From: a virus | Reading direction: 5' to 3' (one strand) | Length of the DNA stretch: 64,000 nt | Virus record (IMG/VR): IMGVR_UViG_3300010384_000001 | Shown: piece by piece, positions 1-64,000 of the stretch | How positions within the stretch are numbered: position 1 is the stretch's first letter | How the letters are laid out: each line of letters begins with the position of its first letter | Notes under the pieces: generated by a model | Database searches by the model: none | Told to the model about the DNA's origin: nothing | Seen by the model: only the letters and a program-made list of their open reading frames with translations | Position numbers and translations under genes: made by a program

Positions 1-344
1 AGCAACATTATCCACGCAAAGATATTCGTCGCTTTGTAGAAGATGATGCGGATGAGGATATCAAAGAAGCAGAGATCAGTGTAAGCACCGTAGGTTCTGC
101 GGGTACTGGTTTAGATATCCCGATGCTGGCGACTGTGATTTTGTCGCACATGATCCGAAGCACACAAGGTAATGTTCAAGGTTTCGGACGTCTCCGTAAA
201 CCAAAAGATGGTTGGACGCCAGAATTTGGCTATGTGGTGTGTGAAGATATCATTAAACACATCGATTACCACGAAGAGAAAGATAGATTGTTAGCTGGTC
301 GAGCACTCTCAAATGAGAAGCGCTATTACATGAGTCTGATCTAA
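1..344 (+). CDS. SF2-type helicase, C-terminal fragment (5' end outside window)
   Basis: Frame 3 is open from the window edge to TAA 342-344. The translation contains STVGSAGTGLDIP (motif V-like) and QGNVQGFGRLRKP (motif VI, Q-x-x-G-R-x-x-R). Confidence 0.7.
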   Translation, partial: QHYPRKDIRRFVEDDADEDIKEAEISVSTVGSAGTGLDIPMLATVILSHMIRSTQGNVQGFGRLRKPKDGWTPEFGYVVCEDIIKHIDYHEEKDRLLAGRALSNEKRYYMSLI

Positions 345-359
345 GTAGTCGACATAATT

Positions 360-418
360 CCCATACTCTACCCGTCAAGGTAGAGTATGGGAGATGTCTT
401 ATGACGTCTTTTTTTTTT
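360..418. terminator. Bidirectional stem-loop terminator between convergent genes
   Basis: Perfect 13-bp stem CCCATACTCTACC (360-372) / GGTAGAGTATGGG (379-391) with a 6-nt loop. A T10 run lies at 409-418. Confidence 0.7.
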
Positions 419-426
419 GCTTGATT

Positions 427-912
427 CTACTCTTTTGGAGGATACAGATAAAACGCAACAGCCGGAACTTCACTCGCTAACTCAATTAACAAGGGCAATA
501 CTTCTTCCCAGTCTAATTGACCACGACCACAACCTAATGCCGGGATAGCGATAGAGTCAAGACACAATTCTTTACTCATTGTCTTTAACCAATGCCCTAA
601 CTGTTTAAGACCAGCTTGAATGGTGCGTAATGAAGAGTATTCGCGCCAGTCGCATTTAGTGTGGAAACAATAAACCTTCCTCGCTCCAAACTCAGGCGGA
701 TCAAAGACAAAGTGCTGCATGCGAATAGGTTCATGCAACTTACAATGCTTCTTATACTCCCTCAACAAGTTAGGGATAGCCAAACTAAAATATTTAGCTA
801 GACCAGCCCCCATTGTACCGACAGCATTAGTAGGACATACTAACCACTGTGCTTCTGAATGCAAGATATTGTCCGTAGGCAACATCATCACAACATTGTT
901 TGGCAGCGACAT
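427..912 (-). CDS. Macrodomain protein (ADP-ribose binding / de-ADP-ribosylase-like)
   Basis: 161-aa ORF with an AAGGA SD upstream of the ATG at 912. LVCPTNAVGTMGAGLAKYF and IAIPALGCGRGQLDW match the two glycine-rich ADP-ribose-binding loops of macrodomains. Confidence 0.7.
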   Translation of the reverse strand: MSLPNNVVMMLPTDNILHSEAQWLVCPTNAVGTMGAGLAKYFSLAIPNLLREYKKHCKLHEPIRMQHFVFDPPEFGARKVYCFHTKCDWREYSSLRTIQAGLKQLGHWLKTMSKELCLDSIAIPALGCGRGQLDWEEVLPLLIELASEVPAVAFYLYPPKE

Positions 913-933
913 GGTTAGTAGTTCCTTGTGAAG

Positions 934-1488
934 TTAATTACGAAACGGATTACCGCGTTGATCAAGTAATAATGAAGAGCGCTCAATATTACTTAAGATC
1001 TTATCTTCCTTATCGATGGTTTCTTTCTGCATCGGTTCAGCAATTTCAAATAACAGTTCACACATGTCGTGTGGAAGGTTAAGGAAACTTTCTAAAGAGA
1101 TGTGGAAGATATCGCCGACTTTAAGATTCGCAAACCGCTTTAGTGTCTCGACCAAAAAGGAGCCAGTGATAGGATCCTCTGCGGGATGCATCGCGACGTG
1201 ATTCAATGGATGTAACTGCATTGTTTGGTCGCTATACTCTGCAATCCCAAACTCCTTATGATAATGTTCAATCATCAGGAGCTGGGCATCACTGGCTACT
1301 ACTTTAGGTGCTTCTTTCAACAGTGTTTGTAAACTATTAAGAAACGTATCAAAGGTCACGTCTGTACCAAACTGCGGATGCAAGACGTGATCAATGATAC
1401 GATTGTTTACAGCCTCTGTCTGATCTGATACACTTTTTGGTCGAGTAGGGTAAAAAAAGTTGAGATCGGATCCATTTGCAACAGCCAC
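934..1488 (-). CDS. Hypothetical protein
   Basis: 184-aa ORF in a minus-strand operon. Its only ATG gives an 82-nt overlap with the upstream gene. No recognizable motif. Confidence 0.5.
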   Translation of the reverse strand: MAVANGSDLNFFYPTRPKSVSDQTEAVNNRIIDHVLHPQFGTDVTFDTFLNSLQTLLKEAPKVVASDAQLLMIEHYHKEFGIAEYSDQTMQLHPLNHVAMHPAEDPITGSFLVETLKRFANLKVGDIFHISLESFLNLPHDMCELLFEIAEPMQKETIDKEDKILSNIERSSLLLDQRGNPFRN

Positions 1489-2978
1489 GGGAAACGCGGA
1501 GTCGTGCGTTCTTTCTCAACGTTGCTAGCCAACGGCGTTGCAATGATGGCGATGGTCGATTCAGAGATGAACTCACGCACCACTTCAAAGAAGCGTTTAC
1601 GCAGCTCATCATCGCCCGAGAGTGAATCGCATTCCATCGTAATCGTTTCTGGATCTTCCATCGTCTTACCCAGGGATGGGAATTCGAAAGCTTTCACCCA
1701 GTGACGATATTGACGCATCGATGTTGCGCGCGCTTGATCCAGGATCTTAGTGTTACGTGCATCTTGATCTTCTTCATCCGTAAACGCACCGTTAATCATT
1801 GCTACGGTTTCGTTCACCCAAGCTTGACCGGCATTCACGTAATCGTTAATGTTCGGCACAGCCAACGTCACAAGCACGTTCGGTGCTAATTCATAAGTCT
1901 TCGGCTTACCACGGGTGAAGCGTTCACGATACGTGTCAATGGCGATCTTGCTCATCGATTGCACTGAACGATTAGCCATGTGATTGCGTTGATAATCATC
2001 AATGGAAGCGGTATCGACAAAATGCAGATAAGCGACGTTCAGTTTCTCTTTGATGGTCTCGAGGACTTGACCTTTTGGATCCAGGATCGAACGCGTATAT
2101 TGGAAACCCCGCGGCCAGATCGCGCAAGCCATACCCCAAGCCAGAGTATTCACGTCAAGGGTAGAAATCATCTCACGCAGTTCCGTATTAGAAACATCTT
2201 TTACGGTATGCTCGTAGATATGTTCCACCACCAGATCGATCAAGTTCGAAGCAGTAAAGACAGCGTGGTTAGCGAAAGCCAGACCGTGAGTCACACGCCC
2301 CAGCATGATCTTCTCTTCTGCCATACGCTGCCACATCTCCAGCAGACGACCTTCTTTCGGTGCTTTGATTGTGATCCAGAAACCAGAATGCCACAGTGGA
2401 ATCTGCACAATGCTACCGCGGCCCAGCATGGCGTTAACTTGCATCACACCACGGGCGCCAGTTAACATTGGGCTGTCGTCACCAATCTTCGGGCGACCGG
2501 CAATCAGGACTTTCGCTTCAGCTTTAACTTGCTGACGCCATTGGGCTTCAGGGCGTTGTGCCGAACCACCTGCGTAGTCACGATACACACCAGCACGCAT
2601 ACCTTGTTGCAGTGCTTCAGCCCATTCACGACCTTGTTCGGTTGCGCCAATGTTTTCGTTGGGGAGCTTCTTCGTGTATTCAGTTACACGTTCCGTCGTT
2701 TCCGGAGGAAGCGGTAACGTGATAGCATCATCGTCCCACGATTCAATCGGCAGGAAGATCTGATGATCGATTTCTGCATTGTTCAGTTCAGGACGCGGTT
2801 CGAGTAGAACGACTTCTTGTTCTTCGGTAGTGTCCGCATCACTAGCGGGTGCACTTTCGTCAGTAACAGCAGCGTCACTGTTAGCAGCGTCCGTTATTGG
2901 TGTGGTGTTATCTTGCTCTTGAGCAGGAGCACTTGTGTCGATTTCAGGCAAGTCGCCGTTATTGTTGTCCATGGACAT
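1407..2978 (-). CDS. Hypothetical protein with acidic low-complexity N-terminus
   Basis: 523-aa ORF. The first ~60 aa are D/E/T/A-rich and the remainder looks globular. No motif I can assign. Confidence 0.75.
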   Translation of the reverse strand: MSMDNNNGDLPEIDTSAPAQEQDNTTPITDAANSDAAVTDESAPASDADTTEEQEVVLLEPRPELNNAEIDHQIFLPIESWDDDAITLPLPPETTERVTEYTKKLPNENIGATEQGREWAEALQQGMRAGVYRDYAGGSAQRPEAQWRQQVKAEAKVLIAGRPKIGDDSPMLTGARGVMQVNAMLGRGSIVQIPLWHSGFWITIKAPKEGRLLEMWQRMAEEKIMLGRVTHGLAFANHAVFTASNLIDLVVEHIYEHTVKDVSNTELREMISTLDVNTLAWGMACAIWPRGFQYTRSILDPKGQVLETIKEKLNVAYLHFVDTASIDDYQRNHMANRSVQSMSKIAIDTYRERFTRGKPKTYELAPNVLVTLAVPNINDYVNAGQAWVNETVAMINGAFTDEEDQDARNTKILDQARATSMRQYRHWVKAFEFPSLGKTMEDPETITMECDSLSGDDELRKRFFEVVREFISESTIAIIATPLASNVEKERTTPRFPWLLQMDPISTFFTLLDQKVYQIRQRL

Positions 2979-2996
2979 CCTTTTATCTGTTATGAA

Positions 2997-3488
2997 TTAA
3001 ACCGGAGCTACAGTTTGCGGTTGACTAGCTTGCGCTAATTGAATCTGATTCAGAGCGTAATTCAAATGCTCATTTAATTCGGCAACAACAGGCAGAACCA
3101 ACAACTGGTGCTGATCGATCAGTGCTGCGTATTCTTGGAAGATCTGGATGATGGAGAAGTTCTCATCGATATCTTCGGTGAAGCCAGTCTTACCAGCATG
3201 CTTACGATAAACACGTTGGGTTTTAGTATTCAGCATCTGGACGTCAGCAGACAGACCCTTCACTAAGTTCGCAGTCTTAGCAATGTCTTTTAAATTCGCT
3301 TGGACTTGGGGTGCTAACAGCATTGAGGTCATGCGATGATAACTAACAAACATACTCGCATGAATGTTGTATTGACCTTGCAGGGATTCCCAATTGTTAC
3401 TCGGACCTTGCAACGCCGGATCCTTACGCGGATCAGGATTATTCGGATAAATGTTACCTAATGCTTGATTCAGGGTGTTGTTGCTCAT
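2997..3488 (-). CDS. Hypothetical protein
   Basis: 163-aa ORF, the first gene of the minus-strand operon next to a divergent intergenic region. Confidence 0.7.
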   Translation of the reverse strand: MSNNTLNQALGNIYPNNPDPRKDPALQGPSNNWESLQGQYNIHASMFVSYHRMTSMLLAPQVQANLKDIAKTANLVKGLSADVQMLNTKTQRVYRKHAGKTGFTEDIDENFSIIQIFQEYAALIDQHQLLVLPVVAELNEHLNYALNQIQLAQASQPQTVAPV

Positions 3489-3685
3489 TACGTCGTCCTT
3501 AAATTCTTTTTAAAAATCTGATAAAGAAAGCCAGATCATCTGACTTTGCATGTAGTGGTCTGTCCTATTTAATGAAAATAGGTCTACAGAGTTATAAGTG
3601 TAAACATGGTGGCTATTTGGCCGCCATTTGGCCACAGGATGTTTCCTTCAAGTATTTTTTTAATAATTAATTACGGGTTAGCTTT
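3489..3685. promoter_or_regulatory. Divergent intergenic control region
   Basis: 197-nt AT-rich gap between divergently transcribed operons. It contains a hairpin CCTATTT(aatga)AAATAGG (3564-3582) and a tandem direct repeat GGCTATTTGGCC/GCCATTTGGCC (3611-3633). Confidence 0.4.
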
Positions 3686-4510
3686 ATGTTAGAGCTTTTA
3701 AGTGATTACCTCAAACAAGCTGCACCGCCAGAGCAACGTAACGAATATCAAGTGATTTGCGATGCGTTAGATAAGATCGGTTTGGAAGGTTATGAAGACG
3801 CGATCGAACAAATCATTCTGGAAGAAGGAATGGTCGATGCTGGTGATGTGATGTTCCAGTTGAATAATCTACTGCGCGCGCACGGTCATCAAGTCTTGCG
3901 AATGCATGCCATTACCTTTACTGAAGAAACCAGCCTAAAGATGTTAGGCGATATCATCAGTGGTATTGTGGATTTACCTGACCATGAAGAACGTAAACAT
4001 ATCGTTGCGATTGCCCAAGCCGATTCGAACATTCGCGAACGCTTCTGTGATCTGATGGCGATTGTTGCACCGTACCAGCAAGACGTGTTGTTACATTACG
4101 TTGTTTCAGTCTCACCTAGCTTCATGGCGAAGATTGTTGACTTGGCTGAAGAAGAAATGGATGAAGCATTATTTGACGTCGATCGTCAAGAGAAAATTGC
4201 TCTGTTCCAGACTTACAGTGCTTATCTTCCAGAAGGGATGCCGGTACGGATTGGTACAATGCTGCGCCATGGTAGCGACGTCGGGATGCCATACACTGTT
4301 TATGCCGGTGTGATTGGTAGTGACTTTGAACAGATGCCGCCTGACCAGATTGCGGAAGAGATGTATGGTATTGCGTTAGTGTCGGGAGATTGCGCAGGTA
4401 ATCCTACCCAAACCATCAAAGACCATTTGGAAGAATACATTTCTAATCCGGATACCATTGTTGCTGTGATGGCGCGTGTCAACAAAATTAACATTGAGTT
4501 TAAGCCATGA
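3686..4510 (+). CDS. Hypothetical protein
   Basis: 274-aa ORF. Its stop overlaps the next start (ATGA at 4507-4510), which suggests translational coupling with the RNAP-like gene. Confidence 0.75.
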   Translation: MLELLSDYLKQAAPPEQRNEYQVICDALDKIGLEGYEDAIEQIILEEGMVDAGDVMFQLNNLLRAHGHQVLRMHAITFTEETSLKMLGDIISGIVDLPDHEERKHIVAIAQADSNIRERFCDLMAIVAPYQQDVLLHYVVSVSPSFMAKIVDLAEEEMDEALFDVDRQEKIALFQTYSAYLPEGMPVRIGTMLRHGSDVGMPYTVYAGVIGSDFEQMPPDQIAEEMYGIALVSGDCAGNPTQTIKDHLEEYISNPDTIVAVMARVNKINIEFKP

Positions 4511-5811
4511 ATCGATTAGCTTTCTTTTTAGCCGCGATGAAGGCGGAGTTATACAGACGACGTGCCTGGGTGTTCTCAGCCTTTACCATGATTCAAGAAG
4601 GTCCTGATGATTGGAAAAAAGATCCGTACGCTTACCGTATCGTGCAAACACCGTCGGGTCACTTCTTTGTTGATCCGAACAATGGATCGAAGCTAACACC
4701 TCTAGACGACGCTCCTGTTGGTCAAGCGCCGTTCTATATCAAAGACCGGATTCAGTTAAAAGCTGGTGACGTTATTAACTTAACGAAATCAGTCGAAACC
4801 AATTACGGTAATCTGTTAGCGAACTGCGTCACTCTAGTGTATCCATTCGGCGCTAAGGTGCCGTATATCACTGGTAGATTTATGCCCTCAGATCTTGAGT
4901 CGCTGATCTTACCGCGCTTGCAAGATACGCCTGCTTCAAATACTGAACGTAATCCCAAATGGATTTATGTGGACGAGTATCTGAAGTTTGCCGATGCGAT
5001 GTTCTTCATCGATGAGTTTGCAAGTATGTGTGTGCCTGCAGCTACCGAGAAGAGTTTAACCCAAGCGCCTGGTACGATTGAATTGCGTAATGAATTAGTT
5101 GAGCAATACAAAGATCGCCTGCATACCGGTGAGGTCGGTGCTATCATTGCTAAGAAACTGCAAGAGCATGACCGTAAATGGTTAGGTGATGATGACTCAA
5201 CTAACTTCATGATCAGTAAGAAGTCGTATGAAGTGGTGCGGTCTAAGAAGTTCTTGATGCTGGGTGCGGAAGCTGGCCTGTCTGATGGTGTTAACATTGA
5301 CCTGATTCAGAAGTCTCTGATTGAAGGTTGGGATGTGAATAAGTTCCCGTCGATGAATAACATTCTGCGCGCCGGTTCGTATAACCGCGGTCACCAAACC
5401 ATGTTAGGTGGTGAGTCAGTGAAATGGCTGCTGCGTGCGTCTTCCAACATTAACATTACAGTGGATGATTGCGGTACGAACTTAGGCCGTCGGATTTACT
5501 TGAATAATTCAAACAGCAAACGCTATTTGAACTTCACCATCAATGGCGTGGATGGACCAATCAAGTTAACTGATGAAGTATTACCCACTTATCTTAACAG
5601 CTGGGTATTAGTGCGTAGCCCGATGTATTGCTGGTTAGACAAGACCGATATTTGCAAATGCTGCGCAGGTCCTCGTTTAGCTGAAAACCCAACTGGTGCA
5701 TCCAGTGCGATTTCTGACTATGGTTCCACCATGATGCTGTTGTACATGAAAGCAGCACACGGTAAAGCGCTGACCCTGGCTAGAATGAACTACAAAGAAG
5801 CGTTATTCTAA
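4507..5811 (+). CDS. Phage multisubunit RNA polymerase subunit, beta-prime C-terminal-like fragment
   Basis: RAGSYNRGHQTMLGGESVKWLLRASSNINITVDDCGTNLG parallels the E. coli beta-prime bridge-helix region (...ALKTANSGYLTRRLVDV...VTEDDCGT). LVRSPMYCWLDKTDICKCCAG parallels V(K/R)VRS..C......C..CYG. Confidence 0.7.
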   Translation: MNRLAFFLAAMKAELYRRRAWVFSAFTMIQEGPDDWKKDPYAYRIVQTPSGHFFVDPNNGSKLTPLDDAPVGQAPFYIKDRIQLKAGDVINLTKSVETNYGNLLANCVTLVYPFGAKVPYITGRFMPSDLESLILPRLQDTPASNTERNPKWIYVDEYLKFADAMFFIDEFASMCVPAATEKSLTQAPGTIELRNELVEQYKDRLHTGEVGAIIAKKLQEHDRKWLGDDDSTNFMISKKSYEVVRSKKFLMLGAEAGLSDGVNIDLIQKSLIEGWDVNKFPSMNNILRAGSYNRGHQTMLGGESVKWLLRASSNINITVDDCGTNLGRRIYLNNSNSKRYLNFTINGVDGPIKLTDEVLPTYLNSWVLVRSPMYCWLDKTDICKCCAGPRLAENPTGASSAISDYGSTMMLLYMKAAHGKALTLARMNYKEALF

Positions 5812-5857
5812 GAAATAGTTAATAAACTATGACTAAACTCTCTAGGTAGATTTGATC

Positions 5858-6631
5858 ATGAGTAAAAACAATCGACACGTCCGTATGTCTGGTAACAACG
5901 GCAAGCAACAAGTTAAGGAAACTCCTGTGACTGAACAAAATACAAATGCTCCGGAAGCAGCTTCTGGCAGCGATATCGTAGGAACGCACATCAGTTTTGA
6001 TGTGAGCGATCCGGTTGGTACGATGCAGGTGGTTAAGGAAGTCGCACAGCCGGTGCTGTATGCGCCGAAGTCAGAACAATCAGCGGAACCCTCGGTTGCG
6101 GACGCGGTCCCTCTGGTGAAAGCACAAGCACCTGTGGCAGCAGCACCTACGCCCGTAGCAGTCTCGTCTGCTAAGCCTCTTGACTTCAGTGAGAATCCGT
6201 TTAAGAGCGTCGGCGCTAAGATTGCTTACGAGGAACTGAAGCATTATGTTGAAGCGATGCTGAACAAGAAAGTTGCTCTAACTCTGCAACAGGGTGCAGT
6301 TGTCCAAGCCAGTTTGTATCGCGCTCTGGTTGCAGCCATCAATGCTCCGGCAGAAGAGTCTAAAGACGTGATGGACTTCTTCCTGGCAGTGATCGAGAAA
6401 CATCTGGACACGGTATTTGCACCGCACAGTGTGTTCCGCTTTGTCAACGGTATGAACTTACCGAAAGCTGCACAGATGCACTTCCGGCACCTGACGAATA
6501 TGTTTGTCGCACTGGCACCTGTTAAGAGCCGTCGTCTGGCTATTAAACAGTCAGGTCTGCCGAATGTGCTGAACAATCGCTTGATTACCGAAGAAGGTCG
6601 TCAACGCGCGCTGTCGTATTTCGGCCTGTAA
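5858..6631 (+). CDS. Hypothetical protein (Ala/Pro-rich N-terminal half)
   Basis: The ORF opens at TTG 5852 and the first ATG is at 5858. It is followed by a strong terminator. Confidence 0.7.
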   Translation: MSKNNRHVRMSGNNGKQQVKETPVTEQNTNAPEAASGSDIVGTHISFDVSDPVGTMQVVKEVAQPVLYAPKSEQSAEPSVADAVPLVKAQAPVAAAPTPVAVSSAKPLDFSENPFKSVGAKIAYEELKHYVEAMLNKKVALTLQQGAVVQASLYRALVAAINAPAEESKDVMDFFLAVIEKHLDTVFAPHSVFRFVNGMNLPKAAQMHFRHLTNMFVALAPVKSRRLAIKQSGLPNVLNNRLITEEGRQRALSYFGL

Positions 6632-6657
6632 TAACGTTAAGACGTCATAAGGCTAGT

Positions 6658-6692
6658 GACTAGACCATAGGGTAATCCCCTATGGTCTAGTC
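6658..6692. terminator. Bidirectional stem-loop terminator
   Basis: Perfect 15-bp stem GACTAGACCATAGGG / CCCTATGGTCTAGTC with a 5-nt loop, between convergent genes. It is extended by an outer GTCATAAGG (6643-6651) / CCTATGAC (6692-6699) pairing. Confidence 0.8.
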
Positions 6693-6699
6693 CTATGAC

Positions 6700-8397
6700 C
6701 TAACCCTGCGGATGTTCGCGCAGGTATGCGGCAAGCATTTGTTCTAAGCCTGGTAATTTAAACACGCCTTGACAGAATTCAACAGCATTGACGTAGCCGC
6801 CCGATAAGTTCACACCTTGTCGACGCCGCATTTCTTCCGTCACACCTTGAATCTGGATGATTTCACGTTTGGTAGTAGAACGAGAAATGTTGTAGCACAT
6901 GCCAGCATTCGGATAGGAACCTTCAACGTCAAGGTCGCCCACGTGTCCACGGAAGTTAGTTGGAACATTCGCATATTCCACTACACACTTTAGACCGTTA
7001 TCCACCACCTGGTGTGCAGGTAGCATGGTGATCCAACCTTTACCACTCACCACTAACTTGTCGTACTCGTGTTCCATCTGATCCGAAGTCGTACCGAGCA
7101 CGCTCTTTTCTTCTAACAGATAGAAGTGGAAGTCGTTGCACAGACGCTTCGGTTGTGAGTTGAAAATCGCATAGTCAGACATACCGGAAAACATGGACAG
7201 TGAGATCGCTAAGTCTTGTGTCTTCTCATCCAAGATTTCCATACCCACACAGTCAAACACGTTATAGATCACGTATTCGAGTGGATAGAACTGCTGCATG
7301 AACGTATGCCATGCACCTTCTTGGTAGCCTTCTGCTTCTTCAAACTTCAGCTTATTCCGACTAACCTCTTTATCCATCACGTAATCCAAGCCATAGCTCG
7401 GAAGCTCTTGTGCGCCTGTACGAATATGACGATAAGCACACATCGCGTCAATAATCGTAAAGCTTGCCGGAGTCGTGACAGAGTGCCAACGTTGCGAAGG
7501 AGTTAACGGAGTCGCTGTACCATCCGATTTAATCTTCTGCGCTGGTCCCAGTTTAAAGTTGAATTTGCGATACTCGTAAGGAACACTAGGATCGGAGAAT
7601 ACGTCAGCAGGATCTAAGCCTGCTGCTTCCAATGCCTCGAGCATCTTCTTCATGTCGAATTCGATGTTCCAAATCGCCAAGAAGTCAGGGGACCATTCGT
7701 GTGCTTTATTTAAGACTTCAACAACAATTTCTGCTGCAGTATCAACCAGCTTGACTTCCCACTTGATGTTACGCTTCTTAACGTCATCACCAAGATAGAA
7801 TTCAAGTTTCTTTTGTAGCTGGTCAATCGGATTTGAGAAGCCGTTTAAGAAATCTTTCTTAATTGCAGTGAAGATACGATCTTTAAACGAGATCGTCTGC
7901 ATGATGATTTCTTCCGTCCCCCTAATCATGTCGGTTTCCGTATCGGTTGCCGCCATAGTCATTGGTGAATTGACATTAGGGAAATTATCGAAATACGACT
8001 TCTTCAAGATGGCAGTTGAAGTCACGTCAGTGCCGTACAGATAAGGACTCCGTGCCAGCGCTTTCAGTGAATTATTTTGACCGCCATAGATGTTCAGTGC
8101 TTGTTTGATACGATACACCAGATCACTCTCGACGCACTCAAAGTGCATCAAGTTTTCCATCTTTTCTGATTCTTTCTTTTCTTTATGCTTTTGTAAACCT
8201 TTCTTGGTTACCCAAAAACTACGTTTGAAATCCCAACGAGGAAAGAAACGAGGAAAGCTACGACCATCTTTCAAATGCACAATTTGCTTAACCATGTGCA
8301 AGTCGCGTTCTGTTCCATCAGGACGTCCGCAGTGTACAGCATGACGACATTCGATGCCTAAAAGTTCTTCACGAGTGAACTTAATTTCTCTTGCCAT
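6700..8397 (-). CDS. Family-B DNA polymerase, N-terminal/3'-5' exonuclease fragment (split polymerase)
   Basis: ExoI ATDTETD, ExoII IWNIEFDMKKM and ExoIII YVIYNVFDCVGM are present. A motif-A-like DLDVEGSYPNA lies near the C-terminus. No motif B (K...NS.YG) or motif C (DTD) occurs before the stop. Confidence 0.65.
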   Translation of the reverse strand: MAREIKFTREELLGIECRHAVHCGRPDGTERDLHMVKQIVHLKDGRSFPRFFPRWDFKRSFWVTKKGLQKHKEKKESEKMENLMHFECVESDLVYRIKQALNIYGGQNNSLKALARSPYLYGTDVTSTAILKKSYFDNFPNVNSPMTMAATDTETDMIRGTEEIIMQTISFKDRIFTAIKKDFLNGFSNPIDQLQKKLEFYLGDDVKKRNIKWEVKLVDTAAEIVVEVLNKAHEWSPDFLAIWNIEFDMKKMLEALEAAGLDPADVFSDPSVPYEYRKFNFKLGPAQKIKSDGTATPLTPSQRWHSVTTPASFTIIDAMCAYRHIRTGAQELPSYGLDYVMDKEVSRNKLKFEEAEGYQEGAWHTFMQQFYPLEYVIYNVFDCVGMEILDEKTQDLAISLSMFSGMSDYAIFNSQPKRLCNDFHFYLLEEKSVLGTTSDQMEHEYDKLVVSGKGWITMLPAHQVVDNGLKCVVEYANVPTNFRGHVGDLDVEGSYPNAGMCYNISRSTTKREIIQIQGVTEEMRRRQGVNLSGGYVNAVEFCQGVFKLPGLEQMLAAYLREHPQG

Positions 8398-8549
8398 ATA
8401 CTTGTTCGGTAATTAGTTGAATATCAGTATGAATCCCCAGAGGTGAGCAGTCTGGTTATTATTTTTTGGTTTTGCTGTTCTTAACCAGATTATAAAGATG
8501 CTCGGTTAATTATACTTTTATTCCTTATTCTTCAGAAAGAAGTTCTGCC
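8398..8549. promoter_or_regulatory. Divergent intergenic region
   Basis: 152-nt AT-rich gap between divergent genes. No consensus could be derived. Confidence 0.3.
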
Positions 8550-9935
8550 ATGCAAGCCCCGACATCGGTCACGCCAGAACAGATAAACCTTGTAGTAGAA
8601 ACAATACAACATCAGGATTCAAGAGTTTTCAACGCACTCGTTGAAGTCATCAACGATATGCAGTTTGTTTCTAAAGATGACTTTGTCAAAGAAGAAACAG
8701 ATTACATTGATTCAGTTAATGATGCTGGTGATTACGAATTGACTTCGATCACCCGCACACGTACTGATGATGTTAGATTGCGTGAACACGAACAACGTTT
8801 AGAGACAATCCTTAACCAAGCCTTTAACTCGAATATTCGGGTTAGCATCGGTGAGCGCTACGGTGGCGTACGCATCCATGATGAGTATCACAACCACGCC
8901 TTGCTGCGTAATGATAAGCGTTGGGCATACAAACAGAATGAAGAGTTTATTCGGCGCTTCATCTTAACGCGAGAGAAGAGTGGTGTCGTAAAAGGCGGTG
9001 TTGATTTGAAGAATGCCAGGCTCTCTGGTTTATTCTCAGAACTGCCCGCTACGATCTATCTACCGATTGATCAATTCACGCGCGCCAAACGCTTACCCAA
9101 AGATTGGATTCTAACGCCAGAAGAATGTGCAGCTATGCTGCTTCATGAAGTGGGTCACTTGTTTGTTTACTGTGAATACTTCTCCCGTGTGGTGTCGACG
9201 AATCAAGTGTTGTCACAAGTGTCTTCTGAGCTGGACAATAGTCACTCCGCAGACGAGCGCGAAATCATTCTGACCACCTGTAAGCAAAAGCTTAACTTAC
9301 GTGATTTAGATCCGAAAGCATTAGCTGGCACTTCAGATAAGAAAGTGATTGAGATTGCTGTACTGACGGAATGTGTGGAAGAGTCCCGTAGTGAACTCGG
9401 TTGCAATATCTATGATTTGACCGCACAAGAACAGTTGTCAGATCAATTTGCTGTGCGCATGGGTGCAGGTCGCGCCGCAATCACAATGAAGTTCAAGATC
9501 TACAAAATGTTTGGTGGTACTCGCGCATTTGACTCGACACCGCTTTACATGTTTAAACAGATCTTAGCGTTAGGTTTAACCTTAACGTTCCCGCCAATGA
9601 CGCTGTTTGTATTGATGGGTGGTTTAGACGAGACACGCAGTGGTAATTACGATAGCGCCGAAGCACGCTTCCAACGTATTCGTAACGACATGGTCAATCG
9701 TACTAAAAACCGCAACATGGGTGAACAAGAACGCAAAGACATCATTAACGACATTAAGGATGTCGACGAACTCTTAGAAGGTGTGAAGGATCGTCGTTCT
9801 TGGCCTACAGCAATTGCTGATTTCATTATTCCGACTTATCGGAAATACCGTAAGAGTATGCAACTACAGAAACAACTAGAACAACTCGCTAGTAATTCCC
9901 TGTTTGTGCGTGCTGCTGAACTATCCACTTTGTAA
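8550..9935 (+). CDS. Putative Zn-metalloprotease-like protein (HEXXH)
   Basis: 461 aa. An AAMLLHEVGHLF motif is followed by a hydrophobic segment ILALGLTLTFPPMTLFVLMGGL, an M48/M56-like architecture. Confidence 0.5.
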   Translation: MQAPTSVTPEQINLVVETIQHQDSRVFNALVEVINDMQFVSKDDFVKEETDYIDSVNDAGDYELTSITRTRTDDVRLREHEQRLETILNQAFNSNIRVSIGERYGGVRIHDEYHNHALLRNDKRWAYKQNEEFIRRFILTREKSGVVKGGVDLKNARLSGLFSELPATIYLPIDQFTRAKRLPKDWILTPEECAAMLLHEVGHLFVYCEYFSRVVSTNQVLSQVSSELDNSHSADEREIILTTCKQKLNLRDLDPKALAGTSDKKVIEIAVLTECVEESRSELGCNIYDLTAQEQLSDQFAVRMGAGRAAITMKFKIYKMFGGTRAFDSTPLYMFKQILALGLTLTFPPMTLFVLMGGLDETRSGNYDSAEARFQRIRNDMVNRTKNRNMGEQERKDIINDIKDVDELLEGVKDRRSWPTAIADFIIPTYRKYRKSMQLQKQLEQLASNSLFVRAAELSTL

Positions 9936-9953
9936 GACTAAAAGGAATCCATC

Positions 9954-10454
9954 ATGTCCGCTAGTACTATCTTTTTAAATGACGCTATCCATCGGATCGT
10001 CAAAGCTCCTGGTGATCAAGGCCGTATCGTTGCCATGGCTGTTGCTAAAGTCGTTGCTGCTACTTCCCCGCTGCCTAGCACGCCGGTGGATGATATTGCT
10101 GAGTACTACATGCAGCAAGTCAATCCGCAAGCTGTGGAACGTATCTCGGAACTGAACGAAGGTGTGATCTTCGCTGCTAAACTGGCGCTCGAGTTCACTC
10201 AACAATTCTGGAAGCAACGTTATTACGCTGCTCATCCGCAGTGTCTGATCAAGGCTAATTTCAATCAATCACTGGAAAGTCTGCTTAACCAAGACCGTAT
10301 CGAAGCGTTTGACTTTAACACGATCGTTTCAGGTGGTCTGTTTGTCCTGTCACTGGATACAGTGCGCTTCCTGAACAAGTACAAGGTAGAAATTGCTAAG
10401 CTGATTTCGGCTTTCTACCAGTATGTCACTCCGGACGACGAAGCTGGAGAGTAA
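9954..10454 (+). CDS. Hypothetical protein
   Basis: 166-aa ORF with an AAGGA SD 7 nt upstream. Confidence 0.7.
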   Translation: MSASTIFLNDAIHRIVKAPGDQGRIVAMAVAKVVAATSPLPSTPVDDIAEYYMQQVNPQAVERISELNEGVIFAAKLALEFTQQFWKQRYYAAHPQCLIKANFNQSLESLLNQDRIEAFDFNTIVSGGLFVLSLDTVRFLNKYKVEIAKLISAFYQYVTPDDEAGE

Positions 10455-10457
10455 GAC

Positions 10458-11861
10458 ATGAGTGACGTTGATATTAATGCATTCATTTACAATGATGCAC
10501 CGGCTCCAGAACCTACTGGTTTCGAAGATAGCCTGAACTTTGGTTCTGAGATTCCGGAAGATGACCTGGTTACCGAAGTACCGGTCGATCCGAGTGTCAT
10601 TGCTGACTTGCTGCCTGAACAAGATGAAATTCAAGTGCAAGCTTCTGCTTTAGAATCACGTCATAATGAATGGTCTTACCTGCGTGACGATATCATCAAT
10701 GCGCGTGGTATGAATCAAGCATTAGCAACGGAAGCTATTGCACTTAAACCTAACTTCGGTAACAACCGTCCGATTGGCTACTACAGCCGTCATACAAGCC
10801 TGACGCGTTATACGACGGTATTGGAAGAGATTGACCAAACCATGCAAAGTGATTTGGTACGTTATCTGGAGAATACCAAAGAGCGCTTGAATCGACTGGA
10901 TGATGTGGCTGTTAAGTTTACACCAGAAATGAAAGACAACTGGGTAAACTTAACCAGCAACCTAGCAGCATTCGGTACGCACTTCTCTGATGCAGTTAAA
11001 CTGCTTAATGAGAAAGGTGAAGCTTGGATTGATGCTGACGTTGTGGCTAAGGCAGGCGAGAACCGTGAAGAGTATGTCGCTAACTCTCTGAAGAATTGCT
11101 TTACCCAACCTGCTGGCTTACTCTCGGCTTTGGTGGATAAAGACATCTACTACATCCTGGGTCAACACTTCTCGGATTACTTGGATCTTCTGGTTGCGCA
11201 TTGCAATGCATGGGATAATTCAGTCGAAGCTTATATTGAAGACGTGAAGAACGCAGGTAACAACGCGATTCCTAAGTTTAATGCTCCTGAAGAATTATCG
11301 ATCAAGTTGCCCGATGGTTCGATGGTCAAGTATTCGGAACTCGCCGACCGCTTGCGTAATGAAGGCAACAATGCTAAGACTTACAGCTCGCGTCGTGAAA
11401 CGCCTCTGACGGTTGACAACTATCTGTTTGCCGCTAGCGCAGCTGCGCAATACTCCGGTATTGAAGGTGTGATTGATCGTTTCAATACCCTTAAAGACAG
11501 GATCCCTGATTATCGTGGCATGATCACTAAGTTAACCGACCTGGTGGCTGACTATGATCGTTTCTCGGATCAACTGGTTCTTTTGAATGAAGAAGTCAAT
11601 GGCTTTGCAACTAAGCTCTTTGATGTGTATCAATGCTTCGTCTATATCGTTGATGAAATTGGTAACTACATCAATGACTTCAAGAGCCAACTGTTAAAGT
11701 TGATTGGTTTGGTTTTACTCTTGGTGGAAACTAAGAATACCGAACTTAACCAAATGACTGACCCTGCTTTGCAAGATGGCGCGCCTTATCTGCCGTCTTG
11801 GAATGAACTGCAAGCGAAGATGATGGCTGCTGTTGCTCCTAACACACCGACTTCTGAATAA
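10458..11861 (+). CDS. Hypothetical protein (acidic N-terminus, largely helical-looking)
   Basis: 467-aa ORF with a GGAGAG SD. It starts 3 nt after the previous stop. Confidence 0.75.
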   Translation: MSDVDINAFIYNDAPAPEPTGFEDSLNFGSEIPEDDLVTEVPVDPSVIADLLPEQDEIQVQASALESRHNEWSYLRDDIINARGMNQALATEAIALKPNFGNNRPIGYYSRHTSLTRYTTVLEEIDQTMQSDLVRYLENTKERLNRLDDVAVKFTPEMKDNWVNLTSNLAAFGTHFSDAVKLLNEKGEAWIDADVVAKAGENREEYVANSLKNCFTQPAGLLSALVDKDIYYILGQHFSDYLDLLVAHCNAWDNSVEAYIEDVKNAGNNAIPKFNAPEELSIKLPDGSMVKYSELADRLRNEGNNAKTYSSRRETPLTVDNYLFAASAAAQYSGIEGVIDRFNTLKDRIPDYRGMITKLTDLVADYDRFSDQLVLLNEEVNGFATKLFDVYQCFVYIVDEIGNYINDFKSQLLKLIGLVLLLVETKNTELNQMTDPALQDGAPYLPSWNELQAKMMAAVAPNTPTSE

Positions 11862-11865
11862 GCAT

Positions 11866-11908
11866 CATAATACCCTCTGTCCCCAAACCAGGGACAGAGG
11901 GTATTATG
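11866..11908. terminator. Bidirectional stem-loop terminator
   Basis: Perfect 18-bp stem CATAATACCCTCTGTCCC / GGGACAGAGGGTATTATG with a 7-nt loop, between convergent genes. Confidence 0.8.
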
Positions 11909-11911
11909 GCG

Positions 11912-14872
11912 TTATGCGTCGTGCTGAACAAAGTTGATCGTCACTGCTTCTTCCACAACCAGTGTGTCGTCAGCTAATGCAGTCAAACGTTTTGCAATAC
12001 TCAAACGGTCAGTATCATCAACCACAGTCACTACCGAGTAGTTGTTTTCACTTCCACCCAAGCCAGTTAACTGAACGTCGATCACATCGTTTGAATACAC
12101 CTTGCGTAAGCTCTCGACAATTTGAGAGATCGCAACAGTCTTTTGCGTCAACGCATCTGAAATCGTCGCAATCGAAGTTTTAGACAAACGATCGCGCAAG
12201 TTCAGATTTGTGTAGACTTGTTTACTTACTGCCAGAGTGAGTACAAAAGTTTGATTAGCATTAATAAACTTCGGAATGCTATCACCCACCAGAACCTGAA
12301 TCAGACCCGCAGTAGTCTTCGGATAGAAATAGATCGTAGTCTGATCAAGCAAGCGACCTGTGAACGAACCCAAGTCATTAACCAACCATGACACAACCGT
12401 CTTTACCATCCGTTGACGATAGTCAGTGCTTGTAGCGTCAGTTGCAAACCAATAGGCGCCTTCTAACAAGAATAAGTCCACTTGACGTTGCAACCCACGC
12501 GCATCGGCAGGAACAGGATTTCCGCTATTGTCGTACATGATGTCACCAGCGCGATGTTCATACGCTTGATTGCCATCGGTGTCTAATACCGGATCACCTT
12601 TGTGGTGCAGGATGTTGATAACTAAAGCACCATCAACAATTTGCACTGCCGAGCCGTTTGCATCCGTTTCATAGATGTCGTCTTTGTAATACGCAGGAAC
12701 GTCTACCGAATAAGTCTTGTACGGTGTCGAACCAATGACGGTTCTGGCACGTGACCACAGTTTCGACAAAGCATAACCCAAGCGAACTCGTAAGGTCTCT
12801 TGCGCAATACCTACTGATTGCAATGGCAGAAGATACTTGCCTATGTTTTGATCAACGCTATTTGCAGTCCAAGTAGCAGGCATTACTGCTGACGTCGAAT
12901 ACAGAATGTCAAACGAGTTATACAACGGCGACTTAGTAATCCGCGGATCTGTGTTGTACATCGTGAACTTGGTAAACTCAATGTTATCATTCGAGTCAAC
13001 ATTAAAGTTAACATCTAAATCAAACCTGAAGTAACGCTCACCTGTACTGGTCTTACTAAGCATCGTACCATTCAAATAAGCACGATCACGTTCACCGTAC
13101 GGAATGTAACTTAACTGTGCAAAGACCTGACTGTCTTCCAGTGCTTGATAGTCACTACTCGATTTTGTCAAGATGATAATCGAATATCCATTTGTAGTAC
13201 GGAATACATCGAAGCGATCAGTAGACACTTGCAACAAGGTCGTATCGTTCTGACGAACAAACAGTTTCGATTCTACGGTAGGATTATCCAAATAGTAAGG
13301 ACGTGCCTCAAAAGCATTATTCGTCATGTCCAGTACATAATGGAATGGTGCAAACGAATAGTTGCCATCCGTAATCGCTTGCGCACGTTTATCTGCTGGC
13401 AATGCTAGCAGTGCTTGCAAGTCGGAATTTTGAATCGGTTGCGTAATGCCGCTTACCGTTTGATAAATCGTGTCCGGCGTGATCGTAATACTCGTGGTAT
13501 TATCAACCACCGTTGGCAACTGAACTAATTCATTCGTATTGAATGTCAACGTCTCGATGGTAGCAGAAGCTGCTGTGAGTAATTGAGTGCCGGTGGTAGC
13601 TGCCGTAGTTGGCGTGATAACCGTCGGTGAAGGCATACTGCGTGTTGCTAAGAACACACGGTTAGTGATGCGGTCAATGTTCTTCACCACATCGTAACCT
13701 TTATCCTTCAAGGCTTTCTCGATCTGCGCTGGCGTAATCGAATCATCGATCGGACCCGTCGTATTCTGAATGACGTTGGTGCGCAATTCTTCAAACGTCA
13801 ATCCATTTGAACCAGCAGTCACCGTATCATCAGAGAAAGCGATGACAGTCAGGTTAGACAATGGCGCAGTATATGTAGTGATATCTGCAGGGTCATACGC
13901 CTTCCAGACAATCGCCAGCGAGGTGGAAGGATATTCACCCAACGCAATATTGATCGCACCTTTCGTTTGATACAGTTCAGCGCGGATCTTACGGCTTAAC
14001 TGACCGGTCGTTACATAGATCTGCGGGATCTTAATCGTTAAGACCTTATCCACCACTTGTAACACAGCCGTCGGTGTATTGATATCGTACACCGTATCCG
14101 AATGGGTCGTTGCGATTTCTGACCAAGTGCCATCTGCATTCTGGTGATAAACCCGAGTGTAGTAATACAGATCCGTAAAACGCATCCTCATACTGAAGTC
14201 GGCCGCCGGACTAATCGAGTCAGAATTGTCAATGACGCTAAACTGATTCGTTGGCACCGTAAACGCTACCCAGTCACCCTCTTCATTGGTGCGAATCTCG
14301 TAGTCGATCTCATTCGTCTCAAGCGATTGCAGTGGTGACATCTTGGTTGTGTCGTACACAATCTGCAAGCCACCGTGTGCTAACTGTTTGATATCGATCG
14401 GATACTGCAACGCAAACTGCATGTCAGCGATCTCGAAGTACGTATTCCTAGGAATCGTAATCTTCTTGTAGCCAGTAGTCGGGTCGTCCTTTAAGCTACC
14501 GATTAACTTTTCTTTCTCGATTAAGAAAGTAAACTTAGCAGCAGCGGGAGTTGCAAAGCGATCGACGTAATCCTTATCCGACATATGCAGATACAAGTCT
14601 TCTTGCGTCTGTGCCAGCTTCGGATAGCGTCGCCGTGATTCAACCGCATGCTCGACCATAAACGCCGATACTGCAGAAGCCGAAGCTTCCATACAGAGAA
14701 TGACCGGGTTAGTCGGATCAACAAAATCGATTTCGCCATTACTCACCGCAGTCACCATCCGTAAACTCTCACGCTGGATAGCGGCCGGGTTAAAACGGTA
14801 TTGTGTCAGGTTAGAAACTAAATCCGAAATACTGTAGCTTGAGCTGCCACCAATTGTTGTGTTATCTGCCAT
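11912..14872 (-). CDS. Large virion structural protein (function not assignable; possibly baseplate/tail)
   Basis: 986-aa ORF with an AAGGA SD and strongly biased codon usage. It lies in the structural block. Confidence 0.8.
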   Translation of the reverse strand: MADNTTIGGSSSYSISDLVSNLTQYRFNPAAIQRESLRMVTAVSNGEIDFVDPTNPVILCMEASASAVSAFMVEHAVESRRRYPKLAQTQEDLYLHMSDKDYVDRFATPAAAKFTFLIEKEKLIGSLKDDPTTGYKKITIPRNTYFEIADMQFALQYPIDIKQLAHGGLQIVYDTTKMSPLQSLETNEIDYEIRTNEEGDWVAFTVPTNQFSVIDNSDSISPAADFSMRMRFTDLYYYTRVYHQNADGTWSEIATTHSDTVYDINTPTAVLQVVDKVLTIKIPQIYVTTGQLSRKIRAELYQTKGAINIALGEYPSTSLAIVWKAYDPADITTYTAPLSNLTVIAFSDDTVTAGSNGLTFEELRTNVIQNTTGPIDDSITPAQIEKALKDKGYDVVKNIDRITNRVFLATRSMPSPTVITPTTAATTGTQLLTAASATIETLTFNTNELVQLPTVVDNTTSITITPDTIYQTVSGITQPIQNSDLQALLALPADKRAQAITDGNYSFAPFHYVLDMTNNAFEARPYYLDNPTVESKLFVRQNDTTLLQVSTDRFDVFRTTNGYSIIILTKSSSDYQALEDSQVFAQLSYIPYGERDRAYLNGTMLSKTSTGERYFRFDLDVNFNVDSNDNIEFTKFTMYNTDPRITKSPLYNSFDILYSTSAVMPATWTANSVDQNIGKYLLPLQSVGIAQETLRVRLGYALSKLWSRARTVIGSTPYKTYSVDVPAYYKDDIYETDANGSAVQIVDGALVINILHHKGDPVLDTDGNQAYEHRAGDIMYDNSGNPVPADARGLQRQVDLFLLEGAYWFATDATSTDYRQRMVKTVVSWLVNDLGSFTGRLLDQTTIYFYPKTTAGLIQVLVGDSIPKFINANQTFVLTLAVSKQVYTNLNLRDRLSKTSIATISDALTQKTVAISQIVESLRKVYSNDVIDVQLTGLGGSENNYSVVTVVDDTDRLSIAKRLTALADDTLVVEEAVTINFVQHDA

Positions 14873-14887
14873 AATTGAATTCCTTCA

Positions 14888-16030
14888 TTAACCTTGTGCT
14901 GCTTGTTGTTTAATGATTGGTAAGATTTCTTGGTATTCTTCCTTACGCACAAACCATTCTAATTCATAGGTAGCCAAATCAACGCGAGGATAACCGCGAT
15001 AGTTAAACAGCGGTAACTCATCAATAGCAATCTTTTGATAGATCGGCGAACGCTGATCATTCGGAATTGCTTTACCAGAGATTTCGCTAACGCTCGGCGT
15101 AATGTCAGCCAACGAGGGATTAAACAATTCAGTCGTCTTGTTAAACTCCCAGATCAAGATATCGTCGTTATACATGATGCCGGAATTAATGAAAGGGATG
15201 GTGACTTGTTGCAATCCTTCATTTAAAGGTGTACCGCCATGATGCGGCGCCTCGTAGTTAAACGCAGCACCTAACGGGGTCGATGTCGGAAAGCCTGCGC
15301 CAGTTGCAGCGATGCGATAGACGTAACGTTTCGTCGTATCTAACAGTAAACGATAGATACGCGTTTCGTAATCCTTTTCGTTCTCAATAATGGAATCTGG
15401 ATAAGGAATGATCTCACCTAAATACACACCGTTGATGTATTCAAGCCAGTAATGGAACATCGTAGTGATTGGATCACCCTGGACATTACGGAAGTTAGCA
15501 CGTAAGTCAACGGAGCGAAAGATCTTGGTCGTGCCGTCAGCTACGTTAAACTGTTCTTTCATCACACCTTCGGCTGAGGTGGAATACGCCATATCAGGAT
15601 CAGGCCAACCCGGCAGGCTTACTAACAAGTTAGTCAGTAAAGGAATGAATGCCATCTGTGGATCTACCAGAGGACTGGTCACGTCTTTCTTGTTACTAAC
15701 CGGGTCCAACATACAACGAATATACCGTTGTAAACTCCATTGATCGGTATTTAAAAGCGGCGTCAACACGCGTAAAGCACGCAGATTTTCATCAGTTAAA
15801 TTAAGACGGGGACGAGTAAAAAACGTCATCCCGTAGTAATCCTTATTAATTTGTATGAGACTCGGCGCTTGTCGGTGATTCAGACCGCGGAAGTTATCAC
15901 CAATGGCTGTTGAGATTTGCCCCATCGGCGACGAGCGGAATAAACTGTTGACGTCGTCCGTTGTGACTTTAGTTGTGGATTCAACCCGCTCGTTAGAAAC
16001 GTATGGTGATCTTAACACAGAATCGGCCAT
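14888..16030 (-). CDS. Virion structural protein (function not assignable)
   Basis: 380-aa ORF with an AGAGG SD, directly upstream of the 986-aa gene. Confidence 0.8.
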   Translation of the reverse strand: MADSVLRSPYVSNERVESTTKVTTDDVNSLFRSSPMGQISTAIGDNFRGLNHRQAPSLIQINKDYYGMTFFTRPRLNLTDENLRALRVLTPLLNTDQWSLQRYIRCMLDPVSNKKDVTSPLVDPQMAFIPLLTNLLVSLPGWPDPDMAYSTSAEGVMKEQFNVADGTTKIFRSVDLRANFRNVQGDPITTMFHYWLEYINGVYLGEIIPYPDSIIENEKDYETRIYRLLLDTTKRYVYRIAATGAGFPTSTPLGAAFNYEAPHHGGTPLNEGLQQVTIPFINSGIMYNDDILIWEFNKTTELFNPSLADITPSVSEISGKAIPNDQRSPIYQKIAIDELPLFNYRGYPRVDLATYELEWFVRKEEYQEILPIIKQQAAQG

Positions 16031-16063
16031 TTAAAACCTCTTGTAATAGAAAAAGGAACATTC

Positions 16064-17368
16064 ATGTATAGCACTATCAATATGGTAAAAACCGGTCTGT
16101 CAGCGTTCTTCAGTAACCGGAACAGGCTGCGCATGGCCGCCTCCGATTCGCTGATTAGCTTTACCGAGCCAGCTCGTGTCGAACCGATCGTGCTGATCGA
16201 CCAAAGTGTAATGCACTACGACAGCTTGGGTGATGTTCAGCAATCCTTGCTGGCACTCTTCTCCGGCTATTATCTGCAAGCTGCAGCTCTGACCAATAGC
16301 CTGGGCGCTATCGCTGTGATGGATCGTCTCGATCCGCTTAATCCGACGCGTAATCCGAAGAACAACATTATGATGGGTAATTCGTGGCTGTTCCCAGTCT
16401 CGGAATCTCATCAAGAAAAGAATAGCCAAGCGGTCGACCCGTCCGCATGGATGCTCTCGCAAGAAGCGTATACATACGGTCTGCCTTTCGCAGCACGCAA
16501 CTCGTCGAACCATATGGCGATTGAGAGCAATAACGGTCTGTGGAACAGCGTTAAAGATCTGCCGCCTGCGCCGCCGGAAAAGAAATACGATAATCGTCGT
16601 CCTAACGTCCCGCCGTCGGGTAATAACAACACCCTGTGGAATGCTCGTCAAGAACAAGAGCAGTCTGAGAATCAAACTGAGTCGGGCGCGAATGTTGGTG
16701 GCTTTAGCGATGTCACTCGTGACTTAACTGAACTGGCTAACCTGTCGGTCGGTAAGACTTACTCGATCGAACTGGTCGAAGGTAAGAATAAAGTTAACAT
16801 GCCAGTCAGCATTCGTCTGCTGGCAAGTGCAATGCCGACGAAGGACCTCATTCATATCTTATCAACCGGCAGCCAAGACAACTCGTGGAAAGAACGTTGG
16901 CATGGTTTCCGATCGGGTCGTTTAGCCTTCTGGAAAGACCTGGTCCTGTGCTGCGATATCGTTGACCAATACCGTCGTGACATCTTAAGTGATAAGACTG
17001 GCACGTTGGCTCGTGTCAACAAAATCCAACGTAGCAATGAACTGGCTACGATCATCAGCGGTAACCCAACGGTCGCTTCGGCTTCTAACCTGGTTGTGAT
17101 TTCGCAAGAAACTGCGGATGAGCTGGAGATGCAACTGGAAGGTCGTCTGTCTGACTTCAAGATTCGTCAGCGCATGATGAAGAGCACCTACCTGATGATT
17201 CTGGCAGTGATCGATAACGACTACGGTCGTGTCACGTTCTACCATCGTGGTATTCCGGTTGCGACCCAAGTGCGTCTGCGTGACCTCAAAGGATCCAATA
17301 AAGGCAATGGTCCTGATGTCTCGGATATCCTGAAAGCATATCAGCTCGGTAACTCGCCGACTCTGTAA
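16064..17368 (+). CDS. Virion-module protein (function not assignable)
   Basis: 434-aa ORF with an AAGGAA SD, only 33 nt from the divergent gene. The codon bias produces long spurious antisense ORFs. Confidence 0.8.
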   Translation: MYSTINMVKTGLSAFFSNRNRLRMAASDSLISFTEPARVEPIVLIDQSVMHYDSLGDVQQSLLALFSGYYLQAAALTNSLGAIAVMDRLDPLNPTRNPKNNIMMGNSWLFPVSESHQEKNSQAVDPSAWMLSQEAYTYGLPFAARNSSNHMAIESNNGLWNSVKDLPPAPPEKKYDNRRPNVPPSGNNNTLWNARQEQEQSENQTESGANVGGFSDVTRDLTELANLSVGKTYSIELVEGKNKVNMPVSIRLLASAMPTKDLIHILSTGSQDNSWKERWHGFRSGRLAFWKDLVLCCDIVDQYRRDILSDKTGTLARVNKIQRSNELATIISGNPTVASASNLVVISQETADELEMQLEGRLSDFKIRQRMMKSTYLMILAVIDNDYGRVTFYHRGIPVATQVRLRDLKGSNKGNGPDVSDILKAYQLGNSPTL

Positions 17369-17379
17369 TTAAACTATTA

Positions 17380-17409
17380 CACTTTACTCTTCTCACCAAG
17401 AGTAAAGTG
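17380..17409 (+). terminator. Intergenic stem-loop (terminator/attenuator or RNA-stability element)
   Basis: Perfect 12-bp stem CACTTTACTCTT / AAGAGTAAAGTG with a 6-nt loop. There is no downstream T-tract. Confidence 0.45.
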
Positions 17410-17425
17410 AAAGGACCTACACAAC

Positions 17426-18340
17426 ATGAAAGCACTGACTTATCTCCAGTCCTTACTGCCAAGCTTCTCGCGAGTCACCGCACTCGAAGATTGCCGTATG
17501 ACGCGTCTGGAAATCACCACTGTGACCCAGCCTGCTTATGAGCAAGCTCTGCGCATTTTCAATAACCATAAGTTTGAATCGCCTGAACTGCGTTCTGACT
17601 TTGAGATCTATAAACGCCAAGTGCGTCCGGCTGCTGCTACGAACCTGGTCGTTGCTGTTGAACATTCGTTCAAGAACATGGTGGCTATTCTGGATATGAT
17701 CGAAGAAATCCTGAATAAGAACTACGGTGATGAGATTGCTGGTGCCGGTTTGACCTATTACAAGTCAGCGGTTCTGCAACTGTTAGAAACGGTCACTGAA
17801 GCTTCCAAGTTCGCTCGTCGTTATCTGAACTACGTGCTGGTGGTCGAGACCTCGTACATCGAAGATCCGCAAGGTGAAGCTGTTGCTAACGATCTGGGTG
17901 CTGCTCTGGTTCCGGCTGAAGTGCGTTACCTGAAAGAGAACTTCATCCGCTTCTGCGCGATCATGACCACGTTGACCAAACCGGTTTCGGCAATTGAATC
18001 GCAACTGCAGCAAATTCCGGATGTGACGGTAACGGAAGAAAACGCTAAGACGCTGACGCATACCGCTGGCGAATCGAAGATCGATCCGTTTAGCCATGGC
18101 TTGATCCCGGTGTTCTTAAATCCGATCTATCACTTCAAGATGCGTTTTGCTGAATGGCAAGTCGATCGTCTGAATCGTGCTAAAGAAGAGAAGAAACTTC
18201 TGGAGCTGCGTAAACTGAAGATGGAACGCGCTGCCGCTGGTAAGCAAGACGCTTCGCTCGATAAGCAGATCGATTACATCCAAGGTCGTATTGAGAACCT
18301 GGATGCAGACATTCGTCAGAAGGAGCAACAATATGCCTGA
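17426..18340 (+). CDS. Hypothetical protein with C-terminal coiled-coil-like region
   Basis: 304-aa ORF. The C-terminal ~70 aa are K/E/L-rich heptad-like (RLNRAKEEKKLLELRKLKMERAA...). Confidence 0.75.
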   Translation: MKALTYLQSLLPSFSRVTALEDCRMTRLEITTVTQPAYEQALRIFNNHKFESPELRSDFEIYKRQVRPAAATNLVVAVEHSFKNMVAILDMIEEILNKNYGDEIAGAGLTYYKSAVLQLLETVTEASKFARRYLNYVLVVETSYIEDPQGEAVANDLGAALVPAEVRYLKENFIRFCAIMTTLTKPVSAIESQLQQIPDVTVTEENAKTLTHTAGESKIDPFSHGLIPVFLNPIYHFKMRFAEWQVDRLNRAKEEKKLLELRKLKMERAAAGKQDASLDKQIDYIQGRIENLDADIRQKEQQYA

Positions 18341-18947
18341 TAAAGCTCCTGTCTTTAACGGGTTCAGAATCTATCCGCGAGGCTTTCTTGGTGCTAGCCT
18401 TGGTGCAACGCCACAGCAAGTCTTGCGTCCTTATCAGGAAAAAGTCCTGACACATCAATTCCACCCGGAGATGTTTCAAGCACCGAAGAGTCCAGTTGAA
18501 GTCAATCACAACATCGAACAGATTTGGTCGCACCTGTTGCGCTACAATCATGCGGTGTTAGATTTCGATTACCGTCAAAAGGTTCTGCTGGTTGCGTTGA
18601 ATGCTTTCGGTGTAGATAACTTCCAGACCTGGACGATGGCGCAGTTCGCTGGTCCGTCAACTGGTGAGATGCATGCGGAGTTCTTAGAAGACACTCTGGC
18701 TTTCATCATGACTGGTAAACGCAAGATGCAGTTAGTGAACTGGCTGCCTCTGTTAACGCTGTCTGATCTGAATACCAATGTCACGATTCCGACTGAAGAA
18801 ATCAAAGCGTTCTTCGTTGACCCGCAAAGTAATCGTGCTCGTAACGTCAAACTGATTGATGTGCTTCAACGCTGGTGCTCGCATGAGGGTGGCTTTGAAG
18901 ATATGATTCAAACGCTCCATATCCTGTTTGGCGATATTCTTGCTTGA
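18333..18947 (+). CDS. Hypothetical protein
   Basis: The ORF opens at 18291. The first ATG at 18333 is preceded by AAGGAGC and overlaps the previous stop (ATGCCTGA). Confidence 0.7.
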   Translation: MPDKAPVFNGFRIYPRGFLGASLGATPQQVLRPYQEKVLTHQFHPEMFQAPKSPVEVNHNIEQIWSHLLRYNHAVLDFDYRQKVLLVALNAFGVDNFQTWTMAQFAGPSTGEMHAEFLEDTLAFIMTGKRKMQLVNWLPLLTLSDLNTNVTIPTEEIKAFFVDPQSNRARNVKLIDVLQRWCSHEGGFEDMIQTLHILFGDILA

Positions 18948-19055
18948 TAGACTCATGTCTAGATACTATAGCGACTTCTCTAGGATCCTAGTGACATCCG
19001 CGTAGAAAGAAGTCTATCATTTCTAATTACCTATTGCAATAGGAGTAACAAAACT

Positions 19056-21386
19056 ATGCGTATGCATGCAAACTATGGTGGTCTTCTGAATGGCCGTCTG
19101 AACGTGGCCCGCGAAGAAGACCAACAAGATGCAGTGGTCCTGGATGAAACTCAAGCCACGGCTACCGATGAAGTAACCGCAGAAACCCCAGTTGACGCTG
19201 TCGTCGAAACCCCTGCTGACGTGGTTGCTGAAGTTCCGGCTGAAACTCCGGCTGTTGACACTCCGGCAGATGGCGACGCATTTGTGGACGTCGTTCCGGC
19301 TGAAACGGTGGTTGATCCGTCCACTGCTGAAGCTACCGCTACTGGCGATGTGGTTGAGACCACTCTGGATGTGGCTGCAGAAACCCCGGAAGAAGTTGTA
19401 GCCGATACTGAACCTCTGGCAGATCCGCTGGCTGAAACCTCGCTGGTTGATGCTCCGCTGGAAGATGCCGCCGCCGCTTCGGTTGAGCCGTCGGTTGGTG
19501 AAACTACGGCTGACGTTACCACCGATGTGGATAGCGGTGCCGTGGTCGACGCTGGTACGGACGCAGGCGCTGACGTTGCTGCCGACGCCTCGGCTGCTGC
19601 CACGGTCGACCAAGGTGTTGATGCTACTGGCGATACACTCGCAGCTACCGTAGAAGAAACCCCGGCTACCGATGGCGTGGTTGCAACCACTGAAGTTGAG
19701 ACTCCGGCTGATGTGAATGTTGCTGACACCGTTGAAGGTGAAGCTGCAGCTGCTGACGTTGAAGCTGCTCCGGTTGTCGATGAAGTCCCGGCTGAAGCTG
19801 CTGCGGAGGTTCCGGCTGATGTGAATGTTGCTGAGACGCCTGCGGAAGAAACCCCGGCGGAAGTGGCTGCTGAGACGCCTGCCGACGCTGTCGTCGAGAC
19901 TCCGGCAGAGACGGTTGAAGAAACGCCTGCTGATCCGGTTGCTGACGCTGAAGTCGCAGCAGCTGCAATTCCTGATCTGGCAGTTGGTTCTGTTGTGGCT
20001 GATCCTGTCGCTGAAGAACCGGACGTTGGTACGGTTGAAGGCGGTGCCACTGGTGAAGCTGGTCTGACTGAAGAAGTCGCTGTCAACGACGGTGAAACGA
20101 ATGAAGTCGATCAGATCGATAGCTCGCTGCTGGAAGAAGGTGTCACGGAAGTTGATACCGACATCGATGGCGTGAATGCTTACGATGCCGACATCACCGA
20201 CATGAACGACGAACTGGATGATGTTACCGATAATGCTGGTAAGATCGAAGTAGCGGTGGAATCGCTCCGCATTATTGCTCAAAACGGTGGTCTGGATCGT
20301 TCCGGTGGCACGATTCTGAATCTGCACCTGCAAAGCCTGTATGCGAATATTCCGGGTATGGATGCTAAATCGCAACGTATGTCGATGGAAGCATTCGGCG
20401 GCGCTACGATGAGCAAAGTTGACGGTACGACGCTGGCGATGGAAGAAGCGAAGAGCAATCTGCGCAAGATCCTGGATCATATCGTCGAGATGATTCAACA
20501 GGGTATCGAGTATATCAAAGAAGCCTTTAAGAAGTACTTCGATGAATCCACTGCTCTGTATGTCAAGGCTAAGAAGCTCAAAGAACAAGGTACGAAAACC
20601 AATGGTCTTCCGACTGTTGATAGCTTCGTCGACAATGGTCTGGCTCGTGCTTTGTTCATTCCTGGCAAAGGTATCCGTGCTACGGAAGCCGCTAGTATTC
20701 TGTCGAGTGAAATTAGTAAAGTGATGTCTTCGGCAGAAGCGGGCTATGCTCAAGCTGAAGTGCTGATCTCCCTGATCAAGAGCACTGGTTCGGTTGATGC
20801 TGTGGCTAGTAAGATTCGCGGATCTTTTAGCGCCGGTGATAAAGTGTCGGCTGAGACGGTTGGTATCAATTCGGTTCCGGATGGTGCTGTGGTTACTCGT
20901 GATCGCGTGCTTCCTGGTAACCGAGCAGTCGTTAGTGTTTACCCGGCATCTAACAATGCACCAGTATCGGTGCTGGCTGCTAGCAAGATTCGTCTGGCTA
21001 CGTTTGATACGTCGATGTCTCCTCCTGAAGGCGCTAAGCTGGAAACCCTGTCGAAAGCAGACGCTGTGTCTGTTGCCAACATGGTTCAGCGCACCCTCAG
21101 CTATGTTCTGGCATTCAAGAAGAACATGGGTTCGATCGATAAGGTTAAAGGCGAACTGCTGGCTACCGTGCGTGCTGTTGCTGGTCAAGAAGGCGAGAGT
21201 GCTTCTGGTCTGTCGCAAACCGACATCGTGGCCCTGGCTAAGTGCGCTGCTCAATTCGCTGACCAACCGGCTTCGTCGTTCGTTCCGTATGCGCTCACCA
21301 CCTGCCGCGCTCTGCTGCACTACGCTGAGAAATCGCTGGCAATGCATGGTGCAACTGAAGCTGCTTCCGCTAAGGCTGCTGCTTAA
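19056..21386 (+). CDS. Hyper-acidic N-terminal tract fused to a domain paralogous to the next two genes (putative internal head / ejection-type protein)
   Basis: 776-aa ORF with an AGGAG SD. Residues ~355-500 align by eye with the N-terminal regions of the 444-aa and 435-aa neighbours. Confidence 0.85.
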   Translation: MRMHANYGGLLNGRLNVAREEDQQDAVVLDETQATATDEVTAETPVDAVVETPADVVAEVPAETPAVDTPADGDAFVDVVPAETVVDPSTAEATATGDVVETTLDVAAETPEEVVADTEPLADPLAETSLVDAPLEDAAAASVEPSVGETTADVTTDVDSGAVVDAGTDAGADVAADASAAATVDQGVDATGDTLAATVEETPATDGVVATTEVETPADVNVADTVEGEAAAADVEAAPVVDEVPAEAAAEVPADVNVAETPAEETPAEVAAETPADAVVETPAETVEETPADPVADAEVAAAAIPDLAVGSVVADPVAEEPDVGTVEGGATGEAGLTEEVAVNDGETNEVDQIDSSLLEEGVTEVDTDIDGVNAYDADITDMNDELDDVTDNAGKIEVAVESLRIIAQNGGLDRSGGTILNLHLQSLYANIPGMDAKSQRMSMEAFGGATMSKVDGTTLAMEEAKSNLRKILDHIVEMIQQGIEYIKEAFKKYFDESTALYVKAKKLKEQGTKTNGLPTVDSFVDNGLARALFIPGKGIRATEAASILSSEISKVMSSAEAGYAQAEVLISLIKSTGSVDAVASKIRGSFSAGDKVSAETVGINSVPDGAVVTRDRVLPGNRAVVSVYPASNNAPVSVLAASKIRLATFDTSMSPPEGAKLETLSKADAVSVANMVQRTLSYVLAFKKNMGSIDKVKGELLATVRAVAGQEGESASGLSQTDIVALAKCAAQFADQPASSFVPYALTTCRALLHYAEKSLAMHGATEAASAKAAA
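19113..20240 (+). repeat. Coding low-complexity acidic repeat (ETPA/DVVA-type)
   Basis: About 375 consecutive codons contain no K/R/H and, by my count, about 100 D/E. Degenerate units such as ETPADAVVETPA and EVPADVNVAETPAEE recur. Confidence 0.85.
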
Positions 21387-21401
21387 GTTAAGCAATTAAA
21401 G

Positions 21402-21457
21402 ATGTCCCTTACTCTTCTTGGTAAAACAAGCGGGGTAAGGGACATTTCTTTTTTTTA
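21402..21457 (+). terminator. Intrinsic terminator
   Basis: 11-bp stem ATGTCCCTTAC / GTAAGGGACAT encloses a small inner hairpin and is followed by TTCTTTTTTTTT. Confidence 0.75.
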
Positions 21458-21484
21458 TTTGTTATCGTAAAAGGTAATTAAAAA

Positions 21485-22819
21485 ATGCGCAAACGTTATA
21501 TCGATCCGAAGCAGGATACTTCGGTTTCGACGGAAAGCATGGGAACAGAAACGTTGAGTCATAATCGTCCTGTCCTGTCGCTGGAAGAAGAAATCGTTAT
21601 TCTGCAAGAAGCATGTGATTTACACAACCAGGTTCAAGCTGGGTTGGATGAAGCCGTGCGTGTTGAAGACGTCTCGAATAACCTTCTGGATATCTCTGAC
21701 ACGGTAGAAGGTGTGGCTGAACTGACTCCGCAACAAGCCGCTCTGATTGACACCGCTGCTGAAATGGCAGTGGCTGGTACTGATACCAATCCAGACGTGG
21801 TTATTCCTTCGATGGAATGCTACATCGGTACGAAACTGTCAGTCGAAGGTTTCCGTGAAACTGCTGCCAATGTTTGGCGTCAGATTCGTGAATATGTTGA
21901 GATGCTGATTGAACAAATCAAACAAGCACTCAAGAACTTCTTCAGCGCCCTGCCGCGTCAGCTGCAGCGTATCAAGATGCTGCGTCAACTCGTCGCTGCT
22001 AAGAAGAAGGAAGGCGCTAAAGAGCCGAAGTCGCGTGAAGTGGCTGTGGTGGTCGGCGCTACCGCTCTGTCGTATCCGGGTTACCTGATCAAAGATGCGC
22101 GCGAACTCAAGGCAGGTCTGAAAGATCTGAACAAACTGGGTGACTGGGTCTTTGGTCAATACACTCAATCAGTGAAAGCCCAGGGTTCGATTATCGCTGA
22201 AGAGCTGCGTGGCTTTGAACCGGCTAAAGCCTCTGATACTTTAGAGTCTGCTGCTAAGCGTCTTGGTGCTGCCAACTTCCGTAGTGTCATTTCTGGTGTT
22301 CCAAGCAACGGTTACATGGGTTGCTTTGAGATCAAGATGAAACGCATGCCAGACTCCAAGAAAGTTGGTGATCTGTCTGCTGCTCAAACACTGAACGCAC
22401 TGCGTCACACCTACGTATCGCTGGGTACGAGCAAGATGCCTGGTACGCATTCGTTTACGGTGAAGAACGTTATCGCTACGCCGACTCTGATCGAAGTGGA
22501 TGAAATTCTGAATTCCGTGGAAGCCTTAGTGAAAGCCATGTCTTCGTTTGAAGTCAGTAGCAATTACAAAGGTATGCAAGATACCAAACAAGCGATCACT
22601 GCTGCTGGTAATACTGCGGAAGCCACTTGGACACGTGCTGAGAATAACGTAACGGGTTCGGAAGCTGCGTTTGCGATGGACGTGATGAAGTCGCTGATGA
22701 ACTTCAACACCACTTACGCACGTTGGATGTCGAGTCTGCCGGGTGAATTCATCAAACGTGGTACGGATGCTGTACGTGCTACGCTTAACGTGTGTGAAAA
22801 GGCTGTCGCTCTTTACTAA
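21485..22819 (+). CDS. Paralog family member (putative internal head / ejection-type protein)
   Basis: 444 aa. The segment LSLEEEIVILQE...RVEDVSN...AAEMAVAGTDTNPDVV...VWRQIREYVEMLIEQIKQALKNFF aligns with the 435-aa neighbour. Confidence 0.85.
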   Translation: MRKRYIDPKQDTSVSTESMGTETLSHNRPVLSLEEEIVILQEACDLHNQVQAGLDEAVRVEDVSNNLLDISDTVEGVAELTPQQAALIDTAAEMAVAGTDTNPDVVIPSMECYIGTKLSVEGFRETAANVWRQIREYVEMLIEQIKQALKNFFSALPRQLQRIKMLRQLVAAKKKEGAKEPKSREVAVVVGATALSYPGYLIKDARELKAGLKDLNKLGDWVFGQYTQSVKAQGSIIAEELRGFEPAKASDTLESAAKRLGAANFRSVISGVPSNGYMGCFEIKMKRMPDSKKVGDLSAAQTLNALRHTYVSLGTSKMPGTHSFTVKNVIATPTLIEVDEILNSVEALVKAMSSFEVSSNYKGMQDTKQAITAAGNTAEATWTRAENNVTGSEAAFAMDVMKSLMNFNTTYARWMSSLPGEFIKRGTDAVRATLNVCEKAVALY

Positions 22820-22892
22820 CACGTGTGACCAATACTACCATCTTCACTGAGGATGGTAGTGATTCACTCGTCCATCCTCGAAGGATCTTTTA

Positions 22893-24200
22893 ATGAAAAA
22901 GTTTTTTCAACCTCCTACTGCAACAGTAGGTGATCTCTCATTAGAGGAGCAAGCTATTCTCTTGGGTGAGATTAGCGATGGCGATGCGACAATTCAATCG
23001 ACGATCGACAACTTAAACCGAGTTGAAGATACAGGGCAAGCTTTAGAAGATGTGTTAATCATCGCTGAAGCTACGCCTGAAAATGAGTTGGATGCGAACG
23101 CCTCGTTGGTGCGCTCCATTGGCGAGATGGCGGTGGTTGGTACAGATGCCGATCCTACTGTTATCTTTGCCGACCCAGTCTTAAGTACTGAGTCGTTAAG
23201 TGATGTGAAGAGTTATCTGAAGAAGATCTGGGAATCGATCCTGGAAATGCTCAGGCAACTGCGGGATCAAATCAAAGCATCGTTTAGTAAATACTCGATG
23301 TTCTTAGACTCGCATAAACAGCGCTTAGTGACATTACGTGATCAAGCCAAGAAGATCGATCCACGTAACTACAACGCTGAACAAACCGTTCCGTTAGGTT
23401 TGTGTGTGCGTAATGGTCGTGCTCCTCGAAATGCGGACGGTGTCTTAGACAACTGGGATATCGTGCATCAAAGCACTGAAAAGGTTTTGGTTGGTCATGC
23501 CGATAACGATGCCGCGGTTGCTAAAGTTATCACTGACTTACTGAAGAATTGCACAGGTAGTTTGAAACGTACGGAAGAACCAAGTTTACTGACGCGGGAC
23601 TTCTCTAAGCATATCGCACAATTCGTTTTAGACATGACGACCATGACTAAAACGCACAATGAGTTCACTAAACCAAAACGTGACGAACATTACCTTGGCG
23701 TGGCGTTAACGCCTGACTTACCTGGTGGTGTGCAACTCATGATGAAGATGCGTGAAGAACAAGTGGTCAGTAAGTTCACAGCGATTCAACGTCTGAATGC
23801 TTACTTAGCCAGCTTCGTTGAGTTAGAGCAGCATGCTAGCGATAGCAAGTTGTCCGTGGAAGTGAAACTGCCGCGTCCTGATATGCTGATTAAGATTCTT
23901 GACGTTGCAATTGACACGCTGGATATCGCACTTAGCTATTTGAACTCGGGTCAGAACAAACTTCAATCTGCGCAAAAACAAATTGAAGCTGCAACGACTC
24001 AATTGGTAGATGCAATTGATAGCATGGAAGTTCCGGAAGCTGCTCAAGCTTACGTGCAAACCTTCTTGCGTTTCAATAAACACTATGCCACTACCACGAC
24101 GGCGACTGCAAATGCAATGCTGCGTGTGGTGCGTCAACAGCTGACTGCAATCGAAGCGTTTACTAAGAAATGCTTAACGCATTATCTGCACATGGTTTAA
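22893..24200 (+). CDS. Paralog family member (putative internal head / ejection-type protein)
   Basis: 435 aa with an AAGGA SD. The segment LSLEEQAILLGE...RVEDTGQ...IGEMAVVGTDADPTVI...IWESILEMLRQLRDQIKASF aligns with the 444-aa neighbour. Confidence 0.85.
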   Translation: MKKFFQPPTATVGDLSLEEQAILLGEISDGDATIQSTIDNLNRVEDTGQALEDVLIIAEATPENELDANASLVRSIGEMAVVGTDADPTVIFADPVLSTESLSDVKSYLKKIWESILEMLRQLRDQIKASFSKYSMFLDSHKQRLVTLRDQAKKIDPRNYNAEQTVPLGLCVRNGRAPRNADGVLDNWDIVHQSTEKVLVGHADNDAAVAKVITDLLKNCTGSLKRTEEPSLLTRDFSKHIAQFVLDMTTMTKTHNEFTKPKRDEHYLGVALTPDLPGGVQLMMKMREEQVVSKFTAIQRLNAYLASFVELEQHASDSKLSVEVKLPRPDMLIKILDVAIDTLDIALSYLNSGQNKLQSAQKQIEAATTQLVDAIDSMEVPEAAQAYVQTFLRFNKHYATTTTATANAMLRVVRQQLTAIEAFTKKCLTHYLHMV

Positions 24201-24203
24201 TAC

Positions 24204-24249
24204 GTCATAGACCACTACTCTCGTTTTTGAGAGTAGTGGCTCTTATGAC
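24204..24249 (+). terminator. Stem-loop terminator with conserved outer clamp
   Basis: 11-bp stem CCACTACTCTC / GAGAGTAGTGG (24212-24239), plus an outer GTCATA / TATGAC pairing. Confidence 0.7.
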
Positions 24250-24307
24250 CTTATGTATTCCAGGGATAAAAACGATTGTATGAGTTAATATCCTTAAAGA
24301 GGAAACC

Positions 24308-25834
24308 ATGCCGAAGATTCTTTTAGCGGTTCCAGAGATGACAGAGTGCGTAACTCGCCCTGTGATCTTTGATGTGGTGCGTCAGTTAATTGATATCACT
24401 GGCTTGCCGACTAACATTAACATCCTCTACGCTGGAGACGGAGATAAAGCTAAGCAGTTAGGTTCAGCCATTGGCGTGCCAACTGGTGATGATCCCAACA
24501 AGTTTTCCTTCAATGACAAAATCTCGATTGAAGTTGAAGAACGTGTGGGTGAGTCTCGTGTATTAGGAGAACCTGTCTATGGTCCTGGTAACTTGATGAT
24601 CTTTCAAGACGAATCCTTACAGATCTTCATGAAACCAGTGTACTGTATGACTGACACGATTGTTCACGTTAAGTATCGTGCGAACAATAAGAATGCAGCC
24701 ATCTACTGGCGCGACACCATCGAAGCCAAGTTACGCCAGCGGCGTGACATCAACATGCATACGCTCACGTATAGTTACAACATTCCACCTGAGATGTTAT
24801 ACATCTTGCAGCAGCTGCATACTTTACGTGAAAATGTAGACGGTTATGGTGAAACTTACGATCAGTATTTCGAGAAGAACCGCCATCCAAGGATGACTGA
24901 GCAAACTAACTTAAGTGCCTCAGCATTACTGTGGTCTGTGCCAGAAACACAAATGCGCGTACAAGGTATGTTCGACTTTGAATTACCCGACAACGGCGCA
25001 ACGGAAGACGATGGTGCAACTTGGACGATCTCATTCTCGTATAAGTTCACTTATCAACGACCGACTGAAATTGCTATGTTCTACCCACTGGTAGTGCATA
25101 ACCAGTTGATCGCATCTAACTTGCGTGAAGATCCGGTTCAATCGGAAGATGATGTCTTGCAAGCGCATGCATTAAGTACTCGCGTATTGATCCCATTTGA
25201 GAATCACGTGGATCAAACCATTCGACGTGAAGAAGGTTTCTCGATTCCTTCGTTTGATGAATTCATGCCTGCATCGATTCCGATTCAAACCATGCGTTTG
25301 CTGACGATATTGTTTACGATTGATCAAACCAATCCGCAACTCTTCTTGTCATTGAAAGACTTAGGTAATAAGAAGTTCAGTGATGATATCCTGACTTACC
25401 TGGCAGATGAAGCTGACTATTTAACCAAGCCGTATCTGTCCGCTATCATGGTGAGTTTCTATCGCAATGAATACTTGATTGATCCGACGCCGCTTCGGAT
25501 TACTAAAGATCTCGATGTGTTTGGCACTACGGATATCAATCTGCGTCACCAACACCATATTCGGGTCGGGTTAGTGAAGGATCTGTTCTTACTGAAAGGT
25601 AATGCATTAGAGCGCTTACGCAGTCATGGTCGCGCTGCTATTCAGATTCTTGACACCATTGATCCTAGTTTAAAAGATCGCGGTTTGTTACCACCTTTGA
25701 TTGGTGATAATTATATCTCTAAAACTAGCTTGTTAATGGCGATGGAGAACATCCGTCCAGGTAACAATCCAAGAGGTTACACTATCAAGTTTGGTACAGT
25801 GCAAAGCTTAATCGTGGAAACTAGTAGCCAATAA
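24308..25834 (+). CDS. Virion (baseplate-region?) protein, function not assignable
   Basis: 508-aa ORF with an AGAGGA SD. It is the first gene of a tightly packed run that leads into the fibre genes. Confidence 0.8.
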   Translation: MPKILLAVPEMTECVTRPVIFDVVRQLIDITGLPTNINILYAGDGDKAKQLGSAIGVPTGDDPNKFSFNDKISIEVEERVGESRVLGEPVYGPGNLMIFQDESLQIFMKPVYCMTDTIVHVKYRANNKNAAIYWRDTIEAKLRQRRDINMHTLTYSYNIPPEMLYILQQLHTLRENVDGYGETYDQYFEKNRHPRMTEQTNLSASALLWSVPETQMRVQGMFDFELPDNGATEDDGATWTISFSYKFTYQRPTEIAMFYPLVVHNQLIASNLREDPVQSEDDVLQAHALSTRVLIPFENHVDQTIRREEGFSIPSFDEFMPASIPIQTMRLLTILFTIDQTNPQLFLSLKDLGNKKFSDDILTYLADEADYLTKPYLSAIMVSFYRNEYLIDPTPLRITKDLDVFGTTDINLRHQHHIRVGLVKDLFLLKGNALERLRSHGRAAIQILDTIDPSLKDRGLLPPLIGDNYISKTSLLMAMENIRPGNNPRGYTIKFGTVQSLIVETSSQ

Positions 25835-25846
25835 CGAAAGAATATC

Positions 25847-27208
25847 ATGCCGATTATTAATGATTCTCCTTCTGCACCGCCGACACCGCAACCGAACCCG
25901 ATTAAGGTCGCACCGGTGAGTTATCAAGGTGTTGCGCAAGATACCCGCTATACGCCGTTACGTTCTTTACTGACGCACGTTGAAGGTTCGTCGTGGACTG
26001 TAAGTTACTACAGCCAAGTGTTAGCACGCGACAACGCTGTGGCAATGCAAAACCTTGATCGTGATGCAGTGTTCCAGCAATACAAACACATCACTAACTT
26101 CGAGCTAAAGGTTACGACGCCGATTACGCCACCGACGCAAGATCAGAACGTTAAAGCACTTACCATCACTGGTCAGTCGAATGTCTATCCGTGTGGGGTG
26201 ATTCCGAATGAAGACGATATCTTCGTTGCGGAACTTTTAAATGGTCGCTCCGCGGTATTTCGGGTGACCTTATCGGAACAGCGTTCAATTTACGAAGAAG
26301 CCGGTTGGATTATCGACTACATCTTAATCGATTGGTTGAGCGATGATCGTCTGCAAGACTTAACTGAAAAGACTGTTGAAGAGTTAGTTTACGTCTCTGA
26401 CTTTCTTACCTATGGTCAAAATCCGCTGATCGCTAAGAGCGAATATGTGCAGCTTCAGCAGTTAGACAGCTTGTACGACGAGATTGCTAAAGATTACTTT
26501 AGACGTTTCGTAAGTAATGAATATCGCACGCTGTTGTTACCAGGGCAAACATTCCCAATCTACGATCCGTTCTTGACGAAAGCTGTTCTGTCAGTGTTTG
26601 GTAGTCAAGATAGTCAACTCGTGAAGTATGTCAGAGAACTCAACGTCAGTGACGATGATTCGTTAAAGACGCCAACGATCTGGGATGCGTTAATTGCTAA
26701 GAAGCCGTTCCGTCTTAAGACTGCCGCTACCAAGATGGGTCTGATGTCCTCGGCTACTTTCACCCGTGATCCGATGATGGATTCGGTGCGTTACTCCGGC
26801 GTGAAGTACGTGGTATATCCACGCGACCCGCAGCGCTCTGAAGATGATATTCGCATCCTGAAAGACAAGACGCTGTCGGATTGGCAGATTCAAAGTGTGA
26901 GTACTCGAGAGACGGACTTAGGTAAGTTAATTACGATTACGGAATTGCCAGGCTTACCGCAACGTGATGTCCCTGGTATTAATCGCTTTAACGATTACTA
27001 CGTTTTCTCAGAATCTTTTTATAAGAATTGGAATGTTGGTCTCTCTGCATTGGAGATTCAAGCCAAGCGTTTCTTAAACGACTACGCCCTTGACATTCCG
27101 GCTCTGTTAGAACTGACCTTAACCTGCAGTAACTGGGGTCCGTTAGACCAATTCTATCAAATCCCAGTATTGCTGATTTTAATTCGTTCTGCCATTAGGA
27201 GAATGTAA
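25847..27208 (+). CDS. Virion (baseplate-region?) protein, function not assignable
   Basis: 453-aa ORF that overlaps the next start by 1 nt (TAATG). Confidence 0.8.
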   Translation: MPIINDSPSAPPTPQPNPIKVAPVSYQGVAQDTRYTPLRSLLTHVEGSSWTVSYYSQVLARDNAVAMQNLDRDAVFQQYKHITNFELKVTTPITPPTQDQNVKALTITGQSNVYPCGVIPNEDDIFVAELLNGRSAVFRVTLSEQRSIYEEAGWIIDYILIDWLSDDRLQDLTEKTVEELVYVSDFLTYGQNPLIAKSEYVQLQQLDSLYDEIAKDYFRRFVSNEYRTLLLPGQTFPIYDPFLTKAVLSVFGSQDSQLVKYVRELNVSDDDSLKTPTIWDALIAKKPFRLKTAATKMGLMSSATFTRDPMMDSVRYSGVKYVVYPRDPQRSEDDIRILKDKTLSDWQIQSVSTRETDLGKLITITELPGLPQRDVPGINRFNDYYVFSESFYKNWNVGLSALEIQAKRFLNDYALDIPALLELTLTCSNWGPLDQFYQIPVLLILIRSAIRRM

Positions 27209-27882
27209 TGGGAGTCGTAACTGATAAAGCTAACCGGCCGACAGTGTGGTATCTGTTCCATCCGCGTTTTCTCTGCAAGGCACCACTGATGGCTACCACG
27301 AGCGTTGAAGATATTCGTCGCTTCGGTATGCCAACAACAGGTGATCCATTAATCGATCAAGAAATGAGTAAGGAGTGGCCGCTGCGTATGCTGTCGATCG
27401 CGGAGATGGAAGACATCTTTAACCGTGGTTACAGCATCCGCTTACAACGCTATGCTGATACCAAGACAGTGTACGAATACATTCGTGACCATTTAATCGC
27501 CTGGCGTTACTTCTTTGAGAACGCTGGTAATAACCGTGTACCGCAAGAGACGATTGATGAATTGATTCGTTTAGATAAATTCGCAGCGGTGGTGTATGGT
27601 CCGGCGAAGAGTCTGTTCTCGAAAGAGACTGCGACTTCTCTGTTTGGTCTGTATCGTCAGAAGCGTCGTCTGGGTGGTTTGATGTCCAGAAATGCTTTCG
27701 TCGAATCGTCAGAGAAACAAGAACGTCGTCGTGCGCAAGCCGCAGGTGAAATTCCTGCCGCTACCGAAGAAGTCAAGAAGAAGGAAGAGAGCGATTACCC
27801 AAGCATGAGTTCTGTCTTCCATAAGCACAAGGTAGAGACCTTTGCCTTTGATAGAACGATTGGCGGGATAGAATGGAAATAG
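27208..27882 (+). CDS. Hypothetical protein
   Basis: 224-aa ORF, translationally coupled on both sides. Confidence 0.7.
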   Translation: MGVVTDKANRPTVWYLFHPRFLCKAPLMATTSVEDIRRFGMPTTGDPLIDQEMSKEWPLRMLSIAEMEDIFNRGYSIRLQRYADTKTVYEYIRDHLIAWRYFFENAGNNRVPQETIDELIRLDKFAAVVYGPAKSLFSKETATSLFGLYRQKRRLGGLMSRNAFVESSEKQERRRAQAAGEIPAATEEVKKKEESDYPSMSSVFHKHKVETFAFDRTIGGIEWK

Positions 27883-29249
27883 ATCAGTCTTCACTTTACC
27901 GTGAAATCCAAAAGATTGTCACGAGCGGTGAGAAGCCTGTTCATCAATACTGGACTGCGCAGATTCATGTTGGGGATAGTGACACACCGATCATTCCGTT
28001 AGCAGTTATTTCGATCGACGTCAAAAACGATTATCTGAATAACTACGCAGTAGAGCATCATGTTACCTTACTGATTCCGGCAGGTACATATGCGGTGCGG
28101 ATCTATCCCTATTTGGATCAGCTTGACATTACATTGATTTGTACTCCAATCGGTGAGACCGATGACAGTATTGATCAAGAGGCGCAGATTACTGTTGAGA
28201 GGTTCACGGCAACACTCATCGATACCGGTAATCCCATTATTGAGATGTCATCACGTAATACACCAGATGAGACGGCATTAAACTTGTCTGGTGCTTACGA
28301 GGTGACGTTCCAATTAGTCGATAAGTTCTTAGAAAAGATTCGCATGGTGTCAGTCGGTGGTATCTACCGCAATGTCACTGGTGAGAATGTAATCAAAGGA
28401 TTGTTATCGATGAAGTCTAAGGAAGTAAAGGTAAGTCAGGATAAGATGATCCAAGGAATCGATATGGTAACTGCTTCGAATCAAAAGAAGCGTGACCACA
28501 TTGTTATCCCTCATGGCTTACCTATCATGAGTCTTCCTGAACATGTCCACTTCAAGTGTGGCGGTATTTACAACTCAGGTCTTGGCCATTATCTCACTCG
28601 AGATTACTGGTATGTGTTCCCCTGTTTTGATGTGACGAGATTCAATAAGGTTCACAAGACCTTAACGATCATCAACGTTCCACCCAATCGTTTTCCAGGA
28701 ATTGAACGCACCTATCGACTAGACGGCGACAATCTCGTTGTTATTTCGACAGGTCAAGTAAAGTTCCGCGATCAAAGCAACGTGATACAGTTAAATGCCG
28801 GTAACGGGGTAAGGTTTACTGACGCTTCGCAAATGATGGATCAGTTCACCGTCACGAAAGGTAATAAGACGATGGCAAGTCGTGGTAATACCAATAGTGA
28901 ATTCGTGTCCGAAGATCGTAAGAATGGTAACAACCTCGTTACCTTGAGTCGAAACCCTATCACCGATAATCCGTACGTCGAATACTCATCACTCGCACTA
29001 CGTCAAGGTAGCCTCATTTCCTTGGTGTGGGAAAATGCAAAACGTGATGTTCTTTATCCAGGTATGCCTGTCAAAATCATGTATTTGGATGGAGACGATA
29101 TTAAGGAATTGTACGGTACGTTATTGATGGAGCATGGCTTTATTAGCCGTCGCGAACGAGGCATTACTTCACATCGTCACATCACCTCATCGATGCTCGG
29201 TGTGTTCGTTAGACCGCTTGAAGATGAGGACCAAAACACGACCTCTTAA
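27873..29249 (+). CDS. Virion (baseplate-region?) protein, function not assignable
   Basis: 458-aa ORF that overlaps the previous gene by 10 nt. Confidence 0.8.
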   Translation: MEIDQSSLYREIQKIVTSGEKPVHQYWTAQIHVGDSDTPIIPLAVISIDVKNDYLNNYAVEHHVTLLIPAGTYAVRIYPYLDQLDITLICTPIGETDDSIDQEAQITVERFTATLIDTGNPIIEMSSRNTPDETALNLSGAYEVTFQLVDKFLEKIRMVSVGGIYRNVTGENVIKGLLSMKSKEVKVSQDKMIQGIDMVTASNQKKRDHIVIPHGLPIMSLPEHVHFKCGGIYNSGLGHYLTRDYWYVFPCFDVTRFNKVHKTLTIINVPPNRFPGIERTYRLDGDNLVVISTGQVKFRDQSNVIQLNAGNGVRFTDASQMMDQFTVTKGNKTMASRGNTNSEFVSEDRKNGNNLVTLSRNPITDNPYVEYSSLALRQGSLISLVWENAKRDVLYPGMPVKIMYLDGDDIKELYGTLLMEHGFISRRERGITSHRHITSSMLGVFVRPLEDEDQNTTS

Positions 29250-29336
29250 CTGAAACCACTGTCGGGACCTGGCAATATCTTATGCTAGACTATCGACAGT
29301 GTTTCTTTTAACTTAGTCTTACTTTAAGGATTTCCG

Positions 29337-29960
29337 ATGGCAACTGATTTTACTAAGATGCCGCTGGATATTGTTACAGACCTAATTAACTTAACCAACG
29401 ACATTGGGTTAGTAGAGCCGGGTGACATTATTTTCGGACCTGTCTCCGAATTACTCAATGCATCGCGCAATACTTCTGTAACGATCTATGCTGCACCTGG
29501 TTCGCGTTATACCGGTTTACGTGACCTGACGTATAACCGAGTTGATATGTCCGATATCCCACGAGGCCGTAGTACTGAGTTCGATAATAAAGAAGCACAG
29601 TACATCTCGCAACTGATTCCAGACATCAACACAGCGTATTCGATTAACCTTCAGCCAGAAGACTACATTAACGAACCGTTACCATCGGTTCCGGTGGATA
29701 CGCAGTATTATTCAGGTCGTCTGTTTACCCTGAAAGCTGCTCCTGACTCGTATGTTTGGCGTGGCAAGCTTAACCTTTCTCTCAAAGGTAATAAGATCGA
29801 CTTAGCCACTTACTTACCGGTTGATCTGTTAAGTGGCTTTGATTTAGCGAAGACAGATATTGGCATCGTGATTAATACTAACCTGTTAGATGGTTTCGAT
29901 TATCAAGATCCAGCCCTGTTCAGCACGTCGTCTACCCAGTCTAACTTTATCCAAGCATAA
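29337..29960 (+). CDS. Fibre-associated small protein, member of a 3-copy paralog family
   Basis: 207 aa with an AAGGA SD. It shares DLINLTN, NTSVTIYA, Y.G..DLTYNRV and ...A.PDSYVWRGKL with the ORFs at 30103 and 36760. Confidence 0.75.
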   Translation: MATDFTKMPLDIVTDLINLTNDIGLVEPGDIIFGPVSELLNASRNTSVTIYAAPGSRYTGLRDLTYNRVDMSDIPRGRSTEFDNKEAQYISQLIPDINTAYSINLQPEDYINEPLPSVPVDTQYYSGRLFTLKAAPDSYVWRGKLNLSLKGNKIDLATYLPVDLLSGFDLAKTDIGIVINTNLLDGFDYQDPALFSTSSTQSNFIQA

Positions 29961-29966
29961 TCATCC

Positions 29967-29998
29967 GAGGAGGGGCTTAGGCTCCTCCTTTTTATTTT
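29967..29998 (+). terminator. Intrinsic terminator
   Basis: Stem GGAGGGGC / GCTCCTCC (one mismatch) with loop TTAG, followed by TTTTTATTTT. Confidence 0.7.
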
Positions 29999-30102
29999 GT
30001 ATCTATAAAAGTAAAAAAATACTTTAAGCTGAGCGATTGAATAGATTTGTTGCGAGAGAATAAACCTATTCAATTGCGTGTTGCTATTAAAGGAGGTACA
30101 GC

Positions 30103-30600
30103 ATGTCAAGCTTTGACCGTATCGTTGACATGATCGACGAGAAGAATACACCCGTATTTCCACTTACACGCGCGAATATTGCATTTGAAAATGTAACAAG
30201 CGATCCTGAAGAGAAGTGGAATACACGATTGACAGTGACTGCACGACCTGCAGGCGAATACATCGGTGCTGTGAATATCTATTACACACGCACTAACATG
30301 ATTGAATTAGGACCTACTCTTGAATACATGCAAGAGGATCCATTCACATTGCAAGTGTTGTGTGACATTATCAATCAAGATAAGACTTGTCAAATGACAC
30401 CGGAAGACTTAACACTTACCGAACTTCCAGCCATGGAAAACGGTGTAGTGAAAACGTTTGCCTTAAGCGCTGTATCAACTTCACTGGTATGGTTAGGTAA
30501 CGTTCAAGTCTCTCTATTGTCAGGCATTCCAAAAGAGGCGGATAACTTAGCAACGTTCATTAACGTTACTTTACCTCCCATGTTTGCAGAGAAACCATAA
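30103..30600 (+). CDS. Fibre-associated small protein (paralog family), immediately upstream of a fibre gene
   Basis: 165 aa with a strong AAAGGAGG SD. The C-terminal ...SLVWLGNVQVSLL...ATFINVTLPPMF parallels ...AIKWLGQVDAEYV...HTLINVTLPADG of ORF 36760. Confidence 0.8.
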   Translation: MSSFDRIVDMIDEKNTPVFPLTRANIAFENVTSDPEEKWNTRLTVTARPAGEYIGAVNIYYTRTNMIELGPTLEYMQEDPFTLQVLCDIINQDKTCQMTPEDLTLTELPAMENGVVKTFALSAVSTSLVWLGNVQVSLLSGIPKEADNLATFINVTLPPMFAEKP

Positions 30601-30608
30601 GGAATATC

Positions 30609-33600
30609 ATGTCGCAACTTGACAATGAAATTATCGCATTTCGCGACAGCATGACTAAAGTCGGCCAGTTTGCAAATGGCGACGAGAATACCGATGTGCA
30701 AACCGCAAATGGTCCGGTGCCTAGTATTGCTAAGGTGGCTAAGGTTGCCCGCAGTATTATTGACCAGATTGTGGCGGTTAATCAAGGCGCGTCTTTACGA
30801 GTCGATGCCGTTGTAACCTACACCGATGAAGAGAAGGCTAATGCTAAAACCAACATTGGCTTGGAACGAGTCGATAATACACCTGACTTAGAAAAGCCAG
30901 TCTCGCAGCCGCAAGCTGTAGCTATTTCTAATGCATTATCAACGATCAACGCCAAAGAAGATCCGTTGAATAAGAACAAAGCGAATGGGTACGCTGGTTT
31001 AAGTGGTATGCGGATAGTGATGCGTAACGTCACTGATACCACGACGAACTACTTAACCACGGCCAGTACAGATACTCGTATTTGGACGATGCCGGATAAG
31101 TCGGGTATTGTTGCATTGACTTCTGATCTTCCGACAAACTTAAGTGGCACGAATACCGGTGACGAGACTCAAGCTACGATCTTAGCCAAGCTGCAAATCC
31201 AAGCCATTGCCGGGATTAATACGGGCGATGAAACGACGGGTTCTATCCTCAATAAGCTCAACATCACTGCGGCTGAGGATACTGCGAATAAAGTCACGAG
31301 CTTTGCTGTAGTCAATAACACTTTGTACCCTACGGTGCAAGCGGTTAAGTTCTACGTTGACAACACCATGGTCGGTGTGATCCGTGACTGCGGTAACTAT
31401 GATGCAAGTACGAATACGTGGCCTACTACCGGTGGCTCTGGCGTAGGTGGCGCAATCACCAAAGGTAACTTCTGGTACGTCAGTACTCCGGGTACATTAG
31501 GCGGTACGCCAGTTAATGTTGGTGACTCGTTTAGAGCTATGGTTGATAATCCTGGTCAGACTGCAGCTAATTGGTCGGTGCTGGAATCCAACATTGGTTA
31601 CGTGCCTTACAATGCCACTAACCCATCTGGCTACATTTCTGGCATTACCAGTGAGATGATAGCAACTGCGTTAACCTATACGCCGTTAGGTCCAGGTGAT
31701 CGAAACGCAAGCAGTGGTGTTGCTGGATTAACAGGTTTTGCTCTTAACCTGATGAATAATGCTGGCACGGTCCTGTCGATTCTGTCGAACACCAACACAG
31801 CTAGTCGTACCTACACTCTGCCGGATAAAGACGGTACGGTTGCAATGATTGATGATGTCGTTGCTAACTACCCAGGCCCTCCAACTATTACACTCACTGG
31901 TGATGCTAGCGGTAGTGGTACGACGACGATTCCGGTTACTCTTAATGACAATGCCGTATCATTGGCAAAGTTAGCACAAATCCCGACTGCAAGTTTCTTA
32001 GGTCGTACGACTGCTGCTACGGGTAACGTGGAATCAATGACAACGTCGCAAGTTAAAACACTGCTGACGATTGACCAAGTTAACAATACATCGGACGCAA
32101 ATAAGCCAGTCAGCGCAGCGCAACAAACTGCTTTAAATGCTAAAGAGAATACGTCAAACAAAGTAGTAGACTTTACGGTTCTTGACAACGTTAAATACCC
32201 TACCACGTTAGCAGTGAAGAACTACTGTGATGGTCGTTTGACGAACGTAGTTGTTGACTGCGGTAGCTGGGATGCTTCTGGTAATACTTTCCCGACGACT
32301 GGCGGTACTGGTGCGAGTGGTACGATTGTTAAAGGTAACTTGTTCTTCGTGTCAGTAGCAGGTTCGTTAGGCGGTAAAATCGTTAACGTTGGCGATAGCT
32401 TCCGAGCACTGGTAGATGCACCGGGTCAGACTGCAACTAACTGGGACGTGTTGGAATCTAACATCGGTTATGTTCCGTATAACGCTACCAACCCGGCTGG
32501 TTACATCTCCGGCATCACCTCCACCATGGTGGCCACAGCGTTAGGTTATACTCCGGTTAATCCTAACGTTAAAGATGCATCTGATGGTTTTGTCGGCTTA
32601 ACTGGTTACAAGATCAACTTTAAGAATTCGACTGGTGCGAATACGTCGTATATGCAGCATAGCAACACTGCATCGCGTACTTACACTTACCCGGATAAAG
32701 ATGGTCAAGTGGCATTGCTGTCGGATATCACTGGTACCAACAGTGGTATCAACACTGGCGACCAAACCATTACCTTAACCGGAGATGTGCAAGGTTCTGG
32801 TACTGGTACGTTTGTGACGGCGATCTCTGGTAACGCAGTAACGTTCGGTAAGATGCAACAGATCACCACAGCTACGTTCTTAGGCCGTAACTCGGCAGGC
32901 AATGGTAACATTGAAAGCCTGGCAGCTAGCACGGTTAAAACGATGCTGTCGTTGGACCAGGTTAGTAATACCTCCGACGCCAACAAACCTGTATCGACTG
33001 CACAGCAAACTGCACTTAACGCTAAAGAATCGTTGTCGAATAAAGCCAGTGACTTCAGCGTGCTGGATAACACTAAGTATCCTACTACGCAAGCGGTGAA
33101 GACCTTGGTGGATAGCGTAGCTGCTGGCGTCGCAACTAATACCTGGATCGATTGTGGTAATTATGATGCTTCGGTTAATGCCTTCCCATCTACTGGCGGT
33201 ACGGGTACATCGAACGCTATTAAACGCGGCAACACTTGGTTAGTATCAGTCGCTGGTACATTAGGTGGTAAAGCTGTCAATGTTGGCGACACCGTCCGTG
33301 CTTTAGTCGACGCTCCTGGTCAAACCACTGCTAACTGGGCGATACTTGAGGGTAACTTAGGTTTCGATCCGATTAACAAAGCTGGCGATACAATGCTGGG
33401 CGTGTTAGGTCTGGTTCCGTTCGGCACAATCGCAAGTGCTGCTACTGTTAACTTCAATAGCACAACCAGTAACATGGTTGAAGTCACCGGCACGACCACC
33501 ATTACTGCTATCACGTTAGCTGACGGTGCATTCCGTTTCGTACGCTTTGCTGGTCGCTTAACCTTAACCAATGGCGCTTCACTGCTGTTACCGACGGGCG

Positions 33601-34040
33601 CGAATATTCAAACCTCGGTTGGCGATACTGCGGTGTTCGTGGGTAAAGGCACAGCAACGTTATGCTTAGTGTATCAATCAGTTAACGGTGGTTCGGCTTT
33701 AGTAGCTGGTAAAGACCGTACTCGCGCGGTCACTGCGAATGGATCGATTAATATCGATCTTAATACCGGCGATCAAGCCACCATGATGGAAGTGTCGTTA
33801 ACTGCTAACTCAACGATTACCTTCACTAACCCACCGCCTTTGAACAATGAAACGTTCAGCTTCAGTATGCGTGTCACAAACGGTGCTGATAGTTTAGCGA
33901 TGGCTTTTGGTAATACGATCAAATGGGCAGGCGGTAATGTTCCGCCTCGTACAACAACCAATGGTGCTGTGGATATCTGGACCTTCTTATACGACAACGG
34001 TACGTATTACGGGTCCTTAGCAATTCAAGACGCCAAGTAA
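30609..34040 (+). CDS. Tail fibre protein with three ~290-aa internal repeats
   Basis: 1143 aa with a TAAGGA SD. VDNT(P/S)D..KPVS..Q..AL..K motifs are typical of phage fibres, and there are triplicated C-G-(N/S)-(Y/W)-D-A-S ... NVGD(S/T)(F/V)RA(L/M)VD.PGQT..NW modules. Confidence 0.85.
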   Translation: MSQLDNEIIAFRDSMTKVGQFANGDENTDVQTANGPVPSIAKVAKVARSIIDQIVAVNQGASLRVDAVVTYTDEEKANAKTNIGLERVDNTPDLEKPVSQPQAVAISNALSTINAKEDPLNKNKANGYAGLSGMRIVMRNVTDTTTNYLTTASTDTRIWTMPDKSGIVALTSDLPTNLSGTNTGDETQATILAKLQIQAIAGINTGDETTGSILNKLNITAAEDTANKVTSFAVVNNTLYPTVQAVKFYVDNTMVGVIRDCGNYDASTNTWPTTGGSGVGGAITKGNFWYVSTPGTLGGTPVNVGDSFRAMVDNPGQTAANWSVLESNIGYVPYNATNPSGYISGITSEMIATALTYTPLGPGDRNASSGVAGLTGFALNLMNNAGTVLSILSNTNTASRTYTLPDKDGTVAMIDDVVANYPGPPTITLTGDASGSGTTTIPVTLNDNAVSLAKLAQIPTASFLGRTTAATGNVESMTTSQVKTLLTIDQVNNTSDANKPVSAAQQTALNAKENTSNKVVDFTVLDNVKYPTTLAVKNYCDGRLTNVVVDCGSWDASGNTFPTTGGTGASGTIVKGNLFFVSVAGSLGGKIVNVGDSFRALVDAPGQTATNWDVLESNIGYVPYNATNPAGYISGITSTMVATALGYTPVNPNVKDASDGFVGLTGYKINFKNSTGANTSYMQHSNTASRTYTYPDKDGQVALLSDITGTNSGINTGDQTITLTGDVQGSGTGTFVTAISGNAVTFGKMQQITTATFLGRNSAGNGNIESLAASTVKTMLSLDQVSNTSDANKPVSTAQQTALNAKESLSNKASDFSVLDNTKYPTTQAVKTLVDSVAAGVATNTWIDCGNYDASVNAFPSTGGTGTSNAIKRGNTWLVSVAGTLGGKAVNVGDTVRALVDAPGQTTANWAILEGNLGFDPINKAGDTMLGVLGLVPFGTIASAATVNFNSTTSNMVEVTGTTTITAITLADGAFRFVRFAGRLTLTNGASLLLPTGANIQTSVGDTAVFVGKGTATLCLVYQSVNGGSALVAGKDRTRAVTANGSINIDLNTGDQATMMEVSLTANSTITFTNPPPLNNETFSFSMRVTNGADSLAMAFGNTIKWAGGNVPPRTTTNGAVDIWTFLYDNGTYYGSLAIQDAK
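31271..33390 (+). repeat. Tandem coding repeats (~880-nt period) within the fibre gene
   Basis: Unit landmarks recur. ITLTGD is at ~31887 and ~32769. V(N/S)NTSDANKPVS is at 32079 and 32961. The C-G-x-(Y/W)-D-A-S codons are at ~31389, ~32259 and ~33152. Confidence 0.8.
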
Positions 34041-34046
34041 CCGGAT

Positions 34047-34077
34047 AGACGAGTCAGTTAACCCTGACTCGTCTTTT
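34047..34077 (+). terminator. Intrinsic terminator
   Basis: Perfect 11-bp stem AGACGAGTCAG / CTGACTCGTCT with a 6-nt loop, followed by TTT. Confidence 0.75.
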
Positions 34078-34097
34078 CCACACTGGATAGGTTGAAC

Positions 34098-35177
34098 ATG
34101 AAATTATCTCAACTATTACGTCGAGAGCGAACCAATGCAGCAAATAAACTTGCAACGACGTTTAATGCTCCAGGTACGTTCTACCCGCCATATGGCAAAA
34201 CTCTTATAAAGATCAACGGTCGAGGTGGTACTGGTAATTCACCTACAGGTGGGAATTATGCGTATACCAATCCTAGTACAGGTGGTAATTATGCATCCAC
34301 TAATCCCGATACACCTGGTAATATTGCCAATTACAATCCGCCGGTAGCAGGTAACTATGCTGGCACAAATCCCACAGTGCCGGGTAACTATGCTGGAACC
34401 AATCCAACTACGGGCGGTAATTATGCCGGAACTAATCCTCCCTCAGGTGGGAATATAGCTGGATATAATCCGAGCATTCCAGGTAACTACAGTACAACCC
34501 CTGGTAACTATGTTCCGGCGAGTTATACTCCTGGCAATACTAACGACCCAACATACTCCCCTGGTAACTATGTTCCGGACTCGTATCAGACCATGTCTGT
34601 TGCAATGACGCAGACGTGTCCAGTTGGTTGGACCACTGGCTACGATTACGATGACAATGGTCAACCTTTTAAGGTATGCGATGTCTATACAGCCGGATAT
34701 ACCAATCCTGCTACTAGCACACCAGGTACAACCAATCCTGGAAACTATACCCCGGCATATACCAATCCGTCGTATGGATACACGAATTCGTCTACACCAG
34801 GCAATGCCAACTACAACCCGTATTCGGCAGGTACAGCATACTACAATCCTACTGTACCAGGAACGGCTTATTACAATCCGTCAACGCCGGGTACAGCGTA
34901 TTATAATCCAACCACCCCTGGTACTGCTAACTATAACCCCACGACACCAGGTACGGCCAATTATAATCCAATAGTTCCTGGCAATGCTAACTATAATCCC
35001 ACTGTTCCTGGTACAGCTGCTCCTCCGGTGGTGATAGCTGGAGTGACTTTCCCAGGTGGCGACGTTGGATCGTTAGCGTACGAAGTGTCGCCTACCCCAA
35101 CTACCTTAACGTATTCGACGACTGGTTATTCGGTTTCGGTTCCTACGGGTGGTTATGTGACTCTAACTCCCACTTAA
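34098..35177 (+). CDS. N/Y/P/G-rich 11-residue-repeat protein (fibre-cluster protein of unknown function)
   Basis: The ORF opens at TTG 34092, and ATG 34098 lies 6 nt after GGATAGG. There are about 10 copies of x-x-(P/G)-G-N-Y-A-G-T-N-P, then a Cys-containing spacer, then about 7 copies of (T/V)PGTA(Y/N)YNP. Confidence 0.75.
   Translation: MKLSQLLRRERTNAANKLATTFNAPGTFYPPYGKTLIKINGRGGTGNSPTGGNYAYTNPSTGGNYASTNPDTPGNIANYNPPVAGNYAGTNPTVPGNYAGTNPTTGGNYAGTNPPSGGNIAGYNPSIPGNYSTTPGNYVPASYTPGNTNDPTYSPGNYVPDSYQTMSVAMTQTCPVGWTTGYDYDDNGQPFKVCDVYTAGYTNPATSTPGTTNPGNYTPAYTNPSYGYTNSSTPGNANYNPYSAGTAYYNPTVPGTAYYNPSTPGTAYYNPTTPGTANYNPTTPGTANYNPIVPGNANYNPTVPGTAAPPVVIAGVTFPGGDVGSLAYEVSPTPTTLTYSTTGYSVSVPTGGYVTLTPT
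34242..35020 (+). repeat. Two blocks of 33-nt-period coding repeats
   Basis: Block 1 runs ~34242-34586 (GGNYAxTNP type) and block 2 runs ~34794-35020 (PGTAYYNP / PGTANYNP type). Confidence 0.8.
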
Positions 35178-35198
35178 CTTTTAAAAGAGATACTAATC

Positions 35199-36161
35199 AT
35201 GCTTAATCCTAATTGGTATCTGGTTTGTGATATTACAACAAACACTGCCGTCGACTTGATTCAACTCCAAGATACTTGGGGTAATGCGGTGACAGGTTTG
35301 TTATCCCAAACTGATGATCAACTTAGTAAATTTAACGAATGGTCTCCACATTCGAATGTAGTCTTCTTGCGTATCGCTGCTGCTAGAGCTAAAGGTATCA
35401 ATTCAGCCAGTATCGATTCAGTAGTGTCGGCAAATCGACCTGCGATCTTAAATTGGGTACGCAGTATGCGTGATCCATTACTGGCAGCCACCGACGCAGT
35501 CACTACAGCAGATCGTTGGGTCACACTTGACGTAGTGGCGCAGAAGTACGTGACTATCTATCGTCAAGCGTTGCGCGATATTACGAATAGTGTCGATCTG
35601 CTAAATGTTACCTGGCCTGCTATTCCGCCTGCTTTGGCTGCGGTTCGCAATATCGATGTTAGTCTTATCGATCGCCCTAGTCAAGATTTTCTCAACATCT
35701 TGATAACGCCATGGCCTACTCCGACTTTGCAACAGCGTCGTTTAGATCAGTGGGCTCGTGCTAAGGCATATCGTGACTTGCGTAAAACACAAGGTATCAA
35801 GCTTGCAGTCAATGGTAAAGATTGTTGGTTCTGGACCGATGATAGCAATCGTGGTCAGTACTCTATACTCGCCGGGTATGCAGCCCGTAAGTCATTATCG
35901 TACACTGCTGTGCTTGCTAACTGGAAAACCATGTCTGGTGAGTTCATACCGTTTACCGTTGAGTTGCTGTATCGCGTGTTAGATGCGGGTGTTGATAACG
36001 AAGATACCCTCTTTATTATTGCCGAACAACACCGTACTGCAATCATGGCGTCAACAGACCCGGATAACTATGACTATACTCGGGGTTATCCGCAAGTCTA
36101 TTCAGAATACCTAGCACAACAAATCCTGTTGGGTAATACGAATTATGGACAGGGGAATTAA
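35199..36161 (+). CDS. Hypothetical protein, possibly fibre assembly/chaperone-like
   Basis: 320-aa ORF between the fibre-cluster genes. The chaperone-like call rests only on position and on weak resemblance to DUF4376-type phage proteins. Confidence 0.6.
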   Translation: MLNPNWYLVCDITTNTAVDLIQLQDTWGNAVTGLLSQTDDQLSKFNEWSPHSNVVFLRIAAARAKGINSASIDSVVSANRPAILNWVRSMRDPLLAATDAVTTADRWVTLDVVAQKYVTIYRQALRDITNSVDLLNVTWPAIPPALAAVRNIDVSLIDRPSQDFLNILITPWPTPTLQQRRLDQWARAKAYRDLRKTQGIKLAVNGKDCWFWTDDSNRGQYSILAGYAARKSLSYTAVLANWKTMSGEFIPFTVELLYRVLDAGVDNEDTLFIIAEQHRTAIMASTDPDNYDYTRGYPQVYSEYLAQQILLGNTNYGQGN

Positions 36162-36635
36162 GTGAAAGTCGCTTTTTATAAATCAATTCATCCTGGTTTA
36201 TCTGGGATTTATAGTCATGGTGTTCGCATCATTACTAAATCCATTTATTCACATTGTGAACTGATCTTCGACAATGGTATCTCGGCATCGTCTTCATTTG
36301 TTGACGGTGGTGTTCGTATGAAAGTTATCGAATACGATCCGAAGAATTGGGACATCATTGATCTAGAAGGTCGTTTCGATGAAACCGCTGCTTTGCAATG
36401 GTTCCGTGATCATGAAGGTCAGAAATACGACGTTCTTGGTAATATACACTTTGTTCTGAGTGTAGTCGGTGATGACAAGAATAAATGGTTCTGCTCCGAA
36501 GCTGTAGGTGCCGCTTTAGGTCTTAGCAATTCCTGGAGATTTGATCCGGGCACATTGCATGCTGCTTTGAAGTTTGCAGTTGAACAACCTGTGTTAAAAC
36601 TGCAGTTCGCATCACCCTCATTGATTAAAAACTAA
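36162..36635 (+). CDS. Permuted papain-like amidase (YaeF/YiiX, C92-family-like)
   Basis: GTG start directly after the previous TAA, with GGACAGGGGA upstream. The motif order SIYSHCELIF ... GQKYDVLG ... KWFCSEAVG matches the His-first/Cys-last permuted NlpC/P60-type fold. Confidence 0.55.
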   Translation: MKVAFYKSIHPGLSGIYSHGVRIITKSIYSHCELIFDNGISASSSFVDGGVRMKVIEYDPKNWDIIDLEGRFDETAALQWFRDHEGQKYDVLGNIHFVLSVVGDDKNKWFCSEAVGAALGLSNSWRFDPGTLHAALKFAVEQPVLKLQFASPSLIKN

Positions 36636-36641
36636 CCATAA

Positions 36642-36677
36642 CAAAGACTAGGCGGTATAGTCCACCTAGTCTTTGTT
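36642..36677 (+). terminator. Stem-loop terminator
   Basis: 12-bp stem ACAAAGACTAGG / CCTAGTCTTTGT with a 12-nt loop, flanked by CATA...TATG. Confidence 0.6.
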
Positions 36678-36759
36678 GTATGATCTGTTAAAGTAAGTAT
36701 TTACTTACAACTTATCGTATGGTTAACTATTTTTACGCTTCTACCCAGATAGGATTATC

Positions 36760-37266
36760 ATGGCTGATTACACCGTGTTAACAAATCCTCAACAGCAACT
36801 GATCGATCTTATCAATCAAGATAACGGCAGTACGCTGACGTTGGCTGACGTGACATTATCGGATCCTTCAGTTGTTGATTACGCGGGCAGGAATACCAAA
36901 GTTACTGTGACCGGTAATGTCGACTCTCCGTACGAAAATACGAAGGATGTGTTTTACAATCGGTTAGCATTAACGCGTTTAGGTTTCATTGGTATTATCA
37001 CTGACACGCCTCTTACCAACGAACAGTTTTTAGATACAATTAGTTCAAATAAGCAAGTGAAATTGCTGGAAGGAGAATTCGAACCTTTCACAATTCCTGT
37101 ACTTGAAGTAGGTGCGATTGGTAGCGTTACATTAATCGCTAAACCGACTGCAATTAAATGGCTGGGTCAAGTTGATGCGGAATATGTGTTTGGTGTTCCG
37201 GCAGGTTTCGATGCTTTACACACGCTGATTAATGTAACACTTCCTGCAGATGGTTATTTAACTTAA
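36760..37266 (+). CDS. Fibre-associated small protein (paralog family), immediately upstream of a fibre gene
   Basis: 168 aa, paralogous to ORFs 29337 and 30103 (DLINQDN, NTKVTVTG, FYNRLAL, IKWLGQV, INVTLP). Confidence 0.8.
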   Translation: MADYTVLTNPQQQLIDLINQDNGSTLTLADVTLSDPSVVDYAGRNTKVTVTGNVDSPYENTKDVFYNRLALTRLGFIGIITDTPLTNEQFLDTISSNKQVKLLEGEFEPFTIPVLEVGAIGSVTLIAKPTAIKWLGQVDAEYVFGVPAGFDALHTLINVTLPADGYLT

Positions 37267-37288
37267 ATAGAGTTTTCAAGGAGTCCAC

Positions 37289-40200
37289 ATGTCTCTTAAT
37301 GACACCATCAATCAGGGCATAACTGATTTTGGTTTATTACATCAAATTGTGCACGGTGATCAGTCGCAATCGGTTACTACTGACGGCGGTCCTGTTGCGA
37401 CTGTAGCGAATGTTGTCAATGGCATCTTAGGTCGCGTGTTGGGTGCTTTAACCGCCACGAGTACGACCAGTGTTACGATTGATTCAAACGACAAAGTTTT
37501 CTCAATCACGACTGGTAAGGCATTTCAGATCGGTCAACATGTTGTCGCAGTACATGACGTAGATAACTCGATTACTGGTACGGTGGTCAGCTACGTTGGC
37601 GCCACCCTTACCATTCGTCCGGCTACCATCAAAGGTACGGGAACGTTTGATTCCTGGAACATTGTCTTTACCGGTGCGGCTGGCCCGCAAGGTGATCAAG
37701 GTAATCCGGGTGACGATGGTTTACCTGGCAAGAGCGCTTATGAAATTGCACAAGCGTCTGGTTTTGCTGGTGGTCAAAATGAATGGCTTGCTTCCCTGAC
37801 GGGCCCTAGAGGTTCGAGTGCATATGAAGTTGCGCAAGCAGCTGGCTACACTGGCAGTCTGCAGAACTGGCTGACTTCGTTAGTTGGTGCTAAAGGGAAT
37901 GACGGCCGCAGCGCATACGAGCTGGCTCAAGACACTGGCTTTACCGGCACTGTGACGGAATGGATCACCAGTCTGCACGGCGGTAAAGGTGATCCTGGCG
38001 TCGCTGGTAAGAGCGCTTACCAATCGGCACTTAGCTCCGGTTTCACTGGTTCCGAACAAGACTGGGTCGTTAGCCTGAAAGGTACTCCTGGTAATGATGG
38101 TGCGGACGGTAAATCTGCTTATGAATTAGCAGTTGCAAACGCTGGCTATCAAGGCACGTTGCAAGATTGGCTGGGTACTCTCAAAGGTCAAGATGGTACA
38201 AGTATCATCATTAAAGGTCAGCTGGCTGACTCTGCTTCTTTACCGGCTGATGATCCGGTTGGTAGCGCCTATGTGGTGAATGGTGACGTCTGGATCAAAG
38301 GTGATAGTGGTTGGTTTGACGGCGGTCCCTTCTTAGGTATTCCGGGTGCAGCTGGTCGTTCGGCTTATCAGATTGCACTTGACAACGGCTTTACTGGTAC
38401 TGAACAAGATTGGCTGACTAGTCTTCAAGGCGCACCAGGCAATCCAGGTGGTCCTGGTCCGGCAGGTAAGAGCGCCTACCAAGTCGCTGTTGACAATGGT
38501 TTCAATGGCACCGCTATTGATTTTATCAATAGCCTGAAAGGTGAGAAAGGTGATCCTGGTACGGCTGGAACGGGCGGCGGCGGCATCACTGCTGCCGAAA
38601 TCATCTTTGCAGATTCTTCGACCATCACGCCGACCTCGCTCGACGGTAGCTTAGGTGGCGTATTTACGATCACCCTTACCTCCGACCTGGCGATTCCGCT
38701 GATTGTTAATCCGGTGTCCGGTCAGACCTATTTGATCGCCCTGATGCAAAATCAGTCGGGTAATCACAAAGTCACGCTGGATAAGAAATACAAGTTCTCC
38801 AATAACGTTGCGCCTGTGCCTTCGACGTCTGGTTCGGCGATCGACTTGCTGCGTGCAACCTATTCGAGTACCGGCTTCTTCTTCTGCGAATATGTTAATG
38901 GTTACACCATCACGTCCATTGCGCGGATTGGTTCTACTCCGTACGATTCTGTTCAGTTAGCTGCCAGCGCTGTCCAAGACGGACAAACAATTTACATTAC
39001 CCGTTCGGGTCAGATGTCGGAATGTACCGGTTACTTCCTGAACGATGTGAATTTCACTGTTGCGGGCGATCCGGCAGTTACGGGTGTGCCAACCCTGAAA
39101 GTCGATAGTACGGTTCACCTGGCATTCTCCAAGGCTATTCTTGACCCAGAAGCTGGTACTGTAACGATTCGTGACCTGGCCTTAACGGGTGCAGCCGATT
39201 CCGATTTGAGTGGTGCTGCTATCCGTAATAACCCGGATACTCGCCACCTGCGCCTGGAACGCTTAACCATCACGCAATGTCAAGATGGCGTGCTGACCTC
39301 GGCACCGAGTTCTGCCAACCTGGCTGCAGTTGGTAACGGCTACACGATGGAAATCGTGGATTGTAACTTCGATAAGAACGGTTCTGGTTACGACGGTCAA
39401 TCGCACAACATCTATCTCGGTCACGGCCACCGCACTTACGTGCTGCGTTCGAGGTTCACCAACTCGCAACACGGTCACGATTTCAAGACACGTGCTTCTT
39501 ACTTAGTACTGGATCGTACCTACCACAAAGGTGCGATGGAAGCGCGAGAACTGGACGTTCCTAACGGTGGTGTGATTCACGCCGTGAACAGCTACTTCAT
39601 TAAGGTTGCGGGTACGACCCAGGGTAACTTGATCGGTATTGGTCAAGAGGGTGCTAGTAATACGCCGCAGGAATACATTTTCCGTAACTGTCTGCTGGAG
39701 AACGACCAAGGTCCGAACTTCAGCGAAACGTACATCATCCAAGAAAACGCTTCAGTTCCCGTTAAGTTCGTGGACTGCGTGTTCATTGGACCGTCGCGCT
39801 GCATCATGGCGACACCGTTTGAGTTGTATTACACTGGTGGTCCAATCGGTCCAGAAGGTTGGGATCAATCGATCCGCGGTGTGATTCCGAAACGTGGTAC
39901 CTATAACACCACCGCTGGTAACGGCACGTTGCCAGATGACCAGCAACCTGTTATTGTTAATGGTCCTGATCCGACGCTGACAGCATTCCCGCCTACGGGT
40001 TCAACTGCTACTCCGTCGGTCCGTCCGGAAAACACTGGGCCTGATACAACACCTCCGGTTGTAACCTTAACGTCGTCTGCATCGACTGTTTCAGATAACG
40101 GCAACGTCACACTGACGGCAAACGCTACTGACAATATCGGTGTAACATACGTAGAGTTCTACCGAGAAACAGCGTTGATCAGCACGGTCAACACGTCGCC

Positions 40201-40786
40201 GTTTACTGATACGGTTTCGTTTACTTCGGCGGATAACGGCACGATCAACTTCCATGCCATTGCTTACGACGCTGCAGGTAACCAAACTACCAGTGCGACG
40301 ATTCAGATTACGGTGAACGTGTTACCACCGCCGACGGATTATCCGTTCTCGATGGACAGCGCCACTACGACTGAATACAACAGCGCTATTGCTAATGCGC
40401 CGGTAGGTTCGAAGCGCGCCGCTGGTGCAAATGCGATTGCTAACGGTATCAGCACGTCCTACCATCTGGACATTTATCAGGAAACTACGTTGGTGGTTAG
40501 CTTCCCGTTCACGTCGCTGATGACGGTGACGGATGATGGTACCAATGTATCGGTATCGACACCGACTCCTGAATTGACGGATCCGTTGGTTACAGCAGAT
40601 ATCACGTCTGGCACATGGCACTTTGAACTGCACGGCGGTAACAGCAATGACCGTGTGATTATGGGTAGCGTTGGTCCTACTGGCTCGGGTAAAATGATCG
40701 AGATCAGTGATAACCCTGCTCCTGGCACTGGCATGAGCGTAAGCTTCTCGATGATTGTTCCGCGTTCGGTTGATGGTTTGACCTGA
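37289..40786 (+). CDS. Tail fibre/spike: collagen-like + SAYE-repeat shaft, beta-helix (depolymerase-like) domain, Ig-like domain
   Basis: 1165 aa with an AAGGAG SD. It has G-x-y triplets interleaved with KSAYE(I/L)A..GF.G...(E/D)WL.SL.G repeats, and a beta-helix-like region (IRDLALTGAA..., GQSHNIYLGHGH...QHGHDFKTRAS). TPPVVTLTSSAS...DNIGVTYVEFY...AYDAAGN...ITV is a bacterial Ig-like signature. Confidence 0.85.
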   Translation: MSLNDTINQGITDFGLLHQIVHGDQSQSVTTDGGPVATVANVVNGILGRVLGALTATSTTSVTIDSNDKVFSITTGKAFQIGQHVVAVHDVDNSITGTVVSYVGATLTIRPATIKGTGTFDSWNIVFTGAAGPQGDQGNPGDDGLPGKSAYEIAQASGFAGGQNEWLASLTGPRGSSAYEVAQAAGYTGSLQNWLTSLVGAKGNDGRSAYELAQDTGFTGTVTEWITSLHGGKGDPGVAGKSAYQSALSSGFTGSEQDWVVSLKGTPGNDGADGKSAYELAVANAGYQGTLQDWLGTLKGQDGTSIIIKGQLADSASLPADDPVGSAYVVNGDVWIKGDSGWFDGGPFLGIPGAAGRSAYQIALDNGFTGTEQDWLTSLQGAPGNPGGPGPAGKSAYQVAVDNGFNGTAIDFINSLKGEKGDPGTAGTGGGGITAAEIIFADSSTITPTSLDGSLGGVFTITLTSDLAIPLIVNPVSGQTYLIALMQNQSGNHKVTLDKKYKFSNNVAPVPSTSGSAIDLLRATYSSTGFFFCEYVNGYTITSIARIGSTPYDSVQLAASAVQDGQTIYITRSGQMSECTGYFLNDVNFTVAGDPAVTGVPTLKVDSTVHLAFSKAILDPEAGTVTIRDLALTGAADSDLSGAAIRNNPDTRHLRLERLTITQCQDGVLTSAPSSANLAAVGNGYTMEIVDCNFDKNGSGYDGQSHNIYLGHGHRTYVLRSRFTNSQHGHDFKTRASYLVLDRTYHKGAMEARELDVPNGGVIHAVNSYFIKVAGTTQGNLIGIGQEGASNTPQEYIFRNCLLENDQGPNFSETYIIQENASVPVKFVDCVFIGPSRCIMATPFELYYTGGPIGPEGWDQSIRGVIPKRGTYNTTAGNGTLPDDQQPVIVNGPDPTLTAFPPTGSTATPSVRPENTGPDTTPPVVTLTSSASTVSDNGNVTLTANATDNIGVTYVEFYRETALISTVNTSPFTDTVSFTSADNGTINFHAIAYDAAGNQTTSATIQITVNVLPPPTDYPFSMDSATTTEYNSAIANAPVGSKRAAGANAIANGISTSYHLDIYQETTLVVSFPFTSLMTVTDDGTNVSVSTPTPELTDPLVTADITSGTWHFELHGGNSNDRVIMGSVGPTGSGKMIEISDNPAPGTGMSVSFSMIVPRSVDGLT
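37673..38590 (+). repeat. Collagen-like G-x-y plus SAYE-motif coding repeats
   Basis: By eye there are at least seven units of [G-x-y]n-(K/R)SAYE(I/L/V)A-x4-G(F/Y)-x-G-x4-(W)(L/I/V)-x-SL-x-G. Confidence 0.85.
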
Positions 40787-40795
40787 TTCATATCT

Positions 40796-40822
40796 CCCAT
40801 GGGGTAATTTCTACCCCATGGG
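40796..40822 (+). terminator. Stem-loop terminator
   Basis: Perfect 11-bp stem CCCATGGGGTA / TACCCCATGGG with a 5-nt loop, followed by TTT. Confidence 0.7.
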
Positions 40823-40841
40823 TTTAACTAGGGAAAAAAAC

Positions 40842-43565
40842 ATGCTTAATTTTGATTCGGATTTACAAGCTACCTTGGCGACCGCCACGAGTAAACTGGA
40901 TTGGTGTAATAAGCTGGTTGCAGCGTTGGGTTCTGGTTTGAAAATCCGTTGCAAACGCAGTGCTGATTCGTCGTCCACCACGGTATTCACTTCCGGTGCC
41001 GAGTTTTATAATGCATCGATCGTGGGCGCTCCAGTCACCAATGCTGGTTCGATTGTGAAGTTCGGTAACGTGATTAACTCTACGATCCAATCGCAAGCTG
41101 ACCTCAGTTCCGGCGCAAGCGTGCTGCGTATTGAAGGCGCAACGCACTGGATGGAAGGTACGCTGGGCCTGCCCAATAGTTCGGCCGACTTCAAAGTGCC
41201 GCAATCGCCTACCGCTAAAACTGGTATCGCCTTTAGTAATATTCAGATTGCAGCGCCGCGTGGTTTGCCGTCTGGTGTAGGTAGCGTTGCGGTGACTTCA
41301 TTGCCTGCAACCGGCACGCCTGCAACTATTGAATTGGAAAACTGGGTTAACCCCTCGAATCATTTCATGGTGAAGCGGATCTCGTTGGATACTCGAGCAC
41401 CAGACTTCGTGTACCAAGATACCGAGATGGCAACGGAGATGGGCGACATTCGTGTGACGCAGAGTTCGGAATCGATCATCTACGGTCAGTTCGAATTTGG
41501 TGTGACGATGTTCACCATCCAGGGTTCGCTCAATCTTGACAATCCCGGCACGCCGGTGCATCAGATCGTTATCGCTCACAAACCTTACGGAACCTGGCCG
41601 TCTTATCCGATGGCTGATACATTCCGTCCCGATCGTGATCGCACTCACTCCGACCCGTTCAAGATTATCGTGCGCGATGCTAACGGTACTATCTTGAAGA
41701 CGTTTGAGATGCGCGACGGTCTCGCGATCAACGACAAAACCCTCGCTCAGCGTTGGGGTCGCGGTGTTACTACACCACTGCGTCCGCACCTGCATTGTGG
41801 TCAATGGTTGTTCTGGCAGAGCGATCGTCTGAAATACAGTTCTAATGCTTCGAAATACTTCCCTGGTGTAACTTCGCAATCGTTGCGTCCGTCGCTGGCG
41901 AAGAACGGTGTGTCGTCCAACGCTAGTATTCCGCTTGAGCTTAATGCTGACCAATGGAACTCGACCCTGCAGTTCTACGCGGCACCAGAATGGGGTATTT
42001 GGTTTACCGATACATCGACTGATTCACAAGCTACGCTGGATGCAGCAGATGCGTTGGATACTTTCGAAGATCCATATCTGTTCAACACGAAGACCTATCA
42101 CGGTTATGAAGGCCATACTAGCCGTATCTCTGGTTGGAATGTCGAACCTGGTTCGATTTCGTTGCATGACTGGTTCGCCGGTCCAGGGGGTCCGCGCCAT
42201 GATCGTACTCCGCTCAATACACCGCTGGTGCGTTACTTCAGCGACCCGACCGGTCATCGTTTAAAAGGGAATGTACCTCATCGCACCATGCTTGACTGCT
42301 ACAATGCTGGATATTTCCATCACGGTCACCACATGATGCTTCCGGACGTCAAAACGTTTAAACTCTTACCAAAAGAGTTCGCGCGCGACGGCACTATCAG
42401 TTTCATGAATGCGTACTACGGTCAGGGTCCGTTCATGCCGATGAACCGTACAATTGACCTGCGCGGTCTCCAGAACGGCGGCACGCGTCCGACACCTACC
42501 CGTGACGGCCACCCTGGTTTCTGGAATTACTGGGCACTGGATGACAACCACTCCTACGTGAGTCCAGGTATGGCTGCAATCTTCTGCAATAGCCCGGCTC
42601 ATGCTGTCAGTGGCATGCTGCGACTGTATGCGCACGTGGCCGCCCAGCTTGGTAGCGCGCATCCTGAATCGACGGTTGGTACGACCTTCATGTCGCGTGT
42701 GCATGCATGGCGTATGCTTCAGCTGGCCGTTGCGTGGAAGATCGCATCGACGTCGGTGATGAGTATTGATCGTGAAACGATTGAGCAACGTTTCCAACGT
42801 GAATTGGAATCCGTTTACGATAACGTTTACGTGCCTGCGATTATTAATCAAAGTACAGATCCGACCATGATGGGTATTCGTCGTTTCGGTCAGTATACCA
42901 CGATTGAATACGGTAACAGTGCCAACGGTATGGCTGGTCTGAAATGGCTGCGTGGTTGGACCGATAGTAAGGCAGGTTACTTCAATGGCGTGCTGTCGCT
43001 GATGCGTCAAACTGGCTGCTGGGCAGCTATGCGTGCTCGTTCGAATAAGTGCGACGTTGCACTGCGTTTCCTCGTGGATTGCATGGACAAGGACAGCCTG
43101 ATGTCGTTGTATTACACCAACGGTCGTTACGAAGCCAACTTTGTTTACTCTGATCGCGTTCCCACAAGCGGTTCAGTAGCTCTCGATGCTACCAATAACC
43201 AACCGGATCCGCCGATGTATGCTGACTGGATTGAATGGGTAGCAAAGAACCCGCCTGTTGGTCAAGAAGGTATCATGACTGACGTCAACGGTAACCCCGT
43301 GATCGGCAGTATGGGTGCCACCAATGGTCTGCGTCTGCAATGGGCATTCGTTCGCCGTGATTATTTCCCGGAGATTCCGTCGCCAATGGACGGCACTACG
43401 TCGATAGTCACTGCTGTGTGTGCTAAAGCACAAGGTTGGCTGGATGCGTTTGAAGCCAAGATTAATGCTATTAGTACTCCTGCAAGCCAAGGCGGTAACG
43501 ATCTGCCGTACTACTATCCGCCGCATGGTGTTTATAAGGCTCCGAGCACCCTCGGCCCTTTCTAA
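40842..43565 (+). CDS. Large fibre-cluster protein, enzyme-like, function unknown
   Basis: The ORF opens at ATG 40818, but that ATG lies inside the terminator stem. ATG 40842 follows AGGGA by 8 nt, giving 907 aa. It contains a His cluster YFHHGHHMMLPD. Confidence 0.75.
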   Translation: MLNFDSDLQATLATATSKLDWCNKLVAALGSGLKIRCKRSADSSSTTVFTSGAEFYNASIVGAPVTNAGSIVKFGNVINSTIQSQADLSSGASVLRIEGATHWMEGTLGLPNSSADFKVPQSPTAKTGIAFSNIQIAAPRGLPSGVGSVAVTSLPATGTPATIELENWVNPSNHFMVKRISLDTRAPDFVYQDTEMATEMGDIRVTQSSESIIYGQFEFGVTMFTIQGSLNLDNPGTPVHQIVIAHKPYGTWPSYPMADTFRPDRDRTHSDPFKIIVRDANGTILKTFEMRDGLAINDKTLAQRWGRGVTTPLRPHLHCGQWLFWQSDRLKYSSNASKYFPGVTSQSLRPSLAKNGVSSNASIPLELNADQWNSTLQFYAAPEWGIWFTDTSTDSQATLDAADALDTFEDPYLFNTKTYHGYEGHTSRISGWNVEPGSISLHDWFAGPGGPRHDRTPLNTPLVRYFSDPTGHRLKGNVPHRTMLDCYNAGYFHHGHHMMLPDVKTFKLLPKEFARDGTISFMNAYYGQGPFMPMNRTIDLRGLQNGGTRPTPTRDGHPGFWNYWALDDNHSYVSPGMAAIFCNSPAHAVSGMLRLYAHVAAQLGSAHPESTVGTTFMSRVHAWRMLQLAVAWKIASTSVMSIDRETIEQRFQRELESVYDNVYVPAIINQSTDPTMMGIRRFGQYTTIEYGNSANGMAGLKWLRGWTDSKAGYFNGVLSLMRQTGCWAAMRARSNKCDVALRFLVDCMDKDSLMSLYYTNGRYEANFVYSDRVPTSGSVALDATNNQPDPPMYADWIEWVAKNPPVGQEGIMTDVNGNPVIGSMGATNGLRLQWAFVRRDYFPEIPSPMDGTTSIVTAVCAKAQGWLDAFEAKINAISTPASQGGNDLPYYYPPHGVYKAPSTLGPF

Positions 43566-43581
43566 AGAAGGATAATTAAAG

Positions 43582-46500
43582 ATGGCAACCATCATTAAGA
43601 GTATCGGTAGTGGAGCTGGTCGAGATTACGCGACCATCCAAGCATTTATCGATTCGATTCCTACTGACCTCGTTGCTGCTGGCAACGCATACGTGGGTGA
43701 AGTGTATAATGATTCAGAGATCACTAACGTTACAACCGGTAAAATCAACATTACTGGTAAGACTACGGACGTAACGCACAACATCACAATTCGTTGTGCT
43801 GCTGGCCATTCGTTCCGTGATCACGCGACTCGCGCTACAAATCCGCTGTGGTATAACCAAGCATACGGTGTAGGTATCAAGCTGGCTTTAACCAGTGGTG
43901 GTAGTACGGTCATTAACGTCACTGTCCCGTATACAGTGATTGACGGTCTTCAGTTGATGACGACTACCAACTGGTGTTACGGTGTCGTGGCTAGCGGAAC
44001 AGGCATTGTGATCCGCAACTGTATCTTTATTACGACCACGGCAGAACCGCCCACCTATGGTGCAAACGTTATTAACAGTGGCGCATTGATGCACAACTGC
44101 TTGGTGGTGGTTAACTGCACCAGCCGCGCAGGTGGTGTCAGCTTGAGTGGCGGTACTATCGAAAGCTGCACGATCGTACGTCCCACCACGTTTACCTCAG
44201 CCTACTCGGATGGTGCCGTGCTTAACTACAACACCAACGTCGCCAAGAACTGCGCGATCTTTGGTTTCCCTGTAGGTAATAACGTCAGCCAAAACTCGTT
44301 CAGTAATTCGGACTACAATGGTACTGATCGTGCTGCCGGTATATACGGCGCGCCGGGTGGTACAAACGCTACTCACAACGTTACGAGTCTGGTATACGCA
44401 GATCAGTTTGTCAGCACAACGAACGACTTCCGTCTGAAATCGGGTAGCGGTCTGATCAACGTTGGTTTTAACCTGTCCAGCACGCTGGGTTCGACCGACG
44501 TCTTGAACAACATCCGTCCGACTACGTGGGATATCGGCGCCTACGAGCTGCCAGAACCGGCAACGGCTGTGCTGCTGAGTGGTCCGGCGCAGGGTTACGT
44601 CAACCAAGCGTCTTCGAACTTTAGCGTAACTATCAATGGTTCGTCTGCTGCTGTGACGGTGACGCCGAGCGACGGCGGTAAGGGTGGTACGTTTACACCG
44701 GCATCGGTGAATCTGTCGTCGAACACCCCTTCGGCAACGTTCACTTATACGCCGGTTGTGACGGGTAACATCTCGATCAGTGTCGCCAATAACGCTAGCC
44801 TGGGCAATCCGGCTGCAGTGACGTATCTGTCGGCAGTACCTGCTACTAAATTACTGCTGACGGCTCCGACGGGACTCGGTCGTGCTGGTGTTTTAAGCCC
44901 GAACTTTACGGTGGCCACCGACGGTATGGTGTCGGGCACGATTACGGTTGTTCCTAGCGATGGCGCGGATGGTAGTTTCAATCCACCCTTCGTGACACTC
45001 AATGCTAATACCCAAAGTGCAACCTTCAGTTACGTGGGTACTAGCGCGGGCACCAAGACTATTTTGTTGACTAACAACGGTAGTCTGCAAAATGCTTCGG
45101 CACAATACACCATCAAAGCACCGATCGTGGCTGTACCGACTCCGTCAACCTCGACGCTGCAAGTGAAGTCGATCGGTACGGGTAAAGACTTCGCTACCGT
45201 CAAAGACTTCTGCACTTACGCTCGCGGGTTTGACTTGACGGCTAACGGTATGTCGCTGTTGGGTGAAGTGTATGAGAGTCAGAGTGTGTCGTCCATTGCT
45301 GACTTGAATGCAGTGAATGGTGGTAGTCTTTACACGGTAACGCTGCAGCCTGTCCCAGGGATGGATGCTAACACCCTCGATAGCGGCTATCCGTGTGATT
45401 ACGGAACAGAAGGTATTGAACTGACTGTGACTGGTGGCTGGCGTATCGGTTATGGTGCGATCGTTCAGAACTTCCGTATCAACGTCAACGGTGCTGCGTC
45501 TCTGGCAGAATCTGGTATTGGCTCCGCAACTGGTACCAATCCTGTCATTCGTCGCAATCGTATCAAAATCGCGACGACTGGTGGTGTCATTGGTTTGATT
45601 GTCGGTGAATTCGCCTGTAAAGGTACGATCACCGACAACCTGTTTATCCTGGCAGACGGCACTACGGGTGATGTACTCGGCGGCAACGGCACGCTGACGA
45701 TCTTGCGTAACACGTTCGTTCGTCGCGGTAGCGCCACTGGCGCAGCCATCAACTGCAGCAATGGTAACAACACGCTTAACCAAGACATCGTGCGTAATAA
45801 CGTGTTCTTGGGCTTTGGTGGTAACGAGCTGATTCGTAACGCATCGGGTATGGGCGCCGGTAAGGTCACCAGTAACTACGCGGATGCTGCACCGTTGGCT
45901 GCACTTACGGGTGTTACGGTGCTGACTGGTAATCTGGTCCGTGATGTAACATCTGACTTACGTCCGGATGACGCGGGTCCGCTGATTGCTGCAGCTTCCA
46001 CCGACGCTATCGACACGATTGACATGTATGGTCGCGCTCGTGGTGGTTCGCCTGACGCCGGTGCAGTGCAAGGTACTTACGTCAATACGCTGCCGAAAGT
46101 GACAGTGACGGGGCAGGATATCAACGCCCAACGCATTATCATTAGCGGCACGACGGTGTATGTTCCGACCAGCGGTACGGCAATTCTACCTGCTGCCGCT
46201 AGCAATCCTAACGGTGCTGCTCAACAGGGCCCCACTGCCGTGACGTTGACGGATGGTGGGTTCTCGGTGGAGTGGGATAACGTACCGCCAGGTAACTATG
46301 GTGCGCCGATCATCACACTGAGTAATTCAGGTGGCTACAACCGCAGTCAAACTGGCGGTGAAGCAATCAGTATCCTCGGCATTTCGGCATCGATTGTGGC
46401 AGGTGAATCCTCGCCTACCGTCGGTAATGCTCCGGTTGTGACGATCGAGAAGTGCAAGTTCGATAACACCACCCTGAGTGTCGCTGGCACTGTGGACACC

Positions 46501-46743
46501 CAAGGTGATGCGAACTGCAGCATCAAGGTGTACGTCGATCCGTTACCGTCGGGCACGTCGCTTGGACCGTATACGGCCAACATTGTTGGTACGCGTTGGT
46601 TTGTGCAAATCAAGAACATGTCGGGTAACTTCCAGGTACGTGCTGTAGGTACTGCGAATAGTCTGACTGCTCCTGCTGTAACGAGTAATCTGCTGAAGAT
46701 TCTGACACTGACAGCTAAGATCACTCTGCCAACTGGTTCTTAA
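43582..46743 (+). CDS. Tail spike-like protein with two beta-helix modules and two Ig-like repeats
   Basis: 1053 aa with an AAGGA SD. The N-terminal IKSIGSGAGRDYATIQAFIDS...VGEVYNDSE recurs as VKSIGTGKDFATVKDFCTY...LGEVYESQS around aa 520. DIGAYELP and DAGAVQGT close each module. Two ~95-aa repeats lie between them. Confidence 0.8.
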   Translation: MATIIKSIGSGAGRDYATIQAFIDSIPTDLVAAGNAYVGEVYNDSEITNVTTGKINITGKTTDVTHNITIRCAAGHSFRDHATRATNPLWYNQAYGVGIKLALTSGGSTVINVTVPYTVIDGLQLMTTTNWCYGVVASGTGIVIRNCIFITTTAEPPTYGANVINSGALMHNCLVVVNCTSRAGGVSLSGGTIESCTIVRPTTFTSAYSDGAVLNYNTNVAKNCAIFGFPVGNNVSQNSFSNSDYNGTDRAAGIYGAPGGTNATHNVTSLVYADQFVSTTNDFRLKSGSGLINVGFNLSSTLGSTDVLNNIRPTTWDIGAYELPEPATAVLLSGPAQGYVNQASSNFSVTINGSSAAVTVTPSDGGKGGTFTPASVNLSSNTPSATFTYTPVVTGNISISVANNASLGNPAAVTYLSAVPATKLLLTAPTGLGRAGVLSPNFTVATDGMVSGTITVVPSDGADGSFNPPFVTLNANTQSATFSYVGTSAGTKTILLTNNGSLQNASAQYTIKAPIVAVPTPSTSTLQVKSIGTGKDFATVKDFCTYARGFDLTANGMSLLGEVYESQSVSSIADLNAVNGGSLYTVTLQPVPGMDANTLDSGYPCDYGTEGIELTVTGGWRIGYGAIVQNFRINVNGAASLAESGIGSATGTNPVIRRNRIKIATTGGVIGLIVGEFACKGTITDNLFILADGTTGDVLGGNGTLTILRNTFVRRGSATGAAINCSNGNNTLNQDIVRNNVFLGFGGNELIRNASGMGAGKVTSNYADAAPLAALTGVTVLTGNLVRDVTSDLRPDDAGPLIAAASTDAIDTIDMYGRARGGSPDAGAVQGTYVNTLPKVTVTGQDINAQRIIISGTTVYVPTSGTAILPAAASNPNGAAQQGPTAVTLTDGGFSVEWDNVPPGNYGAPIITLSNSGGYNRSQTGGEAISILGISASIVAGESSPTVGNAPVVTIEKCKFDNTTLSVAGTVDTQGDANCSIKVYVDPLPSGTSLGPYTANIVGTRWFVQIKNMSGNFQVRAVGTANSLTAPAVTSNLLKILTLTAKITLPTGS

Positions 46744-46762
46744 TAACTAAGTAGCGACTCAT

Positions 46763-46799
46763 CCCTCTAGAACTTTCGGGTTCTAGAGGGGGAGTTTTT
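46763..46799 (+). terminator. Intrinsic terminator ending the structural block
   Basis: Perfect 11-bp stem CCCTCTAGAAC / GTTCTAGAGGG with a 6-nt loop, followed by GGAGTTTTT. Confidence 0.8.
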
Positions 46800-46993
46800 A
46801 TGACGTCTGTTCAATATGGTTCTAAACGGATTTAGACTTATATTCCATTGTTGAGATGTATCAGAGATACGTTAACAATTTAAGGAGAAACAAATAAAAA
46901 ATACCTAGCTGTACTTTCATATAGAGGTTAGACCTCTACATTGTTTCCAATATAACAACCAACAATAATTCCTGACGATTTATTTCGTGCACT
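46800..46993 (+). promoter_or_regulatory. AT-rich non-coding boundary region (probable promoter region for the auxiliary gene block)
   Basis: About 195 nt with no credible ORF. It contains an orphan SD-like TAAGGAG (~46891) with no start codon and a 7-bp hairpin TAGAGGT(tag)ACCTCTA (46922-46938). Confidence 0.4.
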
Positions 46994-47365
46994 ATGAAAA
47001 ACTTCACTTCTAAGACTCTGATCATTCAACGTGAAAATGGCACCTGCATTCGTATCCTCCCTGAAACTGAACAACCTAAGGTAGAATACAAGGAAGCCAC
47101 AGCTCGTGGTACTTTGAATGGTATTGAAGTGTATGCGCCTAGTGGTAAGCGTGTAAATTTCGGTTCGATCAAGTTAGACCGAAAAGATGCTCCATTCATT
47201 GTCACCAAAGAAGTGTTTGACGCTCTGCCTGATTCTGCAATTGAATTCGTTACACCGGATTCAACCCGACAGCAGCTAAGGTGGATGGGCGTTAATGAAC
47301 CCGTAGTACATCGTCTCATCAGTAAACCTGATCTAGACATCATTCCCTTCGTGGAATCTCAATAA
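46994..47365 (+). CDS. Hypothetical protein
   Basis: 123-aa ORF, the first gene after the boundary region. Confidence 0.65.
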   Translation: MKNFTSKTLIIQRENGTCIRILPETEQPKVEYKEATARGTLNGIEVYAPSGKRVNFGSIKLDRKDAPFIVTKEVFDALPDSAIEFVTPDSTRQQLRWMGVNEPVVHRLISKPDLDIIPFVESQ

Positions 47366-47394
47366 CAACCAATATTCAAACAAAAGGAAAAATC

Positions 47395-47895
47395 ATGCTG
47401 AACAAACTCTTTAATAAAGGTAAGACCAAGATTACCGTTCGTGTCGTGTTTCGTGAAGACGCTGCCACTATTGGCGAACATGGTTCGATCTTTGCTGATC
47501 ACAAGCAGAAGGGCCTGGTCAACGAATCGATTCCCTTCGCTTTCGTAGGCGTGTCTGAAATTCCCGCTCTCGATCCGGATGTCCTGGCTCACATCTTCGA
47601 AGAAGCTCGCGCTGTTGGTTACATTCCGCGTTCGCTGCGTTCTTACGCTACGGTGATGACAGTCAAGCCTGCTCCGATCATGACGTTCGATTCGCCACGA
47701 CCTGATCCGCAGCGATTCCGTGATCAAGCACGCTCTGCATCCAAAGACATGAGTAAGCAACACGCTGCTGCTCGTCAAGCTTCGGCGCGACGTGCTGCGG
47801 CTGATCCGGAAACCGGCCATAAGGTGATCGGTACGACGCATCATACGCCGCGTGTCGTTAACAGTGACGCCGCTGACAATTCCACTCGTCATTAA
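47395..47895 (+). CDS. Hypothetical protein (basic, disordered-looking C-terminus)
   Basis: 166 aa with an AAAGGAAA SD. It shares a D/RP(D/E)V(L/I).(H/D)(I/V)F(E/K)...(V/M)GY(I/L)P segment with the next gene. Confidence 0.7.
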   Translation: MLNKLFNKGKTKITVRVVFREDAATIGEHGSIFADHKQKGLVNESIPFAFVGVSEIPALDPDVLAHIFEEARAVGYIPRSLRSYATVMTVKPAPIMTFDSPRPDPQRFRDQARSASKDMSKQHAAARQASARRAAADPETGHKVIGTTHHTPRVVNSDAADNSTRH

Positions 47896-47905
47896 GGATA
47901 AAGCC

Positions 47906-48235
47906 ATGTTCCCAATCTTCCCTGAACCCGAAGTGCGTGTCGGCCTTAATCCCAACATCACGCTGGAAACTGAATGGAACACGGTGGCAATTGCACAGCA
48001 ACATGGTTTGGTAAGTGTGCGTTCTTATGTGACGGGCGATCGCATGAACTTTGGTTTGGTAGTTGACAAACCCAAGCATTTGATTAATCCGCGGCCTGAA
48101 GTCATCCATGATGTTTTCAAGCAAGTAGAAAAGATGGGTTACCTCCCTATCTCGGTAGATATCCGTGTCGGTCCTCGCCGTCGCGTTTATGAACCAGGTA
48201 AAGATCAGCCTATTTTGGATCAGCGCCAGAAATGA
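47906..48235 (+). CDS. Hypothetical protein (paralogous segment with the previous gene)
   Basis: The ORF opens at 47852. ATG 47906 follows TAAGGATAAAGCC, just after the previous stop. Confidence 0.65.
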   Translation: MFPIFPEPEVRVGLNPNITLETEWNTVAIAQQHGLVSVRSYVTGDRMNFGLVVDKPKHLINPRPEVIHDVFKQVEKMGYLPISVDIRVGPRRRVYEPGKDQPILDQRQK

Positions 48236-48245
48236 CATCATAAAA

Positions 48246-48271
48246 GCCACCATCCCGAAAGGGGTGGTGGC
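48246..48271 (+). terminator. Intrinsic terminator
   Basis: Stem GCCACCATCCC / GGGGTGGTGGC (one mismatch) with a GAAA loop, followed by a T-rich tract. Confidence 0.75.
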
Positions 48272-48305
48272 ATTCTCTTATACTCTTTATTTTTTTGTTG
48301 CCAAA

Positions 48306-49016
48306 ATGAATCATTTACATCCAGGAAAGTTCATAACCCTAGAGGGTCCAGATTGCAGTGGTAAGTCTAGCAATGTTCCAGTGCTCGCAGAAGCGATTCG
48401 TTCCTTGGGTTACGAGGTGGTGATTACTCGAGAACCAGGCGGAACTGAATTGGCTGAAAAGATTCGTAATCTTATCTTGCATAACGAGATGGATGGTACA
48501 ACTGAAATCATGTTGTTCTTGGCAGCCCGCCGTCATCATGTGCAAACCAAAATTCTTCCTGCATTAAAAGAAGGTAAGTTTGTTATCAGTGATCGTTTCT
48601 ACGATTCCACGTATGCCTACCAAGGTCATGCACGTGGTCTCAGTAAAGATTTAGATGATCTGCATGAGTTTGTATCGGGTGGTATTATTCCAGACTACAC
48701 ACTGTTCTTTGATTTGTCATTTGAAGAAAGCGTTAAGCGCTTAGCACTTCGTACCGATAAGCAAGATCGCCTAGATAAAGAAGAAGAAAACTTTCGCCGA
48801 TTAGTTCATGAGGGTTATCAAAAGCGTCTGAAACCGTATCACGCAGACACTATTGTAAGCACTATTCCCGAAGCCGATCTACATGATGCGATGACGGTTA
48901 GTAATGATAAAACGTTCCGCTTTATCTATACCGTTGATGCGAACTGCACTCCAGAGAAAGTTGCAGATCAAGTTAAGGGTTGGGTGTATTTTACTTTCCC
49001 CCAAGTGACTAAATAA
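48306..49016 (+). CDS. tmk: Thymidylate (dTMP) kinase
   Basis: ATG 48306 begins MNHLHPGKFITLEGPDCSGKSS (P-loop). TREPGGT and DRFYDSTYAYQG signatures are present. The upstream part of the 48165 ORF spans the terminator and is not coding. Confidence 0.9.
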   Translation: MNHLHPGKFITLEGPDCSGKSSNVPVLAEAIRSLGYEVVITREPGGTELAEKIRNLILHNEMDGTTEIMLFLAARRHHVQTKILPALKEGKFVISDRFYDSTYAYQGHARGLSKDLDDLHEFVSGGIIPDYTLFFDLSFEESVKRLALRTDKQDRLDKEEENFRRLVHEGYQKRLKPYHADTIVSTIPEADLHDAMTVSNDKTFRFIYTVDANCTPEKVADQVKGWVYFTFPQVTK

Positions 49017-49027
49017 AACATACAGAC

Positions 49028-49207
49028 ATGGCCTTTAAAGAGTTTATCGTGCAGGTCCTAGCTTTTGCATTTGCATTGACTGGGTTCTTCGGTTTCCTGG
49101 ATATGATTAACATCATCCGACTTTCAGCTAAATCATACTTCGTTGTGTGGAGTATTTGTATTCTATCATTTATTTGTTCCATTGCTTTATCATGGCCACG
49201 GAAATAG
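49028..49207 (+). CDS. Small two-TM membrane protein (59 aa; below the ORF-track cut-off)
   Basis: Translated by hand as MAFKEFIVQVLAFAFALTGFFGFLDMINIIRLSAKSYFVVWSICILSFICSIALSWPRK, ending at TAG 49205-49207. It is co-directional with its neighbours and competes with the antisense ORF at 49009-49302. Confidence 0.5.
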   Translation: MAFKEFIVQVLAFAFALTGFFGFLDMINIIRLSAKSYFVVWSICILSFICSIALSWPRK

Positions 49208-49251
49208 TCGTGAACACTTGATCGTTGTATCAGAGTGGAAAGGTAACTAAC

Positions 49252-49551
49252 GTGACAGGCGCTACCGCAGTCTTTATTGCTGTCAACGCAATGCAACAAC
49301 AACGACAGCTAGACGAAGCTATCAGAAAATCAAAAGAACAAAAACACACAACGATTATTCTACCCGTTACTGAGATCCAAACAACAACTCAGACACCAGC
49401 TGTACATTCTGAAACGGAAGACATAATGAAACAAGTCTATAAAGACTACGTCATTATCATTATCGTTTTCGTCATCGCTCTCTACCTCATCACTAAGTTG
49501 GTATCATGGATTCCGAAGATAAAGAGTTCTTGGAAAAAGAAAAAGCATTAA
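49252..49551 (+). CDS. Small membrane protein (start uncertain)
   Basis: The ORF opens at TTG 49225. GTG 49252 follows GGAAAGG by 8 nt. There is a C-terminal TM VIIIIVFVIALYLITKLV and a K-rich tail. Confidence 0.45.
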   Translation: MTGATAVFIAVNAMQQQRQLDEAIRKSKEQKHTTIILPVTEIQTTTQTPAVHSETEDIMKQVYKDYVIIIIVFVIALYLITKLVSWIPKIKSSWKKKKH

Positions 49552-49703
49552 AACAGAAGCATGAGAAGCGCATGGAATTTCTAGGAACGGTAGTTCTTCA
49601 GTTAATCTTCGGACTGATGGGTCTACCTTTCTTACTAACGATGTCGGATAAAAACATCGACCAACTAATATTCGTGTTGATGATGAGCACGATGAACCAC
49701 TAG
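49506..49703 (+). CDS. Small membrane protein
   Basis: 65 aa with a charged N-terminus and a TM (VVLQLIFGLMGLPFLL). It overlaps the previous ORF by 46 nt, and an internal ATG at 49572 is an alternative start. Confidence 0.45.
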   Translation: MDSEDKEFLEKEKALKQKHEKRMEFLGTVVLQLIFGLMGLPFLLTMSDKNIDQLIFVLMMSTMNH

Positions 49704-49704
49704 G

Positions 49705-50193
49705 ATGAACATGGGAGAGTCTTATTACTGGTTGCCATTGGGTCTTATGATGGCTGGTATGTTTACCTATTCTTACGTTAAGTTACTCAACACAACAAAG
49801 AAAAAAGAAGAAGTTATTGATGTTGAAAAAGAAGAATGTAAAAGCGCTTATGAAATCGCAAAGAAGCTAGGCTTTTCAGGTACAAAGGAGGAATGGCTAG
49901 AATCTTTAACTTCAGGACAAAGAGACAAACTAATGATGTCAGATTGTCACTGGTTAGACAACTATCCTAAGTATGTTTCGATTCAATCTTCTTCGGATGC
50001 TAGTTGTAACACACTTACTCCTAAACTAGACCCACTATATCCTAACCCTAATGAAACTTTCGAAGAATGGGAAACTAGATCGATTATTAGAGGTTTAGAG
50101 ATCGAGCGAGCTAGGGTGACTAAGAAAGCAATTCGAGAACATCAAAAACGTCGAATGGGTTTTAGAAAAGCTAGAAAACTGAAAGGATACTAA
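49705..50193 (+). CDS. Membrane-anchored protein carrying a single fibre-type SAYE motif
   Basis: 162 aa with an N-terminal TM YYWLPLGLMMAGMFTYSYV. CKSAYEIAKKLGFSGTKEEWLESLTSG is identical in pattern to the repeats of fibre 37289-40786. Confidence 0.7.
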   Translation: MNMGESYYWLPLGLMMAGMFTYSYVKLLNTTKKKEEVIDVEKEECKSAYEIAKKLGFSGTKEEWLESLTSGQRDKLMMSDCHWLDNYPKYVSIQSSSDASCNTLTPKLDPLYPNPNETFEEWETRSIIRGLEIERARVTKKAIREHQKRRMGFRKARKLKGY

Positions 50194-50194
50194 A

Positions 50195-50599
50195 ATGGGT
50201 AATGAAATTCGCGATATCGAAATTGATAAGCTCAAACAACTAGCTTCGCATCCGGCGTTAGAAGGTGATTGGGTCACTGTCGAAGAGGCTCGTCAAAACG
50301 CTGTACCTGCTGGCTACGATGAATACATAGCCTACGTCAGTCCAGAGCGTGTATTGGCTCTTATTGATCGTCTAGAGAATGCTGAGAATGACAATGACGA
50401 ATTGCGTTCTCAACTAGACGGCATTGAAGTTATTGAAGAAGGTCCGACTAGCTGGCCAGACGCTACTCTCGCAATCCTTTGCGGTCCATTTGGTTGGTTA
50501 ATTGGTTTTGCCTTACTCTATTTCGTGCTTAATTTAGCCGATGTAGTAAAGAGCTTTAACGTACAACCCTGCAAGATTGTCGCAACTCAGACTAAGTAA
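50195..50599 (+). CDS. Hypothetical protein with C-terminal TM (ead/Ea22-like segment?)
   Basis: 134 aa with an AAAGGA SD. SPERVLALIDRLENAENDNDELRSQL resembles ead/Ea22-type phage proteins. The C-terminal TM is LAILCGPFGWLIGFALLYFVL. Confidence 0.65.
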   Translation: MGNEIRDIEIDKLKQLASHPALEGDWVTVEEARQNAVPAGYDEYIAYVSPERVLALIDRLENAENDNDELRSQLDGIEVIEEGPTSWPDATLAILCGPFGWLIGFALLYFVLNLADVVKSFNVQPCKIVATQTK

Positions 50600-50605
50600 C
50601 TAACT

Positions 50606-51136
50606 ATGTTTACTGTTAAACTTACCGAGTTCCTTGCTTTACCCATAGGTACGATTTACACCCGCTCTGATCCGAATTCTCGTCCTAGTTTAGATACGAC
50701 CGCCGGAATGTGTATCAAAGGGAAGACGATTGATTACAGTTGGGAATACGAACCCATGTGGGGTGATCTCAGAGAAATCATTCGTGAAGTAGAACAGCAC
50801 AAAAGACCTTACAAAATCAGCACTGCTCCAGATATTGCTATCGATACCTGCCATTTAGATGATGATCCGAATGGCGAAGGTATCGTCTTTTTGATTTGGG
50901 AATGGTACGATATCGAAAGGTTGATGAAGAAGCTACAACTTCTGTTCCCATTTCAACATCAGCAATTCATGATGAGCTTCCCACAGTGTACTCTTGTTGA
51001 TCGTCAATATGCTCCGTTAAATGCGGATAATCTTAGCTTTGCAACTAAAACCACCATGCCTATCTTTGATACCATCAGCTATACCAAAGAAGGCAATACA
51101 GTTACCGTCAACGTTAAAACGCATCAAGTTAAATAA
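50606..51136 (+). CDS. Hypothetical protein
   Basis: 176-aa ORF, tightly packed (the next start is 3 nt after its stop). Confidence 0.7.
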
Positions 51137-51138
51137 CC

Positions 51139-52290
51139 ATGAAAAATATTCGCATTGCTCGTTATCCAGCCGGAACCTCGTGCGTCGAGAACGGTCATCT
51201 TCTTCAACAGCAACTGAAACATCTGTTTGAAAACTGCATCATTGATGCGGATACGGGAGCCACCAAGACCAACCGCTTGTTCTTGACATTGCATCCTAAC
51301 TCATCGACGTTAGCAAACGACGTCTTGACGATGTGGATGAATTCGCTGACAATCAACTATGCTACGAAAGAAGATATCAGCGAAACTTTCAAAGCAGCCG
51401 GAACAGATGTGTCGAAAGAACACATCACTTCGGTTAGTATTACTATTGACAACGTTCTATACGAAGATCTGCTGCCGGTCACGAACATTCCAGACAACCA
51501 TGTAATCCAGTTTACCTTCAGCAAGAAGATCAAGAATAATGCCGACTATCAGTATCTGAATCTGATGCGTGATATTCTTGCTAATGGCACTGTGAAGACG
51601 GATCGCACAGGCACCGGCACGACTTCTGTGTTTGGTCGCCAGATGCGTTTCGATTTGAACGAAGGCATTCCTCTTTTGACTACGAAGAAGGTGCATCTCA
51701 AATCTATTGTCCATGAGCTGATCTGGTTCCTGGCAGGCGATACCAATGTTAAGTATCTGCAAGATAACGGTGTAACCATCTGGGATGAGTGGGCTGATAA
51801 GAATGGTGAACTCGGTCCCGTATACGGTGCACAATGGCGTAAGTGGCATGATGTCCAAATCCTTCATCCTGAACGTCATGCTGAAGAAATTAAAATCTTC
51901 AAAAAGCAAGGCTATCTTCCTACTGGTTCTGCACGTCGTGATCTAGTTCCGGGTGAATACATGATGTTGGAGAAATTCATCGACCAGATCGAAGAGGTCA
52001 TGAATACTCTCAAGAATAATCCTGATTCGCGTCGCATTATCGTTTCGGCTTGGAACGTGGCTGAACTACCGCTGATGAAGCTGGCTCCTTGCCATTCACT
52101 GTTTCAATTCTACGTAACTGATTTGACTGTAACTGAACGAGCCGAAATGTCTACGAGCCGCGAACATCATCGTTTTAAAGACACGATGTGGTTCCAAGGG
52201 ATGGCTAATGGTAATCGGGAAAAGTACCACGCTATTTTCGATGAAGAAGATATTCCGCGGCAGCGTTTGTCTTGCCAGTTGTACCAGCGT
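51139..52290 (+). CDS. thyA: Thymidylate synthase, exon 1 (with ~135-aa N-terminal extension)
   Basis: From aa ~137 it reads [30 protein letters not shown]..., then [41 protein letters not shown] and LSCQLYQR. The frame then derails into SLN-stop. Confidence 0.9.
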
Positions 52291-53406
52291 TCGCTTAACT
52301 GAGCGCCTCTTAGGAGTGATCCTAAGAGCAAATCTCTCTAAAACGGGAACCTCTCAGAAATGAGACAATCCGTTGCTAAACGGTAAGTAACAAACATTGA
52401 ATGGTAGTCCTAGTAATATACTATGTCTTTATTACGAAAGCATGACATGGAATTTACAGGAGTATACATTCTAACCAACCCAAGAACTGGTGAGTTCTAT
52501 GTTGGTAGTTCTCAGAACATCAAAAAACGAATTGAACGACACATTCGTGAATTGAACCAAGGCATTCATCATTGCTCTAAGTTTCAAGCAGCTTGGAAGA
52601 AAGATCCATATTTCCAAGTAACGATATTCCCAACAGAAACAAGGGAAGACGCTTACGAGTTAGAACAAGAATTACTCGATCGTTACTCAGCCACAAAACT
52701 GTTACTCAATGTACTCCTTGTTGCTAAGGGAGGCGGTGATACACTTACGCGAGATCCTAAACGTGAGGAACGTATCGCTAGAATCAAACAGACATTAATT
52801 AACAGAATGCATGAGTTAACGAAAGAGGAGAAGAGATTACTCTTCGGAAGACCAGGTTCAAAAAATGGCATGTGGGGCCGAATCCACACTGATGAAGTTA
52901 AGAAGCGTATTTCTGAAGTACACAAAGGAAACACGTATAACTTAGGTGCAGTATTTAGCGCTGAACATCGTCGCAAGATCTCTGAGAATGCATCAAAACG
53001 AGTAGGTGAATTAAATCCGTTCTACGGAAAGGTTCATAGCGAAGAAACTAGGAAACGACTATCTGAACTTGGTAAAGCCAGAGATACGTTACCTGCTAAT
53101 TCTCGTAAAGTTAAAGTTGACAATAAAGTCTACGAATCACTGACTGAAGCTTCTCGTCAACTAAACATTTCACCAGCCCTGATGGTTTATCGAATCAATA
53201 GCAGTAAAGATAAATATTCGGGTTACAGTTATCTTACCGAAATGCCCAACGACTAGCCTTTAAGGCGTAGGCTCCAAGTGGAGTCGAAACGGGAGAGGTC
53301 TCGGAAATGAGATCGTGATATAGTCTGCTCTGCATGGCGACATGCAGCAGTTAGGAATTGAAGAAACCTAACGGGAATAGTCTAACGAACTATTCTGAAC
53401 ACAATG
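52291..53406 (+). mobile_element. Group I intron (T4 td-like, subgroup IA2-type) carrying a homing endonuclease gene
   Basis: The 5' exon ends in U (52290) and the intron ends in G (53406). There is a P1 pairing GCGU/GCGC and a P2 hairpin at 52307-52328. The core segments strongly resemble the T4 td intron as I remember it. Joining the exons restores ...[14 protein letters not shown]... in frame. Confidence 0.85.
52423..53256 (+). CDS. GIY-YIG homing endonuclease (I-TevI-like) encoded within the intron
   Basis: GVYILTNPRTGEFYVGSSQNIKKRIERH carries GIY...YVG and the conserved R. There are NUMOD3-like repeats (GMWGRIHTDEVKKRISE, NPFYGKVHSEETRKRLSE) and a C-terminal HTH-like YESLTEASRQLNISPALMVYRI. 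Confidence 0.9.
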   Translation: MSLLRKHDMEFTGVYILTNPRTGEFYVGSSQNIKKRIERHIRELNQGIHHCSKFQAAWKKDPYFQVTIFPTETREDAYELEQELLDRYSATKLLLNVLLVAKGGGDTLTRDPKREERIARIKQTLINRMHELTKEEKRLLFGRPGSKNGMWGRIHTDEVKKRISEVHKGNTYNLGAVFSAEHRRKISENASKRVGELNPFYGKVHSEETRKRLSELGKARDTLPANSRKVKVDNKVYESLTEASRQLNISPALMVYRINSSKDKYSGYSYLTEMPND

Positions 53407-53703
53407 TCAGCCGACGTCTTCCTCGGTGTGCCGTTCAATATCGCTTCGTATGCAATCCTGACGCACATGTTTGCTCAACAGCTTAATATGGCTGTCGGTG
53501 ACTTTGTTTGGACTGGTGGTGATGTTCATCTGTACTCGAACCACATGCAACAAGTTGAGACCCAGCTGCAGCGCACCTGGCGCGAACTGCCTAAACTGAA
53601 GTTTACCCGTAAACCAGCTTCAATTTACGATTACAAGTTTGAAGACTTCGAAATCGTAGGTTACGATCCTCATCCAGGCATCAAAGCTCCTGTGGCGGTG
53701 TGA
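53407..53703 (+). CDS. thyA: Thymidylate synthase, exon 2
   Basis: [21 protein letters not shown]...[15 protein letters not shown]...[14 protein letters not shown] is nearly identical in pattern to the E. coli ThyA C-terminus. Confidence 0.9.
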
Positions 53704-53704
53704 T

Positions 53705-53956
53705 ATGAAGAAAGTACTTGGTAATCCTCTCTTGATAGCTATACTTGTTTTTCTTTGGCTAATAAAGCATGAAGAAGATGGTAAGCCTGTTCCTAACCAC
53801 AATGTGTGGATAATGGAAGGCGAAAGTCAGCCTGAGCGAATCACTGTAATGGAGGAAGTGTTCCAATGGTTCGATAACTTATCGTTCGCTCAATCATTAG
53901 GAATCTGTCTTGCCGTTTCGATTGTAGTTTCTTTGGTATTTCATTATAAAACATGA
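53705..53956 (+). CDS. Small membrane protein (2 TM)
   Basis: 83 aa, starting 2 nt after the thyA stop. The TMs are LLIAILVFLWLI and LGICLAVSIVVSLVF. Confidence 0.65.
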   Translation: MKKVLGNPLLIAILVFLWLIKHEEDGKPVPNHNVWIMEGESQPERITVMEEVFQWFDNLSFAQSLGICLAVSIVVSLVFHYKT

Positions 53957-54279
53957 GCACCCCACTGTCGTCATTAAAGAAACATAGCGATTATGTCAAG
54001 CAAAAGCCTCTTCTACTTTTAGCTTGCATTACAGTTCTAGCAATAGTTATTGCTTCATTAGTGACAGTGTATTTCACTGCCGCAAAGAAGAATGATCCGA
54101 CTGCTGTATCAGAACAGAGAATGCTGACCTATGCAGTCCTTAATGACTGCTCCCGCACTAAGTTAGAGGGTGTGATCTGGTGGCATTGTTCAAATGGCTG
54201 GTGGGAAGAGCTTGAACTCTACAATCTGGCTAACGGCAAGTACCATGTAGATGGCGCTGGATCTAAGGAGCAAACATGA
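53953..54279 (+). CDS. Single-pass membrane protein with Cys/Trp-rich ectodomain
   Basis: 108 aa with an ATGA overlap. The TM is LLLLACITVLAIVIASLVTVYF and the ectodomain contains C...WWHCSNGWW. Confidence 0.65.
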   Translation: MSTPLSSLKKHSDYVKQKPLLLLACITVLAIVIASLVTVYFTAAKKNDPTAVSEQRMLTYAVLNDCSRTKLEGVIWWHCSNGWWEELELYNLANGKYHVDGAGSKEQT

Positions 54280-54425
54280 CATTCTGGAAACAGATGTACA
54301 ATAATTGCAAGAGCATTGCCTCTAATCTATTCTGGTTACTCTTTCTTTGGGTATTTGTTCTTGTGTGGTGTTTAGATTCTTTTATAAAGAAAAGGAAGAA
54401 ACATGGATCTACCGCAACTAGTTAA
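54276..54425 (+). CDS. Small membrane protein (49 aa; below the ORF-track cut-off)
   Basis: Translated by hand as MTFWKQMYNNCKSIASNLFWLLFLWVFVLVWCLDSFIKKRKKHGSTATS. It has an ATGA overlap with the previous gene. Confidence 0.45.
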   Translation: MTFWKQMYNNCKSIASNLFWLLFLWVFVLVWCLDSFIKKRKKHGSTATS

Positions 54426-54588
54426 CGCTACTGATATCAGATACACTCTCACGAGTGCTCTTCTACCGAACGATCACTGGGCGCCAATGCGCGGTATTCG
54501 TCCGCAGTGGTTTGCTTTGCGTTTTCGTTTTAAGCTTGCTTGGATGGTTTTCACGGGTAAAGCTGATGCAGTTATTTGGGATGCTTAA
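54403..54588 (+). CDS. Hypothetical small protein
   Basis: 61 aa with an AAAGGAAGAAAC SD. Confidence 0.55.
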   Translation: MDLPQLVNATDIRYTLTSALLPNDHWAPMRGIRPQWFALRFRFKLAWMVFTGKADAVIWDA

Positions 54589-54602
54589 CTAAGGATACGT
54601 AC

Positions 54603-54875
54603 ATGTCGAAATGTCACTGCAGCTGTGAAGAGGTCACCCTGGCTGAAGCACTCATCAGCTTAGTGCTGATAGGGATTGTTATTGGTGCTATGATTTATTG
54701 GGATAAGAAGTCAAATGAACTTACGCCAGCAGATCACAAGTACCTGCAAGATCACAAGTGTGTGAGGAGTGGTTTTGCTGGTCGTAACGCAGAACCTACT
54801 TACCAGTGCGATAATGGTGTTTGGTTGCGTGGTGAGATTAAGAAGAAGAGTAAGAAAGATTCTTCCGATGAGTAA
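54603..54875 (+). CDS. Single-pass membrane protein, Cys-motif paralog A
   Basis: The ORF opens at TTG 54576. ATG 54603 follows TAAGGA by 7 nt. The TM is LISLVLIGIVIGAMIY and the motif is HKCVRSGFAGRNAEPTYQCDNGVWLRGEI. Confidence 0.65.
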   Translation: MSKCHCSCEEVTLAEALISLVLIGIVIGAMIYWDKKSNELTPADHKYLQDHKCVRSGFAGRNAEPTYQCDNGVWLRGEIKKKSKKDSSDE

Positions 54876-55221
54876 GATACTTGAACGGGGCAAGGAAATC
54901 TTGGGAAGATTTATCGGTTTCGTTGTTGACCACGATGAAGGTATTTTTACAACGTTCTTTATGATGATAGTTGTGGCGGTGGTAGTTGGTTTCTGCGTGG
55001 CGGTCGGTAAGTTTATTGACAGTAATAATGCCAAGCAGCGAGAGCTTTTCCAAATGCGTACTCTTTTGTTCTCGGATTATCAACATCTTCATCATTGCGA
55101 ACGTGCTGGTTTTGCTGGTAGAGATCCTGAACCGTATTACAAGTGCGATACTGGAATCTGGCTTACTGAAGAAATCATTCAGCAACGTCAAACCGAACTA
55201 CTGCAAGAAGCTCGGAAATAA
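54868..55221 (+). CDS. Single-pass membrane protein, Cys-motif paralog B
   Basis: ATG 54868 overlaps the previous stop (ATGAGTAA). The TM is FFMMIVVAVVVGFCVAV and the motif is HHCERAGFAGRDPEPYYKCDTGIWLTEEI. Confidence 0.65.
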   Translation: MSKILERGKEILGRFIGFVVDHDEGIFTTFFMMIVVAVVVGFCVAVGKFIDSNNAKQRELFQMRTLLFSDYQHLHHCERAGFAGRDPEPYYKCDTGIWLTEEIIQQRQTELLQEARK

Positions 55222-55225
55222 ATCA

Positions 55226-55257
55226 AGTAGGTAGGATTAACTCCTACCTACTCTTTT
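55226..55257 (+). terminator. Intrinsic terminator
   Basis: Perfect 11-bp stem AGTAGGTAGGA / TCCTACCTACT with a 5-nt loop, followed by CTTTT. Confidence 0.8.
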
Positions 55258-55281
55258 GTATTATCAATTAAAGGAATTAGC

Positions 55282-56364
55282 ATGTCGTTGGATTGGGATG
55301 ATGAAGGAACGTCGGCAGTAAATGCAGAACAAGTCGATAGTGACGTTGATACTTCTAAACGGGTTAACGCGTCAGACAAACGCATGATTAACGCAACTAC
55401 TGACGTGAACCAACTCGTGCCGTTTAAGTATAAATGGGCTTGGGATCAGTACCTGAAGGCTTGTGAGAATCAATGGATGCCGCAAGAGTACATCATGGAA
55501 CAAGATGTCGCTCAGTGGAATTCTGGGTCACTGTCTGAACAAGAGAAGCAACTGGTGATTCGTAATCTTGGTCTGCTTACGCTTAATGACCGTGCAGGTG
55601 GTTTGGCTATTGGTATCTATCGTCACGTGACTGCTCCAGAAGTGCGTCAGTACTTGCTGCGTCAAGGTATGGAAGAAGCAATTCGTCACCACGTCTATTA
55701 CCACGTGAGTGATGCACTCAAGATTGACGAGCAAGCCGTTTACGACACTTACAATAGTTTCGCTTCAGTTCGTGCTAAGAACGAATTCATTAAACCGTAT
55801 CTGAATCTGTTCCAAGACCCTCAGTTCAAAACCGGCACTCCTGAGAGCGACGCGCAATTCCTTAAGTCGCTTGTCGTATATGCTTGTATCCTGAAGGGTC
55901 TGTTCTCGACAGTTAGCTTTACTCAGATGCTGACGCTGGGTCGTAACGGCAAGATGGTAAAGACTTCGGAACAATACCAACTGATGCTGCGTGATGAACT
56001 GACGCACTTCAAAGCAGCAGCTAACATCGTTAGTACGATCCGTATCGAGAACCCGCATTTGTGGCAACCTATCTTTGCAGATGTGACTGCGTTGATTCGT
56101 AAAGCTGTAGAATTGGAGTTTGCGGTAGCTAAAGAAACACTGCCTGCCGACATACTCGGTATGAACGCTGATATGTTCCTGACCTATCTGCAATCGGTAG
56201 CGAATCAACGCGCTGCTGCTGTCGGTATTGGTGTTCTGTTCCCAGGTGCTAAGAATCCCTTCCCGTGGTTTGCTGAAGCATTTGGTCTGCGTAACGAAGG
56301 TGGTACTGCAGTTGCAGCTAAAGCCGTGGAAGCTAAAACTGGCGGTACTCTCAACTGGGAGTAA
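55282..56364 (+). CDS. nrdB: Ribonucleotide reductase beta (R2)-family protein with non-canonical metal-site residues
   Basis: R2 landmarks are present: LVPFKYKWAWDQYLKACENQWMPQE, APEVRQYLLRQGMEEAI.HH.Y, VSF, YQLMLRDELTH, and a C-terminal tail ...GGTLNWE. The expected His is Arg135 and the expected Glu is Lys205. Confidence 0.75.
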   Translation: MSLDWDDEGTSAVNAEQVDSDVDTSKRVNASDKRMINATTDVNQLVPFKYKWAWDQYLKACENQWMPQEYIMEQDVAQWNSGSLSEQEKQLVIRNLGLLTLNDRAGGLAIGIYRHVTAPEVRQYLLRQGMEEAIRHHVYYHVSDALKIDEQAVYDTYNSFASVRAKNEFIKPYLNLFQDPQFKTGTPESDAQFLKSLVVYACILKGLFSTVSFTQMLTLGRNGKMVKTSEQYQLMLRDELTHFKAAANIVSTIRIENPHLWQPIFADVTALIRKAVELEFAVAKETLPADILGMNADMFLTYLQSVANQRAAAVGIGVLFPGAKNPFPWFAEAFGLRNEGGTAVAAKAVEAKTGGTLNWE

Positions 56365-56367
56365 CAA

Positions 56368-56646
56368 ATGGAATTTGCACAACACGTACCTGGTTTCGTT
56401 GATCAGGATGAAGAAGACCGTGTTAGGATTACGTTTAATTCACTCGATGAATTAATGAATCATCCGTGGATGGTTGAACGTAAAAGCCGAGAAGGTTTCT
56501 TCAAGTATTCAATCTCACGTGGCGATACGCTGATGGCTGAATATAAAGAAGGTCGCGAATGGTGGGTGATTGGTTACTTGTCAGGCGAAGGTATTGACAA
56601 GTTAGATCTACCAGAGTGGCAGCCTGTCGAGAAAGACAAGACATGA
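56368..56646 (+). CDS. Hypothetical protein
   Basis: 92 aa with a GGGAG SD, starting 3 nt after the nrdB-like stop. Confidence 0.65.
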   Translation: MEFAQHVPGFVDQDEEDRVRITFNSLDELMNHPWMVERKSREGFFKYSISRGDTLMAEYKEGREWWVIGYLSGEGIDKLDLPEWQPVEKDKT

Positions 56647-56906
56647 AATCAATCGCTAAAGATATTCTCAAAGTTAGTCTGATTGGTATTGTGGTTTGGC
56701 TAGCTATTAATGTTGACAAACCAAAAGCTGCTGTTATTCCTGCTGTAACTACCGACATGAAAGTTTTTACTTTTAAAGGTTTGGGTACTCGCAATATCCA
56801 AGTTAATACTTGGACCGATGACGGCATTAAGTGCACGACAGCTTCTAGTATTGGTTATGGCGGGACGGAGAATCCAACGGTAGCCATTTCCTGCGTTAAG
56901 CTCTAA
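56643..56906 (+). CDS. Small secreted/membrane-anchored protein
   Basis: ATG 56643 overlaps the previous stop. The N-terminal hydrophobic segment is VSLIGIVVWLAINV, and there are two Cys in the C-terminal part. Confidence 0.6.
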   Translation: MKSIAKDILKVSLIGIVVWLAINVDKPKAAVIPAVTTDMKVFTFKGLGTRNIQVNTWTDDGIKCTTASSIGYGGTENPTVAISCVKL

Positions 56907-56970
56907 GAAGAACACCTCGACTTCTTTGTGAGGTCGAGGATTACCCTATTTCATCCTGAAAGGAATTACC

Positions 56971-57648
56971 ATGAAGAAATTCGCAACTCTGTTTGCTGTT
57001 GTAGCTCTCCTGGCTGGCTGCGATGGTCAACCGCAACAACAAGTTCAATATCAACAACCGGCTCCTGTCGTGGTTCAGCAGCCTGCGCCGACTGTCGTTG
57101 TGCAGCAAGCTGATAATCACAGTGATGCTGGCGCCCTTCTGGCAGGTGCGGCTATTGGCGCAGTTGCCGCTACCGCTCTGAGTGACAATGGTCGTGATCG
57201 TTACTATCAAGCTCCTGCCATTCAATCACAACCGCAACAAGTCACCAAGATTGTTAACAAGACCGTTGTAGTGAATAACAACGTAGTGGCAGCACCTGTG
57301 CAACCGGCCGCGTCCGCTGTAGCTGCAGTTGCTCCGGCTGTTGTTCAACCAGCTGCGCCCAAAGTTACGAGTTTCGCTATTCCTGGTACTTCCAATCCAG
57401 TTCCAGTTGTTAAATCCATGCCTGCTCCTGTAACTCAAGTTGCACTAGCCAAACCGGCAGTACCGGCTCTTACTTACGCTGCTGCTCCGAAAGCATTGCC
57501 TGCTCCCGCTCGAGTAGATCTGAGTAAGCCTGCGCAAGTATCTTACGCTCCGAAACAAACGACGTCGTATGCTGCTCCTAAGTTGAGCTATGGTTCTTCG
57601 TCTTCGTCCTCTAGTAGTGCAATGAAGGTTACCTACCGCGGAAAGTAA
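56971..57648 (+). CDS. Lipoprotein, Pro/Ala/Val/Gln-rich with poly-Ser tract
   Basis: MKKFATLFAVVALLAGC carries the lipobox LAGC. The SD is AAAGGAA. There are QQPAPVVVQQPAPTVVVQQ repeats and SSSSSSSS near the C-terminus. Confidence 0.8.
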   Translation: MKKFATLFAVVALLAGCDGQPQQQVQYQQPAPVVVQQPAPTVVVQQADNHSDAGALLAGAAIGAVAATALSDNGRDRYYQAPAIQSQPQQVTKIVNKTVVVNNNVVAAPVQPAASAVAAVAPAVVQPAAPKVTSFAIPGTSNPVPVVKSMPAPVTQVALAKPAVPALTYAAAPKALPAPARVDLSKPAQVSYAPKQTTSYAAPKLSYGSSSSSSSSAMKVTYRGK

Positions 57649-57649
57649 T

Positions 57650-58120
57650 ATGTCGACTTCGCCGTTTGATTTACCGCAAATCGTACTTCCTAAAGTTAAG
57701 CTGCAGGAAGTACTTCAAGTCTTACGTGAACGTCTTAATAAGAGTTACATGCCATCTGCCACGGGAGAAGTGAAATACAATAGTAAGCCTTACTACTATA
57801 CTGACTCCCTTTACGGTAGTGGTGATTATCACGCTAATGCTCTTACTGACTTTCCTAGTTTCCCTAACCCGATATTCTTCAATACGAATTTTGAGATAGC
57901 AGCTTGGGATAGTCATCTTGTTAAAGAGCGTACTCTGTTTGCTTCTATTTGTGACGAGCGTGTTGAACTTCTGATTAATTTGCAGACCTGTGAAACATTA
58001 GTAAGGTCCGTTGGAAATGGAATTAATGGCGGGTCTTGGATGCGATGGTCGGAGGACTCTGAGCAAGAGATTGCTCTTGACTTAGCAGCAATTAAGAAGC
58101 GCGCAGAAGAATCGTTGTAA
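57650..58120 (+). CDS. Hypothetical protein
   Basis: 156-aa ORF, starting 2 nt after the previous stop. Confidence 0.7.
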   Translation: MSTSPFDLPQIVLPKVKLQEVLQVLRERLNKSYMPSATGEVKYNSKPYYYTDSLYGSGDYHANALTDFPSFPNPIFFNTNFEIAAWDSHLVKERTLFASICDERVELLINLQTCETLVRSVGNGINGGSWMRWSEDSEQEIALDLAAIKKRAEESL

Positions 58121-58213
58121 ATAGGAAATTTTTACCTAATAGCAACATCGTTTGAGAAGTAGAGGAATCGTGCACGCCTTCGAATAGGTGCACTTATTTT
58201 TCGGGATACGAAA

Positions 58214-59308
58214 ATGCAAATTGTAACTAGCAGTCAAAACTTTAGTGGTAAAACTTTAGCTGTGGTAATTGCTCGTTTCTCTATGCTGCACAATGAACAT
58301 GTTCGCATGCTCAAAGAAATGGCAAAAGAGAATACCCACTTGCTTATTCTGATTGGATCTGCGAACCGTCGTAAGTCCAACAAGAATCCTTTTGATTTTA
58401 TCGAACGTAAACGTGTGCTCGAACATGTGCTCGCGACTTTCACGAGTAACTATTCGATTGTGCCTCTGTTTGATAATCTTTACAAGGAAGCACGTTGGGA
58501 GTCAGAGGTACAGCGACACGTGTATGAATTTGCAGTACCTAACGGTATTCATGATTCTAACGTAACGCTGTACGGTCAAGATAAAGATCAGACTACTTAC
58601 TATCTCAAGAAGTTCCCGCAATGGAAACGTCGTGATTTGGGTGTTCAGGTTGATATCGACGCTACTCGTCTGCGCGATGAGTGGTTCGCTAACGAGCAAA
58701 AGCTTGGCAACAGTATACTCTTAGATCAACACCTGCCACCGCAGATGAAGATCTTCCTGGAACACCGTGAGTTCGATACGAACGCACAGCGTGATTATCG
58801 CTATTACCTTAGCGAGACAGAGAAGTTCAAAGACTATCCCTACCAGGATACGCTCAGCTTCATTTGTGTGGATGCGATTATTGAGTGTGCTGGACATATC
58901 CTGACTGTGACTCGTGCAAATGAACATGGTCCTGGTTATGGTTGCCGTGCATTACCAGGTGGTTTCAAAGAGAGAAACTTGTCGCTGTTTGATTCAGTGA
59001 TTAAGGAAATCTACGAAGAAACCAATTTGCGTGTATCTGAGAAAACGCTGCGGCTTGCTCTGCGTAAGCAACATGTGTTTGATCACCCAGCGCGCAATAA
59101 CGGTATCCCTCGTGTCACTCATGGTTTCTACTTCAAGTTGGAACCGCGTGATGATCATGGTAATCCGCCTCGTGCTAAAGGTGGCGATGATGCGAAAGCA
59201 ACTTGGCTGCCAAATAACGGCGTGGATTGGATTCCGACTGGCCACATCCTGAGCGCTAAAGAGATTATGTACGACGACCATCCAGATATGGTTGAGTACT
59301 TCGTCTAA
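58214..59308 (+). CDS. natV: Bifunctional NMN adenylyltransferase / Nudix hydrolase
   Basis: The N-terminal LAVVIARFSMLHNEH is an (H/T)xGH-type nucleotidyltransferase motif, as in NadM/NadR. The C-terminal Nudix box is GGFKERNLSLFDSVIKEIYEETNL. The architecture matches Vibrio phage KVP40 NatV. Confidence 0.8.
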   Translation: MQIVTSSQNFSGKTLAVVIARFSMLHNEHVRMLKEMAKENTHLLILIGSANRRKSNKNPFDFIERKRVLEHVLATFTSNYSIVPLFDNLYKEARWESEVQRHVYEFAVPNGIHDSNVTLYGQDKDQTTYYLKKFPQWKRRDLGVQVDIDATRLRDEWFANEQKLGNSILLDQHLPPQMKIFLEHREFDTNAQRDYRYYLSETEKFKDYPYQDTLSFICVDAIIECAGHILTVTRANEHGPGYGCRALPGGFKERNLSLFDSVIKEIYEETNLRVSEKTLRLALRKQHVFDHPARNNGIPRVTHGFYFKLEPRDDHGNPPRAKGGDDAKATWLPNNGVDWIPTGHILSAKEIMYDDHPDMVEYFV

Positions 59309-59374
59309 TACCACAAACAAGAACGGGCTTACCAGTCCCTCACTGGTGACGTAAATAATTGGGATTCAATTATC

Positions 59375-60844
59375 ATGTTAGAACTTATTAAACCTTTCAA
59401 TATCATCCTCTGGTGTGACACCTACAAGTTCGACCACGTCTATCAGATGCCTAAGAAATCTAAGCGACTGGTATCAGCAGTAGTGCCGCGTAAGAAAACG
59501 TGGTTTACTGATGAAATCGTCGCAATGGGTCAAACCTTTATTTCGCATGTGTTTGCTACGGCGCGACTCGAGCAGTGGATGATTGACGAAGCAGAAGTTG
59601 AAGTCACTGAGCAAGGTTATACTTTCAACCGTGAAGGTTGGGAATACATCCTCCGTGTTTACGGTGGTCGCATTCCCCTTACTTTCTTTGGTGTGGAAGA
59701 AGGTCGTATCGTTAAACCACAAACACCGATTCTTCTTGTTACTCATGAAGACGAACAAGTCAAATGGCTGGTTCCGTATTTTGAGCCAGTGATTCAATCG
59801 ACGGTCTGGTCGATGTCGACGACTGCTTCGATTTGCCGCTATATGCGTAAAGTGGCTGCTAAGTATTTCAAGATGACTGGCGGTAACATGGCCATGCTTG
59901 ATTACTTCGTACACTTCTTTGGTGATCGTGGTGCAGATTCTCCGGACGAAACACCTGTTCTCAAAGGCATGGCGCACGCGGCAATCTTCAAAGGTAGCGA
60001 TTGTGGACGCGCTAATGGGTACATTAAGCGTCTCTACAACACCGGTAAACCTCGCACTAGTTCTGTTGTAGCTACCGAGCACACCACCATGTGCTTGAAT
60101 TCTAATGCTGAAGCAAAAGATGACTTCGGTGCTATGCAGATGGTTATGGAACTTCTGCACCGTGTGGCGGCTCGTGCCAAAGCCGGTATTGGTATTCCTG
60201 TGGCTTCTGCTGTTCCTGATACCTACGATGATGAACGTTTCGTAAGGGAGTTCATTCCGAAGTTCAAGGACGAAATCCTTAACTGCGGTGCTCGCCTTGT
60301 GACTCGTCCTGACTCAGGTGACCCAACTACTAAGCTGGCGCAAGTGTTAGGCTGGCTGGAAGAGACTTTTGGTTCGACTCCGAATGACGCTGGTTATCGT
60401 AATCTGCCGTGGGCCGTTGGCGCGCTGTATGGTGACGGTATCAACGTAGAGTCGTTCGAGTCTGTCATTAAAGGTGCTGTCGATAAAGGCTGGTGCGTTG
60501 ACAATTTCCTGTTGGGTTGCGGTGGCGGTATCGCTAACGATGGTAGCCGCGACTGGTTTAGCTTCAGCATGAAGGTTATTGCTGAGTTCCGTGACGGCGG
60601 CTGGAAACGTGTTCTGAAAGAGCCGAAATCCGATCTTGGTAAGAAATCCTTGTCGGGTCTGGTGCGTTGCCGTGAAGATGAAAACGGTAACCTCGAAGTG
60701 TATGATGCTATTAACGAGAACAGCTTGTATTCGTTCTTTACTCCAGGTCCGGGACACCGCCTGTGGTTGAACGAAGGTCGTCGTGAATGGCGTCAGAAAT
60801 TCGAAGAGGACGTTTGCGTTCGTGCTCTTGAAGGTATTGACTAA
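59375..60844 (+). CDS. nadV: Nicotinamide phosphoribosyltransferase (NAMPT/NadV)
   Basis: 489 aa. The N-terminal ...ILWCDTYKFDH..., FGDRGADS, YGDGIN and GCGGGI segments fit NAMPT-family landmarks, and it is adjacent to the NMNAT gene. Confidence 0.8.
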   Translation: MLELIKPFNIILWCDTYKFDHVYQMPKKSKRLVSAVVPRKKTWFTDEIVAMGQTFISHVFATARLEQWMIDEAEVEVTEQGYTFNREGWEYILRVYGGRIPLTFFGVEEGRIVKPQTPILLVTHEDEQVKWLVPYFEPVIQSTVWSMSTTASICRYMRKVAAKYFKMTGGNMAMLDYFVHFFGDRGADSPDETPVLKGMAHAAIFKGSDCGRANGYIKRLYNTGKPRTSSVVATEHTTMCLNSNAEAKDDFGAMQMVMELLHRVAARAKAGIGIPVASAVPDTYDDERFVREFIPKFKDEILNCGARLVTRPDSGDPTTKLAQVLGWLEETFGSTPNDAGYRNLPWAVGALYGDGINVESFESVIKGAVDKGWCVDNFLLGCGGGIANDGSRDWFSFSMKVIAEFRDGGWKRVLKEPKSDLGKKSLSGLVRCREDENGNLEVYDAINENSLYSFFTPGPGHRLWLNEGRREWRQKFEEDVCVRALEGID

Positions 60845-60859
60845 GCGGTAGTAGTGCAG

Positions 60860-60885
60860 CCCTACCCCAGTTGTAAGGGGTAGGG
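60860..60885 (+). terminator. Stem-loop terminator
   Basis: Perfect 9-bp G/C-rich stem CCCTACCCC / GGGGTAGGG with an 8-nt loop, followed by TATTTAT. Confidence 0.65.
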
Positions 60886-60934
60886 TATTTATGGCGTAAC
60901 AAACCTTTTCCATCTCTAGGATAAAAGAAGAAAC

Positions 60935-61837
60935 ATGATTAATCCTCAACAACTGCGCAATGTGAAACTTGGTATGAAACTGTATATCAAGATCGCTGTC
61001 GTTCTTATCGCTCTGATGTTCCTGTGGAGCTTCCGTCCTATCCGTACTGTTCCTACTGGTTTTGGTGGCGTTGTAACGCGACTGGGTGCCATTGTGCGCT
61101 CTACCTCTGAAGGTCCTGCATGGGTGTGGCCGTGGGAAGAGATGAACCTCTTCAATCTTCGTGCCCAAGAAGCAAAGATCCAAAATGCCGAAGGCGGTAC
61201 AAGCGATACTCAGCCAGTTTTTGTTAGTCTGACGGTCCGCTATGCGATTACTCCAGCTCGTATGGCTGAAGTGTTTGAAAAGTATACGCACAACGGCGAC
61301 CTCAGCTCGAACGTGGACAGCGCTACGCAAGAAGTGTTCCGTTCTGTAACAGCCAATTACACTGCTACTGATTTGATTGCTAAACGTACTGATGTGTCTA
61401 AAGCAGTACGTGCTCTTCTCGACAGTAAACTGAGCGTCTACGGCGCTCACGTCATCAGCATTGATATGACTGGCTTTTCTTATCAGAAAAGCTACATGGA
61501 CGCTATCATTGAGAAAGTCACTCAAGAGCAGAAACGCCAAGCTGCTGACAACAAACTGAAAACTGTCGAATCTGAACAGAAACAGAAAGTGGCGATCGCA
61601 GAAGCGGAAGCTACGGCTGCACAGAAGACGGCTGATGGCCAAGCCTATGCGGTGACGAAAGCTGCGGAAGCGGAAGCTCAAGCAATCCGTGTTAAAGCTC
61701 AAGCGCTCGCGCAGAACAAAGATCTGCTGGAACTGCGTCGCATCGAAGTGGAAGCCATGCGTGCTGAGAAGTGGGATGGTAAACTTCCGCAAACGATGTA
61801 CGGCAGTGCTCCAATTCCTTTCCTGAACGCTAAGTAA
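60935..61837 (+). CDS. SPFH/band-7 (prohibitin-like) membrane protein
   Basis: There is an N-terminal TM IKIAVVLIALMFLWSF. The SPFH core reads VPTGFGGVVTRLGAI...GPAWVWPWEE...TSDTQPVFVSLTVRYAI. An Ala/Glu-rich coiled-coil tail follows. Confidence 0.8.
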   Translation: MINPQQLRNVKLGMKLYIKIAVVLIALMFLWSFRPIRTVPTGFGGVVTRLGAIVRSTSEGPAWVWPWEEMNLFNLRAQEAKIQNAEGGTSDTQPVFVSLTVRYAITPARMAEVFEKYTHNGDLSSNVDSATQEVFRSVTANYTATDLIAKRTDVSKAVRALLDSKLSVYGAHVISIDMTGFSYQKSYMDAIIEKVTQEQKRQAADNKLKTVESEQKQKVAIAEAEATAAQKTADGQAYAVTKAAEAEAQAIRVKAQALAQNKDLLELRRIEVEAMRAEKWDGKLPQTMYGSAPIPFLNAK

Positions 61838-61853
61838 TTCAAGCGTCATAAAG

Positions 61854-61877
61854 CCACTAGCCTTCATTGGCTAGTGG
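61854..61877 (+). terminator. Stem-loop terminator
   Basis: 9-bp stem CCACTAGCC / GGCTAGTGG with a 6-nt loop, preceded by GCGTCATAAAG. Confidence 0.55.
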
Positions 61878-61892
61878 TGTTTAGGATGTATT

Positions 61893-62138
61893 ATGGCTGA
61901 AATTAGAATTAATCATAAATTTTACAAGAAGTTAGAGACGTTAAGTCTTAGCAAACTCGAACATATTCGACAATTAGCTCAAGACCAGGTTACCAATTAC
62001 GAGCCGTTTGTACTTACTGCACCGCCACAACGAAGACTAATAGTGAACGGTAATATGCGCAGAATAAAGGGTTATGTCACTTTGCTTGATGACTTAATCA
62101 AAACAAAGAAAGAAGAAGTACCATTTCCTAAGGATTAA
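61893..62138 (+). CDS. Hypothetical protein
   Basis: 81-aa ORF, tightly packed with the next gene. Confidence 0.6.
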   Translation: MAEIRINHKFYKKLETLSLSKLEHIRQLAQDQVTNYEPFVLTAPPQRRLIVNGNMRRIKGYVTLLDDLIKTKKEEVPFPKD

Positions 62139-62140
62139 AC

Positions 62141-62527
62141 ATGGGCGGTTACGAGCAGTTACTTCTGCATATTTTTGGTGACTATGTTACCCAGACTGAT
62201 AGAATAGCAAAAGATAAAACGAGTAGATGGGATGCAGCTATTCTACATGGTTTCATTTACTCCGGACCATTCATCTTATTCCTCCCTATTTCAGTACTTG
62301 CATGGTTTGTCATGTTTTCGACCCATGTAGTAATTGATCGCTTCAGATTAGCGAAGTATCTGATCTTCGCAAAGAACTGGATTGATGATCGTAACATCAA
62401 GTGGGAAGACTGCAACAAGACAGGTTACTCGAACGATATGCCACCTTGGATGTCGGTATGGTTAATGATTATCTTTGATAACTTCCTTCACCTTGCAATT
62501 AACTACCTGTCGATCAAGTACCTATGA
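62141..62527 (+). CDS. Multi-pass membrane protein (DUF3307-like)
   Basis: 128 aa with a TAAGGA SD. LLLHIFGDYVTQTD is followed by several hydrophobic helices, and the pattern resembles DUF3307 as I remember it. Confidence 0.6.
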   Translation: MGGYEQLLLHIFGDYVTQTDRIAKDKTSRWDAAILHGFIYSGPFILFLPISVLAWFVMFSTHVVIDRFRLAKYLIFAKNWIDDRNIKWEDCNKTGYSNDMPPWMSVWLMIIFDNFLHLAINYLSIKYL

Positions 62528-62679
62528 ACATGCGCAAACGACGCTATAAGCATTATTGGTTACCAGTCCTTAGAGTTAAGCCACCTGTCCCAGCGAGGGT
62601 TACTATTGTTCAATACGGTCTTGGTGTAGATTCATTTGCCGAGAAGGTATTAGCTGAGATTGAATTTAATAAGCGTTAA
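62524..62679 (+). CDS. Small basic protein (51 aa; below the ORF-track cut-off), paralog of the next gene's N-terminus
   Basis: Translated by hand as MNMRKRRYKHYWLPVLRVKPPVPARVTIVQYGLGVDSFAEKVLAEIEFNKR. It has an ATGA overlap with the previous gene. Confidence 0.45.
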   Translation: MNMRKRRYKHYWLPVLRVKPPVPARVTIVQYGLGVDSFAEKVLAEIEFNKR

Positions 62680-62683
62680 ACAC

Positions 62684-62893
62684 ATGAACATGCGAAAGAA
62701 ACGGCTCAACTACTATTGGCCAAATGGAAAGCGTCGTTACCGTCATTACGGATCGTTTACTGTTACTTACATAGAAACTTATCCGCCCCAAACCGGTCTG
62801 GCTATTACAGAGTTCTTTAAGAAATGGCTTGAGTCTACGCGCATTACGGGGAATGAACCAACAGACCACACCCTACCTCTTTGTGCCTCTTAA
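62684..62893 (+). CDS. Small basic protein
   Basis: The ORF opens at TTG 62660. ATG 62684 gives MNMRKKRLNYYWPNGKRRYRHYG..., mirroring the previous small ORF. Confidence 0.5.
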   Translation: MNMRKKRLNYYWPNGKRRYRHYGSFTVTYIETYPPQTGLAITEFFKKWLESTRITGNEPTDHTLPLCAS

Positions 62894-62941
62894 TTAAGTT
62901 CGACATCAGTATGGATGTCCTTCTCAACTAGGGGTGATAAA

Positions 62942-63280
62942 ATGAAAAGTTACCAACGCGCTTTATTATCTGCGACATTACTTGCGTTAGCTGCCCAAGG
63001 TACAGTAAACGCTGGTGCAAAGAAAAAGAAAGAAACACACGAGCCAGACAAGAAGCCAGTTAACCGCGATTGGCTCTGTGATACTGGTAAGAAGAACGTT
63101 GGTAAGATTACCTGCGCTACATGCCACCACCCTTTCGTGGGTTTAAAGAGACGCAAGCATTGCGCTCACTGTAATCCTAAAGTGGTGCAAAAGCGTTTAG
63201 CGGATGATGAAATTCGTTATAACAATCCGGAACCTCGCCCTGAAGCAGAGGCTCCTAGAGACCGTGAGACATGGCGATGA
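62942..63280 (+). CDS. Secreted small protein with CxxC...CxxC motif
   Basis: ATG 62942 follows AGGGGTGATAAA. The signal-peptide-like N-terminus is LLSATLLALAAQGTVNA. The Cys motif is CATCHHPFVGLKRRKHCAHC. Confidence 0.6.
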   Translation: MKSYQRALLSATLLALAAQGTVNAGAKKKKETHEPDKKPVNRDWLCDTGKKNVGKITCATCHHPFVGLKRRKHCAHCNPKVVQKRLADDEIRYNNPEPRPEAEAPRDRETWR

Positions 63281-63513
63281 GTAATTCAATAATGAATCCA
63301 GACTTGTTAATCCCTGCTGTAAGCCAACACTGCTGTGAAATCTGCCAGCAGGGTCCAAGACAAGGCATCGCCATTTATCGCACTGGCGGTAAAGGTCAAG
63401 GCGTCAATCCACGTTGGCGTTGTAGTCTCCACAATAACCAAGAATCTCAGGTCGCTGATGATGTTGCAACAGTCGTTGCGATTATTGAAAGCGTTGATCA
63501 AACTCAACAGTAA
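63271..63513 (+). CDS. Small Cys-rich protein
   Basis: 80 aa, overlapping the previous gene by 10 nt. HCCEIC...RWRCSLH is a possible zinc-binding motif. Confidence 0.55.
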   Translation: MAMSNSIMNPDLLIPAVSQHCCEICQQGPRQGIAIYRTGGKGQGVNPRWRCSLHNNQESQVADDVATVVAIIESVDQTQQ

Positions 63514-63534
63514 CACCACACAAAGGAAGAATAG

Positions 63535-64000
63535 ATGTACGCAAACTTCGTAATTCAACACGCAGCTTTCGATTTCCACAAAACCGCTACAGCTTTCATC
63601 GAGTATCACGTCGATCCGCTGTACAGTAAAGAAGCTCTGACGACGAATCGCCAACTGCGTAGCTACATGAAAGAGCGTTCGTTTGGCGCCAAGCATAGTG
63701 TGAACTATGATCTGGTTGTTGAGGTGAAGGAAGGCAAGGTGCAGCGTCTGTGCGAATCTGCCACGATCGTTGTTGAAGGTGAAGACGTTATCGACATCGC
63801 CATCGATAAAGAACTGCAGCATGACGGCATCCAGGATGCTTACGAACAAGTTGAATCGGCAGTCGTCATTGAGTCGCTCCAGACGGCTTTTACTCGTCAC
63901 AACGAATTGGTTCCGAACGGTGATCATAAATCCGCTCTGTCTTCACTGCTGCCGCTGTTGCGTGTGATTAGCACGAAAGCTGTCAAGTGCTATGCCACTA
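63535..64000 (+). CDS. Hypothetical protein, N-terminal fragment (3' end outside window)
   Basis: ATG 63535 is preceded by AAAGGAAG. I translated the frame by hand to the window edge and found no stop (MYANFVIQHAAFDFHKTATAF...). It is missing from the ORF track because it has no stop codon. Confidence 0.65.
   Translation, partial: MYANFVIQHAAFDFHKTATAFIEYHVDPLYSKEALTTNRQLRSYMKERSFGAKHSVNYDLVVEVKEGKVQRLCESATIVVEGEDVIDIAIDKELQHDGIQDAYEQVESAVVIESLQTAFTRHNELVPNGDHKSALSSLLPLLRVISTKAVKCYAT

Follow-up and report, generated by a model that had tools for sequence, protein, structure and literature searches.

The thymidylate synthase gene (thyA) in the 64,000-nt stretch of viral DNA analysed here (IMG/VR record IMGVR_UViG_3300010384_000001; hereafter the window) is interrupted directly after the arginine codon of a conserved YQR motif, and the 1116 nt that separate its two parts are very probably a mobile td-type (IA2) group I intron with the ORF of an I-BmoI/I-TevI-family homing endonuclease in P6a. 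The element is a clear but ordinary new example, its site being known from Bacillus and also occupied in several published jumbo phages.

Joining the two exons restores thyA

Read from the sequence, thyA breaks off behind T52290 (…YQR) and continues from T53407 (SADVFLG…), and the 5' ORF (51139-52302) terminates at the TGA at 52300-52302, shortly past YQR. The earlier note had described a frame that derails at this stop, resumes about 1.1 kb on and is restored in phase 0 when T52290 is joined to T53407. Both points hold: the joined sequence regains the conserved thymidylate synthase motif, with the junction between codons, and the two pieces match complementary parts of the Pfam profile Thymidylat_synt, i.e. 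profile positions 2-156 in exon 1 (residues 138-328) and 169-266 in exon 2. The break lies inside the conserved stretch YQRSADVFLG, the arginine of which is catalytic in thymidylate synthases, and the homologues encoded by two intronless jumbo-phage contigs (L019 and L020) read …CQLYQRSAD[MV]FLGVPFN without interruption. We predict that the spliced thyA mRNA would carry the junction …UACCAGCGU-UCAGCCGAC across 52290/53407.

The ThyA domain begins at about position 51550, and the preceding 51139-51549 encode an in-frame N-terminal extension of 137 aa, for which no family was found in Pfam or PHROG. The last three bases of the intron form an ATG (53404-53406) in frame with exon 2 and open an ORF of 99 aa. 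The thyA pieces and this "second thymidylate synthase" ORF are one gene, 51139..52290 joined to 53407..53703, and the same joining correction is needed in several GenBank records of jumbo phages.

Table 1. Features of the interrupted thyA locus in the window
Feature	Coordinates	Strand	Description and basis
thyA exon 1	51139..52290	+	longest ORF; ends …TAC CAG CGT (YQR); Pfam Thymidylat_synt
Predicted cleavage motif CAGCG (Gln-Arg codons)	52285..52289	+	-6..-2; homology to T4 and I-BmoI
Group IA2 (td-type) intron	52291..53406	+	1116 nt; Rfam half-hits, td alignment, covariation, fold
P1	52287-52293 with 52300-52306	+	U52290·G52303 wobble at the 5' splice site
Internal guide (CUGA-GCGC)	52299-52306	+	5' part CUGA, 52299-52302
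P10	CUGA 52299-52302 with exon 2 UCAG 53407-53410	+	possible pairing; covaries among relatives
P2 hairpin	52307-52315/52320-52328	+	9 bp, GUGA loop; 6/6 counted pairs covary
P3 5' strand, then J3/4	52333-52338	+	td alignment, covariation
P4	52342-52347/52369-52374	+	td alignment, covariation
P5	52352-52356/52361-52365	+	td alignment, covariation
P6 5' strand	52375-52376	+	td alignment, covariation
P6a	5' strand CGGUAAG 52381-52387 with 53233-53239	+	single-sequence fold; 3' strand inside the last codons of the ORF
Homing endonuclease ORF	52423..53256	+	834 nt, P6a loop; 277 aa from the first ATG
P7	53251-53255 with 53321-53325	+	pseudoknot; U-A to C-G in 3 sequences
P7.1	53256-53259/53263-53266	+	single-sequence fold and by-eye comparison
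P7.2	53270-53275/53280-53285	+	single-sequence fold and by-eye comparison
P3 3' strand	53291-53296	+	td alignment, covariation
P8, then J8/7	53297-53303/53308-53314	+	td alignment, covariation
P9	53330-53336/53341-53347	+	td alignment, covariation
P9.1	53350-53355/53367-53372	+	single-sequence fold and by-eye comparison
P9.2	53374-53381/53389-53396	+	td alignment, covariation
Terminal intron G	53406	+	final G in 14/14 introns compared
thyA exon 2	53407..53703	+	starts SADVFLG, runs to stop; Pfam Thymidylat_synt

The intervening RNA has a conserved td-type fold

A search with the Rfam model RF00028, which the earlier note had proposed as a check, gave a divided answer. At the gathering score (50 bits) there was no match on the intact locus or in the whole window; on the 1.3-kb region, two sub-threshold half-hits of 24.1 bits (P1 to the 5' strand of P6) and 22.2 bits (P7 to P9), with E-values of 0.001 and 0.004, cover both halves of the core. 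The model splits in this way because the 834-nt ORF interrupts it. The relative from phage PA02 (L011), in which the core is uninterrupted, scores 69.4 bits and so exceeds the gathering score, and the ORF-less T4-type intron of Salmonella phage SEA1 (L003) falls below the threshold as well. At E <= 0.05 Rfam gave no match across the whole window and, thus, no sign of further introns. Megablast against phage records returned short core matches only for the intron region and no match for positions 30000-52290.

The fold itself was examined by aligning 12 ORF-deleted introns, i.e. that of the window, eight same-site relatives and three td introns at the T4 site. Without constraints, RNAalifold recovered P1, P2, P3 (across the ORF site), P4, P5, P6, P8, P9 and P9.2, and 29 of the 48 pairs in this structure show compensatory changes. 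Once P7 is added as a pseudoknot, 98.0% of the pair cells are paired, compared to only 33-44% in a control in which the partners were slid by 1-3 columns; changes on both sides are found in 30 of 53 pairs, in counts that omit P7.1, P7.2 and P9.1 because MAFFT aligned these variable hairpins imperfectly. None of 500 shuffles matched the observed pair values. By itself the ORF-deleted RNA of the window refolds to the same helices (z = -6.07), and the foldable td-like core anticipated in the earlier note is in this way borne out both by folding energy and by covariation. That the core helices are maintained by compensatory change across relatives implies selection for the fold.

The ends of the element are those expected from the earlier reading: the intron is preceded by U52290, its final base is G53406 (…ACAAUG), and the 9-bp hairpin seen at 52307-52328 is perfect and corresponds to P2. 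P7.1 and P7.2 between P7 and the 3' strand of P3 are a hallmark of subgroup IA, and the intron of the window has both; the IA2 assignment follows established knowledge of these subgroups. In total, covariation, td homology and Pfam domains agree with the proposal that thyA is split by a group I intron of td-like type carrying a GIY-YIG endonuclease, and at the sequence level the element is established as a group I intron of subgroup IA2, td type.

The guide sequence fits the local exons. GCGC at 52303-52306 pairs with the exon sequence GCGU at 52287-52290, as had been suggested, and the U·G wobble that this pairing places at the 5' splice site is invariant (12/12 aligned introns). The adjacent P1 pair tracks the exon, being C-G in the nine introns at the Arg codon (9/9; exon GCGU) and G-C in the three at the T4 site (3/3; exon GGGU). 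P10 varies in step with exon 2 (guide:exon 2): CUGA:UCAG in the window and its closest relative, L005, UUGA:UCAA in JA29, CACU:AGUG in Joad and L017, and AACU:AGUU in L016. The ribozyme is thus adapted to this place and did not land there by a recent accident.

The closest well-known counterpart is the td intron of T4 with its endonuclease I-TevI. Aligned to the T4 td locus (L002, the T4T record) and to the SEA1 intron, the window is nearly identical in J3/4-P4-P5, J6/7-P7 and J8/7-P7'-P9, and the similarity to the T4 td core described in the earlier note is real; P2, P3, P7.1, P7.2, P8, P9.1 and P9.2 differ in sequence. The T4 element interrupts the same gene, has a homologous core (about 66% identity over ORF-deleted columns) and the same set of helices, including P7.1, P7.2, P9.1 and P9.2, and likewise carries a GIY-YIG ORF in P6a, the 3' end of which runs into P6a, P6 and P7. 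In the window the last ~24 nt of the ORF double as the 3' strands of P6a and P6, J6/7 and the 5' strand of P7; such extension of the 3' end of an endonuclease ORF into the intron core has been termed "core creep" (PMC3073962). The two elements differ in their guides (GCCU(G/A) in T4, GCGC in the window), in their endonucleases and in their sites.

The endonuclease is of the GIY-YIG family and nearer to I-BmoI than to I-TevI

The true start of the ORF is probably the second ATG, at 52447, giving a protein of 269 aa (MEFTGVY…); we favor this start because the JGI gene call P0001, of 269 aa and located on a contig of 323.5 kb, is 100% identical to this product and because it fits the spacing in I-TevI and I-BmoI. 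Pfam identifies GIY-YIG (PF01541, 1.8e-11), NUMOD3 in two stretches (PF07460, 2.2e-15) and I-TevI_DNA-bd (PF20987, 1.8e-07), and PDB matches are restricted to the two I-TevI domains (1i3j at 5e-10). Compared to 12 homologues, Y18, R28, H32, E73 and N88 are invariant and Y7 nearly so (269-aa numbering).

The earlier note had called the ORF I-TevI-like. Membership in the GIY-YIG/I-TevI family stands; the closer relation is to the I-BmoI type, with 37% identity to the SPbeta enzyme of that type and just 28% to I-TevI. The four cysteines of the zinc finger in the I-TevI linker, which according to the title of a paper on it is said to be a distance determinant, align to residues other than cysteine, and the NUMOD3 repeats stand in their place. 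As read from the sequence, the architecture is a catalytic domain followed by two NUMOD3 repeats and a C-terminal helix-turn-helix, with no zinc finger. I-BmoI is likewise without a zinc finger (PMC5009752), and its type shares this architecture.

The ORF occupies different loops in related introns: P6a in the window type, P9.1 in PA02 and P8 in the Bacillus intron. The presence of homologous endonuclease genes in different loops supports independent movement of ribozyme and endonuclease.

The insertion site is shared by introns of jumbo phages and Bacillus

The junction in the window is CGT|TCA, after QR, whereas that of T4 is GGT|CTA, after FLG; comparison to the T4T record verifies that the insertion lies seven codons (21 nt) upstream of that in T4 td. 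I-TevI cuts CA^AC^G 23-25 nt upstream of its insertion site (PMC5009752), and the suggestion that the intron of the window sits adjacent to the place where I-TevI cuts intronless td is supported.

As a novelty, the idea of a site-shifted relative does not hold, given that the Arg-codon site is already known from the thyA/I-BmoI intron of Bacillus and is also filled in PA02, Joad, JA29 and all seven distinct metagenomic relatives with junctions examined. In the I-BmoI system, intronless thyA reads GCCCGT at -6..-1, as does the end of exon 1 (PMC3161791), and G-2 is critical and is changed to T in the intron-bearing allele (G-2T; PMC3161791, PMC5009752). The element is that of B. mojavensis, and SPbeta-type phages carry the same one: in SPbetaL1 (L001) exon 1 ends …GTA AGA GCC CGT and exon 2 begins AGT AAT GAT (VRAR|SND), at the boundary of the same Arg codon, so that in the protein frame the site is identical (GCC CGT|AGT AAT GA, compared to CAG CGT|TCA GCC GA in the window). 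At -6..-1 the window reads CAGCGT, in which the Arg codon contributes G-2 and T-1, and the intron end …ACAATG places T at -2 of the intron-bearing allele; both systems therefore have G at -2 in the intronless and T at -2 in the intron-bearing state. The Bacillus element differs in that its ORF lies in P8 and not in P6a, its P4-P6 region is not td-like and its host ThyA is of the RARS type, not YQRS.

A protein search with the endonuclease returned 84 homologues. Six metagenomic homologues led to ten loci on seven distinct contigs; all ten loci lie between two thymidylate synthase fragments, and the junctions, read in all seven contigs, place the intron behind the CGT codon used in the window. 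Among deposited phages, the highest-ranking matches came from Dickeya phage JA29, from phiKZ-like Pseudomonas phages including PA02, OMKO1 and SL2, and from the Erwinia phages Joad and RisingSun. The junctions read in JA29, PA02 and Joad each show a td-like intron behind this codon (3/3), so that the ten Arg-site relatives with a homologous endonuclease have without exception (10/10) a thyA split after this CGT. The elements of the phiKZ-like phages, Joad/RisingSun and JA29 share with the window the site, a td-like core (67-70% identical in the published introns), jumbo-phage hosts and a homologous endonuclease (36-43% identity), while the PA02 element differs in the loop of its ORF. In the records of JA29, PA02 and Joad the locus is labelled as two thymidylate synthase CDSs flanking a GIY-YIG homing endonuclease, with no intron.

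The intronless thyA genes of L019 and L020, the ThyA of which is ~60% identical, read …TATCAGCGT AGTGC…, and the presence of such alleles makes the distribution of the intron patchy, as expected of a mobile element. Between the window and L005, no rise in synonymous identity was found near the junction; without such a co-conversion gradient, nothing points to homing in the recent past. One conserved virion protein encoded in the window shares 48% identity with a protein of the Burkholderia jumbo phage FLC9, with further homologues in phiKZ-related phages of Pseudomonas, Erwinia and Ralstonia, and the phage of the window is an uncultured jumbo phage within that broad phiKZ-related group. In the searchable literature we found no paper describing thyA introns of jumbo phages, and the occurrence of td-like introns at the thyA Arg codon across phiKZ-related and other jumbo phages appears to be a pattern not yet written up.

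Predicted cleavage site and proposed mechanism

CAGCG at 52285-52289 is the homologue of both CAACG in T4 and GCCCG in I-BmoI. The T4 motif is a Gln-Arg codon pair and lies at -27..-23 of td; GCCCG is the cleavage motif of I-BmoI, with its final base as the critical G at -2 (PMC3161791, PMC5009752), and the I-BmoI site extends over -10..+41. All Arg-site relatives examined have a pentamer C/G-N-N-C-G with its G at -2, a base that does not vary in these alleles since it forms the middle position of the conserved Arg codon. Given that the endonuclease is nearer to the I-BmoI type and devoid of a zinc finger, we take CAGCG at -6..-2 as the probable target of cleavage. By analogy to I-BmoI, an enzyme at just 37% identity on which this prediction depends, we consider it fairly likely that the enzyme cuts 2-4 nt upstream of the insertion site and contacts the DNA on the side of exon 2, the first ~40 nt of exon 2 being the predicted binding region.

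Combining these data, we suggest a scheme in which splicing, endonuclease activity and the cut site are all predicted from sequence comparisons. The RNA would adopt the P1-P9.2 core with the guide CUGA-GCGC (52299-52306) pairing with both exon ends, and guanosine-initiated self-splicing would join U52290 to U53407 and restore an intact ThyA mRNA. The endonuclease would bind intronless thyA on the exon-2 side, at about +1 to +40, and, in the manner of I-BmoI, nick both strands within the proximal CAGCG at 2-4 nt upstream of the insertion site; repair off an intron-bearing genome would then copy the intron in (homing). The intron-bearing allele would be immune to its own endonuclease because the intron's 3' terminus (…ACAAUG) replaces the cleavage motif.

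Alternatively, the intron could be as described and its endonuclease have the geometry of I-TevI, with binding in the vicinity of its insertion site and a cut ~25 nt upstream at a second CAGCG (52261-52265), as the earlier note had supposed. The motif does exist at -30..-26 and is found at the same place in L005, and the ORF lies in P6a, as in T4/I-TevI and not in P8, with the same 3' overlap (…AAAUGCCYAACGACUA), which leaves room for an I-TevI-like geometry. However, the motif lacks conservation among intronless alleles: neither L019 nor L020 has a CNNNG at -30..-26, for which reason we rejected it as the cut site. Moreover, the motif used in T4 consists of Gln-Arg codons at -27..-23, and the homologous codons lie here at -6..-2; G is found at -2 in every Arg-site allele examined; and the protein resembles I-BmoI more than I-TevI and has no I-TevI zinc finger. 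Use of the upstream motif is unlikely on these grounds, and we favor the proximal CAGCG.

It is less probable still that the element is a decayed relic in which the intron does not splice or the endonuclease is dead, with ThyA either without function or produced as two fragments that are translated separately. The ATG at 53404-53406 that opens a 99-aa ORF spanning exon 2, the two thymidylate synthase CDSs listed in GenBank records of relatives and the lack of evidence of recent homing could all be read in this way. T4 td, however, is known to splice and has the same type of end (…AUAAUG) in frame with exon 2. Compensatory changes across relatives preserve every core helix, the intact endonuclease ORF retains all catalytic residues, and thyA is split immediately behind the arginine codon of the conserved YQR in YQRSADVFLG, all of which argue against such decay.

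Relation to the T4 site and implications

Over ORF-deleted columns, the core of the window intron is 84% identical to that of L005, 67-73% to the other Arg-site introns and 66-68% to the T4-site introns; among themselves, the latter three share 92-95% identity. A crude neighbor-joining tree, midpoint-rooted, small and with the variable hairpins imperfectly aligned, places the T4-site introns beside those of PA02 and L013, with which they have the P4 variant ACGGGG/CCCGU in common. A derived T4 site would be compatible with this placement. It is conceivable, and we put it forward only tentatively, that the Arg-codon site is ancestral to a large and diverse td-like lineage and that T4 td is a site-shifted offshoot. 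If this is true, a td-type ribozyme moved by 21 nt within one gene, between the cleavage and binding sites of an endonuclease, and its guide was retuned during the move; this would be a natural case of "escape to a new target site", a step proposed for the life cycles of homing endonucleases (PMC5009752). By combining a td-like core and an ORF in P6a, as with I-TevI, with the site and endonuclease type of I-BmoI, the window element would then be an intermediate linking both systems.

In phiKZ-like phages, one intron endonuclease was shown to serve as a weapon of competition (PMC11620839), and a role of the thyA element in competition between phages, which the earlier note had also raised, is conceivable by analogy to that case only. 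The introns at the Arg codon and at the T4 site provide comparative material on how guide and cleavage preference adapt when an intron changes its site.

Architecture of the ThyA reading frame

The ThyA protein encoded in the window carries an in-frame N-terminal extension of 137 aa and, in comparison with T4 and E. coli-type enzymes, two long insertions ending roughly in …EKF and …IPRQR, respectively (see the table). The usual ThyA start position is without a start codon in the window, and the extension is kept in L005, the closest metagenomic relative, in which exon 1 has an overall identity of 61% and can be aligned from residue 1. A search of Pfam and PHROG gave no match to the extension. 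In contrast to the extended ThyA of the window, the proteins encoded by the intronless thyA genes of the jumbo-phage contigs L019 and L020 have a normal start (MKQYLDLL…). Both insertions are common to L005, L019 and L020 and lie in the same position, and exon 1 of Pseudomonas phage PA02 is likewise long.

Features of thyA and its introns
Feature	Location	Remarks
N-terminal extension of ThyA	51139-51549	137 aa, in frame
First ThyA insertion	51850-51985	
Second ThyA insertion	52105-52265	
Motif AATGGTAGTCCTAGTAATATACTATG	52400-52426	GGTA-NN-CC-WAG…TATG; upstream of endonuclease start
Exon 2 ORF	53404-53703	99 aa; the intron's three final bases form its ATG, in frame with exon 2
td intron of Salmonella phage SEA1 (L003)	1704-1953 of L003	250 nt, T4 site, without ORF; annotation gives two genes, td2 and td1

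Split annotations

Gene callers list the ORF over exon 2 as a separate thymidylate synthase, and this call is an artefact, which is also present in the GenBank records of Dickeya phage JA29, PA02 and Erwinia phage Joad. As with the ATG in the window, the end of the T4 td intron (…AUAAUG) is in frame with exon 2. With the Rfam group I intron model RF00028, the SEA1 intron scores below the gathering score and the PA02 intron above it.

Elsewhere in the window, ORFs of 790 aa (19023-21395, minus strand) and 776 aa (19056-21386, plus strand) overlap almost totally; because the plus-strand ORF matches an internal head protein in PHROG, the minus-strand ORF is probably spurious. A homologue of nicotinamide phosphoribosyl transferase (PHROG 448, 1.5e-104) is the product of the gene at 59375-60844, a phage-borne NAD-salvage gene.

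The two ends of the endonuclease ORF

In some relatives (L007, L016 and L017), the endonuclease ORF runs at its 3' end through P7 into P7.1/P7.2 of the intron core, giving C-termini such as …TEMPNDYCESK and …ECPSTIETAAQADKGVE, and this overlap between ORF and ribozyme core is more extreme than that in T4. At the other end of the ORF, a motif of the AATGGTAGTCCTAGTAATATACTATG type recurs at an equal distance from the endonuclease start in L005, L007, L010, L013, L016 and L017. T4 has a late promoter inside the intron at the equivalent place. An RBS hairpin has also been described at the equivalent place in T4 (PMC3073962). The motif may serve as a promoter or in the control of translation.

Follow-up and report, generated by a model that had tools for sequence, protein, structure and literature searches.

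The beta subunit of class I ribonucleotide reductase (RNR) is a textbook metalloenzyme, and its six metal ligands and its relay tyrosine have been treated as invariant. Departures from these invariants have nonetheless repeatedly opened new chapters in the study of the enzyme, as happened with class Ic, with class Ie and with the yeast protein Rnr4. The latter (synonym: Y4) lacks the diiron residues and makes no radical, and is retained in the RNR system (PMC3824934). The apicomplexan R2_e2 protein PfR4 is devoid of the relay Tyr, keeps an R1-binding C-terminus and enters an alpha2-beta-beta-prime complex with R2 and R1 (PMC3824934). In the class Ie proteins three carboxylates are replaced (QSK or VPK), and one of the substitutes, Lys213, stands where the second E-x-x-H motif has its bridging Glu; both His and the Asp remain, the radical path is conserved and the charge of the site is neutral (10.1101/348268). 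In R2lox, five ligand positions are identical with those of R2 and the sixth is Glu (PMC3824934). Here, we analyze an nrdB-like gene from a phage lineage that has dismantled both the cofactor site and the radical exit of beta under purifying selection, while the surfaces by which beta contacts its partner subunits are preserved.

The gene is located in a stretch of 64,000 nucleotides (IMG/VR virus record IMGVR_UViG_3300010384_000001), which as a whole is called the window below. The source is a phiKZ-like jumbo phage of ~322 kb; a jumbo phage had been guessed, rightly, in an earlier reading of the window that used the letters alone (the sequence-only reading). Judged by a virion protein, the nearest cultured relatives are Burkholderia phage FLC9 (48%) and Ralstonia RP12/RP31, and these are absent among the best matches listed for the nrdB-like gene and the neighboring NadM gene; the best phage protein match to the nrdB-like product has 43.5% identity. 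A megablast search of GenBank returned no match, the whole window had none in Rfam at the gathering threshold, and a tail-fibre-like ORF (30609-34040) considered as a taxonomic marker yielded spurious short matches only. The gene and its 5' border are as follows:

55282..56364, + strand: nrdB-like gene, 360 aa plus stop, ATG start; a degenerate class I RNR beta homologue (putative pseudo-beta or beta-prime)
55226..55252, + strand: hairpin then T-run, terminator-like, between the preceding gene and the nrdB-like gene

An AAAGGA ribosome-binding site is found 8 nt 5' of the ORF, whose GC content equals that of the window (0.474 vs 0.466). The full-length homology to class I R2 that had previously been perceived by eye is borne out by profile, family and structure searches. 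The ORF matches Pfam PF00268 with E = 6.7e-62 over profile positions 2-281 of 281 and Chlamydia R2c structures at E ~1e-84 (phmmer against PDB chains), and its product passes the curated cut-off of NCBIfam NF005550, the PRK07209 NrdB equivalog, with 404.1 bits against 309. This membership is one of sequence only, and the functional equivalence that it implies is contradicted because the ligand and relay-Tyr columns of the protein are altered. The modelled fold is likewise that of R2: an AF2 model of moderate confidence (pLDDT 68.4, falling to 62-66 around residues 100-140) has the Chlamydia R2c structures as its top Foldseek matches, with a TM-score of 0.83 normalised to the target.

The positions that bear on the metal site are these:

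55588..55590, + strand: Asp103, first-ligand column (E. coli D84); retained, then a 2-residue deletion in the helix
55675..55677, + strand: Glu132 (E. coli E115), the sole ligand-column residue that is invariant clade-wide
55684..55686, + strand: Arg135, codon CGT, first His ligand column (E. coli H118, Chlamydia H123)
55894..55896, + strand: Lys205, codon AAG, fourth ligand column (E. coli E204)
55906..55911, + strand: Ser209-Thr210, where the hydrophobic pocket normally has its conserved Phe-Tyr; Ser209 is in the place of E. coli F208
55996..56007, + strand: E239...H242, second E-x-x-H motif (E. coli E238/H241), kept in the window protein

Functional class I beta proteins have the ligand set D/E, E, H, E, E, H, and this canonical set is by far the commonest pattern at these positions among the homologues surveyed (129 of 269). 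In the nrdB-like protein four of the six are kept and two are substituted, the columns being occupied by D103, E132, R135, K205, E239 and H242. The same residues fall in the same columns in four independent alignments (phmmer against PDB chains, MAFFT, hmmalign, and MAFFT with E. coli NrdB), and the central claim of the sequence-only reading, that an Arg and a Lys occupy canonical ligand columns, therefore stands in every alignment; the two codons, H136, H137, Y139, E239 and H242 had also been assigned correctly. That reading had raised the possibility of a register-shifted site, which we reject. Neither H136 nor another Glu enters a ligand column in the profile alignment, and the segment E132-Y139 aligns without a gap in every alignment; H137 does not vary, not even among canonical relatives in which the ligand His is present, and H136 is Pro in the closest relative of the window protein. 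Three further defects had escaped the first reading: the relay Tyr has become Ala351, the pocket Phe has become Ser209, and two residues are deleted after Asp103. Taken together with the replaced ligands, these changes should permit neither a normal cofactor nor the delivery of a radical.

The features related to radical transfer and to contacts with the large subunit are the following:

55372..55491, + strand: residues 31-70, DKRMINATTDVNQLVPFKYKWAW...NQWMPQE, among the most conserved segments of the clade (mean pairwise identity 0.72-0.97 per 10-residue block)
55474..55488, + strand: W65-M-P-Q-E69 (E. coli W48...E52), with the Trp of the radical pathway and a Glu of the interface, both invariant across the clade
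55696..55698, + strand: Tyr139, radical-Tyr column (E. coli Y122), kept in the window protein
56332..56334, + strand: Ala351, codon GCT, aligned with the radical-transfer Tyr near the C-terminus (Chlamydia Y338, part of E-Y-Q)
56338..56361, + strand: tail TGGTLNWE, matching TGGAL(S/N)W(D/E) of betaproteobacterial NrdB; presumed alpha-binding peptide

The window protein thus has the radical Tyr (Y139) and the pathway Trp and Asp (W65 and D238, the latter being E. coli D237). We take Y338 of Chlamydia to be the functional equivalent of E. coli Y356; since the tails are too different, Y356 does not align directly with Ala351, and the equivalence is made through Chlamydia Y338 and the E-Y-Q motif of the family. 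By analogy with established R2 biology, the TGGTLNWE tail presumably binds alpha.

Among 5.8 billion proteins, those most closely related to that of the window fall into nine clusters at 90% identity, and their contigs measure up to 184-323 kb. The closest of them (P0002, 58% identical) likewise has Arg and Lys in the two ligand columns. In all ten loci the gene order is dTMP kinase, ThyA, small ORFs and the nrdB-like gene, then Band_7, NadM-Nudix, NAMPT, NADAR and DHFR. The survey of R135 and K205 in homologues that the sequence-only reading had proposed gave a clear picture: the first His is lost from all ten proteins of the clade (R, R, R, V, V, V, T, M, P, S), nine of them have Lys in the K205 column, and the relay Tyr, which is present in all canonical relatives, is absent from all ten. 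The other columns, that of E132 apart, are variable. Elsewhere in the clade the D103 column contains G, A, V, K, N or Y, the E239/H242 columns contain Q/Q, V/H or L/H, and the Y139 column contains Y, F or Q, such that up to five of the six ligand columns have been altered and as few as one ligand is kept; the net charge of the six columns is ~0 or -1 in every member. While the His and the relay Tyr have disappeared, W65, E69, E132, H137, R237, D238, L357 and W359 are invariant or nearly so (L357 strictly, W359 nearly), and the tail is kept as T-L-x-W-(D/E). Residues 111-130 rank with residues 31-70 as the clade's most conserved segments, and K205, S209 and H141 are shared derived residues.

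The ORFs are intact and full-length in ten diverged syntenic genomes (44-75% amino acid identity in the pairs compared), and the dN/dS of 0.12-0.19 in the least saturated pairs of the clade indicates purifying selection. The branches are long, with many substitutions at otherwise invariant columns: of the 248 columns whose conservation among bacterial relatives is 95% or more, 130 are changed in the window protein and/or P0002, and at many altered columns both have the same new residue (e.g., Y141H, G227K, E284K). The syntenic gene of one related contig (L015) encodes an NrdB that is canonical throughout, from which it follows that the function of the nrdB-like gene descends from RNR. Metagenomes also contain numerous further NrdB-like proteins that are degenerate and differ in their tails.

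As the sequence-only reading had stated, the window contains no nrdA and no second nrdB (tblastn, Pfam), and this holds with 10 kb added on each side, that is for 84 kb of the source contig. Nor did the flanks examined in the relatives (at most 10 kb, and less where the contig is short) contain a gene for an active beta or for alpha. The gene tables of the source contig from 16.3 to 36.8 kb and from 71.1 to 99.1 kb list no NrdI or large-subunit Pfam families; a virion-protein module occupies the contig between 36.8 and 71.1 kb. A different arrangement is seen in another jumbo phage (contig L143; Logan SRR10034626, 249.9 kb), where a degenerate nrdB precedes a canonical one by 17-23 nt. The gene is found on 10 contigs, and the pair is visible in all four loci displayed, each of which reaches ~600-850 bp upstream. 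The degenerate copy has D-E-Q-A-K-H in its ligand columns, Ala in place of the radical Tyr, no C-terminal Tyr and an aromatic C-terminus, whereas its canonical neighbor has D-E-H-E-E-H, the Tyr and E-Y-Q. Like the window protein, the degenerate copy is phage-encoded and has degenerate ligands, no relay Tyr and an aromatic C-terminus; it is, however, more degenerate, the E52 and R236 equivalents being changed too, and it differs by the canonical nrdB directly downstream and by the lack of synteny with the window. The pair belongs to a different phage lineage and its degeneration may have been independent.

What could such a protein do? From its altered residues we consider it non-catalytic, with a probability of about 0.85, and since the tail that presumably grips the large subunit is kept, it is probably an accessory or a decoy subunit and not an enzyme with new chemistry. 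A beta that remains catalytic, with a mono-metal site (D103, E132, E239, H242) or none, and with a Tyr139 radical that reaches alpha by a non-canonical route, would be in keeping with the four ligands, Tyr139, W65 and D238 of the window protein, and class Ie R2 does work metal-free with a Lys in its site. We nevertheless regard it as very improbable, for the relay Tyr is missing clade-wide, the F208-equivalent pocket is lost, and both the radical Tyr and the ligands decay freely in the clade, down to one ligand. Class Ie, on the other hand, retains both His, the Asp and the entire radical path, has its origin in NrdF and needs NrdI; no NrdI family occurs in the flank gene tables, and the best class Ib model (TIGR04171 NrdF) gives 43 bits against a cut-off of 355. 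The metal-free radical site suggested in the sequence-only reading is consequently unlikely, the radical exit being broken at A351 and the features of class Ie not being matched. A captured host nrdB that is drifting toward a pseudogene is also disfavoured and hardly credible. Its long branches, its substitutions at otherwise invariant columns and the absence of an alpha gene nearby would suit such a relic, but intact ORFs in ten diverged genomes, the low dN/dS, the shared derived residues, the blocks with 72-97% pairwise identity and a GC content that fully matches the phage do not. It is also unlikely that the R2 fold has been put to use outside RNR biology, for example as a scaffold of phage nucleotide-metabolism enzymes or for some other partner. 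The 130 altered columns, often with the same residue in the window protein and P0002, the fixed position beside ThyA and the NAD-salvage genes, and the many degenerate metagenomic homologues with their varied tails would agree with a new function of this sort; yet the residues that have remained invariant are exactly those of the RNR interface and pathway (the W48, E52, R236 and D237 equivalents) and of the presumed alpha-binding tail motif, a pattern that is not easily accounted for unless there is an RNR partner.

An RNR partner would also be engaged by a decoy, that is, a dead beta homodimer that occupies host NrdA via its tail and docking face, so that no radical is received and host dNTP synthesis is throttled or re-timed. 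This dominant-negative role is the chief alternative to the reading preferred below, and is possible, if rather doubtful. The TGGTLNWE tail is almost identical to the tails of betaproteobacterial NrdB; L357 and W359 are conserved, yet the 15 residues preceding them, including the relay Tyr, have diverged; and no partner RNR genes lie near the gene or in the relatives' examined flanks. R2 C-terminal peptides, which compete for R1, are the classical competitive inhibitors of R1-R2 association (cited in PMC3824934), and the ability of phage RNR activity to trigger the DRT9 defence system (PMC13434031) offers one conceivable reason to damp dNTP surges. Against this, the gene belongs to a module for dNTP supply (dTMP kinase, ThyA, DHFR), its syntenic counterpart on L015 is a canonical and presumably activating beta, and a tandem arrangement with an active beta, as on L143, would be odd for an inhibitor. 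Moreover, no viral RNR decoy is known to us from earlier work, and the benefit to a lytic phage is not obvious.

The reading that we prefer, tentatively and at somewhat less than even odds, is that of a beta-prime partner which joins a radical-bearing beta and binds to alpha, by analogy with Rnr4 and PfR4. The most likely arrangement would be an alpha2-beta-beta-prime complex in which the nrdB-like protein and a radical-bearing beta sit together on alpha. Arg135 and Lys205 would neutralise the remaining buried carboxylates and, to judge by charge bookkeeping, a Glu132-Lys205 salt bridge may form a conserved core that lets the four-helix bundle fold without metal. The face with the W48, E52, R236 and D237 equivalents, the N-terminal segment and the T-L-x-W-(D/E) tail would then allow assembly into RNR complexes. 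As neither alpha nor an active beta is encoded nearby, the partners would be a host NrdA and NrdB of betaproteobacterial type, or the products of phage genes elsewhere in the 322-kb genome. Several lines of evidence favor the beta-prime role. R135, K205, S209 and A351 are placed identically in every alignment; the family is real and selected, given its synteny, its dN/dS and a GC content like that of the window; and the loss of the His and the relay Tyr throughout the clade contrasts with the near invariance of W65, E69, R237, D238, L357 and W359. The near-neutral charge of the ligand columns recalls class Ie R2, which also turned charge neutral, and the apicomplexan and yeast proteins provide precedents. 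The tandem pair on L143, the canonical NrdB on L015 and the R2 fold predicted by the AF2 model point the same way. The regulatory pseudo-subunit that figured among the options of the sequence-only reading is thereby supported, since in a clade under purifying selection the docking residues and the tail are kept, the His and the relay Tyr are lost and the radical Tyr is variable. The main argument against a beta-prime is that no active beta or alpha gene occurs in the 84 kb or in the relatives' examined flanks, so that the heterodimer would depend on host NrdB as its second subunit. The stability of host beta2 dimers and the fall in host synthesis during infection make mixed dimers harder to form. 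In addition, the L143 pair comes from another phage lineage in which the degeneration is perhaps independent.

In the searchable literature, whose incomplete coverage makes its silence less than proof, we found no description of a phage pseudo-NrdB, and it was fair to speak of an undescribed R2 variant. If the protein acts as a beta-prime helper, the beta/beta-prime arrangement of eukaryotes has been invented anew by phages, which would offer a simple bacterial system for the study of half-site RNR complexes. Possibly, though again doubtfully, a phiKZ-like lineage has turned a captured host nrdB into a beta mimic, a viral pseudoenzyme that would stop or rewire the dNTP synthesis of its host. 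We know of no earlier phage protein that acts on RNR by subunit mimicry, and a true beta mimic would be, to our knowledge, the first. As a decoy it would be a naturally occurring protein that inhibits the class I RNR of bacteria, which is a validated target for antibacterials, and a new kind of host-takeover factor. Furthermore, the clade provides a natural series that descends from the canonical set to four, three, two and one ligands, with a metal-free four-helix bundle that may be stabilised via Glu132-Lys205. Automated annotation names all these proteins 'ribonucleoside-diphosphate reductase beta chain', by which the metabolic capacity of jumbo phages is overstated.

How, then, does the protein compare with the known systems? 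The class Ia NrdB of betaproteobacteria (NF005550/PRK07209, a family that also includes the class Ic R2c of Chlamydia trachomatis, 1SYY/4D8F) is ~50% identical over its full length in Methylotenera, Massilia and Collimonas, and it shares with the window protein the fold, the N-terminal DVNQLVPFKYKWAW segment and the TGGxLxW(D/E) tail. The window protein differs from it by the H to R and E to K ligand changes, by the loss of the pocket Phe and the relay Tyr and by the deletion of two residues after the first ligand; and in Collimonas nrdA is directly upstream of nrdB, whereas no nrdA adjoins the gene of the window. The protein does not belong to class Ic, as it has D103 and Y139 where Chlamydia R2c has Glu and Phe, nor to R2lox, since two of its ligand columns are substituted. 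With class Ie (the NrdF2 proteins with QSK or VPK and a DOPA radical) it has in common a Lys in a former ligand column, a near-neutral site and the R2 fold. The sequence-only reading placed a class Ie Lys at the Glu of the K205 column, wrongly, for Lys213 of class Ie (10.1101/348268) falls in the E239 column, where the Glu is kept here. The window protein has lost a His and a Glu, and its Lys occupies the E204 column. Class Ie proteins are catalytically active, descend from class Ib NrdF and come with nrdI and nrdE, and none of this holds for the window protein; assignment to class Ie was rejected, as four of its defining features are lacking, the best family is PRK07209 NrdB, the radical path is interrupted by A351 and neither nrdI nor nrdE was seen in the flank gene tables. 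Yeast Rnr4 is, like the window protein, an R2-fold paralogue without the residues for a diiron centre, but it is eukaryotic and has its active partner, Rnr2, encoded in the same genome, while the window phage has no partner gene nearby. The heterodimerisation and the chaperone role of Rnr4 have been demonstrated experimentally, whereas a pairing of the window protein with another beta is a proposal. PfR4 likewise differs from the window gene, which has no partner gene nearby; it belongs to a different lineage and keeps the iron-coordinating residues, of which the window protein has lost two and other clade members up to five. What the window protein has in common with Rnr4 and PfR4 is an R2 fold with loss of ligands or of radical transfer, and a C-terminal motif of the R1-binding type, T-L-x-W-(D/E) in the clade of the window protein, that has been kept.

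The nrdB-like gene is a single uninterrupted reading frame, and its product (the window protein) is unmistakably a homologue of the class I ribonucleotide reductase (RNR) small subunit. It matches Pfam PF00268 along the entire profile (E = 6.7e-62) and scores 404 bits with NCBIfam NF005550/PRK07209 (cut-off 309); a phmmer search of the PDB aligns it with the solved R2 of Chlamydia trachomatis (1SYY, 2ANI, 4D8F) and with 6Y2N at E ~1e-84 to 1e-89. Its AlphaFold2 model, of modest local confidence (pLDDT 68.4, pTM 0.70), fits R2 structures with a TM-score of 0.83 (normalised to target). The gene and its surroundings comprise:

427-912, minus strand: Macro-domain protein, left end of the window
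51139-52302, plus: thymidylate synthase (ThyA), first part, profile positions 2-169 after a ~137-aa N-terminal extension
52423-53256: GIY-YIG/NUMOD3/I-TevI-like homing endonuclease ORF between the two ThyA parts
53404-53703, plus: ThyA, C-terminal part
54603-54875 and 54868-55221, plus: adjacent pair of small paralogous ORFs immediately 5' of the nrdB-like gene
55226-55252: hairpin terminator between the upstream gene and the nrdB-like gene
5' of the nrdB-like gene: AAAGGA ribosome-binding site
55282-56364, plus: nrdB-like gene, 360 codons
56971-57648, plus: 225-aa ORF with a lipoprotein-like signal (LLAGC), then low complexity
58214-60844, plus: NAD-related module 3' of the nrdB-like gene, NMN adenylyltransferase/Nudix and NAMPT
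12000-12905 and 14780-15415 of L109 (the extension of the source contig), just past the right end of the window: NADAR and DHFR genes

The sequence-only reading had placed R135 (codon CGT, 55684-55686) and K205 (AAG, 55894-55896) at metal-ligand positions, and had offered a register-shifted site, a metal-free radical site or a regulatory pseudo-subunit as explanations. The codons are as stated there, and the placement is borne out by four independent alignments (phmmer to PDB; MAFFT; hmmalign to the family HMM; MAFFT including E. coli K-12 NrdB), all of them gap-free from E132 to Y139; profile alignment restores no six-ligand site, and a register-shifted normal site is thus ruled out. Three further defects lie beyond that reading. 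By phmmer and MAFFT, the conserved E-Y-Q motif near the C-terminus has Ala351 instead of its Tyr; this Tyr is Chlamydia Y338 and corresponds in function to E. coli Y356, through which the radical passes to alpha. Ser209 stands in place of the metal-site Phe (E. coli F208), with Thr for the next Tyr, and in MAFFT two residues are deleted immediately after D103, so that this ligand may be out of register. More generally, of the 248 columns with at least 95% conservation across 27 bacterial relatives, 130 differ in the window protein or its closest relative (P0002), and at many of them the two share the new residue. The alignments show a protein that would be unable to assemble a normal cofactor and that lacks the residue for handing a radical to alpha; they also show that the predicted alpha-beta interface residues and alpha-binding tail motif are retained.

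When 1.84 billion representative proteins were searched exhaustively by HMM, a single 50%-identity cluster was returned for the window protein (738 bits; next match 385 bits). A profile run against 5.8 billion proteins placed nine 90%-identity clusters, from contigs reaching 184-323 kb, ahead of the first canonical NrdBs.

Residues of the window protein (E. coli R2 equivalents in brackets) and their state in ten clade sequences
D103 (D84), first Asp ligand: D, G, A, V, K, N, Y
E132 (E115): invariant
R135 (H118), first His ligand: His absent from all ten; R, R, R, V, V, V, T, M, P, S
Y139 (Y122), radical Tyr: Y, F, Q
K205 (E204): Lys in nine of ten
E239 and H242 (E238 and H241), second E-x-x-H: E/H, Q/H, Q/Q, V/H, L/H
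Relay Tyr column: Tyr absent from all ten
W65, E69, R237, D238 (W48, E52, R236, D237), H137, L357: invariant
W359: invariant save one member with Phe

No member is less degenerate than the window protein, which keeps four of the six ligand columns; others are down to one. Summed over these columns the formal charge is ~0 or -1 in every member, against -4 for the canonical apo site, and the E132-K205 pair is the constant element. The buried carboxylates are probably partnered by basic side chains in place of metal ions, a replacement that the authors of class Ie noted there (10.1101/348268). Every clade copy is an intact ORF. Values of dN/dS (Nei-Gojobori) are 0.19 for the window against P0002 and 0.12 for L018 against L020, two other loci, and are rough because dS is near saturation. 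By 10-residue block, pairwise identity within the clade is 72-97% over residues 31-70 and 76-81% over 111-130, and L-x-W-(D/E) is kept as the last four residues; the stretch of 15 residues ahead of this tail, where genuine enzymes carry the relay Tyr, is diverged (22%). Such comparisons show the clade to be under purifying selection and indicate that the family is functional.

The window belongs to a phiKZ-like jumbo phage: it encodes phiKZ internal head proteins (PF12699) and a set of phiKZ-type PHROG families, among them those of the DNA polymerase and of virion proteins. A gene resembling RNA polymerase beta is found right beyond its edge, and a protein identical to the nrdB-like product occurs on six JGI contigs of ~322.5 kb each. 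Two ORFs of ~780 aa overlap almost wholly on opposite strands (19023-21395, minus; 19056-21386, plus); the minus-strand one is probably spurious, since a PF12699 domain lies on the other. Among cultured phages, Burkholderia phage FLC9 (48%) comes nearest in a conserved 986-aa virion protein, followed by Ralstonia phages RP12/RP31 (~42%). The closest cellular homologues of the nrdB-like gene (~50% identity) are betaproteobacterial NrdBs from Methylophilaceae, Methylotenera among them, and from Massilia and Collimonas. Taken jointly, these comparisons suggest that the host is a betaproteobacterium and that the gene came from a host. Its capture is old, because the GC of the gene (0.474) equals that of the window (0.466).

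All ten loci examined share one gene order: a ~1050-aa protein, dTMP kinase, ThyA, a few small ORFs, the nrdB-like gene, Band_7, NadM-Nudix, NAMPT, NADAR and DHFR. The split ThyA of the window with its endonuclease ORF is reminiscent of the td intron of T4 and its I-TevI. On either side of that ORF lies a group I intron match below the Rfam threshold (52281-52508, 24 bits; 53179-53347, 22 bits), and ThyA is unsplit in L023, another locus. On the contig of P0002 (L001, 1202-2644) ThyA is a single 480-aa ORF against the usual 260-320 aa, which is consistent with the N-terminal extension in the window. The small paralogous ORFs have in common the motif C-x-R-x-GFAGR-x-x-EP-x-Y-x-CD-x-G-x-WL after a hydrophobic segment; weak homologues occupy the corresponding place in L018 and L023, and the ORFs have no known family match. 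The 225-aa ORF, without a Pfam match, is rich in Ala, Pro, Val and Gln and ends in a poly-Ser run. The bifunctional NadM-like protein is 34% identical to KVP40 NatV, and with NAMPT it forms a pair resembling the phage NAD+ reconstitution pathway that counters NAD-depleting defences.

The absence of nrdA from the window, already remarked from the sequence, holds: tblastn with Collimonas NrdA (from an nrdAB locus) found none there or in 84 kb of the contig, and window ORFs of at least 500 aa carry no RNR Pfam domain, excepting one ORF antisense to the NAMPT/Band_7 genes that is taken to be spurious. The JGI gene tables of the flanks, which list dTMP kinase, ThyA, NadM-Nudix, NAMPT, NADAR, DHFR and Macro, contain no NrdI or RNR large-subunit family, and the relatives examined have no nrdA within flanks of up to 10 kb. 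At the syntenic position of the related jumbo contig L015 (IMGVR_UViG_3300046507_000773, 226.8 kb; 10001-11095), after dTMP kinase and ThyA, lies a fully canonical NrdB with ligands D-E-H-E-E-H, the radical Tyr and the E-Y-Q relay Tyr, and no nrdA within 10 kb; this suggests that the phage beta originally worked with an alpha encoded away from it, perhaps by the host.

Degenerate NrdB-like proteins are no rarity: metagenomes hold dozens of others. A ligand-column survey of the best matches of the representative-protein search and two IMG/VR scans gave more than 40 distinct patterns (among P0131-P0264, for example, SAHLLH, DEQAKH, KEHQEQ and NEFKLQ), and L-x-W-(D/E) is still the C-terminus of most of these proteins. 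Further contigs of 200-270 kb carry several of them (L028/L137, L135, L143), and some of these contigs are viral (205-269 kb); a neighbour-joining tree, in which long-branch attraction is possible, groups the window clade together and apart from the other proteins. On L143, a jumbo-phage contig unrelated to that of the window (Logan SRR10034626, 249.9 kb; 855-3334), a degenerate nrdB lies 17-23 nt upstream of a canonical nrdB of 478-480 aa with a long N-terminal extension. The degenerate product (P0163) has ligand columns D-E-Q-A-K-H, Ala at the radical Tyr and no relay Tyr; it is found on 10 contigs, and all four loci examined among them carry the pair, each ending ~600-850 bp upstream of it. 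These genes look like a natural beta-prime/beta pair. Phages that carry nrdB alone were recorded in an older survey, which did not settle what the gene does there (PMC3653736); the searchable literature yielded no paper on degenerate phage NrdB forms.

We infer that the window protein would still enter RNR complexes as a non-catalytic subunit, by means of its kept interface residues and tail. Of the options in the sequence-only reading, the regulatory pseudo-subunit is thus the one that gains support, from the lost cofactor and relay residues, the kept interface and tail, and purifying selection. Our favoured version, to which we tentatively give a probability of about 0.4, has it pair with an active beta in the beta-prime role known from yeast Rnr4 and Plasmodium PfR4; this version is preferred because the gene belongs to a dNTP-supply module, because its L015 counterpart is a normal beta and because L143 pairs a degenerate with a canonical nrdB. 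The window protein might instead be a decoy that occupies host NrdA unproductively, and both the absence of partner genes (84 kb of contig; relatives' flanks up to 10 kb) and the inhibitory power of R2 C-terminal peptides would fit; such a decoy, however, has no obvious benefit, we know of no precedent for a viral RNR decoy, and we consider it unlikely. One speculative rationale for it is the DRT9 defence, which phage RNR activity is reported to trigger (PMC13434031). A role unconnected with RNR is somewhat more doubtful still. Residual catalysis with a new cofactor seems highly improbable, and a decaying relic is hardly to be expected. At the level of the family the pattern is clean and open to direct testing.

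New radical chemistry is unlikely. Class Ic identity is ruled out, since the window protein has D103 and Y139 where class Ic has Glu and Phe. Class Ie proteins are NrdF-derived, with three carboxylates replaced, the Asp and both His kept, the radical-transfer path conserved and nrdI and nrdE encoded alongside; their Lys occupies the bridging Glu position of the second E-x-x-H (Lys213...His216) (PMC11846895; 10.1101/348268), so that the earlier equation of that Lys with K205 was off by one ligand position. The window protein, in contrast, scores 43 bits with the NrdF model (cut-off 355), has lost one His, keeps the second E-x-x-H intact and lacks the relay Tyr; with no NrdI or large-subunit family in the gene tables of the flanks, class Ie identity is ruled out, and the metal-free radical site is unlikely. 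There is a likeness to PfR4 and the R2_e2 clade, in which the same C-terminal Tyr is absent, the R1-binding C-terminus is kept and an alpha2-beta-beta-prime complex is formed (PMC3824934). The phage clade likewise lacks the relay Tyr and keeps the tail motif, and the window protein is, as its residues indicate, a putative phage-borne form of the non-catalytic R2 paralogue.
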